Positions 1-64,000 are shown, numbered from the stretch's first letter. The stretch is 64,000 nucleotides of DNA from an uncultured Clostridia bacterium (GCA_947626485.1 CANQSG010000001.1:1109-65108), one strand, 5' to 3'. Notes: a model not told the origin generated them from the letters alone. Program-made: numbers and translations.

Positions 1-2024
1 TAGTCGGTTTTCCGCTGATGGATCCAGGTCCCGACCCGATTTCCCTCGCTGTCGACGTATCTGGAGGAAACGTCTAAATTGCCATGCGCGGCTGCGTATC
101 TTTTCGCGGCCTCGTATCCGTGCTCCCAAATTTGTTCGTTTCGATTGCCCCAGCGCATCCCGTAGGCATCCAGCCTGGCGATCTGCGCGTCGCTGAGATA
201 ACTTTGGACATCCTTCCGGCTGCTTCGACGCAGCTTCGAAATCCACATTCCGAGGTTAACGCCTTCCGCATCTGTATATTGCACAGGCACGTCGAGATTC
301 CCGTGCGCGCGGTAGTAGCGCTCGACCGCTTCCATGCGGCTGTCCGCCCAGGAGGTTTTCACGTCCCACACCATGCCGATTTGATTCAGCGCGTTTATTT
401 TTTCCTTCTGTAAATAGACGGAGGAGCCGTTTAATTTGCGGCACCGGCGGAGATAGGCGATCCACGTCCCGAGCGCAACACCGTCGTCGGTCACCCATTC
501 GCACGGCACCATCAAATCCCCGTGCGCACGGTAATAGCTTTCCGCCGCCGCATAATACTTGTTCCAGCTTCTTTCGGTTTTGGTATCCCAAATCATGCCG
601 ATGGCGTCGAGCTGTTTCACCCGCGAAGCGTCCGGCCCGTTCGCATTTTCGCCGCGATACTGCCTGCGCTGGGCGTTGACCCATCTTCCGAGGGAATACC
701 CTTCCTCGGTGCGGTAGTTGTACGGCACGTTCAGATCCCCGTGCGCCTCGAAATACGCTTTGGCGAGGCCGTACATCACATCCCACGAAGCGTTGAGCGC
801 GCGATCGAGCTTTTGGAACAGCCCCCGGCAATTCCGGAGCTCGTCGATGACGTCAAAACGGTCATTGACGACGCTGCCGCTGTCGCCAAAGCTGCGGTAA
901 TAGGACAGCGCTTGCTGCATTTCCTCTCTGACCGCGTCGATCGAATACAGATTGTCAATATTCATGACGATGTCAAAGATGACCGCGTCGCGTTTGCCGC
1001 TCGCAGACAACGCGCGGCCGATTTGCTGCTTATAGATGATCGGAGAAACCGTCGGCCGCAGGAGGATCACGCCGCTCAAGCCCTCCACGTGAATGCCCTC
1101 GTTGAGTGCGTCGATGCAGTAGAGCAGCCGCAGGTGGCTCTCGCTGTCGTCGGCCTTAAAGGCTTCGAAATCGCTGCTTGTCGTCGGGTCGAGCGAATAC
1201 ACGGAATAAATCCGGGGAGACGGGTCGATTCTGCCGAACCATTCCCCGGCCTTGGCCTTCATCTCCTGCATGTGCTTGTTGTCAGAGCAGAACACAACGT
1301 ATTTCCCGCAGCGGTCGCTTATATGCTTTTCGAATATCCTGTCAAGGCCGTCGGCGTTTTCCAGCGCCCGGCGCAGCTTTTCCAAATACAGCTCCGCCTC
1401 GTCCCGCTGCGCCGGATTCGGCACCTGCCTGACCCTGCGGCGATAACGCGCCAGCTCGTTTTGATAGGAATAAACCGTCGTGACGTACCGGGGCGGATTG
1501 AGGATCCCGCGGACGATGGCGTCGCCCAGCGTCATCTCCGAGGCGACGTTCCCGGCAAACAGCTCGTCCGCCATGTTGCGGCGGTTATCCAGATACCGGA
1601 TGGCAGTCGCCGACAACCCCAACACCGGAACGTGCGGATAAAGCGACAGAAGCGTCTGAACGCCCTGCCCCCACAGCTCGGCGCCGCAGCGGTGAAACTC
1701 GTCCAGCACGATGTAATCGGGGTAAATCTCCCCCATCTCGCCCTCGTCCATACGCATCAGCCGCGCGTAGGTGCAGAACTCGACGTTATCCGGCTCATAG
1801 CCGTCAGACGCTTCCTCCAGGTTCTGAAGCTGCGTCCGGAAGATATATTCGGAGGGGGAAAGCCAGAAAATTTTAGCTTTCGGGAAGTCCTCGCAGAGTT
1901 TAAAGCCGATAAAGGATTTGCCGGTGCCGGTGGGGTGAATCACAGCGGCCTTGCCGGTGCTTTGCAGCAGATGCAAAGCCTTTTCGTAAGCCTCGGCGTT
2001 GTGTTTGAAAAGCTCGATTGCCAC
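1..2024 (-). CDS. SF2 DEAD/DEAH-type helicase fused to tandem helicase-associated (HA) domain repeats; C-terminal end lies beyond position 1
   Basis: Hand translation of the minus strand. It is absent from the ORF track because there is no stop in the window. GTG at 2024-2022 lies 7 nt after GGAGGG. Walker A HPTGTGKS and motif II VLDEFH are present, followed by at least 4 copies of W..Y..A..Y...HG(D/N)L.VP......G..LG.W. The + ORF 522..2279 is its antisense shadow. Confidence 0.85.
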   Translation of the reverse strand, partial: MAIELFKHNAEAYEKALHLLQSTGKAAVIHPTGTGKSFIGFKLCEDFPKAKIFWLSPSEYIFRTQLQNLEEASDGYEPDNVEFCTYARLMRMDEGEMGEIYPDYIVLDEFHRCGAELWGQGVQTLLSLYPHVPVLGLSATAIRYLDNRRNMADELFAGNVASEMTLGDAIVRGILNPPRYVTTVYSYQNELARYRRRVRQVPNPAQRDEAELYLEKLRRALENADGLDRIFEKHISDRCGKYVVFCSDNKHMQEMKAKAGEWFGRIDPSPRIYSVYSLDPTTSSDFEAFKADDSESHLRLLYCIDALNEGIHVEGLSGVILLRPTVSPIIYKQQIGRALSASGKRDAVIFDIVMNIDNLYSIDAVREEMQQALSYYRSFGDSGSVVNDRFDVIDELRNCRGLFQKLDRALNASWDVMYGLAKAYFEAHGDLNVPYNYRTEEGYSLGRWVNAQRRQYRGENANGPDASRVKQLDAIGMIWDTKTERSWNKYYAAAESYYRAHGDLMVPCEWVTDDGVALGTWIAYLRRCRKLNGSSVYLQKEKINALNQIGMVWDVKTSWADSRMEAVERYYRAHGNLDVPVQYTDAEGVNLGMWISKLRRSSRKDVQSYLSDAQIARLDAYGMRWGNRNEQIWEHGYEAAKRYAAAHGNLDVSSRYVDSEGNRVGTWIHQRKTD

Positions 2025-2170
2025 TGTGACGCCCTCCCTTTCCGACGAATTGGAGTTTTCCGAATATCCCAAAGCCGGGTCTTTTCAACGTTTTTAGGCA
2101 TAAATAAGCCCATGAAAACAGACAAGTTTCCATGGGCTGAAATTCTTGTCTATTTATCGCCTGCACCCGT

Positions 2171-2197
2171 TTTCGCAAAGTACGTTACTTTGCGAAA
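2171..2197. repeat. 27-bp near-palindrome TTTCGCAAAGTA-CGT-TACTTTGCGAAA (copy 1, upstream of integrase)
   Basis: Read directly: 12-bp perfect inverted arms around an asymmetric 3-nt centre. Its reverse complement matches 3605-3631 at 26 of 27 positions. Confidence 0.85.
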
Positions 2198-2412
2198 GTT
2201 GAGATTGATTTATTATAGCATGTTCTTGGTTCCCTGTCAAGAAAACAACGCGTTTTTATTGCAGAAAATTAACCCATAATAGCGTGTATGCTTACCGAGT
2301 GGCGCGTTTAAGCCGACAAAGACGTTTTTTGCGCAGTCAAATGCGCAGTCGAGAAATATAAGATTATTTGCTAAAATGAATTTACAATTATTTTGAAAGG
2401 AGTTTTGGCACA

Positions 2413-3525
2413 ATGGCAAAGGGCGAAAATATTTTTAAACGAAAAGACGGACGTTGAGAAGCGCGCTATATGAAAAGCAGAGATCCGTCCGGCAAAATTT
2501 ATTATGGCTTTTGTTACGGAAAGACATACCGGGAAGCAAAAGAAAAAGCGGAACAATCAAAAGTTTCCATTGTAAGCGGAATTCCGATCACACAGAATGA
2601 AAAAATCACGCTCTCGTTCTACTGCGCACAATGGATTTCCGCAAATCGGCGGCGTTGGAAGGAATCGACATACGCCCGTTATTGCACGATTCTTGAACGA
2701 TACATTCAACCGCAACTGGGAAATTACCTCCCGCAAAATATCACGCTTTCGGTTCTCGGCTCGTTTTCGGAAACGCTGTATACGGAATTCCATTTGTCAC
2801 CCAAAACGATACGGGATATTTTGGCGACGCTGCACAGCATCCTGAAATTCTTCTCCTGCGAAAAGCCGGAGCTGCCTTCCTGTACAGAGTTTATTTACCC
2901 GAAGGAGCAAAAGAAAGAGGCGCGGGTTCTCACGATCGAAGAGGAAAATCGATTGATTCATTATCTCCTCAGCGATATAGACACTTGTAAATTCGGCGTG
3001 TTACTGGCGCTTTTGACCGGGATCCGAATCGGCGAGCTCTGCGCTTTAAAATGGGAAAACGTTTCGCTGGCCGAACACACGGTTCGGATTGTTGCCACCA
3101 TGCAACGCATCAAAAATGAAAGCGCTGACGAATCCTGCAAGACCAAAATTATTGTCGGTTCCCCTAAAAGCGATCACTCCTCCAGAGTGATTCCGCTGTC
3201 CGAACTGGCCTGCAAATTGTGCAACAAAATGCTCCCACGGGAAAGCAATGCCTATATTCTGACCGGAACGTCTGCTTACATGGAGCCTCGCATCCTGCAA
3301 TACCGTTTTGAAAAATACTGCGCAGCCTGCGCGCTTGACGGCGTCCACTTTCATACCCTGCGGCACACCTTTGCCACGCGATGCGTAGAGGCGGGATTTG
3401 ACGTGAAATCGCTGTCCGAAATTCTCGGACATGCGACCGCAACCATCACGCTCGAACGATATGTTCATTCTACCATGGAGCAAAAGGTCAACAACATGAA
3501 GAAGCTCGCCGTGATCGGATTATAA
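2413..3525 (+). pseudogene. Full-length tyrosine integrase reading frame interrupted by an in-frame TGA at 2455-2457
   Basis: ATG at 2413 lies 9 nt after GAAAGGAG and encodes MAKGENIFKRKDGR-TGA-EARYMKSRDPSGKIYYGF, in frame with the 2470 ORF. The stop sits where the conserved Trp of the integrase arm-binding motif KRKDGRWEARY is expected. Confidence 0.65.
2470..3525 (+). CDS. Tyrosine-type site-specific recombinase/integrase (ORF from internal ATG)
   Basis: ORF track, 351 aa. Catalytic signature present: LTGIRIGEL (Arg), HTLRHTFAT (His-x-x-Arg), LGHATATITLERYVH (His, Tyr). Confidence 0.85.
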   Translation: MKSRDPSGKIYYGFCYGKTYREAKEKAEQSKVSIVSGIPITQNEKITLSFYCAQWISANRRRWKESTYARYCTILERYIQPQLGNYLPQNITLSVLGSFSETLYTEFHLSPKTIRDILATLHSILKFFSCEKPELPSCTEFIYPKEQKKEARVLTIEEENRLIHYLLSDIDTCKFGVLLALLTGIRIGELCALKWENVSLAEHTVRIVATMQRIKNESADESCKTKIIVGSPKSDHSSRVIPLSELACKLCNKMLPRESNAYILTGTSAYMEPRILQYRFEKYCAACALDGVHFHTLRHTFATRCVEAGFDVKSLSEILGHATATITLERYVHSTMEQKVNNMKKLAVIGL

Positions 3526-3555
3526 CATTTTCCGCAGTCAAAAACAAGTGTCGAT

Positions 3556-3601
3556 CCCCGCTAAAATATTCCGAATGCCGAATATTAGCGGGGATTTTTT
3601 T
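3556..3601 (+). terminator. Rho-independent terminator of the integrase gene
   Basis: CCCCGCTAA...TTAGCGGGG stem followed by ATTTTTTT. Confidence 0.75.
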
Positions 3602-3604
3602 ATT

Positions 3605-3631
3605 TTTCGTAAAGTAACGTACTTTGCGAAA
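3605..3631. repeat. 27-bp near-palindrome TTTCGTAAAGTA-ACG-TACTTTGCGAAA (copy 2, downstream of integrase, inverted relative to copy 1)
   Basis: Read directly. It equals the reverse complement of 2171-2197 except for one C/T difference. The central trinucleotide is inverted (ACG versus CGT). Confidence 0.85.
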
Positions 3632-3668
3632 TATGTTCGAACATTTCACTCTTTTACAGTTATAATAA

Positions 3669-3704
3669 AACCGGTCAGTCAGAAACTGGCCGGTTCTTTT
3701 ATTT
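3669..3704. terminator. Bidirectional-looking hairpin with T-runs on both strands in the ORF-free part of the island
   Basis: AACCGGTCAG-tcagaaa-CTGGCCGGTT (one G-U pair). It is followed by CTTTTATTT on the plus strand and TTTTATTATAA on the minus strand. Confidence 0.45.
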
Positions 3705-4092
3705 ATGGAATACCATTGTGAGCAAATGCAGTCATCTCAAAGCCTTATCCACCGCGCTGCCCTGATCTTATACTACATCAACTTTGCTGTGATCCCATTT
3801 TCTCTCACATCATTTCATGGTACGCTATTGTTTCTTCGTTGAGCATAACAATATTTCCTTTCCGGTACGAGTGATTTGACACAGGACAGAAAATGATCCT
3901 GAAAAAAACGCCCTTTGAAATTTCTTCCAAAGAGTGTTCTCATACTCGGTAGGCACTATATGGCGCCTCAACCGTACAACAATTCATACTGCGCCACAAT
4001 CCTTCGCAAAAACCACGAAAATTGCTGTCAATTTGTTGTCAACTCGGATTCTGGGAGCCTAAAACCCGCATAAATACCGGGCTTTTACTCGA

Positions 4093-4140
4093 TGGGCTTC
4101 TTTGTCGGGAAGCGCAGGAAGTAAATTGCAAAGCGTAGTA
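4093..4140. repeat. 48-nt non-coding repeat, copy A (partner at 38290-38337)
   Basis: Position-by-position comparison gives 41 of 48 identical bases. Weaker similarity continues about 20 nt upstream. Confidence 0.8.
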
Positions 4141-4461
4141 TTCGGTCATAAGCCGTGATAAGCCACGTTATATTCCGTGATAAAAAGGCCGTATTGTCCG
4201 ATGTAAATTTTGGTGTAAGCACTTTATTGTTACCCAAACCACACTGTCGCGTTGCGGCTTGCAATCGCAGCCTTGTCTTTCGCACCCAACGACCACAGTA
4301 TAGCACAACGTGATGTGGATTTCTACCCCCCCCAAATTACAAAAAGCCCATGAAATCACTATTGAGAGCAAAAAAGAGGTGATATAGAAATCCTTCATGC
4401 GATCAGCGGCAAGCACTGCCTTCGTCAATGTGGGAAAGCGCGCTGTATGGGGTGCGGGCTT

Positions 4462-4491
4462 ATTAAAAGCTGCCGTCCGTGAGGGCGGCAG
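4462..4491 (-). terminator. Terminator hairpin downstream of the ROK gene
   Basis: CTGCCGCCC-tcac-GGACGGCAG on the minus strand, followed by CTTTTAATAA. Confidence 0.5.
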
Positions 4492-4507
4492 TTTGTTTGT
4501 CCAAAGG

Positions 4508-5500
4508 CTATTGCTGCAAACCGTTTAAGGCGATGCTTAGGGCGGCAAGGTCGCCGAGTTGTTCGCCAAGTGCTGCCGGGAGGATTCGGCAGGCTTTTCG
4601 GGCGTTTGGCAGGGCCTCGCGCGTCAACACCTCCGACATCGAGGGGCGCAGCAGGGCTTCCTGCCGGGCGTAGATGCTGCCGATGACGATGACCTCCGGG
4701 TTTAACAGATCCACCAGCAGGGCGAGCGCCGCGCCCAGCTGCCGCCCGCTTTGGCGCATGATTTCCAGCGCCGTCGGGTCGCCCGCCGCCGCCGCCTCGG
4801 CTACGGTTTTGGCGGTCAGAGAATCGAGCGCTCGCGGGGAGGGGCAAAAGGCGCAGGAAAGCCCCCGTTGAAACCGCTCGGTCACCACCATGCGTGCCAA
4901 CCCGGCAATCCCTCCGCCGCTGCAAAACCCCTCAAACGAGCGCGCCTTGCCGTAGCCCACCGGGCTGTAGGGCGTCTCAAACAGCGGCGAGCGGCAGTGG
5001 CCGATTTCGCCCGCCGCGTTGGTGCTGCCGGGGTACAAGGCGCCGTTCAAAATCAGCCCCGCGCCGAGGCCGGTGCCGAAGGTTAAAAAAATCATGTTTT
5101 TGACGCCTTTGCCGGCGCCGAATTTCCACTCCGCCAGAGCGCAGGCGTCGGCGTCGTTCTGCAAAAAGGCGGGGACGCCCAGCGTTTCCCGAAAATAGGC
5201 CGTGACGGGCACCTCGTCCCACCCCGGCAGGTTGGGCGGCGAGAGAATAACGCCCTTCTCGCCGTCTAACGGGCCGCCGCAGCTGATTCCGACGGCCTGC
5301 ACTGCCCCCGGGGCAAGGCCTGCCTCGGCCGTGAGCTCCCGATAGGCGTCCGCCATTTGCTCCAGCGCCGGGCGAGGGCCGCCCGCCGGGGTGGGAAAGC
5401 GGCGGGCGCGCTGTATGTGCAGCGTCCCATCCGGCGACAGTTCGGCCAGGCTGACCGAAATTTTGGTGCCGCCGATATCGAATCCGACCAAGTAGTTCAT
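4508..5500 (-). CDS. ROK-family sugar kinase
   Basis: True start is MNYLVGFDIGGTK at 5500 (GGGAGG RBS); the ORF-track N-terminal extension is spurious. DIGGTK and GEIGH motifs are present, but the canonical CxCGxxGC zinc motif is not. Confidence 0.85.
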   Translation of the reverse strand: MNYLVGFDIGGTKISVSLAELSPDGTLHIQRARRFPTPAGGPRPALEQMADAYRELTAEAGLAPGAVQAVGISCGGPLDGEKGVILSPPNLPGWDEVPVTAYFRETLGVPAFLQNDADACALAEWKFGAGKGVKNMIFLTFGTGLGAGLILNGALYPGSTNAAGEIGHCRSPLFETPYSPVGYGKARSFEGFCSGGGIAGLARMVVTERFQRGLSCAFCPSPRALDSLTAKTVAEAAAAGDPTALEIMRQSGRQLGAALALLVDLLNPEVIVIGSIYARQEALLRPSMSEVLTREALPNARKACRILPAALGEQLGDLAALSIALNGLQQ

Positions 5501-5527
5501 TGTTTCATTCCTCCCTGCCGCCTTCCC

Positions 5528-5557
5528 ATTATATACCCGATCCGGCAGGATTGTCCA
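5528..5557 (-). promoter_or_regulatory. Sigma-A-like promoter upstream of the ROK gene (TGGACA-18 nt-TATAAT)
   Basis: Hexamers read on the minus strand: -10 at 5533-5528, -35 at 5557-5552. Confidence 0.45.
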
Positions 5558-5565
5558 TTGATTTT

Positions 5566-6582
5566 TTACCGAAAAAGTTCGTCGGTGAAGATCGCGTTCG
5601 TAAACGCCCGCTTCCCCTGCGGATTTTCGAGCTCGATGCGGATATATTCGTCGTCGGGGCAAACCGAAAACACGGCTTCCGTCAGCCATTCGCCCTCTTT
5701 CGCATATCTGACCTCGCCTCGTCTGTATTTGGTTCGAAGGCGCAGGGTGCGGCAAGGGCTGCATTTCAGATGCACCTCGTTGCCCGTAACGGAAAGCGCT
5801 TTGATTTCCGCCCCGGTGGACGAATAAAAATCGCCTTTCAAAAGGGCATCGATCAGGGCGGCGTGGCTGAGCTCCTTCGCCTTTACCATGACGTATCCGC
5901 AGCAGCAGACGGAATAAGGGTCGCCCGGAGGCGTCGCCCGGTGGCAATCGTCCGTCGCCGTGCAGAACAGTCTTTTTCCCTGCTTTAAGAGCATATCGTA
6001 ATAAATCGCTTCGTATTCTTCCAAGCCCGACTTTGCGCTGCCCGTATTGTAAATTTCAATGCCCCAAAGCCCTTCAAAGCCCTTTACCGTTTCGGGCGAA
6101 AGCAAGGACCACGTCGGATGGTTGAGCATGACGAACATATCGTTTTCGTTCGCCGTTTGAATGATCTCGTTAAAGCACGCGATCGTATGCGCTTTTTTAT
6201 AGTCGTGATCTCCGACGTATTGAAATTTGGGCTCCAAGGCAAACTGACTTTCCAGCCACAGGTTATCGTGGCTGTAACAGACCATTTTGTAATTGCCCGC
6301 TTTTTTCGGAAACAGATTCATGTGGCAGGAGGCGATCCGGTGGCTCCAGGGGCCGCCGTTGTTGATCGCGTATTCATAGCCGGGTAGGATGATAAATTCC
6401 TCGTCGTTAAGCTCCGTATGATCTACCATAAATTCGTGGTCGGTGATGGCGACGGCCGAATAGCCGTTCGCCTTATAAACGTCCTTCAGCTGCTGCGGCG
6501 TCAGCTTCCCGTCGGATTCGGTCGTGTGGGAATGCAGGTTGACCTTATACAATTTGTCGCTTTCCGAAAAAAACGTTTTCAT
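5566..6582 (-). CDS. PHP-domain metal-dependent phosphoesterase
   Basis: N-terminus VNLHSHTTESDG...AITDHE (HxH...DH PHP signature). AAAGGAG RBS. Confidence 0.8.
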   Translation of the reverse strand: MKTFFSESDKLYKVNLHSHTTESDGKLTPQQLKDVYKANGYSAVAITDHEFMVDHTELNDEEFIILPGYEYAINNGGPWSHRIASCHMNLFPKKAGNYKMVCYSHDNLWLESQFALEPKFQYVGDHDYKKAHTIACFNEIIQTANENDMFVMLNHPTWSLLSPETVKGFEGLWGIEIYNTGSAKSGLEEYEAIYYDMLLKQGKRLFCTATDDCHRATPPGDPYSVCCCGYVMVKAKELSHAALIDALLKGDFYSSTGAEIKALSVTGNEVHLKCSPCRTLRLRTKYRRGEVRYAKEGEWLTEAVFSVCPDDEYIRIELENPQGKRAFTNAIFTDELFR

Positions 6583-6648
6583 GCGCTTGCTCCTTTCAAA
6601 AATCCGAAAGCTTTTTGGCGCTGCGTTCGCGCCCGGCTTCCCTTCCGA

Positions 6649-9018
6649 TCAATCAAAGCCCTCGAAATCGGAATATCCGCATTGCTCTAAATAATTCAGA
6701 TAGGCGGGATACCCGATATCGCGCAGATCGAAAACATAATGATTCGAGCCCGTTTCCCCGTTCGTTTCCCATTCCATAAAATAGAAATGGCGCATTTCGG
6801 GGCCGACGGGTATCTCCTCGATGCAAACGGCGCTGTCGGCTTTTGCGATCGCCGTTCCGCTCGTTACGACCTTCCCCGCCGTCAGATCCGTGACGGTATA
6901 GCTTACGCTGCGGCTTTCGCCGTATTCGTTGACGGCATAAAGCGACAGCACGCCGTCCTTCGGCTCGTCGAACATCAGGCACACGGGATTTTGCGCGCGC
7001 TTGATATAATGGTACGCCAGCTTTTTCGTGAAATAGTAATCGACGACCGCGTCCGAAAACTGCGGCCAACCGTCGATCAAATTCCACCACAGAATGCCCG
7101 TCGTTTTGCCCTTACGGATTCGGAACCGCTCGATAAAGAACTTCTTCCCCTCGGCCTGCGAGATCTGGCTGGCCTTTGCAAAATCCGCAAGCGTGCACGG
7201 CACAGAGCCGCCGAAGCGATCCGCGACGTGATTGCGCATCATGCGAATTCGGAAGGCGTTATGGCGACAGGTGTTGTGAATTTCGTCCGGGGTCTCCAGC
7301 GTCGTCGCGTGCGCCAGCCACATTCGATTCTCAATGCCCTGCCAGTCTTTATTGTCCGTCGCGGTAAACCGAAAATCGGCCGGGATAAATTTTTCGATCG
7401 ACCGCTCGGACGGGCAGCCGTAATATCCGATCTCCGACGCAAAACGGCAAACCGCCGACGCATAAAACGAGCCCTTAAAGTAATCTCTGGGGCCCCACAA
7501 ATGATCTTCCGGCAGAGGTCTGCCCGCGGCGAAAGCCGCTTCGTCCACATAGGGGGACGAGGGCAGATACGGCCTTGTGCCGTCGTGGATTCGAACCGCG
7601 TCTGCCAAAACCTTCCGCGTGAGGACGTTCTCGTTCGGGTCGGAGCCGATCACCTCTCCCCAGTCGCCCCGGCGGATCAGGTCGTTTTCATTGTCTCCCG
7701 CCCAGAGCACGATCGAGGGGTGCCGGCGGTAATGCTTTACGACCCAGACGGCTTCGGCGTACAATTTGCGCTGGAACTCCGGCTCCTGCGGATAAAGGGC
7801 GCAGGCCATCGCAAAATCCTGCCAGATCATGATCCCGTTTTCGTCGCAGAAGTCATAAACGGCGTCGTTTTCGTACACGTTGCCGCCCCACATGCGGATC
7901 ATATTACAGTGCGTATCCGTCAACATCGGAAGCACGCGGGGGATCCGTTCGGCGTCCCGGGAATGAAGCGCGTCGAGAGGCACCCAATTTGTGCCCATGC
8001 AAAAAATCCGCTTCCCGTTCACGACAAAGCAAAATTCCCCGTCGCCGTTCTCGCTGATGACGGAGCTTCTTTCGAGCTTGACTGTGCGAATTCCGATTCG
8101 CGTCGTATATACGTCCAACGCGACGTCGTCCTTGCGGAGTGTCACGCTTACCCGATACAGATTCGCTTCACCGCTGAACCGCGGCCACCAGAGCTTTGCG
8201 TTGTCGATCGCCATGGTCCAATGGCCGGACGAGTGGCGCAGCGGGGTTTGGTAGGAAAACGCGGAATCGCCGCAGACGGCGTTTAACGTCAGCGTATATT
8301 CCCGGCAATCGTCGCACGACAAAGCGGTATCGTACATAAAATGCAGCTCCGCCGTCTTTTGGGCGGGATCCGCCCGCAGGGTATATCCGAAAAACTCCGT
8401 AATGCGGTCTTTTTTGCGTTCCTTTAAATAGACCGATCTCCAGATCCCCGCCGAGACCAGGCGCGGCATGATATCCCAGGAATACATGTGCGCCGCTTTG
8501 CGGATATGCAACGATTCATAGTTATCCTTGGCGGCGTTTTCCCAAACCGTAGGCGCAAATTTGCGCGCTTCGATGACCGCCGGCTTGATGTGAACGGTCA
8601 GGGTGTTCTCCCCGACGACCAGCGCGTCGCCGATTTCGATCGTGTGCGCGATCAGCATATTGTCGGCGCTGCCTGCAAGCGTCCCGTTCAGGTAGATGTC
8701 CGCGACCGTATCCAGCCCTTCAAAAACAAGCGCGGGATTTTCCGGCGTTCCGTCATACCCAAAGGTCTTGGTATAAAAACAATGCAGGTACTCGCATTCC
8801 CGGTTATAGTGATTGTCGGCAAAAAACGGGTCGTCTATAACGCCCGCCCTTTGCAGGTCGATTTCCAGATTCCCCGGAACCGTCGCGTCTATCTCCGCGT
8901 AACCCCGCTTTTTCAGCGTTTCGATGTCCGCGGTGACGCCGTCTTTTTGCAGCCGCTCGTTTTTGACGTAGATCAGCTTCCAGTCTGCGCCGTCGAGATA
9001 AAAATCGCGCCTATCCAT
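6649..9018 (-). CDS. GH2 glycoside hydrolase, beta-mannosidase / exo-beta-glucosaminidase-like
   Basis: Start MDRRDFYLDG at 9018 overlaps the upstream stop (TAATG). Contains LWAGDNEND (acid/base NE), FASEIGYYG (nucleophile-like SE.G) and WWNLIDGWPQFSDAVVDYY. No signal peptide. Confidence 0.8.
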   Translation of the reverse strand: MDRRDFYLDGADWKLIYVKNERLQKDGVTADIETLKKRGYAEIDATVPGNLEIDLQRAGVIDDPFFADNHYNRECEYLHCFYTKTFGYDGTPENPALVFEGLDTVADIYLNGTLAGSADNMLIAHTIEIGDALVVGENTLTVHIKPAVIEARKFAPTVWENAAKDNYESLHIRKAAHMYSWDIMPRLVSAGIWRSVYLKERKKDRITEFFGYTLRADPAQKTAELHFMYDTALSCDDCREYTLTLNAVCGDSAFSYQTPLRHSSGHWTMAIDNAKLWWPRFSGEANLYRVSVTLRKDDVALDVYTTRIGIRTVKLERSSVISENGDGEFCFVVNGKRIFCMGTNWVPLDALHSRDAERIPRVLPMLTDTHCNMIRMWGGNVYENDAVYDFCDENGIMIWQDFAMACALYPQEPEFQRKLYAEAVWVVKHYRRHPSIVLWAGDNENDLIRRGDWGEVIGSDPNENVLTRKVLADAVRIHDGTRPYLPSSPYVDEAAFAAGRPLPEDHLWGPRDYFKGSFYASAVCRFASEIGYYGCPSERSIEKFIPADFRFTATDNKDWQGIENRMWLAHATTLETPDEIHNTCRHNAFRIRMMRNHVADRFGGSVPCTLADFAKASQISQAEGKKFFIERFRIRKGKTTGILWWNLIDGWPQFSDAVVDYYFTKKLAYHYIKRAQNPVCLMFDEPKDGVLSLYAVNEYGESRSVSYTVTDLTAGKVVTSGTAIAKADSAVCIEEIPVGPEMRHFYFMEWETNGETGSNHYVFDLRDIGYPAYLNYLEQCGYSDFEGFD

Positions 9019-9782
9019 TATAAACCCTTCTGCATCGACCGCACCCGATCCGCGCTTCTTGCGGGCGAAATTGCGTTTATGATTTCGATATTTGTAAGAT
9101 ACGCGACCTCGTCGTGGTGGGCGAGGCTTGCGCACAGGCGATCGAATTTTTCAAAATCCGCGTCGCTTGTCAATTCATAGCTGTGACCCCAAATATAAAA
9201 GACGGCGGTTTCTTCCGTTTCCGAAAACTGCCGGAACAGCGCTTCGACGTGATCGTCCAGAAAATGACAGGTCGGATCCCACAGCAGGAGGTTTTCGGGC
9301 AAGTCAAAGCGGTTTGTCTCGTGAATGGTTCGCGCGTATCGGAAGCCGCTTTCCTTTAAAATCCCGATCATATCGTCGTTATAGGTGCCCATCGGATAGG
9401 CGAAGCCCTGCACCTTTCTGCCGTAGATACATTCCAATATTTTTTTGTCGAGCTTGACCTGATTCGCGATGTCGTTATGCGAATAATCCAGCATGTCGGG
9501 ATAGGGATGCGTGTACGAATGCGACGCGATCTCGTGGCCGTCATACAAGTTGACGGAATCCAAATAATTGATATGGCGAACGCATTTTTCCCGATAAAAC
9601 CAAAACGCCGTTTGCGTCAGCAAGCCCGAATTCAGATTAAAGGTGCCCTTCAGACCGTATTTGTTCAGGATTTCAATGACGCGAACGTCCTCTAACACAC
9701 CGTCGTCAAAGCTAAAGGTCAAAGCCTTGCGCTTTCCGCCGAAAATTCCGTTTTCCATTTCAGACACACTCCGTCTCCTCAT
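9018..9782 (-). CDS. CE4 polysaccharide deacetylase (cytoplasmic)
   Basis: Contains ALTFSFDDG, HSYTHP and GFAYPMG, the NodB-type motifs. An alternative start MENGIF lies at 9758. Paralog of 40166-41011, but about 45 aa shorter at the C-terminus. Confidence 0.8.
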   Translation of the reverse strand: MRRRSVSEMENGIFGGKRKALTFSFDDGVLEDVRVIEILNKYGLKGTFNLNSGLLTQTAFWFYREKCVRHINYLDSVNLYDGHEIASHSYTHPYPDMLDYSHNDIANQVKLDKKILECIYGRKVQGFAYPMGTYNDDMIGILKESGFRYARTIHETNRFDLPENLLLWDPTCHFLDDHVEALFRQFSETEETAVFYIWGHSYELTSDADFEKFDRLCASLAHHDEVAYLTNIEIINAISPARSADRVRSMQKGL

Positions 9783-10786
9783 TCCCGGGAAATGACGTTT
9801 CCTGTGAGATACGCTTTATATTGCGTGTTGTTGACAAGCTCCTCTTGCACGATCAGGTTCTGCAAAACGCCCCGCCCGCCCGGCTTTTCATATCGCAGCA
9901 CGGCGTTTTCGGTCGTCGCGTCCAAAAAGCCCACGTTAAAATCGGTCACGATCGAATCAAAGGCGTCGTCCGAATAAAACGCGGTCTTTTTGCCGCCGTT
10001 CGAAGAATACCAAAACGCAAAGCAGCTGTTGTAAACGCTTCTCGCGCGGCAGCTGTTCCGAAAGCCGACGCAAAACTCGTCGGAATAGCACATATTGTAC
10101 CAGTTGCTTCCGACCGCGTCGAAAAAGCCGCAGCTGTTTTCGTAATCCGTCCAGTCCAACGTATAAAGCGGGTGGACGTTGCGCAGGAAATTGCCCGCCG
10201 CGTATAGCTTTACCCCCGTAGCAACGTTTGCAATCCGCAGATTGGTGAGCGTATTATCAAAGCCTTCGATCAGGACGCCGATCGAATCTTTTTCGCCGTT
10301 GCCGACGATATTCACGTTCAAAATATCGGAATCGGACGACCGGTTGTTTGCGCCGACCTTGATGCGAATTCCGATTTTTGTGTGCTTGAGATTGACGTCG
10401 CAAATTCGCGTTTCCCGCCCGGAATCGACGGAGATACCGGACGCCCGGCCGTTTCCGTCGATCACGCCGCCGGTCAGGCCGTAATTGCTGCCGTTGACGG
10501 TGATCGTGTTCGCCGGGTCTTTTCCGCCGAGCCGAACCATCGCCTCGCCGTCGCTCCAATCTTCGGTCGCTTTGAGAACGGCGAAGTTGGAAAGCCGCAA
10601 ATCCACGCGTTTCCGGGGGTCGGCGGGCGTTAAGATCGGTTTGGAGATCCGATATTCCCCGTCGGGGAAAAAGAGGGTTCGGTTCGGATTTTCGTCGATC
10701 AGCGTTTGAATCGCATCCGAAAGGTCATCGCTCCCGCTGCCGGGGGCAACGATCACATACCCCCGCCGTTCCTGCGCCTGCTTCAT
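9779..10786 (-). CDS. Right-handed beta-helix protein (pectate-lyase-3 / GH28-related superfamily)
   Basis: The N-terminal SDDLSDAIQTLIDE....TLFFPDGEYRI pattern is typical of this superfamily. Repetitive G/N/V-rich coils follow. ATG at 10786 has a GAAGGGA RBS. Confidence 0.7.
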   Translation of the reverse strand: MKQAQERRGYVIVAPGSGSDDLSDAIQTLIDENPNRTLFFPDGEYRISKPILTPADPRKRVDLRLSNFAVLKATEDWSDGEAMVRLGGKDPANTITVNGSNYGLTGGVIDGNGRASGISVDSGRETRICDVNLKHTKIGIRIKVGANNRSSDSDILNVNIVGNGEKDSIGVLIEGFDNTLTNLRIANVATGVKLYAAGNFLRNVHPLYTLDWTDYENSCGFFDAVGSNWYNMCYSDEFCVGFRNSCRARSVYNSCFAFWYSSNGGKKTAFYSDDAFDSIVTDFNVGFLDATTENAVLRYEKPGGRGVLQNLIVQEELVNNTQYKAYLTGNVISRE

Positions 10787-13133
10787 CGGTATCCCTTCCC
10801 GTTCGTTTCAGAGGTTCCTTGTTTTCGAGCTTTAAAAAGGCGGTTTTCAGGCCGGGCGCGCTTGCGTACACGGTCGCCGTGCCGACGTCGGGCTCCAGCC
10901 TTACAAGCACGGCGCATTTCCCCGCGCGCATTTGCCTGTCCGGGCAGGCGGGCGGCGTGTGGTCGGCGACGTCGGAACCGGTGGCGACGATCGTCCCGCC
11001 GTCGCAGTCGAAGGAAATTTTGCACGCGGCGTCGGGCACCTCCCTGCCGCGCTCGTCCACGCAGCTGCAACCAAGCAGCGCGTAACCGTCCGCCGCGGGC
11101 TCCATCTGGCAGGCAAGCCGCAGCGCCGAAGCCGCGCCGGACGTTTCGCGCGTGTCGCTTGCGACCTCTACGCCGTTTTGATAGCCCTTTACGGTAAGTC
11201 GACCCGCCTGATAGGCGACCCGCCACTCCGCATGGCCGTATTGCTCTACCGCAACGCGGCCGATCAGCGCATCGTTCAGATACAGCGCGGCTTCGTCGCA
11301 GTTTGTATAGGCGCGGACGTAAATCGGCTCGCCCTCTCTGCCGGTATGGTTCCAATGCGGCAGCAGATAGATCATCGGGGCGTCCGTCCAATTCGCCCTG
11401 TTTTGATAAAAGGCCGCTTTGCGCTGCAAATACAGGTCGACCGCGCCGGTCTGCGCGCAGACGCGCGGCCAGACCGATTCGCCGCGATATTCGATCCCCG
11501 TCCATTGAAACGCGCCGCATATCCAGGGGCGCGCGGCGACATGCTTCCACGTTTCCTCGATGCTTCGGGACCATTCGAATTCGCGGTCTTTATCGAACTC
11601 GTTGATATAGCCGCGTTTCGGGCAATCCGCAAGATACCAGCCTCTCGTGGAGCCCGTCGAGCAGCATTCCGAGACAAAAAACGGCATCTGCGGATATTTT
11701 TGATGTAAGGCGTCGTGCTTTTCCAGGCTGTAATTGATGCCGATCAAATCCAGCTGCGCATAAACCATCGTGTGCAGGGGGTCGTGAGAGACGCCCATGG
11801 TGACGGGACGCGATTTGTCCAGGCGCCGGATCGCCGCTCTCATTTTGCCGGCGATCTTCTGCCCGCGCTTTTCCAGCGTGATAAATTCCTCGTTCCCCAT
11901 CGACCACATGATGACGGAAGGCCGGTTGCGATCCCGTTTGATCAGCCATTCGAGCGACCGAATATTTTCGTCGTTTGCAATAAACCACCGGATTTCATCC
12001 ATGACGAGGAAGCCGAGCTCGTCCAGGGCGTCCATCGTAGCGGTGTCGTGCGGATAATGCACGGTTCGAAAGCCGTTTGCGCCCATTTCCTTCATCATTT
12101 CGAGCTTGTATCTTTGAATGCTTTCCGGCACGGCGACGCCGGTCAGGCCGAAATCCTGATGATTGCAGACGCCTTTGACTTTTATGCTGCGCCCGTTTAA
12201 GAACAGCCCCTTTTCGCTGTCAAAGCGAACCTCCCGGAAGCCGAAGCGGGTGACCGATTCGTCCGTCTGCCGCCCGTCCGCATAAATGCGGGTCACCGCC
12301 CTGTGCAGAAAGGGGTCGTCGACGTCCCAAAGGCGGGGATTTTCGACCGAAACGTGAGCGTTCACCGTCGTTTTGGAGTAGGGCTCGATTTCGGCGTGAT
12401 TTTCCAAGGTGGCAATTACGCGATCGTCTTCCCCGAGGATTTCCGTTTGCACCAAAACGGCGGCGGCTTTTTCGCCGTCGTTCCGCAGGGTCGTCTCAAC
12501 CGGCACGTCCCAGGTCTCTCCGCCGCGCTTTTGCGGGCACAAATAGACGCCGAAGCGGTCGATCGAGACCTTTTCGCTGATCTCCAGCCAAACGTCCCGG
12601 TAAATTCCGCAGCCGGGATACCACCAGCCCTCGTGCTTTTCGGTGTTTACGTATACGGCGATCAGATTTTCCTTTTCGGGATAGACGTAATCGGAAATAT
12701 CGAGCTCAAAGGAAGCGTGCCCGTCGAAGCTTCTGCCCGCCAGGCAGCCGTTTACATAGACGGTCGCGCAGCCGATAATACCCTCGAAATAAAGCGTGAC
12801 CCGTTTTTCACATTCCCCTTCGCGAAGGGTAAAGCGTTTGCGATACCATGCGTTTTGGGGTGCAAGAAAGCCGAAGGCCTCGTTGTTGTTCCTGTCCGGA
12901 ACCTGCGAGATCATGTAATCGTGCGGCAGATCCACCACTTCCCACGTGCCCAGCACGCACTCGGTGTTCGGGCCGTAAGAATTCGATTCCTCCTGAAACG
13001 ACTCGGCGGACGGACCCCACACCTGCGAGCGGGTCTTCGCCGCAGAAACGATGGGTTCTTTTTTGGTCGGCAACGGGATTTTTATGTCCCCCAGATGAAA
13101 TCTCCAACCATCGTTCAGTTTGTATTTTACCAT
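10725..13133 (-). CDS. GH2 glycoside hydrolase (beta-galactosidase/beta-glucuronidase-like)
   Basis: 802 aa with GFNAW-type sugar-binding N-terminus, IMWSMGNEE (acid/base) and FFVSECC. No signal peptide. Confidence 0.85.
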   Translation of the reverse strand: MVKYKLNDGWRFHLGDIKIPLPTKKEPIVSAAKTRSQVWGPSAESFQEESNSYGPNTECVLGTWEVVDLPHDYMISQVPDRNNNEAFGFLAPQNAWYRKRFTLREGECEKRVTLYFEGIIGCATVYVNGCLAGRSFDGHASFELDISDYVYPEKENLIAVYVNTEKHEGWWYPGCGIYRDVWLEISEKVSIDRFGVYLCPQKRGGETWDVPVETTLRNDGEKAAAVLVQTEILGEDDRVIATLENHAEIEPYSKTTVNAHVSVENPRLWDVDDPFLHRAVTRIYADGRQTDESVTRFGFREVRFDSEKGLFLNGRSIKVKGVCNHQDFGLTGVAVPESIQRYKLEMMKEMGANGFRTVHYPHDTATMDALDELGFLVMDEIRWFIANDENIRSLEWLIKRDRNRPSVIMWSMGNEEFITLEKRGQKIAGKMRAAIRRLDKSRPVTMGVSHDPLHTMVYAQLDLIGINYSLEKHDALHQKYPQMPFFVSECCSTGSTRGWYLADCPKRGYINEFDKDREFEWSRSIEETWKHVAARPWICGAFQWTGIEYRGESVWPRVCAQTGAVDLYLQRKAAFYQNRANWTDAPMIYLLPHWNHTGREGEPIYVRAYTNCDEAALYLNDALIGRVAVEQYGHAEWRVAYQAGRLTVKGYQNGVEVASDTRETSGAASALRLACQMEPAADGYALLGCSCVDERGREVPDAACKISFDCDGGTIVATGSDVADHTPPACPDRQMRAGKCAVLVRLEPDVGTATVYASAPGLKTAFLKLENKEPLKRTGRDTDEAGAGTAGVCDRCPRQRER

Positions 13134-13171
13134 GTATGATTCCCCTATTGAAGCGCAAGCGCGCCTGGCTT

Positions 13172-14059
13172 TCAGGTATAAGATTTATATTTCTCCCGGA
13201 AATCGCCGGGCGTTAAACCGCTCTTTTTATGAAAGATCCTGTAAAAATAGAGCGTGTCCTCATATCCGACCATCTGCGCAATTTCCTTGGTCGACAGATC
13301 CGTCGTGAGCAAAAGGCTTTTCGCCATCTCGATGCGGACGTTCTGCCGGAAGGCAAACGGCGACGAGCCGGTTCGCTCCTTAAAAACGGTGATAAAGTGC
13401 GAGGTGCTTAAGTTGCACATTTTCGCGTAATCGCTGTTTGTATAGTTGGTGCGCAGATCGGTGTACATCGAACTGATTACGTTATCGAGAATTTTCATTC
13501 GCGTATGATCCCGTTTTCTTGTTTGCGAATGGGACAGGCGCGACAGGTGAGTCAGAAGCTGCATGAGCAGCCCCGAGCACATCTTCTCGTAATTTGCTTC
13601 CCGGATCCTGCTTTCCTGAAAAATTTCCATGAAATATTCTTCGGCTTTCGAGTCGATGCCGACCGTATAGATCGGTTCGTTCCACAAATCGAGCCGCTTT
13701 AAAAATTCCACGGCGCCCGTCCCCGTGAAGTGCATCCAGTATACCTTCGCGTTCTTTTGCGCGTGCACGATAAAATGGTGCGGCTCTCCCGGCTTGATGA
13801 TCGCGATTTGTCCGGGGATCAGGGTGTATTCCTTCCCGCTGAAATAAAAGGTGGTGTCGCCGACCGTTGCGTAAAATATCTCAAAATCCGTTCGCGCGGG
13901 CCGCATGCAGTCCACGCTGTTTTTTCTGGCTTCGGTATATCCGCATTCGTTTACGTACATGTATTCGTCGGTCGGAACGTCGCTTGAGGAATACCCTTCC
14001 GGGAAGACGTACGACGCGCAGATCACACCCTCGTACCTCGGGGTAAAATCGTCCTTCAT
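13172..14059 (-). CDS. AraC-family transcriptional regulator (cupin sensor + HTH)
   Basis: True start is MKDDFTPRYEG at 14059 (GGAGGG RBS). The C-terminal part (YAKMCNLSTSHFITVFKERTGSSPFAFRQNVRIEMAKSLL) is an AraC HTH. Confidence 0.85.
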   Translation of the reverse strand: MKDDFTPRYEGVICASYVFPEGYSSSDVPTDEYMYVNECGYTEARKNSVDCMRPARTDFEIFYATVGDTTFYFSGKEYTLIPGQIAIIKPGEPHHFIVHAQKNAKVYWMHFTGTGAVEFLKRLDLWNEPIYTVGIDSKAEEYFMEIFQESRIREANYEKMCSGLLMQLLTHLSRLSHSQTRKRDHTRMKILDNVISSMYTDLRTNYTNSDYAKMCNLSTSHFITVFKERTGSSPFAFRQNVRIEMAKSLLLTTDLSTKEIAQMVGYEDTLYFYRIFHKKSGLTPGDFREKYKSYT

Positions 14060-14100
14060 TCTCTTACCCTCCGTTCGGAATCGGTTCGGCTCATCCGTTC

Positions 14101-14136
14101 GATGTGGGATAAACCGTTTCCGATTTATCCCACATC
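14101..14136. promoter_or_regulatory. Perfect 13-bp inverted repeat (GATGTGGGATAAA-10 nt-TTTATCCCACATC) between the GH5 stop and the AraC start
   Basis: Read directly. There is no convincing U-tract on either strand, so it is an operator or RNA stem-loop candidate rather than a classical terminator. Confidence 0.4.
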
Positions 14137-14148
14137 TTGTGCTGCGGA

Positions 14149-15402
14149 TTATTTCGTCAGGGCGTCGACAACGCCGTCGGCCGTCCATTCGTCCTTCTCG
14201 ATGTTGTAAATGCCGAAGCCCGTGCTGAACTCGAACCAGCACCAGCCCACCTTGTATTTCTCGGAAAGCTCGTTGATCAGCTCGGCATATTTCCGGCGAT
14301 CCTGCGCGTCGGCCTTGTTGGTGACGCCGAATTCGCCGATCCAGACGGGGCGCCCCGTCCTCTCCTGAAATGCGGCGATTTGTGCGAATTCTGCTTCCAG
14401 CTCGGCGCGCACGTCATCGTCGTAGGGGCGGGTCTTTGAAAATTCGTCGCTCAGCCAATCGGTGCCCTGATGGGTAAACGTATAGGGCTCATAGGTGTGC
14501 ACCGACAGAATAATGTTGTCGTCGTCGGGCAGCGTCGTTTCGTTCAACATGGACACGGCGTTGTTGAGCTTCGTCGCGTGCACGATCAGCCGGTTCGGGT
14601 TGGTCTTGCGGATGATTTCGATCGCCTCTTCCTGCAAGATCATGCTTCTCGTGGGGTTGATCGGGTCGGGCGCGTTCCGCACGGTGTTGGGGTTGCCCGG
14701 CTCGTTGATCAGCTCAAACACAAGCCCCGACGGATAGCTTTGATAATGCACCGACAGCTGTTCCCAGATTTTAAGATACTTTTCCCGGTTGACCGTGTAA
14801 TTCTTTTGCAGCACGCCGAAATGGTGGAAGTCGAGCACGATCTTGAGCCCCGCGCTCAGCGCGGTATTGATGATCGTATCGATCATTCGCAGGGCTTCCT
14901 CGTCGATCGGATAATTCGGCGCGTCGTTCAGATTCGTATAGTCGAAAAAGTCGACCGGCAGCCGGACGTGATCGAAGCCCTTTTCCCGCAGCGCGTCATA
15001 ATACTTCGATTGAAAGATCCAGTGATCGTAACCGACGTTGTTGTGCATCTCAAACAGTGAGAAATTGACGCCCTGCTTCAGGGGATTTTTCTCGGCGTCA
15101 TACGGCGCGTCCTCTACGGTGGTGATTACTTTTTCTTCGGTTACCGTCGTCGAGCCCGCGGTTCCGTTCCCGGCGGAATTGCTCTCCGGCGCGGGGGCGA
15201 AAGCGGCGTCGTCGTCCGAGGACGTCGGTTCGAAAGAATCGTCGTCGAGCGGCTCCGAACCGGTCGGCGTCTGCGACGAGGAGACGTCGGAGGAATTGTC
15301 AACCGGGGTTTCCTGCGCGGGTCTGCCGCAGCCGACGAAGGAGAGCAGCATCGCCGCCGCAAGCAGCAGCGCGCAAATTTTAAGCAGCCGGTTCTTGTTC
15401 AT
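14149..15402 (-). CDS. GH5 glycoside hydrolase lipoprotein
   Basis: Start MNKNRLLKICALLLAAAMLLSFVGC (lipobox) at 15402 overlaps the upstream stop (TAATG). Contains FELINEPG (acid/base) and VWIGEFG (nucleophile), plus a Ser/Asp-rich linker. Confidence 0.9.
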   Translation of the reverse strand: MNKNRLLKICALLLAAAMLLSFVGCGRPAQETPVDNSSDVSSSQTPTGSEPLDDDSFEPTSSDDDAAFAPAPESNSAGNGTAGSTTVTEEKVITTVEDAPYDAEKNPLKQGVNFSLFEMHNNVGYDHWIFQSKYYDALREKGFDHVRLPVDFFDYTNLNDAPNYPIDEEALRMIDTIINTALSAGLKIVLDFHHFGVLQKNYTVNREKYLKIWEQLSVHYQSYPSGLVFELINEPGNPNTVRNAPDPINPTRSMILQEEAIEIIRKTNPNRLIVHATKLNNAVSMLNETTLPDDDNIILSVHTYEPYTFTHQGTDWLSDEFSKTRPYDDDVRAELEAEFAQIAAFQERTGRPVWIGEFGVTNKADAQDRRKYAELINELSEKYKVGWCWFEFSTGFGIYNIEKDEWTADGVVDALTK

Positions 15403-18400
15403 TATTTTGCACCTCCCGCTTTTTTGCCGCGGCGTTTGACCGCCACGAGGACAAAAATCCCCGCCGCAAGGACGAGCACGCCCGCGCAGATCGCCGCGAT
15501 AACGACCCACGGGAAGCCGGCTTCGTCGGCGTTGTTACCCGTATTTTGAAGCGGTTCGCGCTTGGGCGGACGCTTCGCGCCGCCGCTTTGCTTGTCGCCG
15601 TCCTCTTCTTCCGGCTCTTCTGCGTCATTGTCGTCAGAAACGGTCGCGTCGGTATCGTCCGGCGCCTCGATCGTCTCGTCGCTCGCGCTTTCGACCTCGG
15701 AGGTGACGGTCGTTGTAACGGTGACCTTGAGCGGTTGAACGGCGCCTTCCTCGATGGACGGCCCCTTGGGCGCCCACTCCGAATCGTTTGCGGTCAGCAT
15801 CAGCGTCCCCACGGGCTCGATCACGTAAACGGTGATCCATTCGCCCTCGACGGTATAGTTCACCGCCGTGCGCGAGCCGTCGAAGAAGAGCTCGTAAACG
15901 CCCAATTTTCCGACGTCGACGCCGCTCGGCAGCTTGAAGCTGACCCAGGCGGGGCCTGTGAGATCCGCAGTGCCGCCGGTCGGATTCAACAGCTTATAAT
16001 CCGCGATGTAATGCACGGTCGCGCCGGCGGGCGCCTTGCCGCCGAGCTGCTGCAAATAGCTTGCCGGGTGCTTGTCGATCTGAACGACGGTGTCCTTGGG
16101 GATATGGTTGTTATACCCCATGACCCGGATATCGCCGTCCTCGTTTTCGCGGACAAAATCAACGACCTTTTCTTCGTAGTACACGCCGAGATCGTCGATC
16201 CACACGGTGCCCGCAGCGCCGATCGCGTCAAAGATCTCAAAGCTCGCATAAAACAGCTCGTACACGTCGGCGCCGTTGTTGCTGAGCGCGGTCCAGGGCA
16301 GGTACACCGTTACGGGCACGTTGGCGGGCACGGTGATCTTCGGCATATAATGCGTTCTGTTTTTGCCCTGCTTATTGAATACGGCAGCCAGCGTGACGGT
16401 TCGGTCGGACTTGATCCAGAACCGGATGCCGTCGCCCTCTTTGTTGGCGCCGCGTGTGCCGAAGGTGGTCTCCCAATAATATCTTCCGAAAAGCGCGGCA
16501 GGCGCCTCGCCGCCGTCGACGTAACCGCCGCCCGGCACGCAGTATTTGGCTTGCAGGGATTTGGAAGAGCCGGGCGCGGTGTTCGCGGCGTCGGTGTTGA
16601 GCGTAAGCTCGGCGCCGCCGTGCTCGCGCCAGCCTTCGTAAGCCTCGGTGTATTCCTTCCAATAGTCGTTTTGCAGCGCCTTTGTGCTGGCATAGTTGTC
16701 AAAGGTATGGTTCAGGCTTTCCTGCTCGACCCATTTGGCGTAAAGGGCTTTGCCGTTTGCGCCGGGCGCAAGCAGATAAAGCGGCGCGCCCGTGAACGCT
16801 TCGTTATCGTACCAGCCGGCGAAGCAGAAGCCTTCCCGCCGCACGTTTTCGAAGGTGGGAAGCACGACGCTGTCAAGCGGGGAGCATTTTCGGTTGACAA
16901 GGCGTTCGTCGACAAAGCTGCCGCCGTTCAGATTGTAGTGAATCATCTGATCGACGTCTGCGTAATAGGTGCCGATGCTGTCCACGTAGATCGCGTTTGT
17001 GCCGCTGTCCGCGGGGACGCGGAAGAGAAGCTCGAGCCGCTTGATCGCGGCGTTGCCGATTTGAGACCACGGCACCGTGATCACGCTCTTCCCGGCGGGC
17101 ACGTATTTCTCGTTCGAGGTGACGCCGGGCTTGGACGAGGTTTCGTAATTGACCCTGATTTTAAGCGTGGTGGGATACGACGCCTCGACCCAAAGGATGA
17201 TGCCGTCGCCCGCCTTTGCCAGGGTCAGATTCCGGTTCAGAAAGTCTGTGTACGCCGCTTTAGACGCATACTTCTTGACCGCGAGCCGCATGGAATGCTG
17301 CCCGTAATGCAGGTGCGCCGCGTCGGAATTCAGGGACATTTGGGCGACGGAAGCGTTCGCGTTTTCCCAAACGCCCGCAAGGTCCTCGTCGTTTGCGTAG
17401 CCGTCGAAATTGTCGTAATCGGCGACGTGAACCTCCCACTTCGGGTACAAAACCTTGTCGCCCACGGTTCCCGCGGGAATGGCGCGGAGCGCTTCGTCGG
17501 AAAGATCCTGCTTCTCGCACCAGCCCACAAGCGTCGCTTCGGGGTTGGCGTTGTTTTTGATTTTCTCGTAATTCGGCAAAACGTAACCGTTTGCGGAATA
17601 TTCGGCGTCCGGTGTGTACGAGTCGACCCACGCGGCGTCGCCGATGTTGTAGGTGAGCGAATAGCGCGCGTTCTCGGTATAGGTGCCGACGTCGTCGATG
17701 TAAAACGTCGTGGCTTCGGCAACGTTTCTTGTCATGATCTGCAAATTGCCGGCCCACTGCCCGTCGGCGGGCGCGTTTTTAATATCCGACCACGGGATCG
17801 TCACCACGCTTTTGCCCGCCGGCACGGTTACGTCGGAGGACGTGTTGGCGTCTTTTTGGCTGAACCGCAAATAGAGGGTGATCGGATGATCGGTCTCGAT
17901 CCAGAAGCAGACGCCGTCGCCGTCGACCATGAGGCTGTCGCTTGCAAACAGATTTGCAAACGGATAGGGCGCCGCCGGGATCGCGTATTTTGCCGAGCAG
18001 CTGCCGCTGTGCGCGTGGCTCGGGTCTTGATTTAAGGTAAGGCGGTCGCCGACGACCCAGTCGCTCCACACCGAATTCGGCGTATTCAGGCCGGTCGTGT
18101 CAAAATCGTAGGTGATCGTTTTTGTCATGACCCACTTCGCATAGTAGGTCTTTTCCCCCGTCGCGTCGGCGGGAACGGCAGATACGGGGCTGCCCGAAAA
18201 ATCGGGACTCGCGTACCAGCCCTTAAAAATGCTGTTTTGCCGGGTGATAAATTCGCCTTCGGGCAGGAGAACACCGCCCGCGCAATACTTGGTGGGCGCG
18301 GTGTAGCCCGTTACGAATTCGCCGCCGTAGGTTTCATAGCGAATTCCATACGCGGCGGAAATATCGCTCGTATAGGTGCCGACGTCGTCAAGGTACAGAA

Positions 18401-20591
18401 CCGTTCCGTTGGGCGCGGTAATATAGAGTAAGAAAATCTCTATTGTATCCCTTCCCTCGATGGCGGAGCCGAACGACGACCAGGGGGCGAAGACGTAGCT
18501 CTTGCCCGCGGGGACGGTGATTTCGGGGAAGCTTGTCGTGTAATTTACGGCGATTTTTACGGTCAGCTCCTGCGGGGCGTCGATCCAGAAGCAAATACCG
18601 TCGCCCTTTACGGCAAACGCATCCTGCGTATAAACGGCTGCCCACTGATTCGGGACGGTGTATTTTAAGGATTTTGTCCCGCTGTTTGCATGGGCGGCGT
18701 CGTAATAAGGAGCCGACAGGCTGTTCGTCCCCGTCCAGTCGCCCCATGTTTTGACCGTGCCGTCGAAGTTGTCAAAGGTCACGTCGCGAACCACCCACTT
18801 CGCGTGGTAGGTCTTCGCGCCCGTCGTGCCGGCGGGAATTACCGTCACGGGATTGCCCGTAAGGTCGGCGTTCTCGTACCAGCCCATCAGGGTGTAGCCG
18901 TCGTTTTCGACGTTTTCATAGGTGGGAAGGGCAAGCCCCGCGCTTGTGAAATACCCAAGGGGCGCCGTATAGCCGTTCGCAAACACGCCGCCGTTCAGAT
19001 CGAAGGTCAGGGCGTTTTCAATAGAATCGGCAAAGCTGCCGATGTCGTCGATATAAACCGTGTTCTCGGTGCCCGGCAGGGTGGGGGTCTCTACGTTGAG
19101 CTCCACCATCCACCAGTAGTTTCTTTCGTCCGCGCCGGGAACCTCGCTCCAGGGGATCATAACCAGGTTTTTCCCCTCGGGAATGCTGATCTTTGCGGTC
19201 GTATAGCCCGCGAAGGACGCGGAGTAGTTGAGGCGCAGCCAGACCTGCGTTGCGACCTCGGTTTGAATCCAGAAATACAGGCCGTCGCCGGTGCGGCGAA
19301 GCTCTCTCGAAAGGACGAGGTCGGCGCGGTCGTCCCCGAAGGCGGAACGGTTTTTCACCGCGACTTGCAGGGATTTGGAACCGTTGTAGGCATTTTTGGC
19401 GGCGGTATTCAGCGAAATTTCGCCCGAATAGGTCCAGGACGCCCAGAAATTGTTCAGATCCTGCGCTTCCTTGCCCGTGTAGCTCTCAAAGGTGTCGAAA
19501 TCGGCCGTGCAGTCGACCCATCTCGCATAATACACCTGATCGCCCACGGCGTCGCCGGGCACGTAAAAGACGGGCATTCCCTCAAAGCCGGCGTTATCAT
19601 ACCAGCCGGCAAAGGCGTGCCCCTCCAGCACCACGTTCTCATAGGTAGGCAACGGCATTTTGGGGAAATATTCCGTGGGGGCGGTGTAATCCGAAAAGCT
19701 GCCGCCGCCGAGCTCGAACCGGATCCCGACGTCGGACGACGCGCCCGGAGAGGCGATATCCTCATAGGTGCCGAAATCGTCAAGATATACGGTGTTGTCC
19801 TCCGCGCCGTGGCTGATCTCCACGAGCATCTGCTTGCCGTACATCGCGCCGCTTAACGTCGACCACGGCACGGCGATCAGGTGCTTGCCGGCGGGAAGGG
19901 GGATTGCGGCGCTTTTGACCGCCTGATACTGGAACATGACCGTGATCGTCGCGGCCGTTGAGGTTTCGATCCAAAAATACGCGCCGTCGCCGTCGAGGGA
20001 GTGGTTGGGGATGGCGAACTGCGTTTTGTTCCGCCAGCTTGCATTGCCGTCCTTCTTTTGGGGGACAAACAATTTCACCGATTTGCTTCCGCTGTATGCG
20101 TGCGCCGCATCGGTGTTCAGCGCGGCGCTACCGTCGGTGTCGCCCGTCCAGTAATAGCACAGATTCAGGTCGCCGCTGTTGATCATATCGGTCGTTTTCA
20201 GCTGTTTGCCGTCCGCATCGACCGTTACGACGGCGGTGTCGGTATAGGACTCGAAATTGTCGCCCGTGACCTCGCACAAGATCCACTTCGCGTAATAGGT
20301 CACGCTGCCCGACGCGCCGTCGGGTACGAAATAGTGCGGGCTGCCCGCATATTTGTCGTTATCGTACCAGCCGGCAAACGCAAAGCCGGTGCGCTCGACG
20401 CTCTCGTACCCGGGAAGCGCCTCGCCCGCATTATAATCCGTCTTTACGCCGTCCGCCAGCTCGCCGCCCTGCGCGTCAAAAGTGACGTCCACGTCGCCGA
20501 TGGCAAGCACGGGAAAGGACAGGCTCAGGATTCCCATGAGCATTGTCATTGCCAAAACCAGCGACAGCGCTTTTTTCATTTGGGTTTTCAT
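15402..20591 (-). CDS. 1729-aa cell-surface protein: signal peptide, six tandem [Listeria-Bacteroides repeat + ~150-aa beta-sandwich-like module] units, one unassigned module, acidic linker, C-terminal membrane anchor
   Basis: ATG at 20591 lies 5 nt after GGGAGGAG; the ORF-track start at 20606 is a TTG. The pattern FAGWY...YYAKW recurs 6 times, each followed by a module with DGDG.(F/L)WI ... PWS ... Y(I/L)DD.G.Y. The C-terminus reads LQNTG-x10-hydrophobic stretch-KRRGKK. Confidence 0.85.
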   Translation of the reverse strand: MKTQMKKALSLVLAMTMLMGILSLSFPVLAIGDVDVTFDAQGGELADGVKTDYNAGEALPGYESVERTGFAFAGWYDNDKYAGSPHYFVPDGASGSVTYYAKWILCEVTGDNFESYTDTAVVTVDADGKQLKTTDMINSGDLNLCYYWTGDTDGSAALNTDAAHAYSGSKSVKLFVPQKKDGNASWRNKTQFAIPNHSLDGDGAYFWIETSTAATITVMFQYQAVKSAAIPLPAGKHLIAVPWSTLSGAMYGKQMLVEISHGAEDNTVYLDDFGTYEDIASPGASSDVGIRFELGGGSFSDYTAPTEYFPKMPLPTYENVVLEGHAFAGWYDNAGFEGMPVFYVPGDAVGDQVYYARWVDCTADFDTFESYTGKEAQDLNNFWASWTYSGEISLNTAAKNAYNGSKSLQVAVKNRSAFGDDRADLVLSRELRRTGDGLYFWIQTEVATQVWLRLNYSASFAGYTTAKISIPEGKNLVMIPWSEVPGADERNYWWMVELNVETPTLPGTENTVYIDDIGSFADSIENALTFDLNGGVFANGYTAPLGYFTSAGLALPTYENVENDGYTLMGWYENADLTGNPVTVIPAGTTGAKTYHAKWVVRDVTFDNFDGTVKTWGDWTGTNSLSAPYYDAAHANSGTKSLKYTVPNQWAAVYTQDAFAVKGDGICFWIDAPQELTVKIAVNYTTSFPEITVPAGKSYVFAPWSSFGSAIEGRDTIEIFLLYITAPNGTVLYLDDVGTYTSDISAAYGIRYETYGGEFVTGYTAPTKYCAGGVLLPEGEFITRQNSIFKGWYASPDFSGSPVSAVPADATGEKTYYAKWVMTKTITYDFDTTGLNTPNSVWSDWVVGDRLTLNQDPSHAHSGSCSAKYAIPAAPYPFANLFASDSLMVDGDGVCFWIETDHPITLYLRFSQKDANTSSDVTVPAGKSVVTIPWSDIKNAPADGQWAGNLQIMTRNVAEATTFYIDDVGTYTENARYSLTYNIGDAAWVDSYTPDAEYSANGYVLPNYEKIKNNANPEATLVGWCEKQDLSDEALRAIPAGTVGDKVLYPKWEVHVADYDNFDGYANDEDLAGVWENANASVAQMSLNSDAAHLHYGQHSMRLAVKKYASKAAYTDFLNRNLTLAKAGDGIILWVEASYPTTLKIRVNYETSSKPGVTSNEKYVPAGKSVITVPWSQIGNAAIKRLELLFRVPADSGTNAIYVDSIGTYYADVDQMIHYNLNGGSFVDERLVNRKCSPLDSVVLPTFENVRREGFCFAGWYDNEAFTGAPLYLLAPGANGKALYAKWVEQESLNHTFDNYASTKALQNDYWKEYTEAYEGWREHGGAELTLNTDAANTAPGSSKSLQAKYCVPGGGYVDGGEAPAALFGRYYWETTFGTRGANKEGDGIRFWIKSDRTVTLAAVFNKQGKNRTHYMPKITVPANVPVTVYLPWTALSNNGADVYELFYASFEIFDAIGAAGTVWIDDLGVYYEEKVVDFVRENEDGDIRVMGYNNHIPKDTVVQIDKHPASYLQQLGGKAPAGATVHYIADYKLLNPTGGTADLTGPAWVSFKLPSGVDVGKLGVYELFFDGSRTAVNYTVEGEWITVYVIEPVGTLMLTANDSEWAPKGPSIEEGAVQPLKVTVTTTVTSEVESASDETIEAPDDTDATVSDDNDAEEPEEEDGDKQSGGAKRPPKREPLQNTGNNADEAGFPWVVIAAICAGVLVLAAGIFVLVAVKRRGKKAGGAK
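17680..18175. repeat. Module-level DNA repeat, copy in the giant gene (unit 4)
   Basis: Long identical runs shared with 21584-22081 and 20927-21406, for example CCGTCGGCGGGCGCGTTTTTAAT and GCGGTCGCCGACGACCCAGTCGCTCCAC. Confidence 0.8.
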
Positions 20592-20628
20592 GGATTCTCC
20601 TCCCAAAGCTGTGGAATGGGTTGTTGAA

Positions 20629-20669
20629 ACGATCCCGCAAAGGGGCTGTAAACTGCTTTACGGGATCGT
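20629..20669 (-). terminator. Weak terminator-like hairpin after the 549-aa gene
   Basis: ACGATCCCG ... CGGGATCGT 9-bp stem with a long loop and only a short T-run after it on the minus strand. Confidence 0.3.
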
Positions 20670-20701
20670 CCGGGCAAAAATCCGCCCGCGTTGTTTCTCT
20701 C

Positions 20702-22351
20702 TTATTTGACGCCTAATAACTGCCGTCTTACCTTGGCGACGTCGGCCTCCTCCACGGTGCCGTCGTCGTCTTTATAGACGTCAGCGGCAAAGCCGGCGTC
20801 GGTCAGGCGGTTTTTCAGGGTCACAAAATCGAGGATATCGGTTTGATCGTCGTCGTTGTAGTCGTATTTTTTCGCCCCGCAAAGCGAACAGACGACCTCG
20901 TCGCCGAACACGTGCGAGCAGGCGTTTTGATAGGTGCCGACGTCGTCGATGTAAATGGTCGTGGCTTCGGCAACGGTTCTCGGCATAAACTGCAAACCGC
21001 CTGCCCACTGCCCGTCGGCGGGCGCGTTTTTAATATCCGACCACGGAACAGTCACCACGCTTTTGCCCGCGGGTACGGTCACGTCGGAGGACGTATTCGC
21101 TGCGCTCGTCTTGAATTGCAAATACAAGGTAACCGGCTGATCGGTTTCGATCCAGAAGCGCACGCCGTCGCCGTCGCGCATCAGGCCGTCGGTGGCGGCG
21201 ATATTGCCGGCTTTCCCCGCGGGAATTTCATATTTCACCGAGCAGCTGCCGCTGCTGGCGTGAAGCGGGTCCTGATTCAGGGAAAGATGGGTGTCGACCG
21301 TCCAGTCGTACCAATTTTTCATCGTTGCCGCGTCAAAATCATAGGTGATCGTTTTGTTCGCGACCCACTTCGCATAGTAGGTTTTCTCGCCCTTCGCGTC
21401 GGCGGGGACGGCGTAAACGGGGTTTCCGGCAAGGTCGGCGCTTTCGTACCAGCCGGCAAAAATGAGGCCATACTTCGACGTTACGTCCGCATAGCCCGGC
21501 AGCGGCATGCCGGCGTAATAGTCGATGGGCGCCGGGGTCGCAAATTCGCCGCCGCGGGGGTCGAACGATATGCCTTCCATTTTGGAATAGGTGCCGACGT
21601 CGTCGAGGTAAAAGACTGTGGCCTCGGTAACGTTTCTTGACAGAATCTGCAAATTACCTGCCCACTGGCCGTCGGCGGGCGCGTTTTTAATGTCCGACCA
21701 CGGAATCGTCACCACGCTTTTGCCCACAGGGACGGTCACGTCGGAGGACGAATTGGCATTGCTTTGCTTAAAACGCAAATACAAGGTGATCGGATGATCG
21801 GTTTCGATCCAGAAGCGCACGCCGTCGCCGTCGACCATCAGGCTGTCGCTTACAAATATGTTGGCGGACGGATAGGGCGACGCGGGAATTACGTATTTTG
21901 CCGAGCAATTACCGCTGCTCGCGTGGCTCGGGTCTTCGTTTAAGGTAATGCGGTCGCCGACGACCCAGTCGCTCCACTCCGAATTCGTCGTTTTCAGGCC
22001 GGTCGTATCGAAATCATAGGTGATCGTCTTATTCGCGACCCACTTCGCATAGTAGGTCTTCTCGCCCGTCGCGTCGGCGGGGACGGAGGTATAGGTGCCG
22101 CCCGAGAAATCGGAATTTTCGTACCAGCCGGCGAAGATGAGATCTCCTCTTGCGATTTGGTCTATGCTCGGCAAGGGGTCGCCCGCCTGTAAGTCGGGAT
22201 CGACGAAGCCGGTCAATTTGCCACCGTTGCAGTTTAAGGTGACAGATAGGGGCGTATCACTCGCGGCATACGCATTCGGGAAGAGAAAGAGAGCTGCCAA
22301 CAGTCCGAATACAAGCAACAGCGACACGGAATTTTTAAGCCTGATTCGCAT
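20702..22351 (-). CDS. 549-aa secreted protein: two [Listeria-Bacteroides repeat + beta-sandwich] units plus a C-terminal dockerin
   Basis: Signal peptide LFLFPNAYAA. The modules are about 85% identical to unit 4 of the giant. The C-terminus DYNDDDQTDILDFVTLKNRL ... DVYKDDDGTVEEADVAKVRRQLLG forms two dockerin-type Ca-binding segments. Confidence 0.85.
   Translation of the reverse strand: MRIRLKNSVSLLLVFGLLAALFLFPNAYAASDTPLSVTLNCNGGKLTGFVDPDLQAGDPLPSIDQIARGDLIFAGWYENSDFSGGTYTSVPADATGEKTYYAKWVANKTITYDFDTTGLKTTNSEWSDWVVGDRITLNEDPSHASSGNCSAKYVIPASPYPSANIFVSDSLMVDGDGVRFWIETDHPITLYLRFKQSNANSSSDVTVPVGKSVVTIPWSDIKNAPADGQWAGNLQILSRNVTEATVFYLDDVGTYSKMEGISFDPRGGEFATPAPIDYYAGMPLPGYADVTSKYGLIFAGWYESADLAGNPVYAVPADAKGEKTYYAKWVANKTITYDFDAATMKNWYDWTVDTHLSLNQDPLHASSGSCSVKYEIPAGKAGNIAATDGLMRDGDGVRFWIETDQPVTLYLQFKTSAANTSSDVTVPAGKSVVTVPWSDIKNAPADGQWAGGLQFMPRTVAEATTIYIDDVGTYQNACSHVFGDEVVCSLCGAKKYDYNDDDQTDILDFVTLKNRLTDAGFAADVYKDDDGTVEEADVAKVRRQLLGVK
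20927..21406. repeat. Module-level DNA repeat, copy 2 in the 549-aa gene
   Basis: Same repeat family as 17680-18175, seen by direct comparison. Confidence 0.75.
21584..22081. repeat. Module-level DNA repeat, copy 1 in the 549-aa gene
   Basis: Same repeat family as 17680-18175, and the closest copy to it. Confidence 0.8.
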
Positions 22352-22398
22352 TGTAATTCTCCTTTTCTATTTTGGTATGATCTCGGTTTGCCCGGAAG

Positions 22399-23982
22399 CT
22401 ATTTCAGCTTCCCCGTAAACTTAATATTCTTCCATTCGTCCTTCATGTGAACGTCGAACTCGCTGTGATAGGAGTCGATCAGCTGGCCGACGGTCGCCGA
22501 GCCTTCGTAGAGCTTTGTGATGGCGTTCCGGAAGGAAGCGTTGTCGCCCAGCTCGATCTCGATGATGGGGGCGCACTTCAGGGTGCGGTGCATATTCTTC
22601 ACGCGGTTATACGAGCTCTGCTCCGAGAACTTGCGGACGTACAGATCGCGGAACTGGTCGTCCTTGGAATAACCCGGCTGGAGCTGATACAGCGCGTCGA
22701 CGATGAACAGCAGCTCCGGCGCGCGATCCGCGTAAGCCTTGGGGATGACATACGGCCAGGAGGCCTCCATCAGCGCGTAATATTCCTTCGCGCTGGGCCC
22801 CTTGGGCAGGTAAGCGATGCCGTATTCGTTCGCGTTCATGCGGGATTTCAGAACGTCGTAGCAATAGTCCTCTTCAAAGACAAAGGCGACGTTTCCTTTA
22901 ATCAGCTCGTTTAACATGTTGTCCCACGAGCCGGTCGTGGCGACCGGATCGACGTTGACCCAGGAATTCAGCTGATTGAGCGCTTCGCGAACCTTGGCGC
23001 TGTTGAAGTTCGAGGAAAGGGTGCCGTCGGACGCCACGTTTACAAGCTGGGAGCCGTTGGAGGCGACAAGGCCGTAAACGCTCAGGTGCGTATCCAGTCC
23101 GATGCCCCATTTCTGGGGATATTTCTCCTTGACCTTCTTCGCGATCTTCGTCATCTCGGACCACGTCCACTGACCCTTATCCATCAGGGCTTCGACGTCG
23201 GCGAATTGGGAAACCAGGTTTTTGTTATACACGACCTGGGACATCATCTTGCCCTCTTCCACGCCGATCGCATACTGCTTGTTATTGTAATTGCAGAGCT
23301 GGACGGAAAAATCGCAATAAGCCTGCGAAGTCATATCGATCCCGGTCGCCTTCATGGCGTCGTTCAGCGACGTCAAATAGCCCGCTCGCACGTAATTCGC
23401 GACAATGTCGCCCTCGATCTGATAGAGCTGACCCGACGGCTTGACCCCCGCCAGAACCTCCTGCTCGAGCTTACTGCTCCATTTCTTTTCGACGATATCC
23501 ACGCCGTATTTCTTTTCCAGCTCGGCCACGCGCTTGATCCAGTTATCGTGCGCGGTGTTCTGCCCGCTGGTATAGGGATCCCACGAACGCATAATCGTTA
23601 TCGTTTTGCCCTTGAGCGTCTTGGGGTCGAACTTGGCCGTCGTCGACGTCTGGGGCGCGGTGGTGTTTGCGGGGCGGCGATTTGTCGTGCCGCCGCTCTT
23701 TGACGCGCTGCCGCCGCTGCCGGACGCGTCGCCGTTGTCGCCGGCGTTGCCTTCCTCGTCCTGACCGGCTTCCACCTCGTCGCAGACGCAGTCTCCGTAT
23801 TGATAGCAGAAGCAGCAATGATTCTTGTCCGGGCAGAGCGTGCACAGGGCGGGATCGCCGTATTCGAGAACGGTCTCGTCCTCCGATGACGTTTGCCCGC
23901 CGCTTCCTCCGCAGCCCGCCATCGTCAGCAGAAAGGCAAGGCAAAGGAATACGCACAGAAGGGATTTACGGTTTACTTTCAT
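22399..23982 (-). CDS. ABC transporter extracellular solute-binding lipoprotein (carbohydrate type) with a Cys-rich N-terminal insert
   Basis: Lipobox LLTMAGC, low-complexity linker, then an SBP-like body. AAAGGAG RBS. Confidence 0.85.
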   Translation of the reverse strand: MKVNRKSLLCVFLCLAFLLTMAGCGGSGGQTSSEDETVLEYGDPALCTLCPDKNHCCFCYQYGDCVCDEVEAGQDEEGNAGDNGDASGSGGSASKSGGTTNRRPANTTAPQTSTTAKFDPKTLKGKTITIMRSWDPYTSGQNTAHDNWIKRVAELEKKYGVDIVEKKWSSKLEQEVLAGVKPSGQLYQIEGDIVANYVRAGYLTSLNDAMKATGIDMTSQAYCDFSVQLCNYNNKQYAIGVEEGKMMSQVVYNKNLVSQFADVEALMDKGQWTWSEMTKIAKKVKEKYPQKWGIGLDTHLSVYGLVASNGSQLVNVASDGTLSSNFNSAKVREALNQLNSWVNVDPVATTGSWDNMLNELIKGNVAFVFEEDYCYDVLKSRMNANEYGIAYLPKGPSAKEYYALMEASWPYVIPKAYADRAPELLFIVDALYQLQPGYSKDDQFRDLYVRKFSEQSSYNRVKNMHRTLKCAPIIEIELGDNASFRNAITKLYEGSATVGQLIDSYHSEFDVHMKDEWKNIKFTGKLK

Positions 23983-24001
23983 AACAAATGCTCCTTTCGT
24001 T

Positions 24002-24940
24002 TTATCCGACTAATCCGCTTCGCTCAACGCTCTCGACAAAATAGCGTTGCGTGAAGAGATACAAAATCAAGAGCGGGACGACGAGAAACAGGATTCCCGC
24101 GTATGCCTGCAGGCTTAAGGAGGTCTGGTCGACGATGGTGGCGTCCGCCGTCGTCCCGTTGAAATCCCGCAGCAAAACAGGCAGGATATTCGCCTGACGC
24201 ATAAAGTTATAATTGAAATCGCAGTCGGTCCAGATCCACACAAACGAGAACAGGCCGATCGTGATCATCATGGTTTTCGCCCCCGGCAGCATCACGCGGA
24301 AGAAGGTGCCGATCGGGCCGCAGGCGTCGATCGCCGCCGCCTCCTCCATCTCCTTCGGCATTCCGTTGAAGAACTGCCGCATGATGAGGATATAAAGTCC
24401 GCACCGGAAGCCCGCCGCCACCGCCGCCAACACGATATTGGGAACCATGGTGTCGATAAAATTGAGCGGCTCGCCGTGATTGAGCAGCGGGATCAACCCG
24501 AACAGGTTGAAATTGCGGAAGAAATTGAACAGCGGGATTTGCAGCAGATCGGGCGGCAAAACCAGACCCAGCACGCACAAAAGCGTGAGCGGTTTGTTCA
24601 ACGCGAATTTAAACCTTGCCAGGCCGTATCCCACGAGGGTGCAGCTCGCCACGTTGAGCAGGGTGACCACCAACGCGTGCAGGATCGTCATGGGATAGGT
24701 TTTCTCCATTTCCAGGCTGTCCCAGGCGTCCGCGAAGTTTTTGAGCGTGAAATTGCGCGGGATGTACCGCACCGCCATATTGTAGGTATCCTCTTTCGTC
24801 ATAAAAACCGTAACGATTTCCGTAAACAGCGGATAAATGACGACAAACGCGATCAATCCGAAGAACGCCCACCGAACGATGTTTACGGCGAGGTTCAGCG
24901 AGGCCTTGTACAGCTTGGCCTTGCGAGCGGCGCTTTGCAT
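24002..24940 (-). CDS. Carbohydrate ABC transporter permease
   Basis: Multi-TM protein with EAA loop EEAAAIDACGPIGTFFRVMLPG. Confidence 0.9.
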   Translation of the reverse strand: MQSAARKAKLYKASLNLAVNIVRWAFFGLIAFVVIYPLFTEIVTVFMTKEDTYNMAVRYIPRNFTLKNFADAWDSLEMEKTYPMTILHALVVTLLNVASCTLVGYGLARFKFALNKPLTLLCVLGLVLPPDLLQIPLFNFFRNFNLFGLIPLLNHGEPLNFIDTMVPNIVLAAVAAGFRCGLYILIMRQFFNGMPKEMEEAAAIDACGPIGTFFRVMLPGAKTMMITIGLFSFVWIWTDCDFNYNFMRQANILPVLLRDFNGTTADATIVDQTSLSLQAYAGILFLVVPLLILYLFTQRYFVESVERSGLVG

Positions 24941-24976
24941 GCGCTTTCCCCCTTTCGGCAGTTTTGTAAGCCGTCG

Positions 24977-25873
24977 TCAGTTGTCGTAGGAGACGAAGCG
25001 GTTTGCAATCGCAAACACGATCCCCACGATCGCCAACACCACGACGATATACGACCACGCGACGGCGCTTCCCGAACCGAAGCGGAACGCGGTAAAGCAT
25101 TCGTAGCTGACGCGGTTGATAATGACGTTTTCCACGCCCGTAAAGGAATCTATCACGCAGTAAATGACCGAAACCAACAGCAGCGGGCTGATCATGGGCA
25201 GGCTGATTTTCCAAAGCACTTCCCAGGCGGTGGCGCCCTCGACGTAAGACGCTTCGTAAAGGGAGCGGCTCACCGATTGAAGCCCCGCCAGAATGATGAT
25301 GGTGGGTATCACGGATATATAGAGCAAATTGCCGATGTTGTCGACTGAGGCCGTCAAAAAATTCATCAGACCCTCGCCGATGCCCGCCTCCTCCAACGCG
25401 CTCACAAACCGTTCGGAGATCATCACCGACGCGTCGGCGCTTTTGCTCGCCATCTGAGTGGAAAGCGTATCCTTGCTCAGCAAAATTTCGACAGGCTTGG
25501 AGAACAAAATGAGCGGCATAAAAAGGATCGTTCTCGCAAAGCCGCGTCCGGGGAACTCGCTGTTGAGAACACACGCCAGGAAAAAGCTGAAAACGATCGC
25601 CACGGGCACCTTCAACAGCGTCCTTTGCAGCGTTTCCACCAGCTGGCGCAGGAAATCGGGGTCGACGGTAAAGAGATCCGAATAGTTTTGGAAGCCCACA
25701 AAATCAATCCGATAGCCGACGTCCTGCGGCACAAGATTGCCGAAGCTGTAAACAAGGGACAACACGATGGGGTAAACTACGCCGAGCAGCGAGCCGACGA
25801 TAAACGGCGCCGTGAACAGATAGCCGTATAAGCCCTTTTTCCGCTCCAGACTGCCGGTTTTTCTGCGTCTCAT
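24977..25873 (-). CDS. Carbohydrate ABC transporter permease
   Basis: True start is MRRRKTGSLERKKGLYGYLF at 25873, after a GGGAGGGG RBS. EAA-like loop YEASYVEGATAWEVLWKISLP. Confidence 0.9.
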   Translation of the reverse strand: MRRRKTGSLERKKGLYGYLFTAPFIVGSLLGVVYPIVLSLVYSFGNLVPQDVGYRIDFVGFQNYSDLFTVDPDFLRQLVETLQRTLLKVPVAIVFSFFLACVLNSEFPGRGFARTILFMPLILFSKPVEILLSKDTLSTQMASKSADASVMISERFVSALEEAGIGEGLMNFLTASVDNIGNLLYISVIPTIIILAGLQSVSRSLYEASYVEGATAWEVLWKISLPMISPLLLVSVIYCVIDSFTGVENVIINRVSYECFTAFRFGSGSAVAWSYIVVVLAIVGIVFAIANRFVSYDN

Positions 25874-25874
25874 T

Positions 25875-28433
25875 TCATTCAGCCCCTCCCAACGCGAAGT
25901 CCTTCGGCGGAACGGTGACGCCCTCATACCGGAAGGCATCGCCGTTATAATTGACGATCACATACCTGCCGTTCTCGTAGGTCGTTTTATAAACGCCCTC
26001 CGCCAGCTTTTCGTAATCCGTGATTTGCCTGCCGGCAACGCTTGCCAGGCGGCTTTGGGTCTCGGCGATTTGTTTTGGCAGGGTTTGCTTCCAATAGGCA
26101 AAATCGGTCGCATACAGATCGCTCCGGCTGCTGCCCGCAAGCCGATCCGAATTCTGCGCGGTGACGACGCACGACAAGCCGGAGCCCGACGACACCGCCT
26201 GCAGCAGCGCGTTCTGAACGTCTCCCGCGAGGTTGAGCGAGGGGGCGTAATAGTTGACCTTGCCGCTGAGCACCATTTGCAAAAACGGGACCGACAGATC
26301 CGTCATATCGAACCCCGACGATTCGACGGGGACGTTCAAGGCGTTGACCGTATAAGGCAAGGCGTAGGCGTTGGCGCCCTGCGTCGTGATGCGGTAACCC
26401 GACTCGCACAGCTCCTGCAAATAGGCGGACACGCGATCGGCCATTTGCTGCCGATCCACCGTGGCGCTGCCGTAGTCCGCCGACAGCTCGGCGCCGACCG
26501 TCCGCAGCGAAATCTCCTTCGCATCGTATTTTTCGACCGAGCTTTTCAAGGCGTTGACGGCTCGAAGCTGCGCGTCGGCGTTGTTGATATAGGCATACCG
26601 ACTCGTCCTGCGCATAAAGCTCGCCCGATCGTATGGATAGACCTTGCCGGTGGACTGGTCGAGCATGGCGGCGGCGTCGGAATATTTGCCGAACCCGTCA
26701 AACGCGCCGTCCTTCGCCGTATATTGAACGTCGGCGTCCAGATAAAACGGGACGCCCTTCGCGCGCATGCCGTCCAGCAGTTCCCGCAGCTTTTTCCCCG
26801 AGCCGAGCCGCTTGGAAGCGGAAACGGTTTTGGACAAGAACGCGTGCTCCAGTCCGTCGCCGAACCAACCGCGGAATACGACCGAAAGGTTTTCGATCCC
26901 GCTTTGCGAAAACGCGTCCGTGATCGCGAGCGACTGCTCGAAATCGGTCAGGGCGACCTTTTGGTCGTATGCCACGCCGAGGAACTGATTTTGGCGCGTC
27001 ACCATGCCGATCTGCTCGAGCATGACGGGCAGCGAGCCGGCGGCGACGGTTGCGTCGTTTGCAAAAATGCTTTCGCGGACGATCGCCGCCATATCGGCCA
27101 GGCGCGCATTTTCTCCGCTTATAAAATGATACTGCAGCGAAACGTCTCCGGTATAGCGCTGCTTTTGGATGACGACGTAGGACTCCTTTTTGCCCGTTGC
27201 GGTCGTCTGTTTATAGGTGGAGCGAAGGTTGAAAACCGCGTGGGCATAGGCCGCGTCCGCGTTGTCGCCCGCATAGGCGACGATCTGCGAAACGGCGTCG
27301 CCCTCGGCGATTTCACACAGCACGCCGTGCCCGCCGTTTTGAATGCCGAAAACGGGCAGGCTCGCCCCCGCGTCATAATCGAGATTTTCCTTGCCCGCCT
27401 GCGTCTTCTCCTGCCCGTACACCGTCGTCCTGTAGATCTGATTCGACTTTCCGTTATAGAAATTCATCAGAGACCCGCTTCCGTCCGGAAGCAGGAACCA
27501 GCCTTCCTCCCCGAAAACGGGGGAGCCGAAATAGGGCGCGACCGCAAGCGACGTCAGCGGGAACTCGCTGCTCATCTCAATGCCGTCGTAAGGAACTCGG
27601 ATATTCAAGCTGTCGTTTTGGAGCGCATATTCGACCGCAAGATTGAAGCCCGCAGAGGCTTTCGCGGCATTGTCGGCGCTGAAATATGCGGAATCCGCCT
27701 TGTAATCTTCTTCGGTATAGCCCGCGTCGGCAAAGATCGCCTCGACGTCCTTTTTTGCCAACGGGTCTTCCTTCACGCTGTCGCGTATCAGATACAGCTT
27801 CTGCTCCGCGAGCTTCGGATACTCCTGCAGGCGTTTTTTCCTGAAATCCGCGTCCTCGATCACGTCTATATCGGTTAAATAATAAAGGTCGATCAGCTTC
27901 ATCTGCTCGAATTCGTCGGTCAGCGCATCCTTCACCTCGCGAAACCGCGCTTCGGTCAGGGCGTAAGGGATCCGCGCAAGCTCCGAAAAATCGCCGACGC
28001 TGTACCGAACGGTCACCTTTTCGTCGGACGGCTCGACCTTGTATTTCCCGTCGACCACCGAGCCGGTCATGACGTCCGTATCCTCCAGCCCGCCCTGGGA
28101 ATTCAGGTAAGACAAATGCACCGGCGCGGCCTCCGGAGAGCCGTCCGCCCGGTTCGGATTGGAAGAATACCACGCGGAGCCGTTTTCCTTGTTCACCACC
28201 TTGAATTCGGTGGTGTTCTCGTTCAGCCAAAACTGAAGCCGGTCGTTTTCCAGCAGCAGGGTATATTCCTTCTCGGAAACGTCGTTGTCTGCCGTGCCGG
28301 CGTCGATGATGTTCTCGTTATGAATGCTCTCGCTGATTTTCGGCGTATCGGACGAAAACGCCGTCACCGCGATTCCGGCAAGGACGGCGACAACGAGCGC
28401 GCCCGCTGTTACGGCCTTCCATTTGCGTTTCAC
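25875..28433 (-). CDS. Membrane-anchored extracellular protein of the type I recall being annotated DUF5696
   Basis: GTG start at 28433 after AAAGGGGG. Single N-terminal TM (AVTAGALVVAVLAGIAVTAF). Clear paralog of 62413->64000 (VPFLQMVLSGKVNYYAP versus VPFLPILLKGHVDFYAP). The family name comes from memory only. Confidence 0.7.
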   Translation of the reverse strand: MKRKWKAVTAGALVVAVLAGIAVTAFSSDTPKISESIHNENIIDAGTADNDVSEKEYTLLLENDRLQFWLNENTTEFKVVNKENGSAWYSSNPNRADGSPEAAPVHLSYLNSQGGLEDTDVMTGSVVDGKYKVEPSDEKVTVRYSVGDFSELARIPYALTEARFREVKDALTDEFEQMKLIDLYYLTDIDVIEDADFRKKRLQEYPKLAEQKLYLIRDSVKEDPLAKKDVEAIFADAGYTEEDYKADSAYFSADNAAKASAGFNLAVEYALQNDSLNIRVPYDGIEMSSEFPLTSLAVAPYFGSPVFGEEGWFLLPDGSGSLMNFYNGKSNQIYRTTVYGQEKTQAGKENLDYDAGASLPVFGIQNGGHGVLCEIAEGDAVSQIVAYAGDNADAAYAHAVFNLRSTYKQTTATGKKESYVVIQKQRYTGDVSLQYHFISGENARLADMAAIVRESIFANDATVAAGSLPVMLEQIGMVTRQNQFLGVAYDQKVALTDFEQSLAITDAFSQSGIENLSVVFRGWFGDGLEHAFLSKTVSASKRLGSGKKLRELLDGMRAKGVPFYLDADVQYTAKDGAFDGFGKYSDAAAMLDQSTGKVYPYDRASFMRRTSRYAYINNADAQLRAVNALKSSVEKYDAKEISLRTVGAELSADYGSATVDRQQMADRVSAYLQELCESGYRITTQGANAYALPYTVNALNVPVESSGFDMTDLSVPFLQMVLSGKVNYYAPSLNLAGDVQNALLQAVSSGSGLSCVVTAQNSDRLAGSSRSDLYATDFAYWKQTLPKQIAETQSRLASVAGRQITDYEKLAEGVYKTTYENGRYVIVNYNGDAFRYEGVTVPPKDFALGGAE

Positions 28434-28481
28434 AGGATGTGCCCCCTTTCGAAAGCGGCAAAATCGTTTCCCTTCGGCGGA

Positions 28482-30563
28482 TTATACGGCGCTTGCCGCT
28501 TCGGAGATCAAATCCCCGATGAAATCGACCAGCTGTTGAGACAGCGCCAGAACGAGCATGCCGATAAAGAGAATCAGCAGGATCACAATTACGGTAATCA
28601 GGATGGCGACAAGGGTCTTGCCCATGGTAAAATTGTGCGTTTGCTTGACCGAGCAGACGAGCAGAAACACCATCCAAAGCATCGCCAGGGTGACGAGCAC
28701 GTGGTAAAAATCTCCCTCGTTGATCAGCAGCACGCGGCTCAACAGAATGGCGAAGACGTTTACCAAAGCGTAAGGCGTCGCGGCGTAGCAGGTGGCGGTA
28801 TAGATGTCCTTCAGCCTGCCCTCGCCGTTCATCAGCGTCGTCACGCACCACTGGCATATCGTCCACAGCGCGACCGCGGCGACAAGGTACAGCACGCTGA
28901 AAATACTGTATTTTTCGAGGTCGGTGGTGTTGAAGATAAAGCCCGTGCCGAGGCTTGCGGCGACGTTGACGGCCATACAAGCCAGCAGCAAAACCGTTGC
29001 CGCGACCGCGTTGCCGCAGTTTTCGCGTTTTAAGCACCAAAAGCCGTCCAGCGGGTGCGTCGCGCAGCGCCCGGCGTAAACCACGGCTTCTACTTGCGGA
29101 TGGCGGGAAATAAACCTGCCGATGCGCTTTTTGTTGCGGGACAAAACGACCGCGCCTGCCGCGACGACCAGGACGACGGCGGCGATGATCCCTATATTAT
29201 TTTCGATCCAGCTGCGGCGCACAAAGGCATACGCCTTCGAATAATCCTCCCGGTCGCCCGCGAGCTTGTAATATTCCATGGCAAGCGGCATGTTTTTCGC
29301 CTTGTATGCGGCGTTGCCGAGGCCGCGCATCGCCATGGTGCAGTTCACGTTTCGCGCTAAAATCTGCTCCCACAGCGCTTTTTCGGTCTCAAAATCGATT
29401 TCCGTGCGGGCTTTTGCGACCCCGCCGAGCAGTCTGCCGTACTCAGTCAGTTCAAAGACGTCGATCTGCATTTTGGAGGCGTCGAGCACGTAATAACGGT
29501 TGTCGTAATATCCGATGGCCGTCCCCTGCTGGATCGTCCCCGAGACGTTGCCCGGCCCGCCGAATTCATAGAGCAGCTCGCCGACGCTGTTATAGGCGAA
29601 GACGCGCCCGCGCTTTTGGTCGAGCACGGCGAAATCCCCATAACTTAACATGCAAACGTCCGAGAAGGTCGAATTTCCCTTATAGGTCTCCCCGTTGCCG
29701 GTTTTGTCTCCGACGGGATTCCCGACCCGGTTCAGCACGTCCAGCCCTTTCGCGTTGAGCTTGCGGACCGGCGTCGGTTCGCCGTTGGAATCGTCATAGG
29801 CCGCGGTCGTGACGAACAGGAAGCCTTCCCCGTCGATCGCGACGTTCGAATACTCCGTAGGAACGTATTTCCTCGTCCGCTCGCGCTGCGCCTTGGTCTG
29901 AAAGTTCGCCCAAAATTGATCGATCAGGGATTTTACCACCTGCGGCGCCCCCATCGACTGCGCGTATCCGCCGTTCGGGTCAAACTCCATCAGACCCGCG
30001 TTATAGCCCTCGGAAATGACGTACATCTGGCGATAGGCGTCGACCGCGAGCTTTGTCGGCTTAAAGGCGAAATCCGCCTGCAAAATCTCGTCCGCCGGCG
30101 CGTGAACGATCTGCAAAAGCTCCTGCTTCGGCGACAGCTTGACAACGCGCGCGTTCTCGGTGTCGGATATGAACAGATTATCGTCGTCGTCGACAAAGAT
30201 CCCGCCGGGCGCTTTGAACGTATCGGGCTTTCCGTCGTTTAAGAAGCCGTCGATGATTTTTACCGTTTGCCCGGAAGTGCCGACCTTCTCGATGATTACG
30301 ATCCGATTGTTTCCGGTGTCGGCGATATACAGGGCGCCCGATTTGGAAAAGCACAGATCCTGCGGGCTGTTCCACCTGCCGATGCCCAAAGTCTCGCCCT
30401 TGATGACGTAGGACAGTTCCGCCGGCGAAGGAGCGGGCTGCGTATTTCCGTCTTTATCGTAGACGTAGGTATCCGTAACGGCGGCCGACGCGTTGACCGT
30501 CAGCACGGCCGTCATAAGTACAGCCAGCAGCAGGGACTTTATCCATTTGCTCACAGTCGGCAC
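28482..30563 (-). CDS. Fusion membrane protein: signal peptide + NHL-repeat beta-propeller + TPR-like segment + C-terminal Yip1-family multi-TM domain
   Basis: NHL-type strands GALYIADTGNNRIVII and NLFISDTENARVVKL. TPR-like GLGNAAYKAKNMPLAMEYYKLAG. Then HPLDGFWCLKRE followed by 5 hydrophobic helices, typical of bacterial YIP1-family proteins. GTG start with AGGAAGG RBS. Confidence 0.75.
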   Translation of the reverse strand: MPTVSKWIKSLLLAVLMTAVLTVNASAAVTDTYVYDKDGNTQPAPSPAELSYVIKGETLGIGRWNSPQDLCFSKSGALYIADTGNNRIVIIEKVGTSGQTVKIIDGFLNDGKPDTFKAPGGIFVDDDDNLFISDTENARVVKLSPKQELLQIVHAPADEILQADFAFKPTKLAVDAYRQMYVISEGYNAGLMEFDPNGGYAQSMGAPQVVKSLIDQFWANFQTKAQRERTRKYVPTEYSNVAIDGEGFLFVTTAAYDDSNGEPTPVRKLNAKGLDVLNRVGNPVGDKTGNGETYKGNSTFSDVCMLSYGDFAVLDQKRGRVFAYNSVGELLYEFGGPGNVSGTIQQGTAIGYYDNRYYVLDASKMQIDVFELTEYGRLLGGVAKARTEIDFETEKALWEQILARNVNCTMAMRGLGNAAYKAKNMPLAMEYYKLAGDREDYSKAYAFVRRSWIENNIGIIAAVVLVVAAGAVVLSRNKKRIGRFISRHPQVEAVVYAGRCATHPLDGFWCLKRENCGNAVAATVLLLACMAVNVAASLGTGFIFNTTDLEKYSIFSVLYLVAAVALWTICQWCVTTLMNGEGRLKDIYTATCYAATPYALVNVFAILLSRVLLINEGDFYHVLVTLAMLWMVFLLVCSVKQTHNFTMGKTLVAILITVIVILLILFIGMLVLALSQQLVDFIGDLISEAASAV

Positions 30564-30581
30564 CGCCTTCCTGTTGTAAAA

Positions 30582-31484
30582 TTACTCTTTGATGCCGGAG
30601 GACATCATCGTCTCCATAATGTTGCTCTGCGTGATAATAAACACGCAAACGGGCACGATCATCATCAGGGTGGAGATCGCCGCGCTCGCGCCGGCGCGCA
30701 CGATGCCCGCCGACATGACCTGCGACAGCGCGTAAGGAAGCGTTTTCAGCTCCTCGCTGTAAATATAACTTCCGCCGGTCACGCCCCACAGGTTTTGAAT
30801 CGAGAAGATGATCAGCGTCATCCAGGCGGGTTTGGCGGAGGGCATCACGATCTTCCAGAAGATCCGCTGCTCCCCCGCGCCGTCGATCCGCGCGGCCTCC
30901 AGGATCGTGTTGGGGATCCCGACCATGAACTGCTTCATCAAAAACACGTTGAGCGACGAGCCCATCACGGGGATCAAAATGGCCGCGTAGCTGTCGATAA
31001 AGCCGATTTTAGACAGGATTAAAAAGTTCGGGATCGCGGTTACCGTGGGGGTGAACAAAAGCGTGTTGACGACGATGTTGAAGATGACGTTTTGCATTTT
31101 GAAGCGCTTCTTTTCGAGCACATACGCCGCCATGGAAGCGATAAAAATGGAGCCGACGGTGCCGGTGACGGTGAGAAATACCGTGTTTAATATGTATCTT
31201 GACAGCGGCACTAAGGAATCGGAAAAGAGAGAGGGAAGCGTGAGAAAGTTGTCCAGGGTCGGGTTGCGGACGAAAAACCGCGGCGGAAACACGAACAGCT
31301 CGTCAAGCGGCTTAAACGAATTGGAGATCGAAAACACGACCGGGACGAGCATGATCGCTCCCAAAAACGCAAGGAACACGAACAGGAGCAAATTCCCGCC
31401 GAACGAGCGTCCGGTCTTACGCTTGAATATCCCGATTTTTATGGTGAACACCCCTTTTCCACGCCCTTGCGCGCTGCGTTTCAT
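30582..31484 (-). CDS. Carbohydrate ABC transporter permease
   Basis: EAA loop LEAARIDGAGEQRIFWKIVMP; 6 predicted TM segments. Confidence 0.9.
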   Translation of the reverse strand: MKRSAQGRGKGVFTIKIGIFKRKTGRSFGGNLLLFVFLAFLGAIMLVPVVFSISNSFKPLDELFVFPPRFFVRNPTLDNFLTLPSLFSDSLVPLSRYILNTVFLTVTGTVGSIFIASMAAYVLEKKRFKMQNVIFNIVVNTLLFTPTVTAIPNFLILSKIGFIDSYAAILIPVMGSSLNVFLMKQFMVGIPNTILEAARIDGAGEQRIFWKIVMPSAKPAWMTLIIFSIQNLWGVTGGSYIYSEELKTLPYALSQVMSAGIVRAGASAAISTLMMIVPVCVFIITQSNIMETMMSSGIKE

Positions 31485-31491
31485 GCCGGGC

Positions 31492-32397
31492 TTACTGCCC
31501 TACGTTTCTGATAATCTTTTGTGCGATCGCCTTTGTCAAGAGCATCAACGCAAACAATATCGTCGCGATCGCGCAGGCATATCCCATTTCAAACCGAATG
31601 CTGCCGTAATCCTCCAGGTGATTCATCAGGGTGTGCGCGGCGTAATCGGTGCTGGGGAAGCCGCACAAAGCCGTGGTGACGGCGCCGACGCTGAACGCCG
31701 AGGAAATGCTCATCACCGCGCTGAAAAGCAGCTGCGGACCGAGGCAGGGCAGGGTGATAAACCAAAGCTCCTGCCACCTGTTGCGGACCCCGTCGACGTA
31801 GCCAGCTTCGTACAGCGATTTGTCCACGCCCTGCAACCCCGCGACCAAAGCCAAAAAGCCCGTACCCAGGCTCATCCAAAGCGTTACGGCGATCACGAGG
31901 GGCAGCATATATCTTGTATCGGTAAACCATTGGATCGGCTCGTTGATTAGGTTGAGCCGCAAAAGGATGGCGTTGACGTATCCGTAAGCGTCGCTGTTGA
32001 AAAGCAGCTGCCAGATCATATAGGCGCCGCCGGATATGGAGGGCGCGTAAAAGACGAGCACCATGACCGCCCGCAGCCGCGGACTCAATTCGTTTAACAG
32101 CCACGCCAAAATCAGGGACGCAAAATACCCGATCGGCCCCGTGAACAAGGCGATAATCAGCGTGTTTTTGAGACCCAGCAGAAACTCGTCGTCGCTTAAA
32201 AACAGATCGAGGTAATTATCGAAAAATACGAATTTCGGAAATTCGAGGCCGTTGAAGCTCGTAAACGACAGGGCGAAGGAGATAAGGACCGGCAGCAGGG
32301 TAAAGACGGTGAAAATGATTAAAAAAGGAGCCAAATAGAAAAAGGAAAAGCACTTGTCTTTGTTGATGCGCATTTTGCCCGGCGCTGCATTTTTCAC
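31492..32397 (-). CDS. Carbohydrate ABC transporter permease
   Basis: GTG start after AAAGGGGGG. EAA-like loop YEAGYVDGVRNRWQELWFITLP. Confidence 0.9.
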   Translation of the reverse strand: MKNAAPGKMRINKDKCFSFFYLAPFLIIFTVFTLLPVLISFALSFTSFNGLEFPKFVFFDNYLDLFLSDDEFLLGLKNTLIIALFTGPIGYFASLILAWLLNELSPRLRAVMVLVFYAPSISGGAYMIWQLLFNSDAYGYVNAILLRLNLINEPIQWFTDTRYMLPLVIAVTLWMSLGTGFLALVAGLQGVDKSLYEAGYVDGVRNRWQELWFITLPCLGPQLLFSAVMSISSAFSVGAVTTALCGFPSTDYAAHTLMNHLEDYGSIRFEMGYACAIATILFALMLLTKAIAQKIIRNVGQ

Positions 32398-32420
32398 GGT
32401 GACCGCCCCCCTTTTCTTCG

Positions 32421-35252
32421 TTATCGGATTCCGAATTCTTCGCGCTTTTTGGAAAGCTCCTGATTGATCTTGTAGGTGTAATCATAAAGCGCATCCGTCG
32501 GATCGACGCCCTTATACACGACCGCCCGGAAGGCGTTTGTAATATTGCGGCTTAAGAAGTAGCTGCCGGGCACGTTTTCCACCGCGGTGAGATCCTCCGC
32601 CTGCTTTTGGAAAACCGCTTTGCACGCCTTGGACCAGGAGCTGTATTGAAAGGCTTCGGTATTCGCCGAGCTGTAACGACCCGAGGGGCCCAAAAGGCCT
32701 TCGATCTCCATGGCGAATTGCCTTTGAACCTCCGCCGAGGTCCACCATTTCAGGAACTCCCAGGCGTCCTCTTTGCGATCGGACGACGCCATGATCATGG
32801 CGCCGGACGCGTTTGAAATCGCCGTGCGGTCGATACTGCCGTCCGCGCGCCGGGTGCCGGGGATTTGCGCGATATTCCACAAGCCCTCGATTTCGGGCGC
32901 CGCGACGGCGATTTCGTTGTAGAAGGAAAGCCCCGAAATCCCGATGGGCATTTCGCCCGTCCGAAATCTATTCAGGAAATTGTAGGTGAGCGGGAAGCCG
33001 TAGTTGGTATATAAGTTTGTGAAATAGCGGAAGGTCTCAATGGAATCCACGCCGTCGAGCAGGCAATATTCCCCGTCGTTGGCGTAAATTTCCAGACCCT
33101 TTTGCTTGTACATCGACATATACATGCCGACCAGCGTCAAAACGCCCGTGTTCGAAGTCACCATATTGCCGGCGTCCGTGGGAATTCCGAACTCCATGTT
33201 GTTTTTACTGAGCGCGGAGGACAGCGCGATCACGTCGTCCCAGGTTTCCGGCACCTTTACGCCGAGCTCTTCAAACACATCCGTGCGGTAGTACAGCACG
33301 GGGAAGGAGATCGTTTCCGGAAGGGCGTAAACCTTCCCGAGATAGGTAAATGGTATGCTGAGCGAAGCGTCGAAGCGATTCTTGATTTCGGCGTAATCGG
33401 GAAAATCCGAAAGCGGAACGGCGGCGTTTCGCATCGCGAAGTTGAAAACGTCCGGCGTGCTGTTGATCACAACGTCCGGGCCGACGCCCGCGACCTCCGC
33501 GCTGATAAGCGACGCCTGCACCAGCTGCACGTCCGCAAGGATCCCCTGCTTGGCGGTGAAGGAATTCGCGATCATATTGCGGACGATTTGCGCCTGCTCT
33601 CTGCCGCCGCCGATCCAGATCGTTATGGGCGCGGCATCGGCGTCGTCGTTCCCCAAATCGCCCATGCCCCGATAATCGGCAGAGAGCGAAAACAGCAGCT
33701 TTTTGGCCTCGAACAAAAGGTTGGAGAAAAAATTCTCCTTGGCGGCGGGCATTTCGTTTATCGTCCCGCCCACGCCGATGGCGTCGATGCGGAGCGGCTG
33801 CTGCTTCATGGTGCTGCATTGCGAGCTCAACGACCCGATGTTGGTTTTAAAATAAGAGAACTCGGACGGAATACAGTCGGGGTCCTCGTGCATTTTAAGC
33901 AGCTGCCTTACCAACGTGCGGATAAACGCCGCCGCGGCGTTGCCCTTTCCGCTGTAGCTTTCCAGCCAATCGGCGCAGACGTTGAGGGTGTCGGCCTGCA
34001 CTTTGAGATCGGCGATCTCATCCGGGCACAAATAGCCGAGACGATAATCGCGCAGCAGATCGGGCTCGGCGCCCATGATAATCAAAAACCTGCGGAAGAT
34101 ATCGTTGAGCGAGTTCGACGTATTTTCAAGCAGTCGGATCACCGTATCCATGTCGCCGAGCGTCGCGACCATTCGGATCTCGTTTTCGCCTTTTTTGAGA
34201 TGGAACAGGAAATCCTCTTCGCCGCTGCCGAGGGTGACCGTCTGCCAGTCGGCGTCGTACCCCACGGTGATATTCTGCGCTTCCCGGAAGGGAATTTCCC
34301 CGTTTATATACAGAGAGCGGGAAGAAACCGCGCCGATCGACGTGTTTTGTTTTGCGCGGAGATGGATTTTATAAAGCCCGTCGGCGGGGGCGTTTACCGT
34401 CCATGCGATGTAATCGCCCGCGCGGCTCCATTGCGAGCCGCCGATGCTGTTCAATTTCACGACGCCGGCGGAGAGCGGCTCGGTTATTGCGGAGCTTCTG
34501 TCCGATATGGGGTAAATCATGGTGGAGGATTTATATGCCGTATTTTCGGCTTGATAAATTTCCAACGCGCCCTTTACTTCGGTATATCCTTTTTGACCGT
34601 ATTCTTCTTTGACCTTCTGATAAGGCTTGATCTGATTGACCGGCTTTAGAATTACCGAATCGATTTCGGCCGTGCCGCTTATGATCTCCAGTTCGAGCAC
34701 GTCGTTCTTTCCGGTAAGATAAACGCCGAGGGGCTGCGCGTACGTCAAAGCCGTATCGTAAAGATAATTTTCGGTCATGCGCTCCGCCGGAACCTGTTCG
34801 GGGCGCAGATCGTTCCCGTATTTGTCCTGAATCAGGGGGGAAGTATCGCAATATTCATCGGGGAGCTTTACCGAATCGAGCTCGCTGTACGGCGCCTCCC
34901 CGTTCAGCTTGAACGCGACGGTCGTCCCGTCCTCGTCGTTGACGGGATGGGGCAAATACCGAACGACGACGTCGTAAAATCCGCTTTCGGCCGCCGGCAG
35001 TTCCCATTCAAACAGACCCTTTTCGTCTTTTGCCTGCTTGACGGAAAGCGTGATATTTTCCGTCGCGTCGGATTCTTCCCGGCTGTACCTGCGCAAATAC
35101 GCGCTGTAGCTGTCGTCGCGTTCCGTTTCGGCTTCGCGCGCAGTCAGCATGGAGGAATCGACGGCGGCGGCGGGCTTTTCCGCTTTCCCGCAAGCCGCCG
35201 TAGATGCAGCTAAAATAAGTAAGGCTGTAACCAACGATACAAAGCGCTTCAT
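32421..35252 (-). CDS. 943-aa ABC solute-binding lipoprotein with a ~520-aa N-terminal extension (two CBM6/35-like beta-sandwiches + helical region)
   Basis: Lipobox LAASTAAC and GGAGGAAG RBS. Contains EIYQAENTAY, an (I/L)EAE-type CBM start also seen in the 53098 and 56672 proteins. The SBP body begins near PITIWIGGG. Confidence 0.8.
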   Translation of the reverse strand: MKRFVSLVTALLILAASTAACGKAEKPAAAVDSSMLTAREAETERDDSYSAYLRRYSREESDATENITLSVKQAKDEKGLFEWELPAAESGFYDVVVRYLPHPVNDEDGTTVAFKLNGEAPYSELDSVKLPDEYCDTSPLIQDKYGNDLRPEQVPAERMTENYLYDTALTYAQPLGVYLTGKNDVLELEIISGTAEIDSVILKPVNQIKPYQKVKEEYGQKGYTEVKGALEIYQAENTAYKSSTMIYPISDRSSAITEPLSAGVVKLNSIGGSQWSRAGDYIAWTVNAPADGLYKIHLRAKQNTSIGAVSSRSLYINGEIPFREAQNITVGYDADWQTVTLGSGEEDFLFHLKKGENEIRMVATLGDMDTVIRLLENTSNSLNDIFRRFLIIMGAEPDLLRDYRLGYLCPDEIADLKVQADTLNVCADWLESYSGKGNAAAAFIRTLVRQLLKMHEDPDCIPSEFSYFKTNIGSLSSQCSTMKQQPLRIDAIGVGGTINEMPAAKENFFSNLLFEAKKLLFSLSADYRGMGDLGNDDADAAPITIWIGGGREQAQIVRNMIANSFTAKQGILADVQLVQASLISAEVAGVGPDVVINSTPDVFNFAMRNAAVPLSDFPDYAEIKNRFDASLSIPFTYLGKVYALPETISFPVLYYRTDVFEELGVKVPETWDDVIALSSALSKNNMEFGIPTDAGNMVTSNTGVLTLVGMYMSMYKQKGLEIYANDGEYCLLDGVDSIETFRYFTNLYTNYGFPLTYNFLNRFRTGEMPIGISGLSFYNEIAVAAPEIEGLWNIAQIPGTRRADGSIDRTAISNASGAMIMASSDRKEDAWEFLKWWTSAEVQRQFAMEIEGLLGPSGRYSSANTEAFQYSSWSKACKAVFQKQAEDLTAVENVPGSYFLSRNITNAFRAVVYKGVDPTDALYDYTYKINQELSKKREEFGIR

Positions 35253-35519
35253 CCGAACTTCCTCCGTGAACGGGACGGCAACGAGCTCCGCCCTGTCGAC
35301 CCAATCCTTTCTACTATAAAAAACTACGATTTTTTAAAATTTCGGCAACAGGGCTCACCCCGCCTTGCCCCCGAAACCGCAAACGCACTTGCGCGCACGC
35401 AAGCCGGTCAAATCCAGTCGAAAACGCGCGCACCGCACCGCCGTTTCCGAAAGAATTGACATTAAATATCAATCAGCGGTCGTTGCAATTATACACTTTT
35501 TTTCGTATCTCCGGGTATC

Positions 35520-35548
35520 ATTATATCATCCGCACGATATTCTGGCAA
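35520..35548 (-). promoter_or_regulatory. Near-consensus sigma-A promoter TTGCCA-17 nt-TATAAT for the 35252-> gene string
   Basis: Hexamers read on the minus strand: -35 at 35548-35543, -10 at 35525-35520. This leaves a leader of about 260 nt before the ATG at 35252. Confidence 0.65.
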
Positions 35549-35651
35549 TTCACATTGCTATGATAAATATGGACATTTATACGAATTTGCGTAGTCTACC
35601 CACATCATACTAAAAAGTGCCGCAAGACCGCTCGCGACCCGTCCGACAGAA

Positions 35652-35688
35652 CGAAAAAGCCCCCTGAAAGAGCATTTCTCTCAGGGGG
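35652..35688 (-). terminator. Rho-independent terminator of the orphan gene
   Basis: CCCCCTGAGAG...CTCTTTCAGGGGG stem followed by CTTTTTCG on the minus strand. Confidence 0.7.
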
Positions 35689-35771
35689 CAATATAAAATC
35701 CGCGATTTTTTGTCTCTGTGTTTTTTGATGTAAAGTGGTAAATCGAGGCTCTCCGAATTTGCGATTTGCCG

Positions 35772-36359
35772 TTACCCGTTGTCGCGCAGCTTCAGAGTTA
35801 TGATGTAGTCACACTTATCGAACCTATATGACGAAGGCATACCGTAGACGTCCTCTGCGTAGCTTGTGCCCTGAAGCTTGACTGCTGCGTCATTTTCAAA
35901 CAATAAGACTTGGTTGTTAAAGGAGGAATCGAACTTGCTTGCGTCTATGAACAGGCCGAATAACTTGCCGTCGCGAACGATTGCATCGCCAATATCGATG
36001 TCCTCTGTATGTGTACTCTTTGACGTTATCTCTTCAATTCCCATGTCATCGTTTACCTCGATCGACATTTCCAGTACTTTGTAATAGTAACTCGAGAGTT
36101 GCTTTTTGAAGCCTTCGACCTCAGAAGAACTGTATACTTCCTTTTTTACAGAGTATTTTACTGTTTTCGAACCCTTAGAGGGAGAATAAACAGGATATAT
36201 CACTTCATCCGGACCTTCAGGTTTAGGGTCATCTTCCGGATGCCAATCATCATGAATGACAGTTACGGCATCGGGCTCGTTTTCGGCCTCCACCACGGTC
36301 CACAGCGCAGCAGAACCATCCTCCGAAATCAGTTGTTCGTTTCTTTTTTCTTCCTTCAT
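35772..36359 (-). CDS. Hypothetical acidic cytoplasmic protein (195 aa), AT-rich orphan
   Basis: Start MKEEKRNEQ at 36359, 6 nt after GAAGGAGAG. No signal peptide, TM segment or recognisable motif. Its composition is clearly more AT-rich than the neighbouring genes. Confidence 0.6.
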   Translation of the reverse strand: MKEEKRNEQLISEDGSAALWTVVEAENEPDAVTVIHDDWHPEDDPKPEGPDEVIYPVYSPSKGSKTVKYSVKKEVYSSSEVEGFKKQLSSYYYKVLEMSIEVNDDMGIEEITSKSTHTEDIDIGDAIVRDGKLFGLFIDASKFDSSFNNQVLLFENDAAVKLQGTSYAEDVYGMPSSYRFDKCDYIITLKLRDNG

Positions 36360-36623
36360 TTGAATCTCTCCTTCTGTATTTTCATTTTCGCCTTTACAAG
36401 GCATTGCTCATTCGTTTTCGGCGACCCTTTCTATATCTCTGTAACATTTTACAGCTTTATAATATGACGCCGGATATTCAAACCGATTTGCGGCAATACC
36501 GCGAAATCTGCTGCGTATCGTTACCCATTTATTTACTCAAATAGTATAACATAAAACCGTGTGAATTTCTACCCGCAAATTAAAAAAATTGTGAAATCGC
36601 TTTCGGAAGCCTACGCTTTTTTA

Positions 36624-36652
36624 TTGACAATCGCGCCGTCTGATACTATAAT
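36624..36652 (+). promoter_or_regulatory. Perfect consensus sigma-A promoter TTGACA-17 nt-TATAAT upstream of the GH28-like gene
   Basis: Read directly: -35 at 36624-36629, -10 at 36647-36652. Confidence 0.7.
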
Positions 36653-36729
36653 TGAGCTGTTCTTCAAAACAGATCAGGGGCGGCGCCGGTTCCTCGGCGG
36701 CTGCCGGAATAAAGGTTGCGGTGAGAAAC

Positions 36730-38100
36730 ATGAGCAATTCAGAGCTATCCGTTTTGGACTTCGGCGCGGTCGCGTCGGATACCGAGCTGCAAACGAAAGG
36801 CATCCAGCAGGCAATCGACGCCTGTTTCCGTCGCGGCGGCGGAAGGGTGATCGTACCGAAAGGGCGCTATCTGATCGGCGGGCTGCGGCTGCGTTCCCGC
36901 GTGACGCTGTATCTGCAAAGCGGCGCGGTGCTGATCGGCAGCCGCAACCCCGAGGACTACAACATTCTCCGCAACGATGTTTTGGAGCCGCTGCCACAGG
37001 AGGATTTTACCGACACCCTGTGGTGCGATGCATCGCATGACATCAAGGAGCGCGATTTTATCTACGTCCTCGGCAGTCGGTGGAACAATGCCATGATCCG
37101 GGCGGCGCACGCCGAGGATATCGCGATCATCGGCGAGGAAGGCGCGGTGATCGACGGCGCAGACTGCTACGATGCCGTCGGAGAAGAACATTACCGCGGC
37201 CCGCACGCCATCGCCTTTCACGATTGCAGAAATGTAATTTTACGGGGTTATACCGTCAGGCGAAGCGCAAACTGGGCGCACAATACGGTAAAATGCGTCA
37301 ATCTGCTCTGCGAGGATGTGACGGTCGAAGCGGGGCACGACGGTTTTCATGCGACCTGCTGCCGCAATCTCGATATTCGCAACAGCAGATTTTACACCGG
37401 TGACGACTGTGTAGCCGGCATCGGGAACGTCAACGTCACCGTCGCCGACTGCGAATTGAATTCCGCTTGCAGCGCGATGCGGTTCGGCGGAACCAACGCG
37501 CTGATCAAACGCTGCCGTATGTACGGACCGGGCAGATACCTCTTCCGCGGCTCTCTGACGCTGGAAGAGAAGATCAGCGGCGTTGAAAGCGCGGGCGAAG
37601 TCGACGGACACCGCAGGAATATGCTGAGCGCCTTTACCTATTACGCCGATTTTTCCTTCCCGATCGAGGAACGGCAGGGCAACATTATCATCGAGGACTG
37701 CGTGATCGAACACGCCGACCGTTTCCTGCACTTCAACTATTCCGGAAACGAGCCGTGGCAATGCGGCCGGCCGCTTGAGAATATCACCTTCCAAAATATT
37801 CGGGCGTCCCATCTGAAACGACCCATCACCGCTTACGGCGACGCCGAGCATCCTGTAGAGCTGACCCTTTCCGGCCTGACCGTAACCGATTCGCCCGATT
37901 TTGAGGATAATGCGCTGATCTGGGCCTGCAATTACAGGCAAATCAACGTCGAAAACCTTTCGCTGTCCGGTATCGGCTACGACGCGCTTGCGAAGGTGTG
38001 GTCGGAGGGCGAGCTTCGCTTCCGCGACATTCATTCCGATATCCCGCCGGAACGTTATATCGTCCGGGCGCAGGAAAAGTTCTTTGCCAACGCGATTTAA
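36730..38100 (+). CDS. GH28-like right-handed beta-helix glycoside hydrolase
   Basis: Start MSNSELSVLDFGAV at 36730. Contains LDFGA......Q..AIQ.AID and the GDDCVA motif. The other GH28 boxes are divergent (HDGFH in place of NTDG). Confidence 0.75.
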   Translation: MSNSELSVLDFGAVASDTELQTKGIQQAIDACFRRGGGRVIVPKGRYLIGGLRLRSRVTLYLQSGAVLIGSRNPEDYNILRNDVLEPLPQEDFTDTLWCDASHDIKERDFIYVLGSRWNNAMIRAAHAEDIAIIGEEGAVIDGADCYDAVGEEHYRGPHAIAFHDCRNVILRGYTVRRSANWAHNTVKCVNLLCEDVTVEAGHDGFHATCCRNLDIRNSRFYTGDDCVAGIGNVNVTVADCELNSACSAMRFGGTNALIKRCRMYGPGRYLFRGSLTLEEKISGVESAGEVDGHRRNMLSAFTYYADFSFPIEERQGNIIIEDCVIEHADRFLHFNYSGNEPWQCGRPLENITFQNIRASHLKRPITAYGDAEHPVELTLSGLTVTDSPDFEDNALIWACNYRQINVENLSLSGIGYDALAKVWSEGELRFRDIHSDIPPERYIVRAQEKFFANAI

Positions 38101-38204
38101 TAATTCCGGAAACAATAAAGCGGCACTTTCGGAGAGATACCGCCGTAAACCGATGTGTGTTCGACTTCCTTCCCGCTACACCTTCGGCGGGAATCTCCGC
38201 ATCA

Positions 38205-38236
38205 GGCAGCACCCAAACGGTGCTGTCTCTTTTTTT
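38205..38236 (+). terminator. Rho-independent terminator of the GH28-like gene
   Basis: CAGCACC-caaac-GGTGCTG followed by TCTCTTTTTTT. Confidence 0.7.
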
Positions 38237-38289
38237 GCCCCGCTGTCCGACCGCCCGAAAAGCCCTGTTTTACGGGATTTTTCACGCAA

Positions 38290-38337
38290 TGGGTTTCATT
38301 GTCGGGAGGCGCAGGAGACAAATTGCAAACCGTAGTA
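38290..38337. repeat. 48-nt non-coding repeat, copy B (partner at 4093-4140)
   Basis: 41 of 48 identical to copy A. It lies between two convergent terminators. Confidence 0.8.
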
Positions 38338-38351
38338 AAATCGTTTTCAGG

Positions 38352-38389
38352 GGCAGAAAAAGCGCCGGAAGGCGGGTTGGCTTCCGGCG
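38352..38389 (-). terminator. Rho-independent terminator of the 2-hydroxyacid dehydrogenase gene
   Basis: CGCCGGAAG-9 nt-CTTCCGGCG followed by CTTTTTCT on the minus strand. Confidence 0.7.
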
Positions 38390-38392
38390 GGG

Positions 38393-39394
38393 TCAGGCCA
38401 TGGTTTTGAGCATTTCTTGGGTTACTTCGCAGCGGGTGGGGCGGTTTTGGAGGTGGGCTTGAAATTCCGCCAGCATCGACTCGGACATGCGGCGGACTTC
38501 ATCGCCGGAGCTGCCTGCGATGTGGGGGGTCAGGAAGCAGTTGGCGAGGTCGAAAAGCTGGCTGTCGGGCGGGGGCGGCTCCGGGTCGGTCACATCGAGC
38601 ACGGCGGTGAGGTCGGGGCGCTCGCGCAGTGCGGCGCACAGATCGGCTTCCACGACCTGCGCGCCGCGCCCCGTGTTGAGGAAAACGGCGCCGCGCGGCA
38701 TGGAAGAAAAGAGCGGATAGGTCAGAAGTCCCCGGGTCTGCGCGTTGTCGGCGAGGTGATTGGAGACGACGTTGCAGCTGCAAAAGAGCCGTTCGAGCGA
38801 CGCTTTTTGCACGCCGAGCTCCTCCGCCGCGTCGTCCGGCAAAAACGGGTCAAACACGAGAACCGAAAAATCGTAAGCTTTCAGCAGCCGAATGACGCGT
38901 TTGCCGATCATGCCGGCGCCGATGATCCCGATTTTCGCGCCGTAATTGCCGCGGCAGAGCGACGCCTGCCGTTTGGCCTGCGCGTAATTGCCGCCGCCGG
39001 CGAGGCGCGCCGCCTGAAAAAAGCCTTTGCCGGCAAGCACGATCTGCGCGGTCGTATACTCCGCGACCGGCACGGCGTTTGCCGCCCATGCGCTGAAAAC
39101 CTTCACGCCGCAGCGCAAAAAGGGCGCGGCGAACTGCCGCACCGTGCCCGCCGCGTAAAACACGCATTTCAAATTGGGAAGATACGTTTGAATTTCCGTT
39201 TCCGAAAGCGCCGGCATGCCCCAGGTCGAGAAGAGATACGCGGCGTCCGAAAACGCCGCCGGGTCGTTTGCCAGATCGCGCCGCCGGTAAACCGTCGCAT
39301 CAAGCCGGGTCAGCGCCGCGATCGCGTCGATCACATCATCGGCGTAAACCCGGCGAAACGTCGCTTCGTCTTCGCACAAAAATACGGCTTTCAT
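38393..39394 (-). CDS. D-isomer-specific 2-hydroxyacid dehydrogenase family protein
   Basis: True start is MKAVFLCEDE at 39394 (ATGA overlap with the upstream stop). Contains IGIIGAGMIGKRV (NAD fold) and TPHIAGS (catalytic His). Confidence 0.85.
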   Translation of the reverse strand: MKAVFLCEDEATFRRVYADDVIDAIAALTRLDATVYRRRDLANDPAAFSDAAYLFSTWGMPALSETEIQTYLPNLKCVFYAAGTVRQFAAPFLRCGVKVFSAWAANAVPVAEYTTAQIVLAGKGFFQAARLAGGGNYAQAKRQASLCRGNYGAKIGIIGAGMIGKRVIRLLKAYDFSVLVFDPFLPDDAAEELGVQKASLERLFCSCNVVSNHLADNAQTRGLLTYPLFSSMPRGAVFLNTGRGAQVVEADLCAALRERPDLTAVLDVTDPEPPPPDSQLFDLANCFLTPHIAGSSGDEVRRMSESMLAEFQAHLQNRPTRCEVTQEMLKTMA

Positions 39395-40152
39395 AGACTG
39401 TCCTCCGCGATTCGGCGCAGCGCCTCTGCTTCCGTCGGCAGGGATTCGATTTTGTCGTCCGGCATGAATTCGAGGAGCAGCGTCCGTTCCCCGGAAAAGC
39501 ACCCGAGGTATTCCCTCCAAGCCGACGCCGCGGCCGCCAACGGGCGGTGCGTCTTCCCTTCCCAGTTGAACACGTGGATATGCGCGGTGTAGGGGGCGAG
39601 GAGCGCCGCGTACGCCTTGTTTTCCGCGACGGTGCGAAACGGGTCCGGCTGCCAGTACATGCCGAACCGGTCGGATTGCAGGGCTTCCATCAATTCGAGC
39701 GCCGCTTCCTTCGTATGCGTCCAGCTGCCGCCGTGACATTCGAGGCAGAGCCGGACGCCCCGCGCCCGCGCCGTTTTTTCCGCCGCCCGGCAGGCGGAAA
39801 ACAGCGCTTCTTTTTCGCCCGCCGTGTATGCCTCGGGGTTTTTCTCGCCGCACCAGAGCCGCAGGACGTCCGTGCCGAGCAGCTTTGCCGCGTCGATATA
39901 CCCGTCGAGCTCGGCGAGCGGCGAGGAGCCGAGGCGGAAATAGGTGCCGTAAGAAGAGCAACGGACGCCACACGCCTCTTGCAGGCGCGCAAGCCGCGCG
40001 AGGCCTTCGCGATCTGCACAGGGCGCGTGAACGTCGCTGCCCCATTCGATGCAGGAAAGTCCCGCCGCCCGCACCGCCCGCAGGATTTCCTCCGGCGTGT
40101 TTTTTCGAAACGAAACGGACGCAAGTCCGAACCGATACCGTTTCATGCGCAT
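39391..40152 (-). CDS. Sugar phosphate isomerase/epimerase (xylose-isomerase-like TIM barrel) 1
   Basis: 253 aa with CIEWGS, LCLECH and HVFNWEG metal-ligand-type motifs. Confidence 0.75.
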   Translation of the reverse strand: MRMKRYRFGLASVSFRKNTPEEILRAVRAAGLSCIEWGSDVHAPCADREGLARLARLQEACGVRCSSYGTYFRLGSSPLAELDGYIDAAKLLGTDVLRLWCGEKNPEAYTAGEKEALFSACRAAEKTARARGVRLCLECHGGSWTHTKEAALELMEALQSDRFGMYWQPDPFRTVAENKAYAALLAPYTAHIHVFNWEGKTHRPLAAAASAWREYLGCFSGERTLLLEFMPDDKIESLPTEAEALRRIAEDSL

Positions 40153-40165
40153 CGCACTGCGTTTG

Positions 40166-41011
40166 TCAGACGGATACCGTCTCGCCGGCGGGCAATTTTA
40201 CGAGCTTCTCCCCGGCGAGTGCCCAGACCGTCGTGTCGGTCGGGTTATAGCAGCGGGTGCGGTCGACGGTGAAGACGAGGCGCTTGAAAGCCTCGGTATA
40301 GCGGTAGACCTCGATGTTGGTCGCGTACCAGACGTCGTTTTTGCCGGAAACCGTGTCCAGAAACGCGTCCATCACCTGCCAGTTATCGTCGCGCTCGAAT
40401 TCGTAGGAATGTCCCCAGAGGTAGAAGAGCCACGGGTCGGCCTTGGGCGTGTCGTTCGCAAACTGCGCCGCGAGCTGCATCAGGCGCGGGTCGTTGTGGT
40501 GGCAGGTCGCCTCGAGCCGCAGCCAGTCGTCGGGCTGGCGGAAGGAGCCGTGCGCCCGGGTCGTCCGGCTGTACACGATCCCGGCGAGGCGCAGCGTCTC
40601 GACGACGGCATCGTTGAAGGTGCCGAAGGGGTACGCCATGCCCTGCACCGGCAGTCCGAAGAGCGTTTCGAGATTCCGGCGATCCTCTAAAACCTCGTGC
40701 AGCACCGTATCGCGCGTCTGGTATTCGAGATGCGGGTGGGTCAGCGCGTGGACGGCGATTTCCATGCCGCTGTCCGCGTAGAGGGCGAGCACGTCTGCCT
40801 GCGGCATCCGGCGGTGAATCTGCCCCGCGGGATAAACCGTGCCGGCGGGCGCAAAAAGGCCGGAATTGAGGTTAAAGGTGCCCTTCACCCCGTGCGCGCG
40901 CATCTTTTCGATCAGCGGCGCGTCCTGCTCGACGCCGTCGTCGTAACTCAGCGTCAGTGCCTTGGGCTTGCCGTCGGGGTAGCGCATAAAAATCCGCAGT
41001 TCTTCGCTCAT
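40166..41011 (-). CDS. CE4 polysaccharide deacetylase (cytoplasmic), paralog 2
   Basis: True start is MSEELRIFMRYPDGKPKALTLSYDDG at 41011 (AAAGGAG RBS). Contains HALTHP and GMAYPFG. Confidence 0.85.
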   Translation of the reverse strand: MSEELRIFMRYPDGKPKALTLSYDDGVEQDAPLIEKMRAHGVKGTFNLNSGLFAPAGTVYPAGQIHRRMPQADVLALYADSGMEIAVHALTHPHLEYQTRDTVLHEVLEDRRNLETLFGLPVQGMAYPFGTFNDAVVETLRLAGIVYSRTTRAHGSFRQPDDWLRLEATCHHNDPRLMQLAAQFANDTPKADPWLFYLWGHSYEFERDDNWQVMDAFLDTVSGKNDVWYATNIEVYRYTEAFKRLVFTVDRTRCYNPTDTTVWALAGEKLVKLPAGETVSV

Positions 41012-41073
41012 CAAAATCGCTCCTTTGGAGAAAGATTTATTATTATGATAGCAGGAAATCCGCCGCGCGTCAA

Positions 41074-42441
<1,368 letters not shown>

Positions 42442-42454
42442 ACGCGCCCCCGGT

Positions 42455-43201
42455 TCAGGCGAGCCCCCAGCTGCGAAGCCGGGCGTAGCTGCGGCGCAGG
42501 CAGTCGAACGGGTTTTCCCCGTTGCAGTCGTCCTGCTCGACCAGCATGTACCGGGTGCCGCTCTGCTCGGCCGCCTGAAACACGCGGTCAAAATTGATGT
42601 TCCCCTCGCCGATGACCGCCATTTTGCGGCCGTAAGCGAAATCCTTCAAATGGATACAGGGGACGCGGCCGGCAAGCAGCTCGAGGTACTGCGCCGGGTC
42701 GCCGCCGCCCGCCTGCACCCAAAAGGTGTCGAGCGTGATGCCCATTTCCGCCGGGGCGAAGTCCTCCGCTAACTTTTGCAGGATCGTCCTGTCCCCGATT
42801 TTCCGGAATTCGTAATCGTGGTGGTGATACATGAAGTATTTGCCGCCCTGCCGCAGCGCCGCGGCGACCGGCTTATAGGTATCGAGAAACGCGTCGTAAT
42901 GCTCGGCGTCGGCGCCGAAATCGAAAAAGCCCAGACCGATATAGTCGCAGCCGAAGCGGTCGTGATCGCGGATGACCCGCTGCGTGTCGTTTTGCAGCGC
43001 GGCGGGCGGGGTGTGGGTGATCACGCACCGCAGCCCGTTTTTTTGCAGCTCACTGCGCAGCCAGTCGGCATCATACGCACAGGTGCCCGACACCTGCACG
43101 CAGCGATAGCCGATGTCGGCGATTTTTTTCAAGGCTTCGGACAGCCCGGATAAATCCTGACAAAAGTCCCGCACGGTAAACATTTGCGCGCCGATTTCCA
43201 T
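42455..43201 (-). CDS. Sugar phosphate isomerase/epimerase (TIM barrel) 2
   Basis: Start MEIGAQMFTVRDF at 43201 (GGAGGA RBS); the ORF-track start is 21 nt upstream. Confidence 0.75.
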   Translation of the reverse strand: MEIGAQMFTVRDFCQDLSGLSEALKKIADIGYRCVQVSGTCAYDADWLRSELQKNGLRCVITHTPPAALQNDTQRVIRDHDRFGCDYIGLGFFDFGADAEHYDAFLDTYKPVAAALRQGGKYFMYHHHDYEFRKIGDRTILQKLAEDFAPAEMGITLDTFWVQAGGGDPAQYLELLAGRVPCIHLKDFAYGRKMAVIGEGNINFDRVFQAAEQSGTRYMLVEQDDCNGENPFDCLRRSYARLRSWGLA

Positions 43202-43205
43202 GTTT

Positions 43206-44060
43206 TTATCCTCCGATCGCATTTACAATTTTTTTCAGCGCCGCGCAGGCGAAATCAAACGCCGCGTCGGCGGAAGCAAACCGTTGTGTCGCGATGCCGC
43301 TGGTCTCGCCTTCGCGTTCAAGTCCGGCAAGTCCCGCAAAATCCGTCAGGTGCGGCTCCAGCGTCAGCGCCGTCCCGCCCTGCGCGAGAAAGGCCCGCAC
43401 GACGGTCGGCAGGGCGCCGTCGCCCTCCCCGGCGGGGACGACACAGCCGTCGCGCTTCGCGTCCTTGATATGCAGATAGCAAATAAAATCGTGCAGCTGC
43501 TCCCACGCCGCCGTCGGCTCGACGCCGCACTGCACAAAATTCGCGGGGTCGAAAATGCCGCGCAGCGCCGGCAGCGCGCGGAAAAGCTCGAGGCAACGCC
43601 CGGGCGTGTCGCCGTAAATCCCCTTTTCGTTCTCGTGACAGAGCGTGACGCCGCTGCCACGCGCGAGCTCGAGGCATTTGCCGAGCCGGTCGATCACCTC
43701 GTCCCGGTAGCGCGCGGGCGGCTCGCCCTGCGGGATATAAAAGGAAAAAAGGCGAATGTGCGCGGCGCCGAGGGTTTGCGCCGTCTGTAATAGGCGCTTG
43801 AATTTCTCGAGGTGGGGCGCGAAGGCGTCACCGGCGCCGATTTTGCCGATCGGCGAGCCGACCGACCAGACGCGCAGGCCGTTTTCGTCGAGCCTGCGCC
43901 GAACCTCCCGCACCTTTTCGGGCGCGAGGTCGGAGACGTTTTCGGCGTCGACGCCGCGAATTTCCAGCCCGTCGAGGCCGTTTCGCAGCAGCGCGGCGAT
44001 CTGCCCGTCGAGGTCGGCGCTCGCCTCGTCGGCGAAGGCGTAAAGGGCGACTTTTCGCAT
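43206..44060 (-). CDS. Sugar phosphate isomerase/epimerase (TIM barrel) 3
   Basis: True start is MRKVALYAFADE at 44060. Contains LCHENE and HIKDA motifs. Confidence 0.75.
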   Translation of the reverse strand: MRKVALYAFADEASADLDGQIAALLRNGLDGLEIRGVDAENVSDLAPEKVREVRRRLDENGLRVWSVGSPIGKIGAGDAFAPHLEKFKRLLQTAQTLGAAHIRLFSFYIPQGEPPARYRDEVIDRLGKCLELARGSGVTLCHENEKGIYGDTPGRCLELFRALPALRGIFDPANFVQCGVEPTAAWEQLHDFICYLHIKDAKRDGCVVPAGEGDGALPTVVRAFLAQGGTALTLEPHLTDFAGLAGLEREGETSGIATQRFASADAAFDFACAALKKIVNAIGG

Positions 44061-44062
44061 CG

Positions 44063-44914
44063 TCACACCCCCGCGTAGGCGGAAAAACCGCCGTCGATGG
44101 GCAGGACGACGCCGGTGATAAAGCCCGCCGCCTCGTTGTTGAGCAGGAACAGCAGGCCGCCCTCCAGCTCTTTTGCCTCGCCGAATCTGCCCATCGGCGT
44201 CGCGGCTAAAATTTTGCCGGTGCGGGGCGTGGGGGTGCCGTCCTCGTGAAACAGGAGCTTCGCGTTTTGCTGCGTCGAGAAAAAGCCGGGGGCTAAGGCG
44301 TTGACCCGGATCTCGACCTTGCTGAAATGCACCGCCAGCCACTGCGTCAGGTTGGAAACCGCCGCCTTGGCGCCCGAATACGCCGGAATCTTCGTCAGCG
44401 GCGTAAAGGCGTTCATGCTCGAAACGTTGAGGATATTACAGCCCGCGCGGCCGATCATCTGCTTCGCGAAGGCCTGCGTCGGCAGCAGGGTGCCCAGAAA
44501 ATTGAGGTTGAAAACAAAGGACACGCCGTCGGCGTCGAGGTCGAAAAAGCTCTTGACGTCGGCGTCGAGGTCGCCCGGCTCGAAATACTCCTTGTCGGTG
44601 GTCGCGCGCGGGTTGTTGCCGCCCGCGCCGTTGACGAGAATGTCGCAGGGGCCGAAGTCCCGCGCGACCGCTTCTGCCGTCCGGTCACAGGCCGCCTTGT
44701 CGAGCACGTTGCAGGCGTAGGCCTTCGCTTTGCCGCCCTCCGCCGTGATCTGCGACGCGACGGCAGCCGCCGCCTGTTCGTTCAAATCGAGCAGCGCGAC
44801 CTTCGCGCCCGCCCTTGCCAGCGTGCGGGAGAACGCCGAGCATAGCACGCCGCCCGCGCCGGTGACGACGGCGACCTTGCCGGTCAAATCGGTGTTCAAT
44901 ACGTTTTTTTGCAT
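44063..44914 (-). CDS. SDR-family oxidoreductase, probable fructuronate/mannonate reductase (UxuB-type SDR)
   Basis: Contains TGAGGVL (cofactor binding) and YSGAKAAV (YxxxK). It lies directly downstream of uxuA. Confidence 0.75.
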   Translation of the reverse strand: MQKNVLNTDLTGKVAVVTGAGGVLCSAFSRTLARAGAKVALLDLNEQAAAAVASQITAEGGKAKAYACNVLDKAACDRTAEAVARDFGPCDILVNGAGGNNPRATTDKEYFEPGDLDADVKSFFDLDADGVSFVFNLNFLGTLLPTQAFAKQMIGRAGCNILNVSSMNAFTPLTKIPAYSGAKAAVSNLTQWLAVHFSKVEIRVNALAPGFFSTQQNAKLLFHEDGTPTPRTGKILAATPMGRFGEAKELEGGLLFLLNNEAAGFITGVVLPIDGGFSAYAGV

Positions 44915-44920
44915 GACGCG

Positions 44921-45973
44921 TTATGCCTCCCTTGCCGCCTTTTCGCAGGCCTCGAACAGCCCGCTGATATACGCCGCGCCGAGCGCCCGGTCGAAAAGGC
45001 CGTAGCCCGGTTTGCCGGTCTCGTCCCAGATCATGCGGCCGTGGTCGGGGCGGACGTAACCGTCGAAGCCGACGTCGGTCAGCGCCCTGACGATCTCATA
45101 CATATCCATTCGCCCGCAGGCCGACTGGTGGCCGCTTTCGACAAAGCTGCCGTCGGGCAGCAGCGCGACCTGCCGCAGGTGCAGAAAGGCGATGCGCCCC
45201 ATTTTGCCGTACTTGCGCACAAGGGCGGGGACGTCGTTGAAATCGGCGCAGCCGAGCGAGCCGGTGCACAGGCAGAGGCTGTTGGCGGGGCTGTCGACGA
45301 TTTGCAGCAGCCGGTCGAGGGCGGCTTCGTCGGTGACGATGCGAGGCAGGCCGAAAATCGGATAGGGCGGGTCGTCGGGGTGGATCGCCATCTGCACGCC
45401 GCAATCCTGCGCGACGGGGATGACACGGCGCAAAAAGGCTTCGAGATTGCGCCACAACCCCGCCTGCCCGAGCCGCCCGTAGGCGGCGAGCAGGTCTCTG
45501 ACCTCGTCCTGCGTGTAGCTCGCGTCCCAGCCCGGCAGGTGGATGTCCTCCTGCAGGGGGTCGAGCTCGGCGAGCTGCGTTTTGTCCAGCACAAGGCTTG
45601 TCGAGCCGTCGGGCGCGGCCTTGTCGAGCTGGGTGCGCGTCCAGTCGAAGACCGGCATAAAGTTATAGGTGATGCACTTGACGCCGTACTTCGCGCAGCG
45701 GCGGATATTCTCACAGTAAACCTCGGTCAGCGCGGCGGCGTTCTCCGTCCCGAGCTTGATCTCCTCGGGGACGGGCACCGATTCCACCACGTCGAAAACA
45801 AGGCCGTTTTTTTCTGCCTGCCTGCGAATGGCGGCGAGGCTTTCCTCGGGCCAGACCTCGCCGGGTTTCACGTCGTAAACCGCGCTGACGACCGAGCGCA
45901 TGCCGGGGATCTGGCGAATGTAAGACAGGGGGATCGGGTCGCTTTCCCCGTACCATCGAAAGGATAATTTCAT
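44921..45973 (-). CDS. uxuA: Mannonate dehydratase
   Basis: Contains MKLSFRWYGESDPI, NFMPVFDWTRT, HPDDPP and HLRQV, which are characteristic UxuA blocks. Confidence 0.9.
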   Translation of the reverse strand: MKLSFRWYGESDPIPLSYIRQIPGMRSVVSAVYDVKPGEVWPEESLAAIRRQAEKNGLVFDVVESVPVPEEIKLGTENAAALTEVYCENIRRCAKYGVKCITYNFMPVFDWTRTQLDKAAPDGSTSLVLDKTQLAELDPLQEDIHLPGWDASYTQDEVRDLLAAYGRLGQAGLWRNLEAFLRRVIPVAQDCGVQMAIHPDDPPYPIFGLPRIVTDEAALDRLLQIVDSPANSLCLCTGSLGCADFNDVPALVRKYGKMGRIAFLHLRQVALLPDGSFVESGHQSACGRMDMYEIVRALTDVGFDGYVRPDHGRMIWDETGKPGYGLFDRALGAAYISGLFEACEKAAREA

Positions 45974-45993
45974 TCGGCGTTTCCTCCGTTTTT

Positions 45994-47172
45994 TTACCAG
46001 TTGACGCTCCAGCGCGCGAGATACCCGCCCCCGTCCGAGGTCGGTTTGCCGCCGGTCGGCTTGCCGCCGGAGCTTGCCGCGCGCGAGGCGAGCATCCGGT
46101 CGAATTCCCGGCTGTCAAAGGGCAGCTTGACCGGGACGTTTCCCTTCCACGCCGACAGATACGCCGCGTTGGAGATCGTCAGCTCCCGGATGCCCTCGAC
46201 CCCCGGAGCGAGCAGCGGCGCGCCGGTCAGAATGGCGTCGGCAAAGTTGCGCAGAATGCCGTTGTGCGAGCTTCCGGCGTTGTCCGGCGAAAATTCTTCA
46301 TAGTCGGTCGGAATCTGCGGGAAGGATTCGACGGAATGGAAGCAGACGTCCCGCTCGTCCTGCGCGAGGGTGTAGTGCTTGAGCGTGCCGTTCTCCAAAA
46401 CGAGCTTGCCGCGGGTGCCGGAAATTTCGAGCCGGTTCGTGCCGGGGTATTCGCCGGTGGAGGTCAGGAAGGTGCCTGTGGCGCCGTCGGCAAAGCGGGC
46501 AAAGATCGCGACGTCGTCCTCCACCTCGATGTTGTGGTACTTCGCCACGTCGCAGAAGGCCGTGATCTCCTGCGGCATGCCGCAGATCCACTGCCAGAGG
46601 TCGAGGTTGTGCGGCGCCTGATTCAGCAGCACGCCGCCCCCTTCGCCCGACCAGGTGGCGCGCCAGTCGGCGGAATCGTAATATTGCTGCGTCCGATACC
46701 AGTTCGTGACGATCCAGACGCTGCGTTTGAGCGCCCCGAGCCTGCCGCTTTTCACGAGCTGACGCGCGCGGGCAAACAGCGGGTCGGTGCGCTGGTTGAA
46801 CATGACGGCGAAGACGAGATCCTGCGTTTTGGCGTAGGCGTTCAGCGCCGCCGCCTTGGTGACGGTGACGTCGACCGGTTTTTCCACCAGCACGTGCCGC
46901 CCCGATCGCAGCACCTGCTGCGCGATGTCACAATGCAGCCGGTGCGGGACCGCGACGATCACCGCGTCGAGCGCCGCGTCAACCAGCATCTGCAAATAGT
47001 CGGTAAAAACGGGGACGTCCGGGAACGACGCCTTGCAGCGGGCGACGCGTTCGGGCGCGATATCGCAGAGGGCAGCGAGCTGCAGTGCGCCCGCCTTGCC
47101 GGAAGAAAGGCTCTGCGCGTGGGCGTAGCCGATGTTTCCGACCCCGATGATTCCGGTTTTTACCTTGTTCAT
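45994..47172 (-). CDS. Gfo/Idh/MocA-family oxidoreductase 1
   Basis: N-terminal KTGIIGVGNIGYAHA Rossmann fold. Paralog of the next gene (shared WRATW.GEGGGVLLNQ.PH.LDLWQWICGMP). Confidence 0.85.
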   Translation of the reverse strand: MNKVKTGIIGVGNIGYAHAQSLSSGKAGALQLAALCDIAPERVARCKASFPDVPVFTDYLQMLVDAALDAVIVAVPHRLHCDIAQQVLRSGRHVLVEKPVDVTVTKAAALNAYAKTQDLVFAVMFNQRTDPLFARARQLVKSGRLGALKRSVWIVTNWYRTQQYYDSADWRATWSGEGGGVLLNQAPHNLDLWQWICGMPQEITAFCDVAKYHNIEVEDDVAIFARFADGATGTFLTSTGEYPGTNRLEISGTRGKLVLENGTLKHYTLAQDERDVCFHSVESFPQIPTDYEEFSPDNAGSSHNGILRNFADAILTGAPLLAPGVEGIRELTISNAAYLSAWKGNVPVKLPFDSREFDRMLASRAASSGGKPTGGKPTSDGGGYLARWSVNW

Positions 47173-47186
47173 GCTGATTCCCCCGT

Positions 47187-48362
47187 TTATTTCTGGCCGC
47201 CGTAAGACCCGCTCGTGTCGGCGAAAACGGTTTTCGCGTCGGTTTTCCTGCGGGAAGTTGCCACCCGCTTTTGCAGTTCGTCGTAATACAGGTTTTCGTC
47301 AAACGGAAGCTCCACCGCTTTGCCGAGGAAGGCGGAAAGGTGCATCGCGTTGGAGAGCGTCAGGCCGTTGATGCCCTCGCTGCCCTCGGCGATCAGCTTG
47401 CCGCCGCGCAGAATGGCGTCCGCCCAGGCGTTCAGCACGTCGACGTGCTGGGGGTTGTCGCCGTCGGTCTCGACGACGCTGCGGGTGCTGTTGACGGTAT
47501 CGAAAAGGCCGGTGTTGGTTCTCGAAAAGACCGGCTCGGGCATTTCGTATTCCTCGAGCAGCAGCTTGCCGCCCTCGACGACGATCTTCGCGCGATCCAT
47601 CTGGATTTCAAAGCGGTTGGTGCCGTGGGCGTCGCCGGTGGAGGTGATAAAGACGCCGGTCGCGCCGTTCGCATATTCCACGTAGGCGGTGACGTCGTCC
47701 TCCACCTCGATGTCGTGCCATTTTCCGAAATGCAGGTGCGCTTCGACCCGCACCGGCATGCCGCAGATCCACTGCCACAGATCGAGCTGGTGGGGGCACT
47801 GGTTGAGCAGGACGCCGCCGCCCTCGCCCGCCCAGGTGGCGCGCCAGTTGCCCGAATTATAATACGCCTGGGGGCGGTACCAGTTCGTGATGATCCAGTT
47901 CGTGCGGCGAATCTGCCCGTAATCCCCGGAATCGACGAGCTCTTTGAGCTTGCGGTAAATGCGGTTGGTGCGCTGGTTGAACATCACGCCGAAGACCACG
48001 TCGGGGTGCGCCGCCGCGACCTCGTTCATCTCGCGCACCTGCCGGGTGTAGACCCCGGCGGGCTTTTCCACCATCACGTGAATGCCGCGCGTCATGCAGG
48101 CGATCGCATATTTCGGGTGGTCGTAGTGCGGGACGGCGACGATGCAGGCGTCGAGCAGGCCGCTGTCGAGCATCTGCATCGCGTCGGAAAAGCAGGACAC
48201 CGCCCCACCGCCTTCCTGCGCACGCAGCCACGAAAGGCGTTCGGGGTTGACGTCGGCGACCGCCGCGAGCGTGAGATCCGGGCACTTCCCGCTTAAAATA
48301 TTCCCGGCGTGGGCGGAGCCCATGTTGCCGATCCCGATGATTCCCACCTTGATTTTCTTCAT
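47187..48362 (-). CDS. Gfo/Idh/MocA-family oxidoreductase 2
   Basis: N-terminal KVGIIGIGNMGSAHA. GGAGGG RBS. Confidence 0.85.
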   Translation of the reverse strand: MKKIKVGIIGIGNMGSAHAGNILSGKCPDLTLAAVADVNPERLSWLRAQEGGGAVSCFSDAMQMLDSGLLDACIVAVPHYDHPKYAIACMTRGIHVMVEKPAGVYTRQVREMNEVAAAHPDVVFGVMFNQRTNRIYRKLKELVDSGDYGQIRRTNWIITNWYRPQAYYNSGNWRATWAGEGGGVLLNQCPHQLDLWQWICGMPVRVEAHLHFGKWHDIEVEDDVTAYVEYANGATGVFITSTGDAHGTNRFEIQMDRAKIVVEGGKLLLEEYEMPEPVFSRTNTGLFDTVNSTRSVVETDGDNPQHVDVLNAWADAILRGGKLIAEGSEGINGLTLSNAMHLSAFLGKAVELPFDENLYYDELQKRVATSRRKTDAKTVFADTSGSYGGQK

Positions 48363-48443
48363 GAAAAACCCTCCAGATTTCGTTAATGATTTACAAATTC
48401 CGGTTTTGAAATCTATTCAAAACAGAGTGAATTCACAAAAATA

Positions 48444-48472
48444 TTGCAATATGGCGCCGATTGTATTATACT
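48444..48472 (+). promoter_or_regulatory. Sigma-A promoter TTGCAA-17 nt-TATACT for the AraC regulator
   Basis: Read directly: -35 at 48444-48449, -10 at 48467-48472. Confidence 0.55.
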
Positions 48473-48496
48473 GAAACGGGAAAGGGGCGACGCAGA

Positions 48497-49348
48497 ATGG
48501 AAGTCCGCTATCAGTTTGCAAAAAACGGGATTTGGATCAATCACATGCTCGACGAGCGCCCCGATCCGGCGGAATTTCGCATGCACGCGCACACGGTCGC
48601 GGAGCTGTTTTATTTCATCTCGGGCAACGGCGTGTTCCACATCGAAGGCACGGAGTATCTGCTGCGGCCGGACGATATCCTGCTGATGCGCCCGCGGGAA
48701 TCCCATTACATCGAGCTGAAAAGCACGGCGCCCTACGAGCGGGTCGTCATTTCCTTCCCGCTGCAGCTTTTCGAGACAATCGACGCCGAAGGTCGGCTGA
48801 CGGAGCCCTTTTTGCGGCGGGACAGCGGAAAATTGAACCTCTACAAATCCTACGAATTCACCGGCAGCTCGACCACGCACTACATCAACGGCATCCTTTC
48901 CTGCTCGCAGGACGATTATCTGGGTGTGCTTTCCCATTTTCTGCCGCTGCTCAACGAGATCCGCATGATCTTCCCCGACAAAACGGAGGACAGCGTGGAC
49001 GACACGCTGGAATACCGGATCATCCGATATATCAACCAGAACATTCACACCGAGCTTTCGCTCGAACACCTCTGCAAGAAGTTCGCCGTCAGCAAGCAGT
49101 ACCTTTGCAGCATGTTCAAGAAGTCCACCGGCGCCACCGTCTGGCAGTACATCACCGCCAAGCGGGTGATCACCGCCCACCAGCTCCTCGCCAAGGGCGC
49201 CAAGGCGACCAGCGTCTTTTCCCAGGTGGGCTTCAACGATTATTCCTCGTTTTACCGCGCCTACGTCAAGCACTTCTCCGCGTCCCCCAGTCAGCTCGGC
49301 TCCGCCGATCCCCTGTCCGACGCCGACCGCGATATCACGCAGGTCTGA
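48497..49348 (+). CDS. AraC-family transcriptional regulator
   Basis: ATG at 48497 (MEVRYQF) is preferred over the ORF-track TTG at 48461. Cupin-like N-terminus with a C-terminal AraC HTH (LCKKFAVSKQYLCSMFKKSTG). Confidence 0.85.
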   Translation: MEVRYQFAKNGIWINHMLDERPDPAEFRMHAHTVAELFYFISGNGVFHIEGTEYLLRPDDILLMRPRESHYIELKSTAPYERVVISFPLQLFETIDAEGRLTEPFLRRDSGKLNLYKSYEFTGSSTTHYINGILSCSQDDYLGVLSHFLPLLNEIRMIFPDKTEDSVDDTLEYRIIRYINQNIHTELSLEHLCKKFAVSKQYLCSMFKKSTGATVWQYITAKRVITAHQLLAKGAKATSVFSQVGFNDYSSFYRAYVKHFSASPSQLGSADPLSDADRDITQV

Positions 49349-49430
49349 AGCAATTTCATTCTACCATGTTCCCGGGTAAAATACGATTGTTTATCGAACG
49401 CAAAAAAGATTGCAAATCGTCCGGGGCATT

Positions 49431-51119
49431 TTAAGAGAGTTCGAAGCCGAACACGCGGAAATCGGGGGCGCCGTGGGTCGAAAGGGGGATCAGCCGAACC
49501 GACTTCACCCGCCAGTCCACCGCATGCAGGACAAACCGTTGGTGCGAATTTTCGCACCGGATGATCTCCTGCCTGCCGGCGCTGTCGGTCCCGACGATTT
49601 GATAACTTCGCAGCAGCGTTTCCGGAAGTCGGAAGCGCTTTTCTTCTTTTCGGATAAAAAAGGGCATATTGTGATAATTGCGGTTCAGATCGCTGTCGAA
49701 AACCAGCCGAATCTGCCGCACCGGCGTGTCCTCGTCGAAGGTGTATTCGATGAAATCGCCCGGCGCGCCGACCCAGAGGTTTTCCTCGCCCCGCTCGACG
49801 CCGTTGCGCACGACCTCGGCGCTGCAATGCGCCCGCAGGGAGAGCGGCGCGACCGCCCGGCGGTGCCACGGCAGGAAGCAATCGTCCTGCATCAGGGTGT
49901 CTTGCAGCTTCGGAATGTCGATTTCCCGGATATCCCGGTTTTCGTGGATCGCCTGCGCCACCGCCGTACCGAGCGCCTGCCCCAACACGCCGCAGGTCGC
50001 CATCACCCGCGAGGAGCTCAGCGCCGCATGCGTCACGCTGATGTTGCGCCCGGCAAAGACTAAATTTTGCTTGTCGGCGGAGATCATACAGCGCAGCGGC
50101 AGACCCCACGGCTCGGGCGCCGGGTGGTAGATCGTCGGGTAGCCCGCCGTATAATAAAAGCCTGCGGGAAAATGATCGTCCATTTTCCAGCCCGCGTAAG
50201 CCACCAGATCGTCAAACCGACCCTCCGCCTCCACGTCGTTCTGCGTGACGGTGTATTCACCGACGTACCGGCGGCTCTCCCGCTTGCCGGGCAGGAAGCC
50301 GATCCATTCGAGCTCCCAGTTCTCCGCGCCGTGGTCGCCCTTGTTCTTCATGTGATCCCAGACGCCGTAGACGATTTTCAAGCATTCCTCGCGGCAGCGG
50401 TCGCTGTCGTGAATGCAGTCCCACTCCCCGCCGACCTCGATCCACCAGAAATTGGTGTCGAAATTGTGGTTCCGGTGGGGCAGGTCGGCGTCGGTTTCGT
50501 AGGTATACGCCCAGTCCGGTTTCCGGAACGGGACGGGGTGATCGGTTTCGCGCGCCTGAAACAGGCAGCTCATGCCCATGGTCTTGCGGTCGGCGACGTC
50601 GGGCGGAATCGTCTCCCCGAATTCCGCCTTCGCCTCGCGGCCGTACCGGTAACGCGCGCCGGACAGCGGCGCTAAGATCGAATCGCCGGAGCAGTCGGCG
50701 AAATAGGTCGCCGTCACGGTGTGGAAGGTTTCGGCGTTGGATTGCCACGCCGTCACGCTGCAAATCCTGTCCCCCTGCGTTTTCGCGTCGAGCACGCTGC
50801 TGTTGAGCAAAACGGTCAGGTTCTCCTGCCCCATGGCGGCGGCGTACAAAACAGCGTCCCACAGCGGGTATTTCAGCCCGGGATTCTGATAAAAATTCTC
50901 GAGCTCCAATTCCTCGATGATGCCGGTCTCCCGGTTGTCCTTTCCGTGAGCGCCGCAGATGTGCATGCGCACCTCGCTCGAGGCGTTGCCGCCCAGCACG
51001 GGGCGATCGTGCAGCAGCACCACGCGAATGCCGTGCCGCGCGGCGGCGAGCGCGGTACAAAGCCCCGCCATGCCGCCGCCCACCACGCAAAGATCGGTTT
51101 GATAGGTCAGCGTTCTCAT
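49431..51119 (-). CDS. FAD-dependent oxidoreductase (FAD_oxidored-type, the kind found in glycan loci)
   Basis: N-terminal DLCVVGGGMAGLCTALAAARHG dinucleotide fold. The start overlaps the GH36-like stop (ATGA). Confidence 0.8.
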   Translation of the reverse strand: MRTLTYQTDLCVVGGGMAGLCTALAAARHGIRVVLLHDRPVLGGNASSEVRMHICGAHGKDNRETGIIEELELENFYQNPGLKYPLWDAVLYAAAMGQENLTVLLNSSVLDAKTQGDRICSVTAWQSNAETFHTVTATYFADCSGDSILAPLSGARYRYGREAKAEFGETIPPDVADRKTMGMSCLFQARETDHPVPFRKPDWAYTYETDADLPHRNHNFDTNFWWIEVGGEWDCIHDSDRCREECLKIVYGVWDHMKNKGDHGAENWELEWIGFLPGKRESRRYVGEYTVTQNDVEAEGRFDDLVAYAGWKMDDHFPAGFYYTAGYPTIYHPAPEPWGLPLRCMISADKQNLVFAGRNISVTHAALSSSRVMATCGVLGQALGTAVAQAIHENRDIREIDIPKLQDTLMQDDCFLPWHRRAVAPLSLRAHCSAEVVRNGVERGEENLWVGAPGDFIEYTFDEDTPVRQIRLVFDSDLNRNYHNMPFFIRKEEKRFRLPETLLRSYQIVGTDSAGRQEIIRCENSHQRFVLHAVDWRVKSVRLIPLSTHGAPDFRVFGFELS

Positions 51120-53032
51120 TTCGTCTTTTCCCCGCTTTCTTCCGCTTCATATTGCCAAAGCGCGTAACCCCGCTTTTTTCCGATGTGCGCGTGCGCGAGC
51201 CCGTCCGCCGATGAAAAATCGAGCGAGACGTCCTGCCCGCAGTTGCTGCACAGCAGCGTGGCGCGCGGCGCGGGTCCGTCCGGTTCGCCGGGCAGCGGCA
51301 GGGTGATCTCCGCCCGGTCGGTGTATTCCCGAAACAGAAGGAAATAGCCCGCGCCCGGTCGGTCGCATATTACGTGAAATCCCGTCAGCGCGGCGCCGTC
51401 CGGCGATTCGCCGACCGGGCAGACCTGCGCCGCGGAAAACCGGCGGCGGTGTGCGCGCCAGACCGCGAGAATTTCCCGCAGCGACGCCTGTTCTTCCTCC
51501 GCCAGGCCGGACAGCTCCATCCAGAGCAGCGGGTTGGCGACCATCGCCACGGCGAAGAGATAATCCGCCGAATAGGCGGCGGGGGCGAGCGGGTCGTCCC
51601 CGTAAACTTCGACGTTGCGCCGGTTGTTGAGCACCTCGATCTGCAGCCGCTGCGCCGGCAGGAAGCGGGCAAGCTGCCACAGATTTTTGAGGGTGTTGTG
51701 CGGCCAGTAATTTCCCCAGTCGGTGTACCGGTTTTCGACGAAGAGCGTGCCGTGCTCCTTGTGCCAGAAATAGCCCGTCCGCCGACCGGCGGTGATGTCT
51801 AAATTGAAGGTCACGGCGCCGTCGGTGCGCGCCGTCACGGCGTCCAGCAGCTTGCGGTATCGCGCCTCCGCCGTCTGATTTTCAAGGCGGATGCCGTCCA
51901 ACTTGAAAAACCGGATCCCATACGCCTGCCAGAGCGCCGTCAGCGTGTCGGCGTCCCGCTCCCAGTTTGCGAAATCGTCGGCGGAATCGGGCGAAAACCA
52001 CAGTCCCAGCGCAACGCCGCGCCGCGCGGCTTCGGCGGCGAGCGGCGCAAGGCCGTTCGGAAATTTGTCGGGGTGTACCCGCCAGAAATCGTTGTCCGCC
52101 TGATAATAGCCGCCGTCCCAGGCGCCGTTTTTTTGCAGGCAGGAGTTGGCGGTGACGCCCTGCTGCCACCCGTCGTCGAGCTGTACGGCGTCGATCCCGA
52201 GGTCGGCAGCCCGCTCGATCTCCCGGCGCACAAAGGCTTCGTTCAACGCGCCGTCCTGATTCCGGTCGCCCCAGGTGTTCGACAGGCAGAAGGTCTCCCG
52301 CTTCGCGCTTTCGCCCCGCTGCCGCTGATAATACGCCTTGTAAAGCGTTTGCAGCTCTGCGGCGGCGCCGACGCCGACGGTGACGTCATACCCCTGCGCG
52401 GCGTCGTCCGCACAAGTCCCGACCCGCCCCATCAGGCGGACGCGGTTTTTGTCGGCGCAGAGGAAATCGCCCTGCTCCGCCCGGTAGCTCGGCAGCTCCC
52501 GCAGCAGCAGCAGCGCCGCGCCGTTCAGGTAATCCTCGACGAAAAAGAGGGTGCCGTTCATGCGCAGCTGACCGCCCGTCCAAAGCAGGCGGCTTTCCTC
52601 CTGCACCAGGGTGTCGCGCCCGTCGGTCTGATCGAAAAGCCGCACCGCCCGGACGCGGAAGTGCCGCCCCTTCGGCAGGGCGATCTCTTCGAGGAGCTCC
52701 CGCTCGGCGTCCGGCAGCCGCAGCGTGTAAAACGGGAGCGCCGCGCGCACGGACAGCGAAATTTCCGCCGGCGCGCCGCATCGGCGCTCGAAGGTCAAAA
52801 CCGCGCGCAGGCCGTCGCCGTCGGGCAGGTTTTCCGTCTGAAGCCGGGGCGCCGCATCGGCGCCGCAAAGGCAGGCGCCGGCAGCCCCCTGCCAGACGCA
52901 GCCGCCGCGCTTGTCGGTCAGGGATTGCGCGTACAGGCCGGACGCGTCCAGCCGGAACGACCGTTCAAACAGCTCGTTGCCGATGCACAGCCGTTCCTTT
53001 TCGTATCGGATATAACAGCCCTTCCATTCCAA
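51116..53032 (-). CDS. Clan GH-D (GH36-like) alpha-galactosidase-type hydrolase
   Basis: Contains DAVQLDDGWQ and IRFFKLDGI (K.D nucleophile context). A TTG start at 53032, 7 nt after GGGGAGG, is proposed because the ORF-track GTG at 53179 overlaps the upstream gene by 82 nt. Confidence 0.7.
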   Translation of the reverse strand: MEWKGCYIRYEKERLCIGNELFERSFRLDASGLYAQSLTDKRGGCVWQGAAGACLCGADAAPRLQTENLPDGDGLRAVLTFERRCGAPAEISLSVRAALPFYTLRLPDAERELLEEIALPKGRHFRVRAVRLFDQTDGRDTLVQEESRLLWTGGQLRMNGTLFFVEDYLNGAALLLLRELPSYRAEQGDFLCADKNRVRLMGRVGTCADDAAQGYDVTVGVGAAAELQTLYKAYYQRQRGESAKRETFCLSNTWGDRNQDGALNEAFVRREIERAADLGIDAVQLDDGWQQGVTANSCLQKNGAWDGGYYQADNDFWRVHPDKFPNGLAPLAAEAARRGVALGLWFSPDSADDFANWERDADTLTALWQAYGIRFFKLDGIRLENQTAEARYRKLLDAVTARTDGAVTFNLDITAGRRTGYFWHKEHGTLFVENRYTDWGNYWPHNTLKNLWQLARFLPAQRLQIEVLNNRRNVEVYGDDPLAPAAYSADYLFAVAMVANPLLWMELSGLAEEEQASLREILAVWRAHRRRFSAAQVCPVGESPDGAALTGFHVICDRPGAGYFLLFREYTDRAEITLPLPGEPDGPAPRATLLCSNCGQDVSLDFSSADGLAHAHIGKKRGYALWQYEAEESGEKTK

Positions 53033-53054
53033 AACGTCCGCCTCCCCGCTTGGC

Positions 53055-53091
53055 AAAGACCGACGATTGCGCTGTGTCAACGTCGGTCTTT
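53055..53091. other. 11-bp-stem intergenic hairpin between the CBM giant and the GH36-like gene
   Basis: AAAGACCGACG-15 nt-CGTCGGTCTTT. The T-run is good only on the plus strand, where no gene precedes it. Confidence 0.35.
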
Positions 53092-53097
53092 TTGCCG

Positions 53098-56000
53098 TCA
53101 GGATTTTTCCTGTTCTTTCGATTGTTTGCGTTTGGAGAATACCGCCGCCGCGCCCGAAGCGCCCGCCAGTCCGAGGCACCAGGGCAGCGGGTTCGCCTCG
53201 CCGCCCGCGGGCAGCCCGACGTCGTCCGTCGACGGGAAATCGCCGTCGTCAAAGTCCCCGAGCCCGCCGGATCCGCCGTTGCTGTCGACGCTGCCGCTGT
53301 AACCGCCGGACGGGATGCCCTTGAGCAACGGCGTCGCGACGTCGTCCTCGCCGGAATTGCTGTACCCCTCGTTATAGGGCACAAGGCCGGGGCCGAGGTC
53401 GAGGAAATCCTGATCGATGCGCAGCGAAACGTGCACCGGGTCGACGGAATAATCCAGCATTTCCCGCACGTTGCCCGAGACCGAAATGGTGTTGAGCCCC
53501 GCTTTCAGGCGCAGGCGGGTGTAGATGGTGCGGTAGCCGAGCGTGAATTCCAGCTTGTATTTATCCACCGTGTTCACCATGACGGCGACGTGCCCGACAA
53601 AGTATTTCAGATTCAGGGTGTTGTCGCCGTAGGAATCGGTGGCGCGCAGGGCGATCGCGACGTCATACGTCCCGTCCGCCGGGGCGATCACCTTGTAATG
53701 GACAAAATGGATATAGCTCATGTTGTCCCCGTTCAGGGAATCGTACGTGATGTCGTAGGTGATGGAATTCTGGGTGTTGTTTTCGTCCCGCAGACCCACA
53801 AAACCGCCGGAGCTGTTGTAAAGGTCGTGGGTATAGTAGGAGAACAGGGAATCCTCCGCCTCCACGCGACCGCCCATCGGCGCGCTCGGCGTGACGACAC
53901 TTGGCACGGCGAGGTAGTCCTGATCGAGCCAGAAGAAGGCTTCCTCGACCTCGTTCCACAGGAAGGCCTTGCCGTCCGCCTCGGTCAGGTCGGCAGTAAA
54001 GCCGGTGACGCGGATCTTGTTTTCGCCCTGTTTGAGCTTGAGGGTGACGGAATCCCAGATCATCGCGTTTTCGCGGGTGGAAAGGATCGGGATATCGACG
54101 ACGCCCATGCCCGCGACGTCCTCGTTCGCCAGGACGACGACGTGCGCCGTTTTGTCATAATACTGTGCCTTGTTCGCGCCGTAAACGCCGTAACGAACCC
54201 GGACGTTGACGGGATATTCGCCGTCGGCGGGCGCGTAGACGGTGTAGAGGGTGTAGGCCATGCGGGTGTTGTCGAGGCCGTTCTTGCGGATCTCGTCGAG
54301 CGTCTGCGCGACGCCCATCACCGGGTCGCTGTTGGCGGCGCCGCCCGAATAGCTCCCCCAGGAGGAGGTGCCCCGCTTCATCATGTTCGTCAGCGAATTT
54401 TCGGCTTCGATGCGGGTGAAGCCCGCGTCAAACGGGTCGATCTGCTGCTCTGCCAGCTTGACGCCGCCGCGCAGCATCACATAGAAGAAGTTGGAGACCG
54501 TGCCACCCGTTTCCTGTTTGGGAGAAAGCAGGCCGGTGAAGGTGATGACGTGCTGCCCCTGCGTGAGGTAGACGATGTAATCCGCCTCGACGCCGTGGCT
54601 CGCGTCGCCCTTGCCGGCGCCGTCCGTGCTCGGCAGACCCGGCTTTTTGGCGGGGTTGACGCTGTCGACCAGCACGCCCATCGTGAGGATTTGCGTCGCG
54701 CTGTAACGCAGGGTCGGAGAAATGTTGTAATACCCGTCGACCGGCGCGTCAAACGTCATGGCGAAATACGGCAACGCGGACAGATCGCGCATGCGCAGGG
54801 TTTCCGCCGTCTCGTCGGTCACGCCGCCGTAGTTCAGCCCCCAGAAGTCGGAATTCCCGTCGGCGGAGGGCGTCATGTTCTGGTAAAAATGGCTCTTTGC
54901 CGCCGCGTTGGCGTCGAGCTTTTCGGTCGTCACGGGCAGGCCGGTAACGCCCGCCGGAATGTCGAGATAGTCGATCGCAAAGGTGTTGTTGCCGTTGTTC
55001 TGGGTGGCGTTTTCGTTGCGATACGCCAGGAATTCCGCCGAAAGCCCCGTCAGGCGCAGGATATTCCGACCCTTTTTCAGCGGCACCGAAAGGGGGACCG
55101 TCTCGTTCACGTTGGCGCTCGAGCCCGCCGGAGCCGTTGTGACGACGACCTCCTGCGGCGCGCCGTCGTTCACCATCATGTGAATGGCGGGGTTGCGGTC
55201 GAGGCCGTAGGGCAGATAGCGGAAGCGAACCTTGATCTCATAGGTGCCGTCGGCTTCGGCGTCGAGCAGGAACTGGGCGAAGGGGGTCTTTTCGCGATCC
55301 AGCGCCCGCTCCATTTCGTCGGGCGTTTGAATCGCGCTCCCCTGATTGTAGGGCAGCGTCAGCGCGAAATTGCCGGAATAGCGGCCGTCCGCGTTGCTGT
55401 CCGCCGCGTAGAGATTGCCGTCGCCGTAGTCCTCCGCCTCGAGCCGCGCCGGACCCGCAGCCGCCGAGACCGGCGGCGCAAAGCTGTCCGGGCTGCGCTG
55501 GCTTTCCGCCATCGTGACGCCGCCGCGCAGAATGACGTGGTAGAAATTCGTCACCGGGGTGTTATTCTCCGGCGCCGGCTGCAGCAGACCGGTGTAGGCG
55601 ACGGTGTACTCCCCCTGCTCGAGATAGAGGATGTAATCCGCCTCGGCCTGCTTCGCGGTCTTGCCGCCGTTCGAGGTCGCCGGCAGCAGCGGCTTTTTTT
55701 CGGGGATTTCGCCGTTGATCAAAATGCCCATTTCCACGGTTTCGGCGGCGTAATACCGCACCTGCGGCGCGAGGTTATAGTAACCGCTCACCGGGACGTT
55801 GAGGGTCAGCGAGAAATAGGGGACGTTCGCGAGGTTGCGCACCGACAGCGAATCGGGCGTGACGCTCCCGACGGCGGTGTAGCTCAGCCCCCAGATGTCT
55901 TCGTTGTCGCCGCTTTTGGTGCCGTGCGCGATATACTGCGCGCTCTTGGCGGCCTGCGAAACGCGGTTCGGCAGCACGCCGACGACGCCGGCGGGGATCT

Positions 56001-56595
56001 CGAGATAGTCGATGATAAAGGAGCCGATTTTATTTGTGCCGATCGCCGCGATCACGTCGGCGGTCAGGCCGGTCAGCCGCAGGATATTCCGCCCCGCCGC
56101 GAGCGCTGCGGTAAAGGTGAGGGCTTCCCCGTCGGCGCCGCCGCCCGCCGGCGTCGTCAAAGCGAGCTTCTGCGGCGCGCCGTCGTTGACGAGCAGGAGA
56201 ACGGTGGGGTTCGGGAAGGCGGCATACGCCGTATGGCGGATTCGCACCTTCAGCTCGTAATCGCCCGCTTCCTCGGCGTCGAGGAAGAACTGCACATAGG
56301 GCGTGCGGGTGGCGTCGATCGCCTCGGCGATCTCGTCGTCCGACTGAATCTGGTCGTTTTTCGTGCCCCAGAGCTCCCAGCCGTACCCGCCCGAGAGCTT
56401 GTTTGTGTCGGCGTTTTCGCCTTTGACAAAGAGGTTCGCGTCGCCGTATTCTTCGGCTTCCAGCCGCGCGGGTCCCGTCCCGGGCGCGGGCGCGTCGGGC
56501 TCCTCCCCGCTGGCGGGCAGAGCAAGAAAAGCTGTTGACGTCATAAGCAGCGAAATGGCCGAAAGCAGCGAAAGGAATCGCTTGCGTAGGGTCAT
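53098..56595 (-). CDS. 1165-aa secreted multi-CBM protein with a C-terminal membrane anchor
   Basis: Signal peptide. Four CBM6/35-like modules open with (R/I)(L/V)EAE(D/E/N), and two are followed by a second beta-sandwich (HGTKSGDNEDIWGLSY...VPYF.LT). The tail reads LPAGG-x7-hydrophobic-KRKQSKEQEKS. Confidence 0.8.
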   Translation of the reverse strand: MTLRKRFLSLLSAISLLMTSTAFLALPASGEEPDAPAPGTGPARLEAEEYGDANLFVKGENADTNKLSGGYGWELWGTKNDQIQSDDEIAEAIDATRTPYVQFFLDAEEAGDYELKVRIRHTAYAAFPNPTVLLLVNDGAPQKLALTTPAGGGADGEALTFTAALAAGRNILRLTGLTADVIAAIGTNKIGSFIIDYLEIPAGVVGVLPNRVSQAAKSAQYIAHGTKSGDNEDIWGLSYTAVGSVTPDSLSVRNLANVPYFSLTLNVPVSGYYNLAPQVRYYAAETVEMGILINGEIPEKKPLLPATSNGGKTAKQAEADYILYLEQGEYTVAYTGLLQPAPENNTPVTNFYHVILRGGVTMAESQRSPDSFAPPVSAAAGPARLEAEDYGDGNLYAADSNADGRYSGNFALTLPYNQGSAIQTPDEMERALDREKTPFAQFLLDAEADGTYEIKVRFRYLPYGLDRNPAIHMMVNDGAPQEVVVTTAPAGSSANVNETVPLSVPLKKGRNILRLTGLSAEFLAYRNENATQNNGNNTFAIDYLDIPAGVTGLPVTTEKLDANAAAKSHFYQNMTPSADGNSDFWGLNYGGVTDETAETLRMRDLSALPYFAMTFDAPVDGYYNISPTLRYSATQILTMGVLVDSVNPAKKPGLPSTDGAGKGDASHGVEADYIVYLTQGQHVITFTGLLSPKQETGGTVSNFFYVMLRGGVKLAEQQIDPFDAGFTRIEAENSLTNMMKRGTSSWGSYSGGAANSDPVMGVAQTLDEIRKNGLDNTRMAYTLYTVYAPADGEYPVNVRVRYGVYGANKAQYYDKTAHVVVLANEDVAGMGVVDIPILSTRENAMIWDSVTLKLKQGENKIRVTGFTADLTEADGKAFLWNEVEEAFFWLDQDYLAVPSVVTPSAPMGGRVEAEDSLFSYYTHDLYNSSGGFVGLRDENNTQNSITYDITYDSLNGDNMSYIHFVHYKVIAPADGTYDVAIALRATDSYGDNTLNLKYFVGHVAVMVNTVDKYKLEFTLGYRTIYTRLRLKAGLNTISVSGNVREMLDYSVDPVHVSLRIDQDFLDLGPGLVPYNEGYSNSGEDDVATPLLKGIPSGGYSGSVDSNGGSGGLGDFDDGDFPSTDDVGLPAGGEANPLPWCLGLAGASGAAAVFSKRKQSKEQEKS

Positions 56596-56671
56596 TCTTC
56601 ATCATCCTTTCCTCATATCATGGAAGTTTCGCGCGGCAAATGCGCCGCGTAGCACCGTCGCAAAACGGGAT

Positions 56672-58774
56672 CTATTTGCCCAGAATCGTGTCGCGCATTC
56701 CGCGCAGGTCGGCCGCGTCGACCTTTTCGCTGAAATCCGCGTCCGCGGCGAGATAGGCGGCGAAGGCACAGGCAGGCGCGTCGGGCGCGACCGCGGCGCC
56801 GATCTGCACGAGGTCGAGGACGTCGGCAAGCGCGTCACGGTTCAGGTCGTTCAGATAGACGATCGTCACGCGGCCGCCCCCGTCCGGCAGCGCGTCCGCG
56901 GCGGGCAGTTTAAAGATGAAATTGCCGTTCGCGTACTGCGCGCGCTGGTAGGTATAGCCTTCGCCCGCGCCGTACTCGATGCCGAGCACCGGGGTCAGCC
57001 CTGCCTGCGCCGCCGTCACGGGGACGGTGAGCTCCGTTTCGGGCTCGACGAGGCCGGCGGGCAGCGTCGGGGTGATCCCGTCGGTCACGACCGCCGTCTC
57101 GAGCCGGAAGGCGCTGTGGGTGTGCTGGGTTTCGGCGACCGTCAGCCCGCCGCGCAGGTAGACGCGCAGGAAGGCGCCCACCGGCGTTTCCGCGCCGGCG
57201 CCGGTTTCGGGCTTCTCGGAAAGCACGCCGGTAAACGTGAAGGTGTATTCGCCTTTTTTCAGATGGAGGACCCAGTCCGCCGCGCCGGGGTTACGCGCGC
57301 TCTCGCCGTTGTTCGGGGTCGCGTTGAGCATCGGCAGCTCGCTGTCCGCCGGTTTTTGCCCGTCGACGAGAACCCCCAAACGGACGGGGTTGACGGCATA
57401 ATACTTGATTTCGGGCGACACGCTGTAATACCCGTCCGCCGGAACGTTGACCGTCAGCGTGAAATACGGCACGCCGGAAACGTTTTTCGCCGAAAGATTT
57501 GCGAGCGTCACGTCGCCGCCGTCGGCATAGCTCAGGCCGTAAATATCGTCGTTATCGGGGCTCTTCGTGCCGTGCGCGTAATCCTTGGTGTCCCGCGCGC
57601 GGAACTTGGTCTCGTTCGGCAGAACGCCCGTCACGCCGGCGGGAACGTCGATATAGTCGAAGCGGAAGGTGTCGTTCAAGCCGTTGGAATATTTGTTGCC
57701 CGTCCCGTGTTCAAAGGCGTAATCCATAAATTCCTTCGAGAAGGTGGTGATGCGCACGAGATTGCGCCCCTGCTTGAGCGCCAGGTTTTCGATCGGGAAG
57801 GTCTCGTCGACGCCGGGGCTCGCCGGGGTGGTGATCGCGACCTTCTTCGCCTTTTCGTCGTTCACAAGGACGTACAGCTCCGGCTTCACCTCGTCGAATT
57901 CCGCCGGAATCCCGTAATCCATGGTGTTGACCCGGAGATGGATGGTGTAGGTTCCGGCTTCGGCGACGTCGAGGTAGAAATTCGCCGTGATCGCGCGGGC
58001 GTCGTCAAACGCAACGTCCATTTCTTCCGCGCTGAGCATGACGCGTTTATCGCTCCGGTATACGTCGTAACCGCACGCCAGAACCTTCGCACCCGACGCG
58101 CCGCTTCGGTCGCCGACCGAAAGGCCGCTGCCGGCGGCGTAGGTCTCGGCCTCCAGACGGAAGGTTTCGGTCAGCGGATTGTAGAGCTGATCGGAAAGCG
58201 CCGTGCCTTCGGGCAGCGTGAAGTTATCAAATTGCTTGACCGGGCGAAGTGCGGCGTTGTCGCAATTCAGCACGCCGGTGAAGATCAGGGCGTTCAGCCC
58301 CTCCTGCATCGCAAAATCGGCGACCGCAAAATAGGTGTTGCCGTTTCGGATCTCGATATCGCAGTCGACCCGTTCCCCGTTCAGGAAGGCGACCGCCTTG
58401 GTGATCTCCGCCTGATTGGTAATATTGGTATTATAGCGGAATTTGGCCTCGACCCGATAGGTGTCGGCGGCGTCCGCCTGCACGGACAGGCAGAACCACG
58501 GTGCCTGGCTCAGGTTCTCGAGCGAGAGGGTCTCAAAGGTGACGTCGCCCAGGTTCTGATACCCCGCCGCCTTGTTGGTGTCGTTGTGGACGTTCAGCTC
58601 CCAGTCGCCGAACACCGTGTTGCCGACGCGGCAGTCGTCCGCGTCGACGGCATTCTTTTTCCCGAGAGCCAACGTATTTCCCGCCGCCGAGACGGGGACG
58701 GCGAGGATCAGCATACAGCTCAGCAGGAGCGCCGCCGCCGTCAGGAGAGATACCATTCGTTTCCCTTGCGTCAT
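56672..58774 (-). CDS. 700-aa secreted CBM protein with a C-terminal dockerin (paralog of the 53098 protein)
   Basis: Signal peptide. Shares the FRLEAETY module and the HGTKSPDNDDIYGLSY...VPYFTLT module. The C-terminus DLNRDALADVLDLVQIG ... DADFSEKVDAADLRGMRDTILG is dockerin-like. Confidence 0.8.
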   Translation of the reverse strand: MTQGKRMVSLLTAAALLLSCMLILAVPVSAAGNTLALGKKNAVDADDCRVGNTVFGDWELNVHNDTNKAAGYQNLGDVTFETLSLENLSQAPWFCLSVQADAADTYRVEAKFRYNTNITNQAEITKAVAFLNGERVDCDIEIRNGNTYFAVADFAMQEGLNALIFTGVLNCDNAALRPVKQFDNFTLPEGTALSDQLYNPLTETFRLEAETYAAGSGLSVGDRSGASGAKVLACGYDVYRSDKRVMLSAEEMDVAFDDARAITANFYLDVAEAGTYTIHLRVNTMDYGIPAEFDEVKPELYVLVNDEKAKKVAITTPASPGVDETFPIENLALKQGRNLVRITTFSKEFMDYAFEHGTGNKYSNGLNDTFRFDYIDVPAGVTGVLPNETKFRARDTKDYAHGTKSPDNDDIYGLSYADGGDVTLANLSAKNVSGVPYFTLTVNVPADGYYSVSPEIKYYAVNPVRLGVLVDGQKPADSELPMLNATPNNGESARNPGAADWVLHLKKGEYTFTFTGVLSEKPETGAGAETPVGAFLRVYLRGGLTVAETQHTHSAFRLETAVVTDGITPTLPAGLVEPETELTVPVTAAQAGLTPVLGIEYGAGEGYTYQRAQYANGNFIFKLPAADALPDGGGRVTIVYLNDLNRDALADVLDLVQIGAAVAPDAPACAFAAYLAADADFSEKVDAADLRGMRDTILGK

Positions 58775-58796
58775 ATTCGGTCATCCTTTCCGCATG

Positions 58797-60554
58797 TTAT
58801 TTGTTCGCGTCCCAGACCAGCGTCGCGATGGAGTTTTCGGGGACGGTGTATTCCACGACCTTCTCGCCGACCACCAGCTTGGCGGTGATGGGCTTGATGG
58901 TGGAATTGTTGAGTACGCAGGCGAGCGTGCCGTCGGTGTTCAGACACGCCACGTTGCTGATCATGGCGGTTTCGGTCGAGAAGACCTGCCGCGCGCCGGG
59001 GCGGATGAACTTGCTGTAATGCGCCAGCGCGTAAAAATCGCCGGTGTAGCCGTAGCCCTTATATTCTTCCGTGCCGTCGTCGTTGACGTAATTCACCGTC
59101 ACGAGCGGGTCGCACTTGGAGCCGGGCTGATAGGTCAGCGGACCCTTTTTGTTGCTCAGCGCGAGGTTCCAGAGGATGTAGCCCGAGCCGTAATTGCGCA
59201 GGTGGCTGACGATCTTGCTGCTGTGGAACAGCGCGCTGCTCATAAAGGAGCGGCTCATGCCGGATTCCTCGCTGAGGACGATCGTCTTTTCCGGGAAGGC
59301 GCTGTAAATGTTCTGCTGCACCTTGCCGTTGGAGGAGTACCCGTGGAAGGCGATGCCGTCAAAGACGTCGCTCGCGCCGAAGAGCAGCGTCAGGGCGTTG
59401 GCGTAGGTGTGCCAGTTGTTGTCGAGCCCCAGCACCTTGGTGTTCAGGCCGTTTTTCCGCAACGTGGGCACCAGATAATCCCGCGTGAAAACGAGCTGTT
59501 CGTCGAGCGTCATCACCATCGAGGGGTAATGGATGGCGGTGCCGGGCTCGTTCTGCGGCGTGACCGCCCAGATCGGAATTCCTTCCTTTTGCATCGCCTT
59601 CAGATATTTCACGAAATAGTCGGCGTAGACCTGATAGCAGTCTTCACGCAGCGACGCGTTGCGCTGTTCGCCGTCGACGGTCACAAACCCGTAGAGGGTG
59701 TGCTCGGTCTTCATCCACGCCGGCGCCGTCCAGGGCGTCGCCATGAAGGTCAGCTTCGGGTTGAGGGCGAGCGCCTGTTTGAGCAGCGGAATGACCATGG
59801 ATTTGTCGCGGTCGATGCTGAACTGCTTGAGGTCCCAGTCCTCCTGCCCTTCCGGTACGTCGTCATAACTGTAAGGGCCGATGGGCAGCCCCTGCGCGTT
59901 TTTGTCGTCGAGCGTGAGCAGGTCGCCGGTCAGCGCGAAGTCGGACGAGCCGATGGTGTTGCGCAGGAAGGAGAGCCCGATGCCCTTTTGCGGGTCGAAG
60001 AGGCGTTCCATGACCTTGTTGCGCTCGGCTTCCGGAATTTGATAGAGGCTGTAGGCCGCCGATTCGGTGAGCGAGGCGCCGAAGCCGATGATCTCCTGGT
60101 TGGCGAGATCGGGCACGATGTCGATCACGGTGCCGCTGTCCCGGTCGAGCGCCGACGCGTCATAGACCTTGACAAGTCCGCCGTCCACCCGCTTGAAAGC
60201 GGTCTGTGTGGACGAGGTGACAAAGGCCAGCGGCGTCCCCGTGATGGTGTAGTTTGTGACAAGCTCCGTTTCCCCGGCGTTCGGCCAGTCGAATTCCTCG
60301 TAGGTGGTGCCGCCGGTGCCGAAATTGTCCATATCCGTCACCCCCATCTGGTTATTGTCAAACGCGGCGTCGTCGTCTTCGCCGGATACGACGTCGTCCG
60401 ATGCGCTGCCGTCCGGCGCGGACGCGTCGCCCGGTGCGGAAGCGTCGCTCGGCTCGGACGCGGTTCCCCCGCCCGCACAGCCGCCGGTACAGCCGGCGAG
60501 CAGCAGCGTGGCGGCGAGAAGCAGAATGAGCACGCGGATGATTCTTGGCTTCAT
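58797..60554 (-). CDS. GH30 glycoside hydrolase lipoprotein
   Basis: Lipobox LLLAGC. Contains GFGASLTESAAY, TPWTAPAWMK, TPQNEP (acid/base) and IVLSEES (nucleophile region). Confidence 0.85.
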   Translation of the reverse strand: MKPRIIRVLILLLAATLLLAGCTGGCAGGGTASEPSDASAPGDASAPDGSASDDVVSGEDDDAAFDNNQMGVTDMDNFGTGGTTYEEFDWPNAGETELVTNYTITGTPLAFVTSSTQTAFKRVDGGLVKVYDASALDRDSGTVIDIVPDLANQEIIGFGASLTESAAYSLYQIPEAERNKVMERLFDPQKGIGLSFLRNTIGSSDFALTGDLLTLDDKNAQGLPIGPYSYDDVPEGQEDWDLKQFSIDRDKSMVIPLLKQALALNPKLTFMATPWTAPAWMKTEHTLYGFVTVDGEQRNASLREDCYQVYADYFVKYLKAMQKEGIPIWAVTPQNEPGTAIHYPSMVMTLDEQLVFTRDYLVPTLRKNGLNTKVLGLDNNWHTYANALTLLFGASDVFDGIAFHGYSSNGKVQQNIYSAFPEKTIVLSEESGMSRSFMSSALFHSSKIVSHLRNYGSGYILWNLALSNKKGPLTYQPGSKCDPLVTVNYVNDDGTEEYKGYGYTGDFYALAHYSKFIRPGARQVFSTETAMISNVACLNTDGTLACVLNNSTIKPITAKLVVGEKVVEYTVPENSIATLVWDANK

Positions 60555-60597
60555 GAAACAGTCTCTCCTTTGTCTTGAACTGAAAAGGCAAACAGGC

Positions 60598-61536
60598 TTA
60601 TTCGCCTGTGATCCCCGATTGGTCGATGCTGTTGATGAACTGCCGCTGGCAGACGAGATAAAACAGCAACATGGGCAAAATCGCCAACATGGTGCCGGCC
60701 AAAATGATGGCCTGGGTCGGCGAAGTGGAGGCGGCGCCGCTCTCGCTCATCATGCCGGAATACCGGGCGCTGAACTCGCTGAGGCGGTGCATCAGCGTGG
60801 GAAAGGTGTTGCCGAAATACATCTGGGACTGCGCCGTCTCGTTCCAGTACCACACCGACGAAAAGAGCAGCGACAAAATGATGGCGGAGCGGGACATCGG
60901 CAGCGCGATCCGCAGATAGATGCGGAACCGCCCCGCGCCGTCGAGCGCCGCCGCCTCGTCGAGCGCCGCCGGGTAGCTTTGGAAAAACATGACGAACACG
61001 AGGATGAAAACGGCGGCGTTCAGCCCCTGCCCAAACAGCGCCGGCAGATAGGACGGCAGCAGGGTGTCGACGAATCCGTAACGATAAAAGAGCACGTAGC
61101 GCGGCACCGAGGTGATCTCGACCGGGATAAAGAAGGTGGCGATCACCAGCACGATCCAGAGTTTTTTCAGCGGAATGGGAAAGCGCGCCAGCCCGTAGGC
61201 GATGAAGGAGGTCGACGCCGTTTGCAGCAGCGCGGTCACGACGGCAGCCAGCAGGGAATTTTTCAGGGCGTTCGCGAAGTCCAGCGCCCCGAACGCGCTG
61301 CGGAAATTATCCCAGTAAGGCGCGGTGGGGATCCAAGTGACCGACGGGTCGGACAAATCCGCCGGAGATTGCAGGCTGTTGGAGATCATGTAGATCAACG
61401 GATACAGAAAGATGAAACCGATCCCGATCAAAACGAGGTAACGCGCCGCCGCCGGAAGGACGCCGGTTCGCTCGTGCGTGCCGAGCAGGCGGCTTCTCGT
61501 CTTGACCGAAAGGGCGGAAAGGTCAGGCCTGCGCAT
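60598..61536 (-). CDS. Carbohydrate ABC transporter permease
   Basis: EAA loop LDEAAALDGAGRFRIYLRIALP. 14-nt overlap with the upstream gene. Confidence 0.9.
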   Translation of the reverse strand: MRRPDLSALSVKTRSRLLGTHERTGVLPAAARYLVLIGIGFIFLYPLIYMISNSLQSPADLSDPSVTWIPTAPYWDNFRSAFGALDFANALKNSLLAAVVTALLQTASTSFIAYGLARFPIPLKKLWIVLVIATFFIPVEITSVPRYVLFYRYGFVDTLLPSYLPALFGQGLNAAVFILVFVMFFQSYPAALDEAAALDGAGRFRIYLRIALPMSRSAIILSLLFSSVWYWNETAQSQMYFGNTFPTLMHRLSEFSARYSGMMSESGAASTSPTQAIILAGTMLAILPMLLFYLVCQRQFINSIDQSGITGE

Positions 61537-62416
61537 GCTTTCCCCTCCTTCCGAACAGGAAAAAGATCAGGTAAATGGCAAGCAGCAGCAGAATGATGGC
61601 GAGGAAATAAATCCAGGACATCGCCGCCGAAAGGCTGTACAGGTTGGAGGTCTGAAACATGGAATCCTGAATCTGGCGATTGACCGCGTTGTTGGTGTAG
61701 TTCGAGAGGGTCATGACGGTGTAGGCGGTCGTCACCAAAATCAGCGGGTTCATATAGGGCAGCGTGATCTTCCAGAATTTTTCCCAGCCGCCGGCGCCGT
61801 CGATCTCGGCGGCCGCATAGAGGTCGGGGCTGATCTTTTGCAGTCCCGCCAGGAAAATCTGAATCTGCACCCCCGAAAACCAGAGCATGAGCACGAGGTT
61901 GTTGAGGATGACGAGCACCGGCCGACTGATGAAGTTCGGCAGCTGATTGATAAATTCGTAAATCTGCGGCGTGTTGGCGGAAAAATCGGTCGTATAGCTC
62001 GAGAGCAGCCGGCTGATGACCGGCCCGCTCATGATGAGAACCGGCAGGAAGAAGATCGCGCGGAAGAAGGTGCGCATCGGGAATTTCGCGTTGAGCAGGA
62101 TCGCGATGATCAGGGCGAAGACCATAACGACCGGCGTCGCGCAGGCGATGAAGAGCAGCGAATTGCCCAGGTTGAGCTTGAAGTTCAAATCCTCGTTCCA
62201 GGCCTGACTGTAATAGGCGAAGCCCCGCCAGTTCATCACCGCGCCGTCGGGCAGCAGCTGGTAGGCGTTGAAGCTGAGCTGCAGCGAGAAGATCAGCGGG
62301 TAAAACGTGAACAGCAGGAACCCGACGAGCCACGGCAGGAAGAAAACCGAACCCGCCAGGCGATCCTTTGTCCGCATCGTCAGCGTCCGGCGGCGGGTCG
62401 CGTCGTTTTGTTTCAT
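61523..62416 (-). CDS. Carbohydrate ABC transporter permease
   Basis: EAA loop YAAAEIDGAGGWEKFWKITLP. ATGA overlap with the upstream stop. Confidence 0.9.
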   Translation of the reverse strand: MKQNDATRRRTLTMRTKDRLAGSVFFLPWLVGFLLFTFYPLIFSLQLSFNAYQLLPDGAVMNWRGFAYYSQAWNEDLNFKLNLGNSLLFIACATPVVMVFALIIAILLNAKFPMRTFFRAIFFLPVLIMSGPVISRLLSSYTTDFSANTPQIYEFINQLPNFISRPVLVILNNLVLMLWFSGVQIQIFLAGLQKISPDLYAAAEIDGAGGWEKFWKITLPYMNPLILVTTAYTVMTLSNYTNNAVNRQIQDSMFQTSNLYSLSAAMSWIYFLAIILLLLAIYLIFFLFGRRGKHAQA

Positions 62417-64000
62417 GCCCCAACCCTCCTCACGGATGCGCTCTGCGCCGCGACGGTCGTCTCGCCGTCGGTATACGCCGCGTTGGTATAGTTGACGGTG
62501 ATCTGCACGCCGTTGTCATAGGTGATCTGCGCGACGCCCGTCTGCGGCGCCGTGTGCCGCGTGATGTGCGCGCCCTCCACCGCAGACAGCGCCTCGTCCA
62601 CCTGCTTGTAAACCTGCCCGATGGTCGCCCGCCAGTCCCCGAAATGAATCGAGAAATAATCCTCGACGGGGGTGCGGTTCAGCGCGAGGTTGGAGGCGTA
62701 GGAGACGATGAAGGAGGGGTAAGCGCCGTATTCGATCATTTTCAGCACGCCGTAAACCGAGTAAAACCCCTGATTCGCGTAGGGCGCGTAGAAGTCGACG
62801 TGTCCCTTCAGCAAAATCGGCAGGAACGGCACGGTGTCGGTCTCGTAGGTGTACTGGCTGTTGCTTAAGGGGAAATCGTAAATCTCCGCCGCCTGCCCCC
62901 ACAGATAGGCGTTCGGCATGGCGAGCGCCGCGCGCGGGTTGTCGTCGCCGAACAGCGCCGTGACGTTTTGCAGCGCCTGCGTCCGGTCGACGGTCCGGTT
63001 GCGGGTGTAATCGGCGTAAAGGCAGGAGCCCAGCTTGTCGAAGGCGAAGGAGAATTCCGGCAGCTTTGCAAAGCACCGTTGCACCACCGCCGCCGTCAAC
63101 GAGGGCTTTATGAAATAGGTCTCGTTATACAGAATCTGATTGTTGAGCCGCGTGCGTTTCTGCTGCTGCCCCGACATGGAAACCGCCGGCGCCTGTAACA
63201 GCGAAATCTGATCTTCGGTCGCCGTCACGGGGTCGAGCCGCAGATAGAACCGCCCGCCCTGCTGCGTGACCGCCTTTTGCAGGGAAAGGAAGGCGGATTT
63301 CCCGCCCAGGCGGCGCTCGAAGGCGACGGTGTTATAGGCGCTGCCGTGCAGGCCGCCCTTGCGCCAGCCGTCGTAGGTCAGCGTGAGGTTGTGCACGCCG
63401 TCCGCGCGCAGGTCGTCGACGATCTGCCGCGCCTGGTTGGCGGTCGTGAGCACCGAAAGGCCCTTGAAGATCAGCCCCTGCTTCACGTCGGCGCCCACCA
63501 CGTTCAGCTGGAGCGGAATCTGTGCGTCGACCCGCTCGCTGCCGAGGGCGCCCTGCGCCTCCAGCCGCTGCCGGTAGGCGACCGCCATGCCGGAATAATC
63601 GGCTTCGTCGCCGTGGAAAAAGGTCAGGCGCAGGCGGGGAGAAACCGCGTTGGCGGTCTCCTGCACCCGCTCGATGCCCGAGCCGTCCTGGCTTGTCGGC
63701 TCGGTGTAGAGGGTGCGGTAGTCGAACCGGACGGTCGCCCAGTTGTAGGGGGTCAGCACCCCCGCCGGATAGGCGAGCACGGCGGCGTATTCCGCCCCCT
63801 GCTCCGCCACGCCCAGCAGCGCGTTTTTGCCGGCGCCGTGGACGATGCCGTAAAGCGGGACGGTCGCCTGCTGCGCGTCGGTCATGTAATCGTTCGTGCG
63901 GGTCGTGCGCAGGTCGCCCGACTGCACATAGGTATCCGTGCCGGTATCGAGCCCGTAGACCTTCGCTTCATAAGGCTTGACGTACTGCGTTTCGGGCGCA
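62413..64000 (-). CDS. DUF5696-like protein, paralog 2; 5' end beyond the window
   Basis: The frame stays open from 63927 to 64000 by hand translation (...APETQYVKPYEAKVYGLDTGTDTYVQSGDL). Alignable with 25875-28433. Confidence 0.7.
   Translation of the reverse strand, partial: APETQYVKPYEAKVYGLDTGTDTYVQSGDLRTTRTNDYMTDAQQATVPLYGIVHGAGKNALLGVAEQGAEYAAVLAYPAGVLTPYNWATVRFDYRTLYTEPTSQDGSGIERVQETANAVSPRLRLTFFHGDEADYSGMAVAYRQRLEAQGALGSERVDAQIPLQLNVVGADVKQGLIFKGLSVLTTANQARQIVDDLRADGVHNLTLTYDGWRKGGLHGSAYNTVAFERRLGGKSAFLSLQKAVTQQGGRFYLRLDPVTATEDQISLLQAPAVSMSGQQQKRTRLNNQILYNETYFIKPSLTAAVVQRCFAKLPEFSFAFDKLGSCLYADYTRNRTVDRTQALQNVTALFGDDNPRAALAMPNAYLWGQAAEIYDFPLSNSQYTYETDTVPFLPILLKGHVDFYAPYANQGFYSVYGVLKMIEYGAYPSFIVSYASNLALNRTPVEDYFSIHFGDWRATIGQVYKQVDEALSAVEGAHITRHTAPQTGVAQITYDNGVQITVNYTNAAYTDGETTVAAQSASVRRVGA

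Follow-up and report, generated by a model that had tools for sequence, protein, structure and literature searches.

Fibre breakdown by Bacillota in the gut, the rumen, soil and termites is understood less well than the Sus-like systems of Bacteroidota. In these, SusC/SusD and surface glycan-binding proteins form a conserved uptake core that is present in multiple copies tied to CAZyme sets, and its clades follow the glycan. For Gram-positive loci we know of no marker gene comparable to susC/susD. The CUT1 importers of Gram-positive PULs (gpPULs; MalEFG/UgpABE type) combine SBP_bac_1/8 lipoproteins with UgpA plus UgpE permeases and are flanked by CAZymes and AraC or LacI regulators; their ATPases are often shared and encoded elsewhere in the genomes of Bacillota (MsmX/MsmK). 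To our knowledge, no current model of SBP-dependent transport includes a glycosidase-fold protein or a Yip1-anchored beta-propeller as partner.

The locus analysed here, part of a 64-kb stretch of an uncultured Clostridia bacterium (the window), resembles these gpPUL importers in its lipoprotein SBPs, its permeases, its flanking genes and the absence of an ATPase gene from the 64 kb. Unlike them, it features two permease pairs and two SBPs in a fixed order with four dedicated permease orthogroups, an SBP that is extended by ~540 residues, and two obligate accessory membrane proteins. The earlier note on this DNA had described five tightly packed genes behind a near-consensus promoter, and all five open reading frames were found on the minus strand at unchanged coordinates (Table 1), with gaps of 23, 7, 18 and 48 nt. 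The promoter-like site is likewise present, ~270 nt upstream of the giant SBP gene and just downstream of a strong terminator-like hairpin, which closes the preceding gene and sets the upstream limit of the operon. Promoter-like matches across the region are as frequent as in shuffled sequence (9 found versus 9.9 expected), and the site is thus backed by its position and not by the number of such matches. The five-gene extent, however, proved too short. The operon runs on past 25875 into p2A, p2B and SBP2 with gaps of 1-36 nt, no convincing terminator was found in this p2A-p2B-SBP2 stretch, and the conserved unit therefore comprises eight genes. The five genes are the middle of this eight-gene module, whose permeases form two complete pairs and which has two SBPs.

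Table 1 Features of the module, its boundaries and its second copy in the window
Feature	Position	Strand	Size, basis or remark
Giant SBP	32421-35252	-	943 aa; ORF and Pfam
Two CBM35/CBM6-like beta-sandwich modules of the giant SBP (residues 67-364)	34161-35054	-	profile matches and AF2 model
Permease p1A (UgpA/MalF-type, 6 TM)	31492-32397	-	Pfam, NCBIfam
Permease p1B (UgpE/MalG-type)	30582-31484	-	Pfam, NCBIfam
NHL/TPR/Yip1 protein	28482-30563	-	693 aa; Pfam and hydropathy
DUF5696 protein	25875-28433	-	852 aa; Pfam, AF2, Foldseek
Permease p2A (UgpA/MalF-type)	24977-25873 (longest ORF from 25939)	-	Pfam, NCBIfam
Permease p2B (UgpE/MalG-type)	24002-24940	-	Pfam, NCBIfam
SBP2 (second SBP, lipoprotein)	22399-23982	-	527 aa; Pfam SBP_bac_8
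Promoter-like site TTGCCA-17-TATAAT, extended -10 TG	35520-35548	-	11/12 consensus match only
Intrinsic-terminator-like hairpin, strong	35659-35689	-	13-bp stem, 8 GC pairs, then T-run
Second DUF5696 copy, cut by the window end	62413-64000	-	Pfam E 3e-131, 439 bits
p2A' of the second module	61523-62416	-	overlaps DUF5696 stop by 4 nt
p2B' of the second module	60598-61536	-	permease after p2A'

The order giant SBP, p1A, p1B, NHL(-)Yip1, DUF5696, p2A, p2B was identical in all 80 related loci retrieved via DUF5696, which were taken from at least 574 loci in 185,579 species genomes (the locus scan used a 14-sequence subset alignment, the 47-sequence alignment being too diverse). The same order was present in 9 loci reached otherwise, through homologues, plasmid matches or distant giant-SBP homologues, and the association is reciprocal, as the distant giant-SBP homologues taken as starting point lead to the same module. 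An SBP2 family member adjoins the module in 68/80 loci. Module hosts are Bacilli, Clostridia and termite-gut Treponema, several paralogous copies occur per genome, and the module is large, with 7,487 clusters at 50% identity. The idea that these genes behave as a module is borne out, with a co-occurrence far above chance. Raw distance correlations among all module parts amount to 0.84-0.97, i.e. the parts co-diverge, and co-variation falls into two blocks (the C-terminal domain of the giant SBP with p1A and p1B; SBP2 with the NHL and DUF5696 proteins), although the residual co-variation may partly reflect a shared evolutionary rate class. A literature search returned no paper mentioning DUF5696 and nothing relevant for combinations of Yip1, NHL, SBP and permease.

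Both permease pairs consist of a UgpA-like and a UgpE-like subunit and thus represent the canonical MalF/MalG-type heterodimer (Pfam, NCBIfam; BPD_transp_1 in p1A and p1B). The four permeases are nevertheless four separate orthogroups, as their own models score 4-8 times higher on them than on ordinary CUT1 permeases in the same loci; for p1A, full-length copies score 387-517 versus 58-84 for the next permease model. Mean pairwise identity is highest for p1A (0.69), followed by p1B (0.65), and lowest for SBP2 (0.33), and paralogous modules of one genome repeat the pattern seen across modules, with a conserved SBP domain, p1A and p1B versus divergent SBP2 and DUF5696. The window SBP2 matches the profile of its family at E 2e-74. 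In the window, p2A probably starts at ATG 25873, 1 nt beyond the DUF5696 stop, and in 44/76 loci the end of the DUF5696 gene overlaps the beginning of p2A by 4 nt.

Lipobox-like N-termini were found in the SBPs (..STAAC in the giant SBP). Pfam SBP_bac_8/1 matches the giant SBP at residues 575-868 only, of 943, and the AF2 model (pLDDT 86.4, pTM 0.79) resolves a first beta-sandwich (residues 67-204), a second one (231-364), a four-helix bundle (366-483) and a MalE-like SBP domain (543-943) that resembles oligosaccharide-binding SBPs. An orthologue profile of the N-terminus matches CBM35 domains of the PDB (5x7g, E 2.4e-6; 2vzp, 1.8e-3), and Pfam CBM_35 matches 7 of 15 giant-SBP orthologues (best 2.2e-6), the window protein itself giving only a sub-threshold Golvesin_C match. 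Since Foldseek with the whole model returned MalE-like matches only, the identity of the N-terminal domains is derived from the profile matches and from secondary structure; together with the two modelled beta-sandwiches these agree with the CBM-like additions that had been proposed for this SBP, the extension being ~540 residues long. The CBM-like N-terminus shows an identity of 0.44 across modules, and the SBP domain one of ~58% across modules for different glycans.

The NHL/TPR/Yip1 protein starts with a signal peptide and continues with an extracytoplasmic NHL and TPR part (residues ~28-456), a TM helix (457-475) and a Yip1 5-TM domain (~520-672). Yip1 (PF04893) is matched at E 9e-16 with 58.7 bits versus a cut-off of 28.6 bits, and hydropathy gives five hydrophobic segments at residues 520-672; NHL (PF01436) is matched at E 1.4e-13 with 50.6 bits versus a cut-off of 20 bits, with a weakly matched SGL/ScyF-like region, whereas TPR_16 (6e-4) stays below Pfam's own cut-off. 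Two overlapping genes encode its parts separately in 65 of the 80 loci, while the other 15 have the fused form. YknW of the Bacillus YknWXYZ system, a Yip1-family membrane protein, is reported to modulate the assembly of its transporter complex (PMC4887032). Like the NHL/TPR/Yip1 protein, it is encoded in an ABC-transporter operon, and the likeness is one of analogy within a shared Pfam family: YknWXYZ belongs to the MacB-type exporters, has a membrane-fusion protein and is no SBP-dependent importer, and YknW has no NHL/TPR ectodomain. By this analogy, a function of the NHL/Yip1 protein as a partner or scaffold is plausible.

The fifth product combines an N-terminal TM anchor (residues 8-26) with an extracytoplasmic ectodomain and matches DUF5696 (PF18952) over the complete profile (positions 1-612 of 612; E 1.7e-154, 516 bits versus a cut-off of 25.6 bits), so that the DUF5696, Yip1 and NHL calls of the earlier note are all upheld by Pfam. 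The AF2 model (pLDDT 88.8) predicts a (beta/alpha)8 barrel between two beta-sandwiches, one N-terminal and one C-terminal. Foldseek found the glycosidase fold for which a check had been suggested; the closest structures are GH129 and GH101 enzymes (best: GH129 5opq, E 1.9e-29, followed by 8rzk and 5wzn, 4.6e-22; E values to 1e-21, TM scores (target) 0.67-0.72), with GH101, GH36 and GH13 folds at lower ranks. A single-sequence search against PDB chains gave only noise, and homology appeared only with a profile (6.4e-11). In hhalign, DUF5696 and GH129 align with a probability of 98.9% and E 2e-16. The GH129 side consisted of ten sequences from tblastn searches against plasmids and chromids, which were needed as a single GH129 sequence aligned the C-terminal domain only. 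The 852-aa protein belongs to no characterised CAZy family by Pfam, with no PF11308 (GH129) match even at E<=10; a true GH129 control (B. mycoides) gave 1e-114. The outcomes that the earlier note had named as refuting its hypothesis thus did not occur. By profile comparison DUF5696 is a remote homologue of GH129.

With GH129 (the alpha-N-acetylgalactosaminidase NagBb, 5wzn; the 3,6-anhydro-D-galactosidase ZgGH129, 5opq/8rzk) and GH101 the protein has the three-domain fold in common, and with GH129 also the motifs LP..(E/S)G in the N-domain, D-Y after strand 4 (D653 = D528) and G-N after strand 5 (N688). Unlike GH129, it has a membrane anchor and a ~100-residue helical insert (residues 161-260) and is always encoded within an ABC-importer operon, and its conservation does not extend to the Asp nucleophile, the second Asp, the Glu acid/base or the FAHG His that are invariant in GH129. 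The catalytic residues of GH129 are invariant in 10/10 sequences and map to D435 and E478 of NagBb, which we take to be nucleophile and acid/base, an assignment that also rests on this invariance and on the D486N label of PDB 8rzk. The nucleophile, which follows strand 4, aligns with R644 (followed by T645), and the acid/base, which follows strand 5, with Q685. Across 319 family members the two columns vary between R, G, S, K and A (644) and between N, E, D, S and Q (685), even inside clades of one CAZyme context; N, E, D and Q are all present at 685 in the GH10/43 clade. No sequence out of 127 has an acid at both columns, no conserved acid was found at positions 642-646, and 145 further cluster representatives show no strictly invariant pair of acids. 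The hhalign confidence is ~0.8 at Q685 and ~0.9 at the D653 anchor nine residues downstream of the nucleophile column, with 0.2-0.3 at that column itself, where alignment shifts of up to 2 residues only are excluded. D653, our first guess for the nucleophile, was rejected since the profile alignment pairs it with D528, the second conserved Asp of GH129, 10 residues past the nucleophile. As judged from these alignments, the canonical GH129 Asp/Glu dyad is lost in DUF5696. The earlier note had hypothesised an unclassified surface glycanase or lyase that feeds the importer: the glycosidase fold is there, but paired acidic residues are absent at the canonical positions (R644, Q685), and without conserved acids in the catalytic columns such an enzyme is therefore not the best reading of the window's DUF5696.

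It is possible, though doubtful, that the protein is nevertheless an active membrane-anchored glycosidase, transglycosylase or lyase, i.e. a family of its own, akin to GH129 and GH101 but with relocated catalytic residues, that trims oligosaccharides before their uptake by the adjacent permeases. D317 (94-100%), D/E342 (94-96%) and D653 (96%) are highly conserved acids, and residues of the type found in sugar pockets (W523, N688, Y690, F717, N734) are conserved where the barrel strands end C-terminally, with conserved aromatic, Asn and Asp residues on the catalytic face of the barrel, so that a relocated active site is conceivable in this remote GH129 homologue. Candidates would be D653 with D317 or D/E342 from N-domain loops, or D645 with E685 in some clades: about 25-45% of members have Asp at position 645, the GH30-linked clade has RD...E in 7/7 sequences, and some Bacilli clades read SLRD..(A/G) and EGGN, which resembles F-x-D-x-D-A and SEGGN of GH129. 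Clade-specific positions are ~two-fold enriched in the barrel, which fits divergent specificities, although this enrichment is modest and is not treated as evidence for either reading. Against activity speak the variation of both catalytic columns even within the GH10/43 clade, the missing invariant acid pair, and the residues of the two window copies (R644/T645/Q685 and D644/K645/A685). Moreover, dedicated endo- and exo-glycosidases are already present in the loci, the glycans concerned being chemically unrelated, and the GH129, GH101, GH36 and GH13 relatives are all alpha-glycosidases, a poor fit to the beta-linked backbones of xylan, mannan and glucan.

Modules adjoin enzyme sets for xylan, mannan, beta-glucan, pectin, chitin and peptidoglycan, and DUF5696 clades follow GH10/43, GH26, GH30 and GH5 contexts across genera; such varied enzyme sets suit a part that binds or scaffolds with tuned specificity better than an enzyme with one fixed activity. 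Downstream of the window module, on the same strand, GH5, two GH2, CE4, an RHGA-like protein and an AraC regulator are encoded, and the window thus shows the co-location of degrading enzyme, transporter and regulator that defines a Gram-positive PUL. The proposed recurrence of DUF5696 and permease at 60598-64000 was confirmed as a truncated DUF5696 plus two permeases. This second DUF5696 copy is 24% identical to the first and aligns D644/K645 and A685 with the GH129 catalytic columns; a GH30 gene, a GH36/97-like gene and uronate-pathway genes follow. A scan of large ORFs over the whole 64 kb found no ABC ATPase; in one related locus ugpC lies directly upstream.

We propose, with a probability of roughly 0.55, that the module provides two CUT1-type importers and two accessory proteins, of which DUF5696 would be a non-catalytic binding and hand-over subunit and the NHL/TPR-Yip1 protein an organiser. 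Two SBP-dependent ABC importers would be interleaved with two membrane-anchored extracytoplasmic proteins. Importer 1, presumably formed by the giant lipoprotein SBP with p1A and p1B, would be the part that is highly conserved whatever the glycan, and importer 2 (SBP2, p2A and p2B) the variable half that probably carries substrate specificity. Import as the direction of transport and oligosaccharides as cargo are suggested by the membership of the proteins in their families. DUF5696 may act as a specificity-tuned subunit for glycan binding, hand-over or scaffolding, is probably non-catalytic, and would be translationally coupled to the second permease pair and thereby made in fixed proportion with p2A/p2B. 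The NHL/TPR-Yip1 protein may organise the assembly, as YknW does for another ABC transporter, and the ATPase subunits would come from elsewhere in the genome. Different lineages would thus pair one chassis with different CAZyme sets.

A glycosidase fold is also known from eukaryotic heteromeric amino-acid transporters: the ectodomain of the SLC3 protein 4F2hc has a GH13-like fold, has lost catalysis and partners a multi-pass transporter. Like DUF5696, the SLC3 heavy chains (4F2hc/CD98hc, rBAT) are single-pass proteins with a glycosidase-fold ectodomain, while sequence similarity is marginal (E 0.09-0.3 over ~50 residues) and transporter class and kingdom differ. We infer a physical association of DUF5696 with the permeases from the coupling of their genes only; the sequence of its TM helix is not conserved beyond K6 and hence lends no support to an intramembrane contact.

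It appears improbable to us that the conserved half (giant SBP, p1A, p1B and NHL/Yip1) is a generic device, which either senses or signals to the neighbouring AraC-type, two-component or LacI regulators or imports a product shared by all contexts, and that only SBP2, p2A and p2B import a specific oligosaccharide. The SBP domain, p1A and p1B are indeed 58-69% identical across modules whose SBP2 and DUF5696 reach 33-37%, and the genes that, SBP2 aside, most often flank the module encode AraC-type response regulators (29 loci) and LacI regulators (17 loci). However, the SBP domain resembles common oligosaccharide binders of the MalE type, p1A/p1B are ordinary UgpA/UgpE-type permeases, the CBM-like N-terminus diverges with the module as expected of a substrate-contacting part, and Pfam found no signalling domain in any module protein. 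An ordinary sugar ABC operon beside unrelated hypothetical genes, conceivable as each part singly comes from a common family (SBP_bac, BPD_transp_1, NHL, Yip1), is refuted by the invariant order in two Bacillota classes and Treponema, the co-divergence of all parts, their reciprocal association and the overlapping reading frames.

The proposed pair of importers with its accessory proteins would give ABC importers two obligate partners, a protein of glycosidase fold that appears to be non-catalytic and a predicted beta-propeller anchored by Yip1. A large, strictly syntenic, multi-copy module could serve as a marker of Gram-positive PULs, and as its clades predict the linked CAZymes, it could be used to annotate their glycan specificity. 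The comparison with SusC/SusD, whose systems also include non-catalytic glycan-binding accessories as proposed here, is one of functional analogy only, the proteins, the envelope and the energy coupling being unrelated. A more far-reaching version, which we regard as rather unlikely, would have the importers joined by NHL/TPR-Yip1 and DUF5696 into a single membrane machine, in which DUF5696, as a catalytically dead 'heavy chain' of glycosidase fold and a bacterial analogue of SLC3/4F2hc, catches glycan chains and passes them on to the permeases. If this were true, the module might allow the uptake of larger oligosaccharides than ordinary SBP-dependent importers manage, DUF5696 together with the four dedicated permease families would be a universal sequence marker of Gram-positive PULs, and the module would represent the Bacillota counterpart of the SusC/D core.

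The five minus-strand reading frames that the earlier note had flagged at 25875-35252 are real genes separated by gaps of 23, 7, 18 and 48 nt, and every domain it had named found a Pfam match. The entire DUF5696 model is covered by the 852-aa protein (E 1.7e-154), the 693-aa protein carries Yip1 (E 9e-16) and NHL (E 1.4e-13) together with a TPR_16 match (E 6e-4) that stays below the Pfam threshold, BPD_transp_1 is found in both permeases, and the SBP_bac_8/1 match is confined to residues 575-868 of the 943-aa solute-binding protein (giant SBP). The unit was drawn too small, however: the gene next to DUF5696 on its downstream side, p2A, opens a second permease pair; its likely start (25873) lies 1 nt past the DUF5696 stop, and behind the pair comes a second lipoprotein SBP (SBP2). 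Each pair comprises a UgpA-like (p1A, p2A) and a UgpE-like subunit (p1B, p2B), a canonical MalF/MalG-type heterodimer according to NCBIfam. The scan of the window's large ORFs revealed no ABC ATPase. Promoter-like sites are not enriched across the region as a whole, and the site listed in the table is credible because of its position just after a terminator. Further on, the same strand encodes two Flg_new-repeat surface proteins, a GH5, an AraC regulator, two GH2, a CE4 and an RHGA-like protein; this company of enzymes, transporters and regulator on one strand marks the locus, by its gene content, as a Gram-positive polysaccharide utilisation locus. The two Flg_new proteins belong to the same operon, straight after SBP2, and most of their length is without a Pfam match.

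Features of the window (positions in nucleotides)
Feature	Position	Strand	Remarks
Strong terminator	35689-35659		directly before the promoter-like site
Promoter-like site	35548-35520		extended -10, 11/12 match
Giant SBP	32421-35252	-	943 aa
Permease p1A	31492-32397	-	
Permease p1B	30582-31484	-	
NHL/TPR/Yip1 protein	28482-30563	-	693 aa
DUF5696 protein	25875-28433	-	852 aa
SBP2	22399-23982	-	527 aa
Surface protein	20702-22351	-	549 aa; Flg_new repeats, weak dockerin-like C-terminus
Surface protein	15402-20606	-	1734 aa; four Listeria-Bacteroides (Flg_new) repeats
Second DUF5696 and two permeases	60598-64000		
Large ORF	56672-58774	-	700 aa; no Pfam domain
Large ORF	53098-56595	-	1165 aa; no Pfam domain
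Uronate/sugar-acid gene run	42455-51119	-	downstream of second module
Dehydrogenase-like ORF	38393-40045	-	550 aa
Tyrosine recombinase	2470-3525	+	Phage_integrase E 9e-25
Low-GC stretch	2001-4000		44% GC (52-64% in the rest of the window)

The suggestion that these genes behave as a module, and that DUF5696, Yip1 and ABC genes co-occur, was borne out in other genomes. Every inspected neighbourhood of DUF5696 homologues with 24-37% identity, among them those of Paenibacillus, Gracilibacillus, MAGs, one Butyrivibrio plasmid and one Paenibacillus plasmid, had the identical arrangement of giant SBP (~940-985 aa), two permeases, NHL (fused or not) and Yip1, DUF5696 and two further permeases. A scan of 185,579 genomes (one per species) yielded at least 574 loci; when the six-frame ORFs in the best 80 were searched with HMMs for the single parts, the order was identical in all 80 wherever the contig allows, and all nine domains were present in 69. 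The four permeases form four separate orthogroups, scoring ~300-520 on their own models versus 40-130 on the other three, and ordinary CUT1 permeases of the same loci reach only 70-140 on the module models. Fusion of NHL to Yip1, as in the window, occurs in 15 of these loci; the other 65 encode the two in separate genes that overlap. Clustering of flanking ORFs revealed an SBP of ~460 aa adjoining the module in 68 of the 80; in 45 it immediately precedes the giant SBP and in 19 it immediately follows p2B. SBP2 of the window is a member of this family (E 2e-74). The association also holds from the other end: even the most distant homologues of the giant SBP (28-31% identity) lie inside the module.

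Hosts are found in Bacilli (Paenibacillus, Cohnella, Lederbergia, Bacillus, Amphibacillus) and Clostridia (Ruminococcaceae, Acutalibacteraceae, Oscillospiraceae, Lachnospiraceae, Butyrivibrio, Hungateiclostridiaceae), further in Haloplasma and in termite-gut Treponema MAGs; among the matches listed, those closest to the window (56-59% identity) come from uncultured Ruminococcaceae and Acutalibacteraceae. When 1.84 billion cluster representatives were searched by profile, 7,487 DUF5696 clusters scored at E<=1e-3, of which 4,193 reached E<=1e-30. The literature searched contained no mention of DUF5696 or of this gene combination. The Treponema MAGs (loci L031, L033, L037, L038, L053, L068, L080) carry the complete module in outer-membrane spirochaetes, and their modules cluster in one clade with Clostridia sequences, which suggests horizontal acquisition from Bacillota. 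Unusual is the context on a Paenibacillus cellulosilyticus plasmid (L007, 3561-25184), with a ugpC-type ATPase gene directly upstream of the module and then four LLM-class flavin oxidoreductases (monooxygenases) interleaved with extra SBPs, and no CAZymes.

For the 852-aa protein a glycosidase fold had been expected, and its AlphaFold2 model (pLDDT 88.8, pTM 0.85) indeed comes closest to GH129. The model consists of an N-terminal transmembrane helix, a beta-sandwich interrupted by a helical insert of ~100 residues, a (beta/alpha)8 barrel and a C-terminal beta-sandwich. Foldseek against the PDB ranked GH129 structures first (ZgGH129 E 1.9e-29, NagBb ~1e-22, TM 0.67-0.72), followed by GH101, GH36 and GH13. 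A profile of 47 DUF5696 sequences matches GH129 chains (E 6.4e-11 and 2.5e-6), and hhalign against an alignment of ten GH129 sequences gathered from plasmid and chromid records gave 98.9% probability (E 2e-16, 581 columns). Because of these profile scores the relationship is, at sequence level, one of homology and not of mere shape; by Pfam, DUF5696 is not a GH129 member. A side observation is a 774-aa 'hypothetical' protein on Bacillus mycoides plasmid pl546 (L008, 5356-7680), which is a GH129 (PF11308, E 1e-114) with both catalytic residues present.

The earlier note had proposed a surface glycanase or lyase, a reading supported in part: the glycosidase fold stood, but the canonical catalytic pair is missing. 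All ten GH129 sequences share the Asp of F-x-D-x-D-A and the Glu of G-S/T-E-G-G-N, which correspond by alignment to NagBb D435 and E478 and which we take to be the catalytic residues. In the profile alignment they fall on R644 and Q685 of the window protein. Alignment confidence is ~0.8 at Q685 and low (0.2-0.3) at R644, where the register can be shifted by at most 1-2 positions because D653, nine residues downstream, is anchored (~0.9) to the invariant GH129 D528. Both columns are variable: column 644 holds R/G/S/K in the 47 homologues, R/G/S/K/T in 127 sequences (these plus 80 genome loci) and R/G/S/A in 145 further cluster representatives; the corresponding sets are T/N/D/S, D/T/S/N and D/T/S/N for column 645, and N/E/S/Q, E/N/S/D/Q and D/E/S/N for column 685. 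In none of the 127 are 644 and 685 both acidic, and within the single clade linked to GH10/GH43 position 685 is N, E, D or Q. Conserved acids are D317 in an LPDGSG loop (94-100%), D/E342 (94-96%) and D653 (96%), besides R661, N688, Y690, F717, N734 and W523. In the model most conserved residues sit at the C-terminal ends of the barrel strands, the usual sugar-binding face. Catalysis by relocated residues is possible. We conclude from the alignments that the pocket has been kept and the canonical GH129 dyad lost, and favour a non-catalytic, glycan-binding role.

The giant SBP, as modelled (pLDDT 86.4, pTM 0.79), opens with a lipoprotein signal; beta-sandwiches occupy residues 67-204 and 231-364, a four-helix bundle residues 366-483 and a MalE-like SBP domain, akin to oligosaccharide binders such as Lin1841 and MalE, residues 543-943. 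Its N-terminal profile matches CBM35 (CITase 5x7g, 2.4e-6; CsxA CBM35 2vzp, 1.8e-3), and Pfam CBM_35 is matched by 7 of 15 orthologues. In the NHL/TPR/Yip1 protein a signal peptide precedes the ectodomain, after which come one transmembrane helix and the five Yip1 helices.

Mean pairwise identities over 57 complete loci fall from p1A (0.69), p1B (0.65) and the giant-SBP C-domain (0.58) through p2A and p2B (0.52 both), Yip1 (0.48), the giant-SBP N-domain and NHL (0.44 each) to DUF5696 (0.37) and SBP2 (0.33). Pairwise distances of all parts rise together (correlations 0.84-0.97); a module is therefore inherited as one unit. The residual correlations fall into two blocks, to both of which a shared rate class may contribute: the giant-SBP C-domain with p1A and p1B, and SBP2 with NHL and DUF5696, which the CBM-like N-domain joins. 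DUF5696 sequence clusters reproduce the flanking CAZymes across genera, with clades in GH10/GH43 (five genera), GH26, GH30 and, for Treponema, GH5 contexts; further modules accompany PL11 (rhamnogalacturonan), GH18 and GH16. Seven genomes among the best 80 loci have two modules of different clades, as does the window. Of 76 loci, 44 show a 4-nt overlap between the DUF5696 stop and the p2A start, and in most others the two lie within 2 nt of each other, which suggests translational coupling. In Haloplasma contractile (L098, 1-22895) the neighbours of the module are not plant-fibre enzymes but peptidoglycan-turnover genes (GHL10, glucosaminidase, SpoIID, beta-lactamase-fold, NamZ, DUF624), and the chassis may thus also serve the recycling of cell-wall fragments.

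The second DUF5696 gene with two permeases that had been noticed in the window is likewise real, and its product has D644, K645 and A685. The downstream gene run includes UxuA mannonate dehydratase, an SDR, two GFO/IDH/MocA oxidoreductases, xylose-isomerase-like TIM barrels and an FAD oxidoreductase, a hint that the glycan served by the second module contains uronic acid. In the same locus a GH30 gene and a GH36/GH97-like gene enclose the 1165-aa and 700-aa ORFs, which may encode carbohydrate-active enzymes of no recognised class. The 550-aa ORF matches a D-2-hydroxyacid dehydrogenase NAD-binding domain only at residues 340-510, its N-terminal ~340 residues being without a Pfam match. The recombinase within the low-GC stretch suggests a mobile-element boundary near the window start.

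The module thus comprises eight genes, vertically coherent and glycan-diversified, for two SBP-dependent importers and two membrane-anchored ecto-proteins. Judged by family membership, the cargo would be an oligosaccharide freed by the neighbouring enzymes. The giant SBP with p1A/p1B would be the conserved engine, its CBM-like arm contacting the glycan, and specificity would be carried by SBP2, p2A/p2B and DUF5696; this mechanism does not account for the 58% identity that the SBP domain of the giant SBP keeps between modules whose glycans differ in chemistry. Rather than cleave glycan, DUF5696 presumably binds it, passes it on or serves as a scaffold for the second importer. The Yip1 protein YknW reportedly influences how the YknXYZ ABC transporter is assembled (PMC4887032); by analogy the NHL/TPR/Yip1 protein may organise the assembly. 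The parts are of known kinds and their combination, a double importer with a CBM-extended SBP, a dyad-less glycosidase-fold protein and a Yip1-anchored propeller, appears unstudied; this combination never varies, is abundant and is matched to the glycan.
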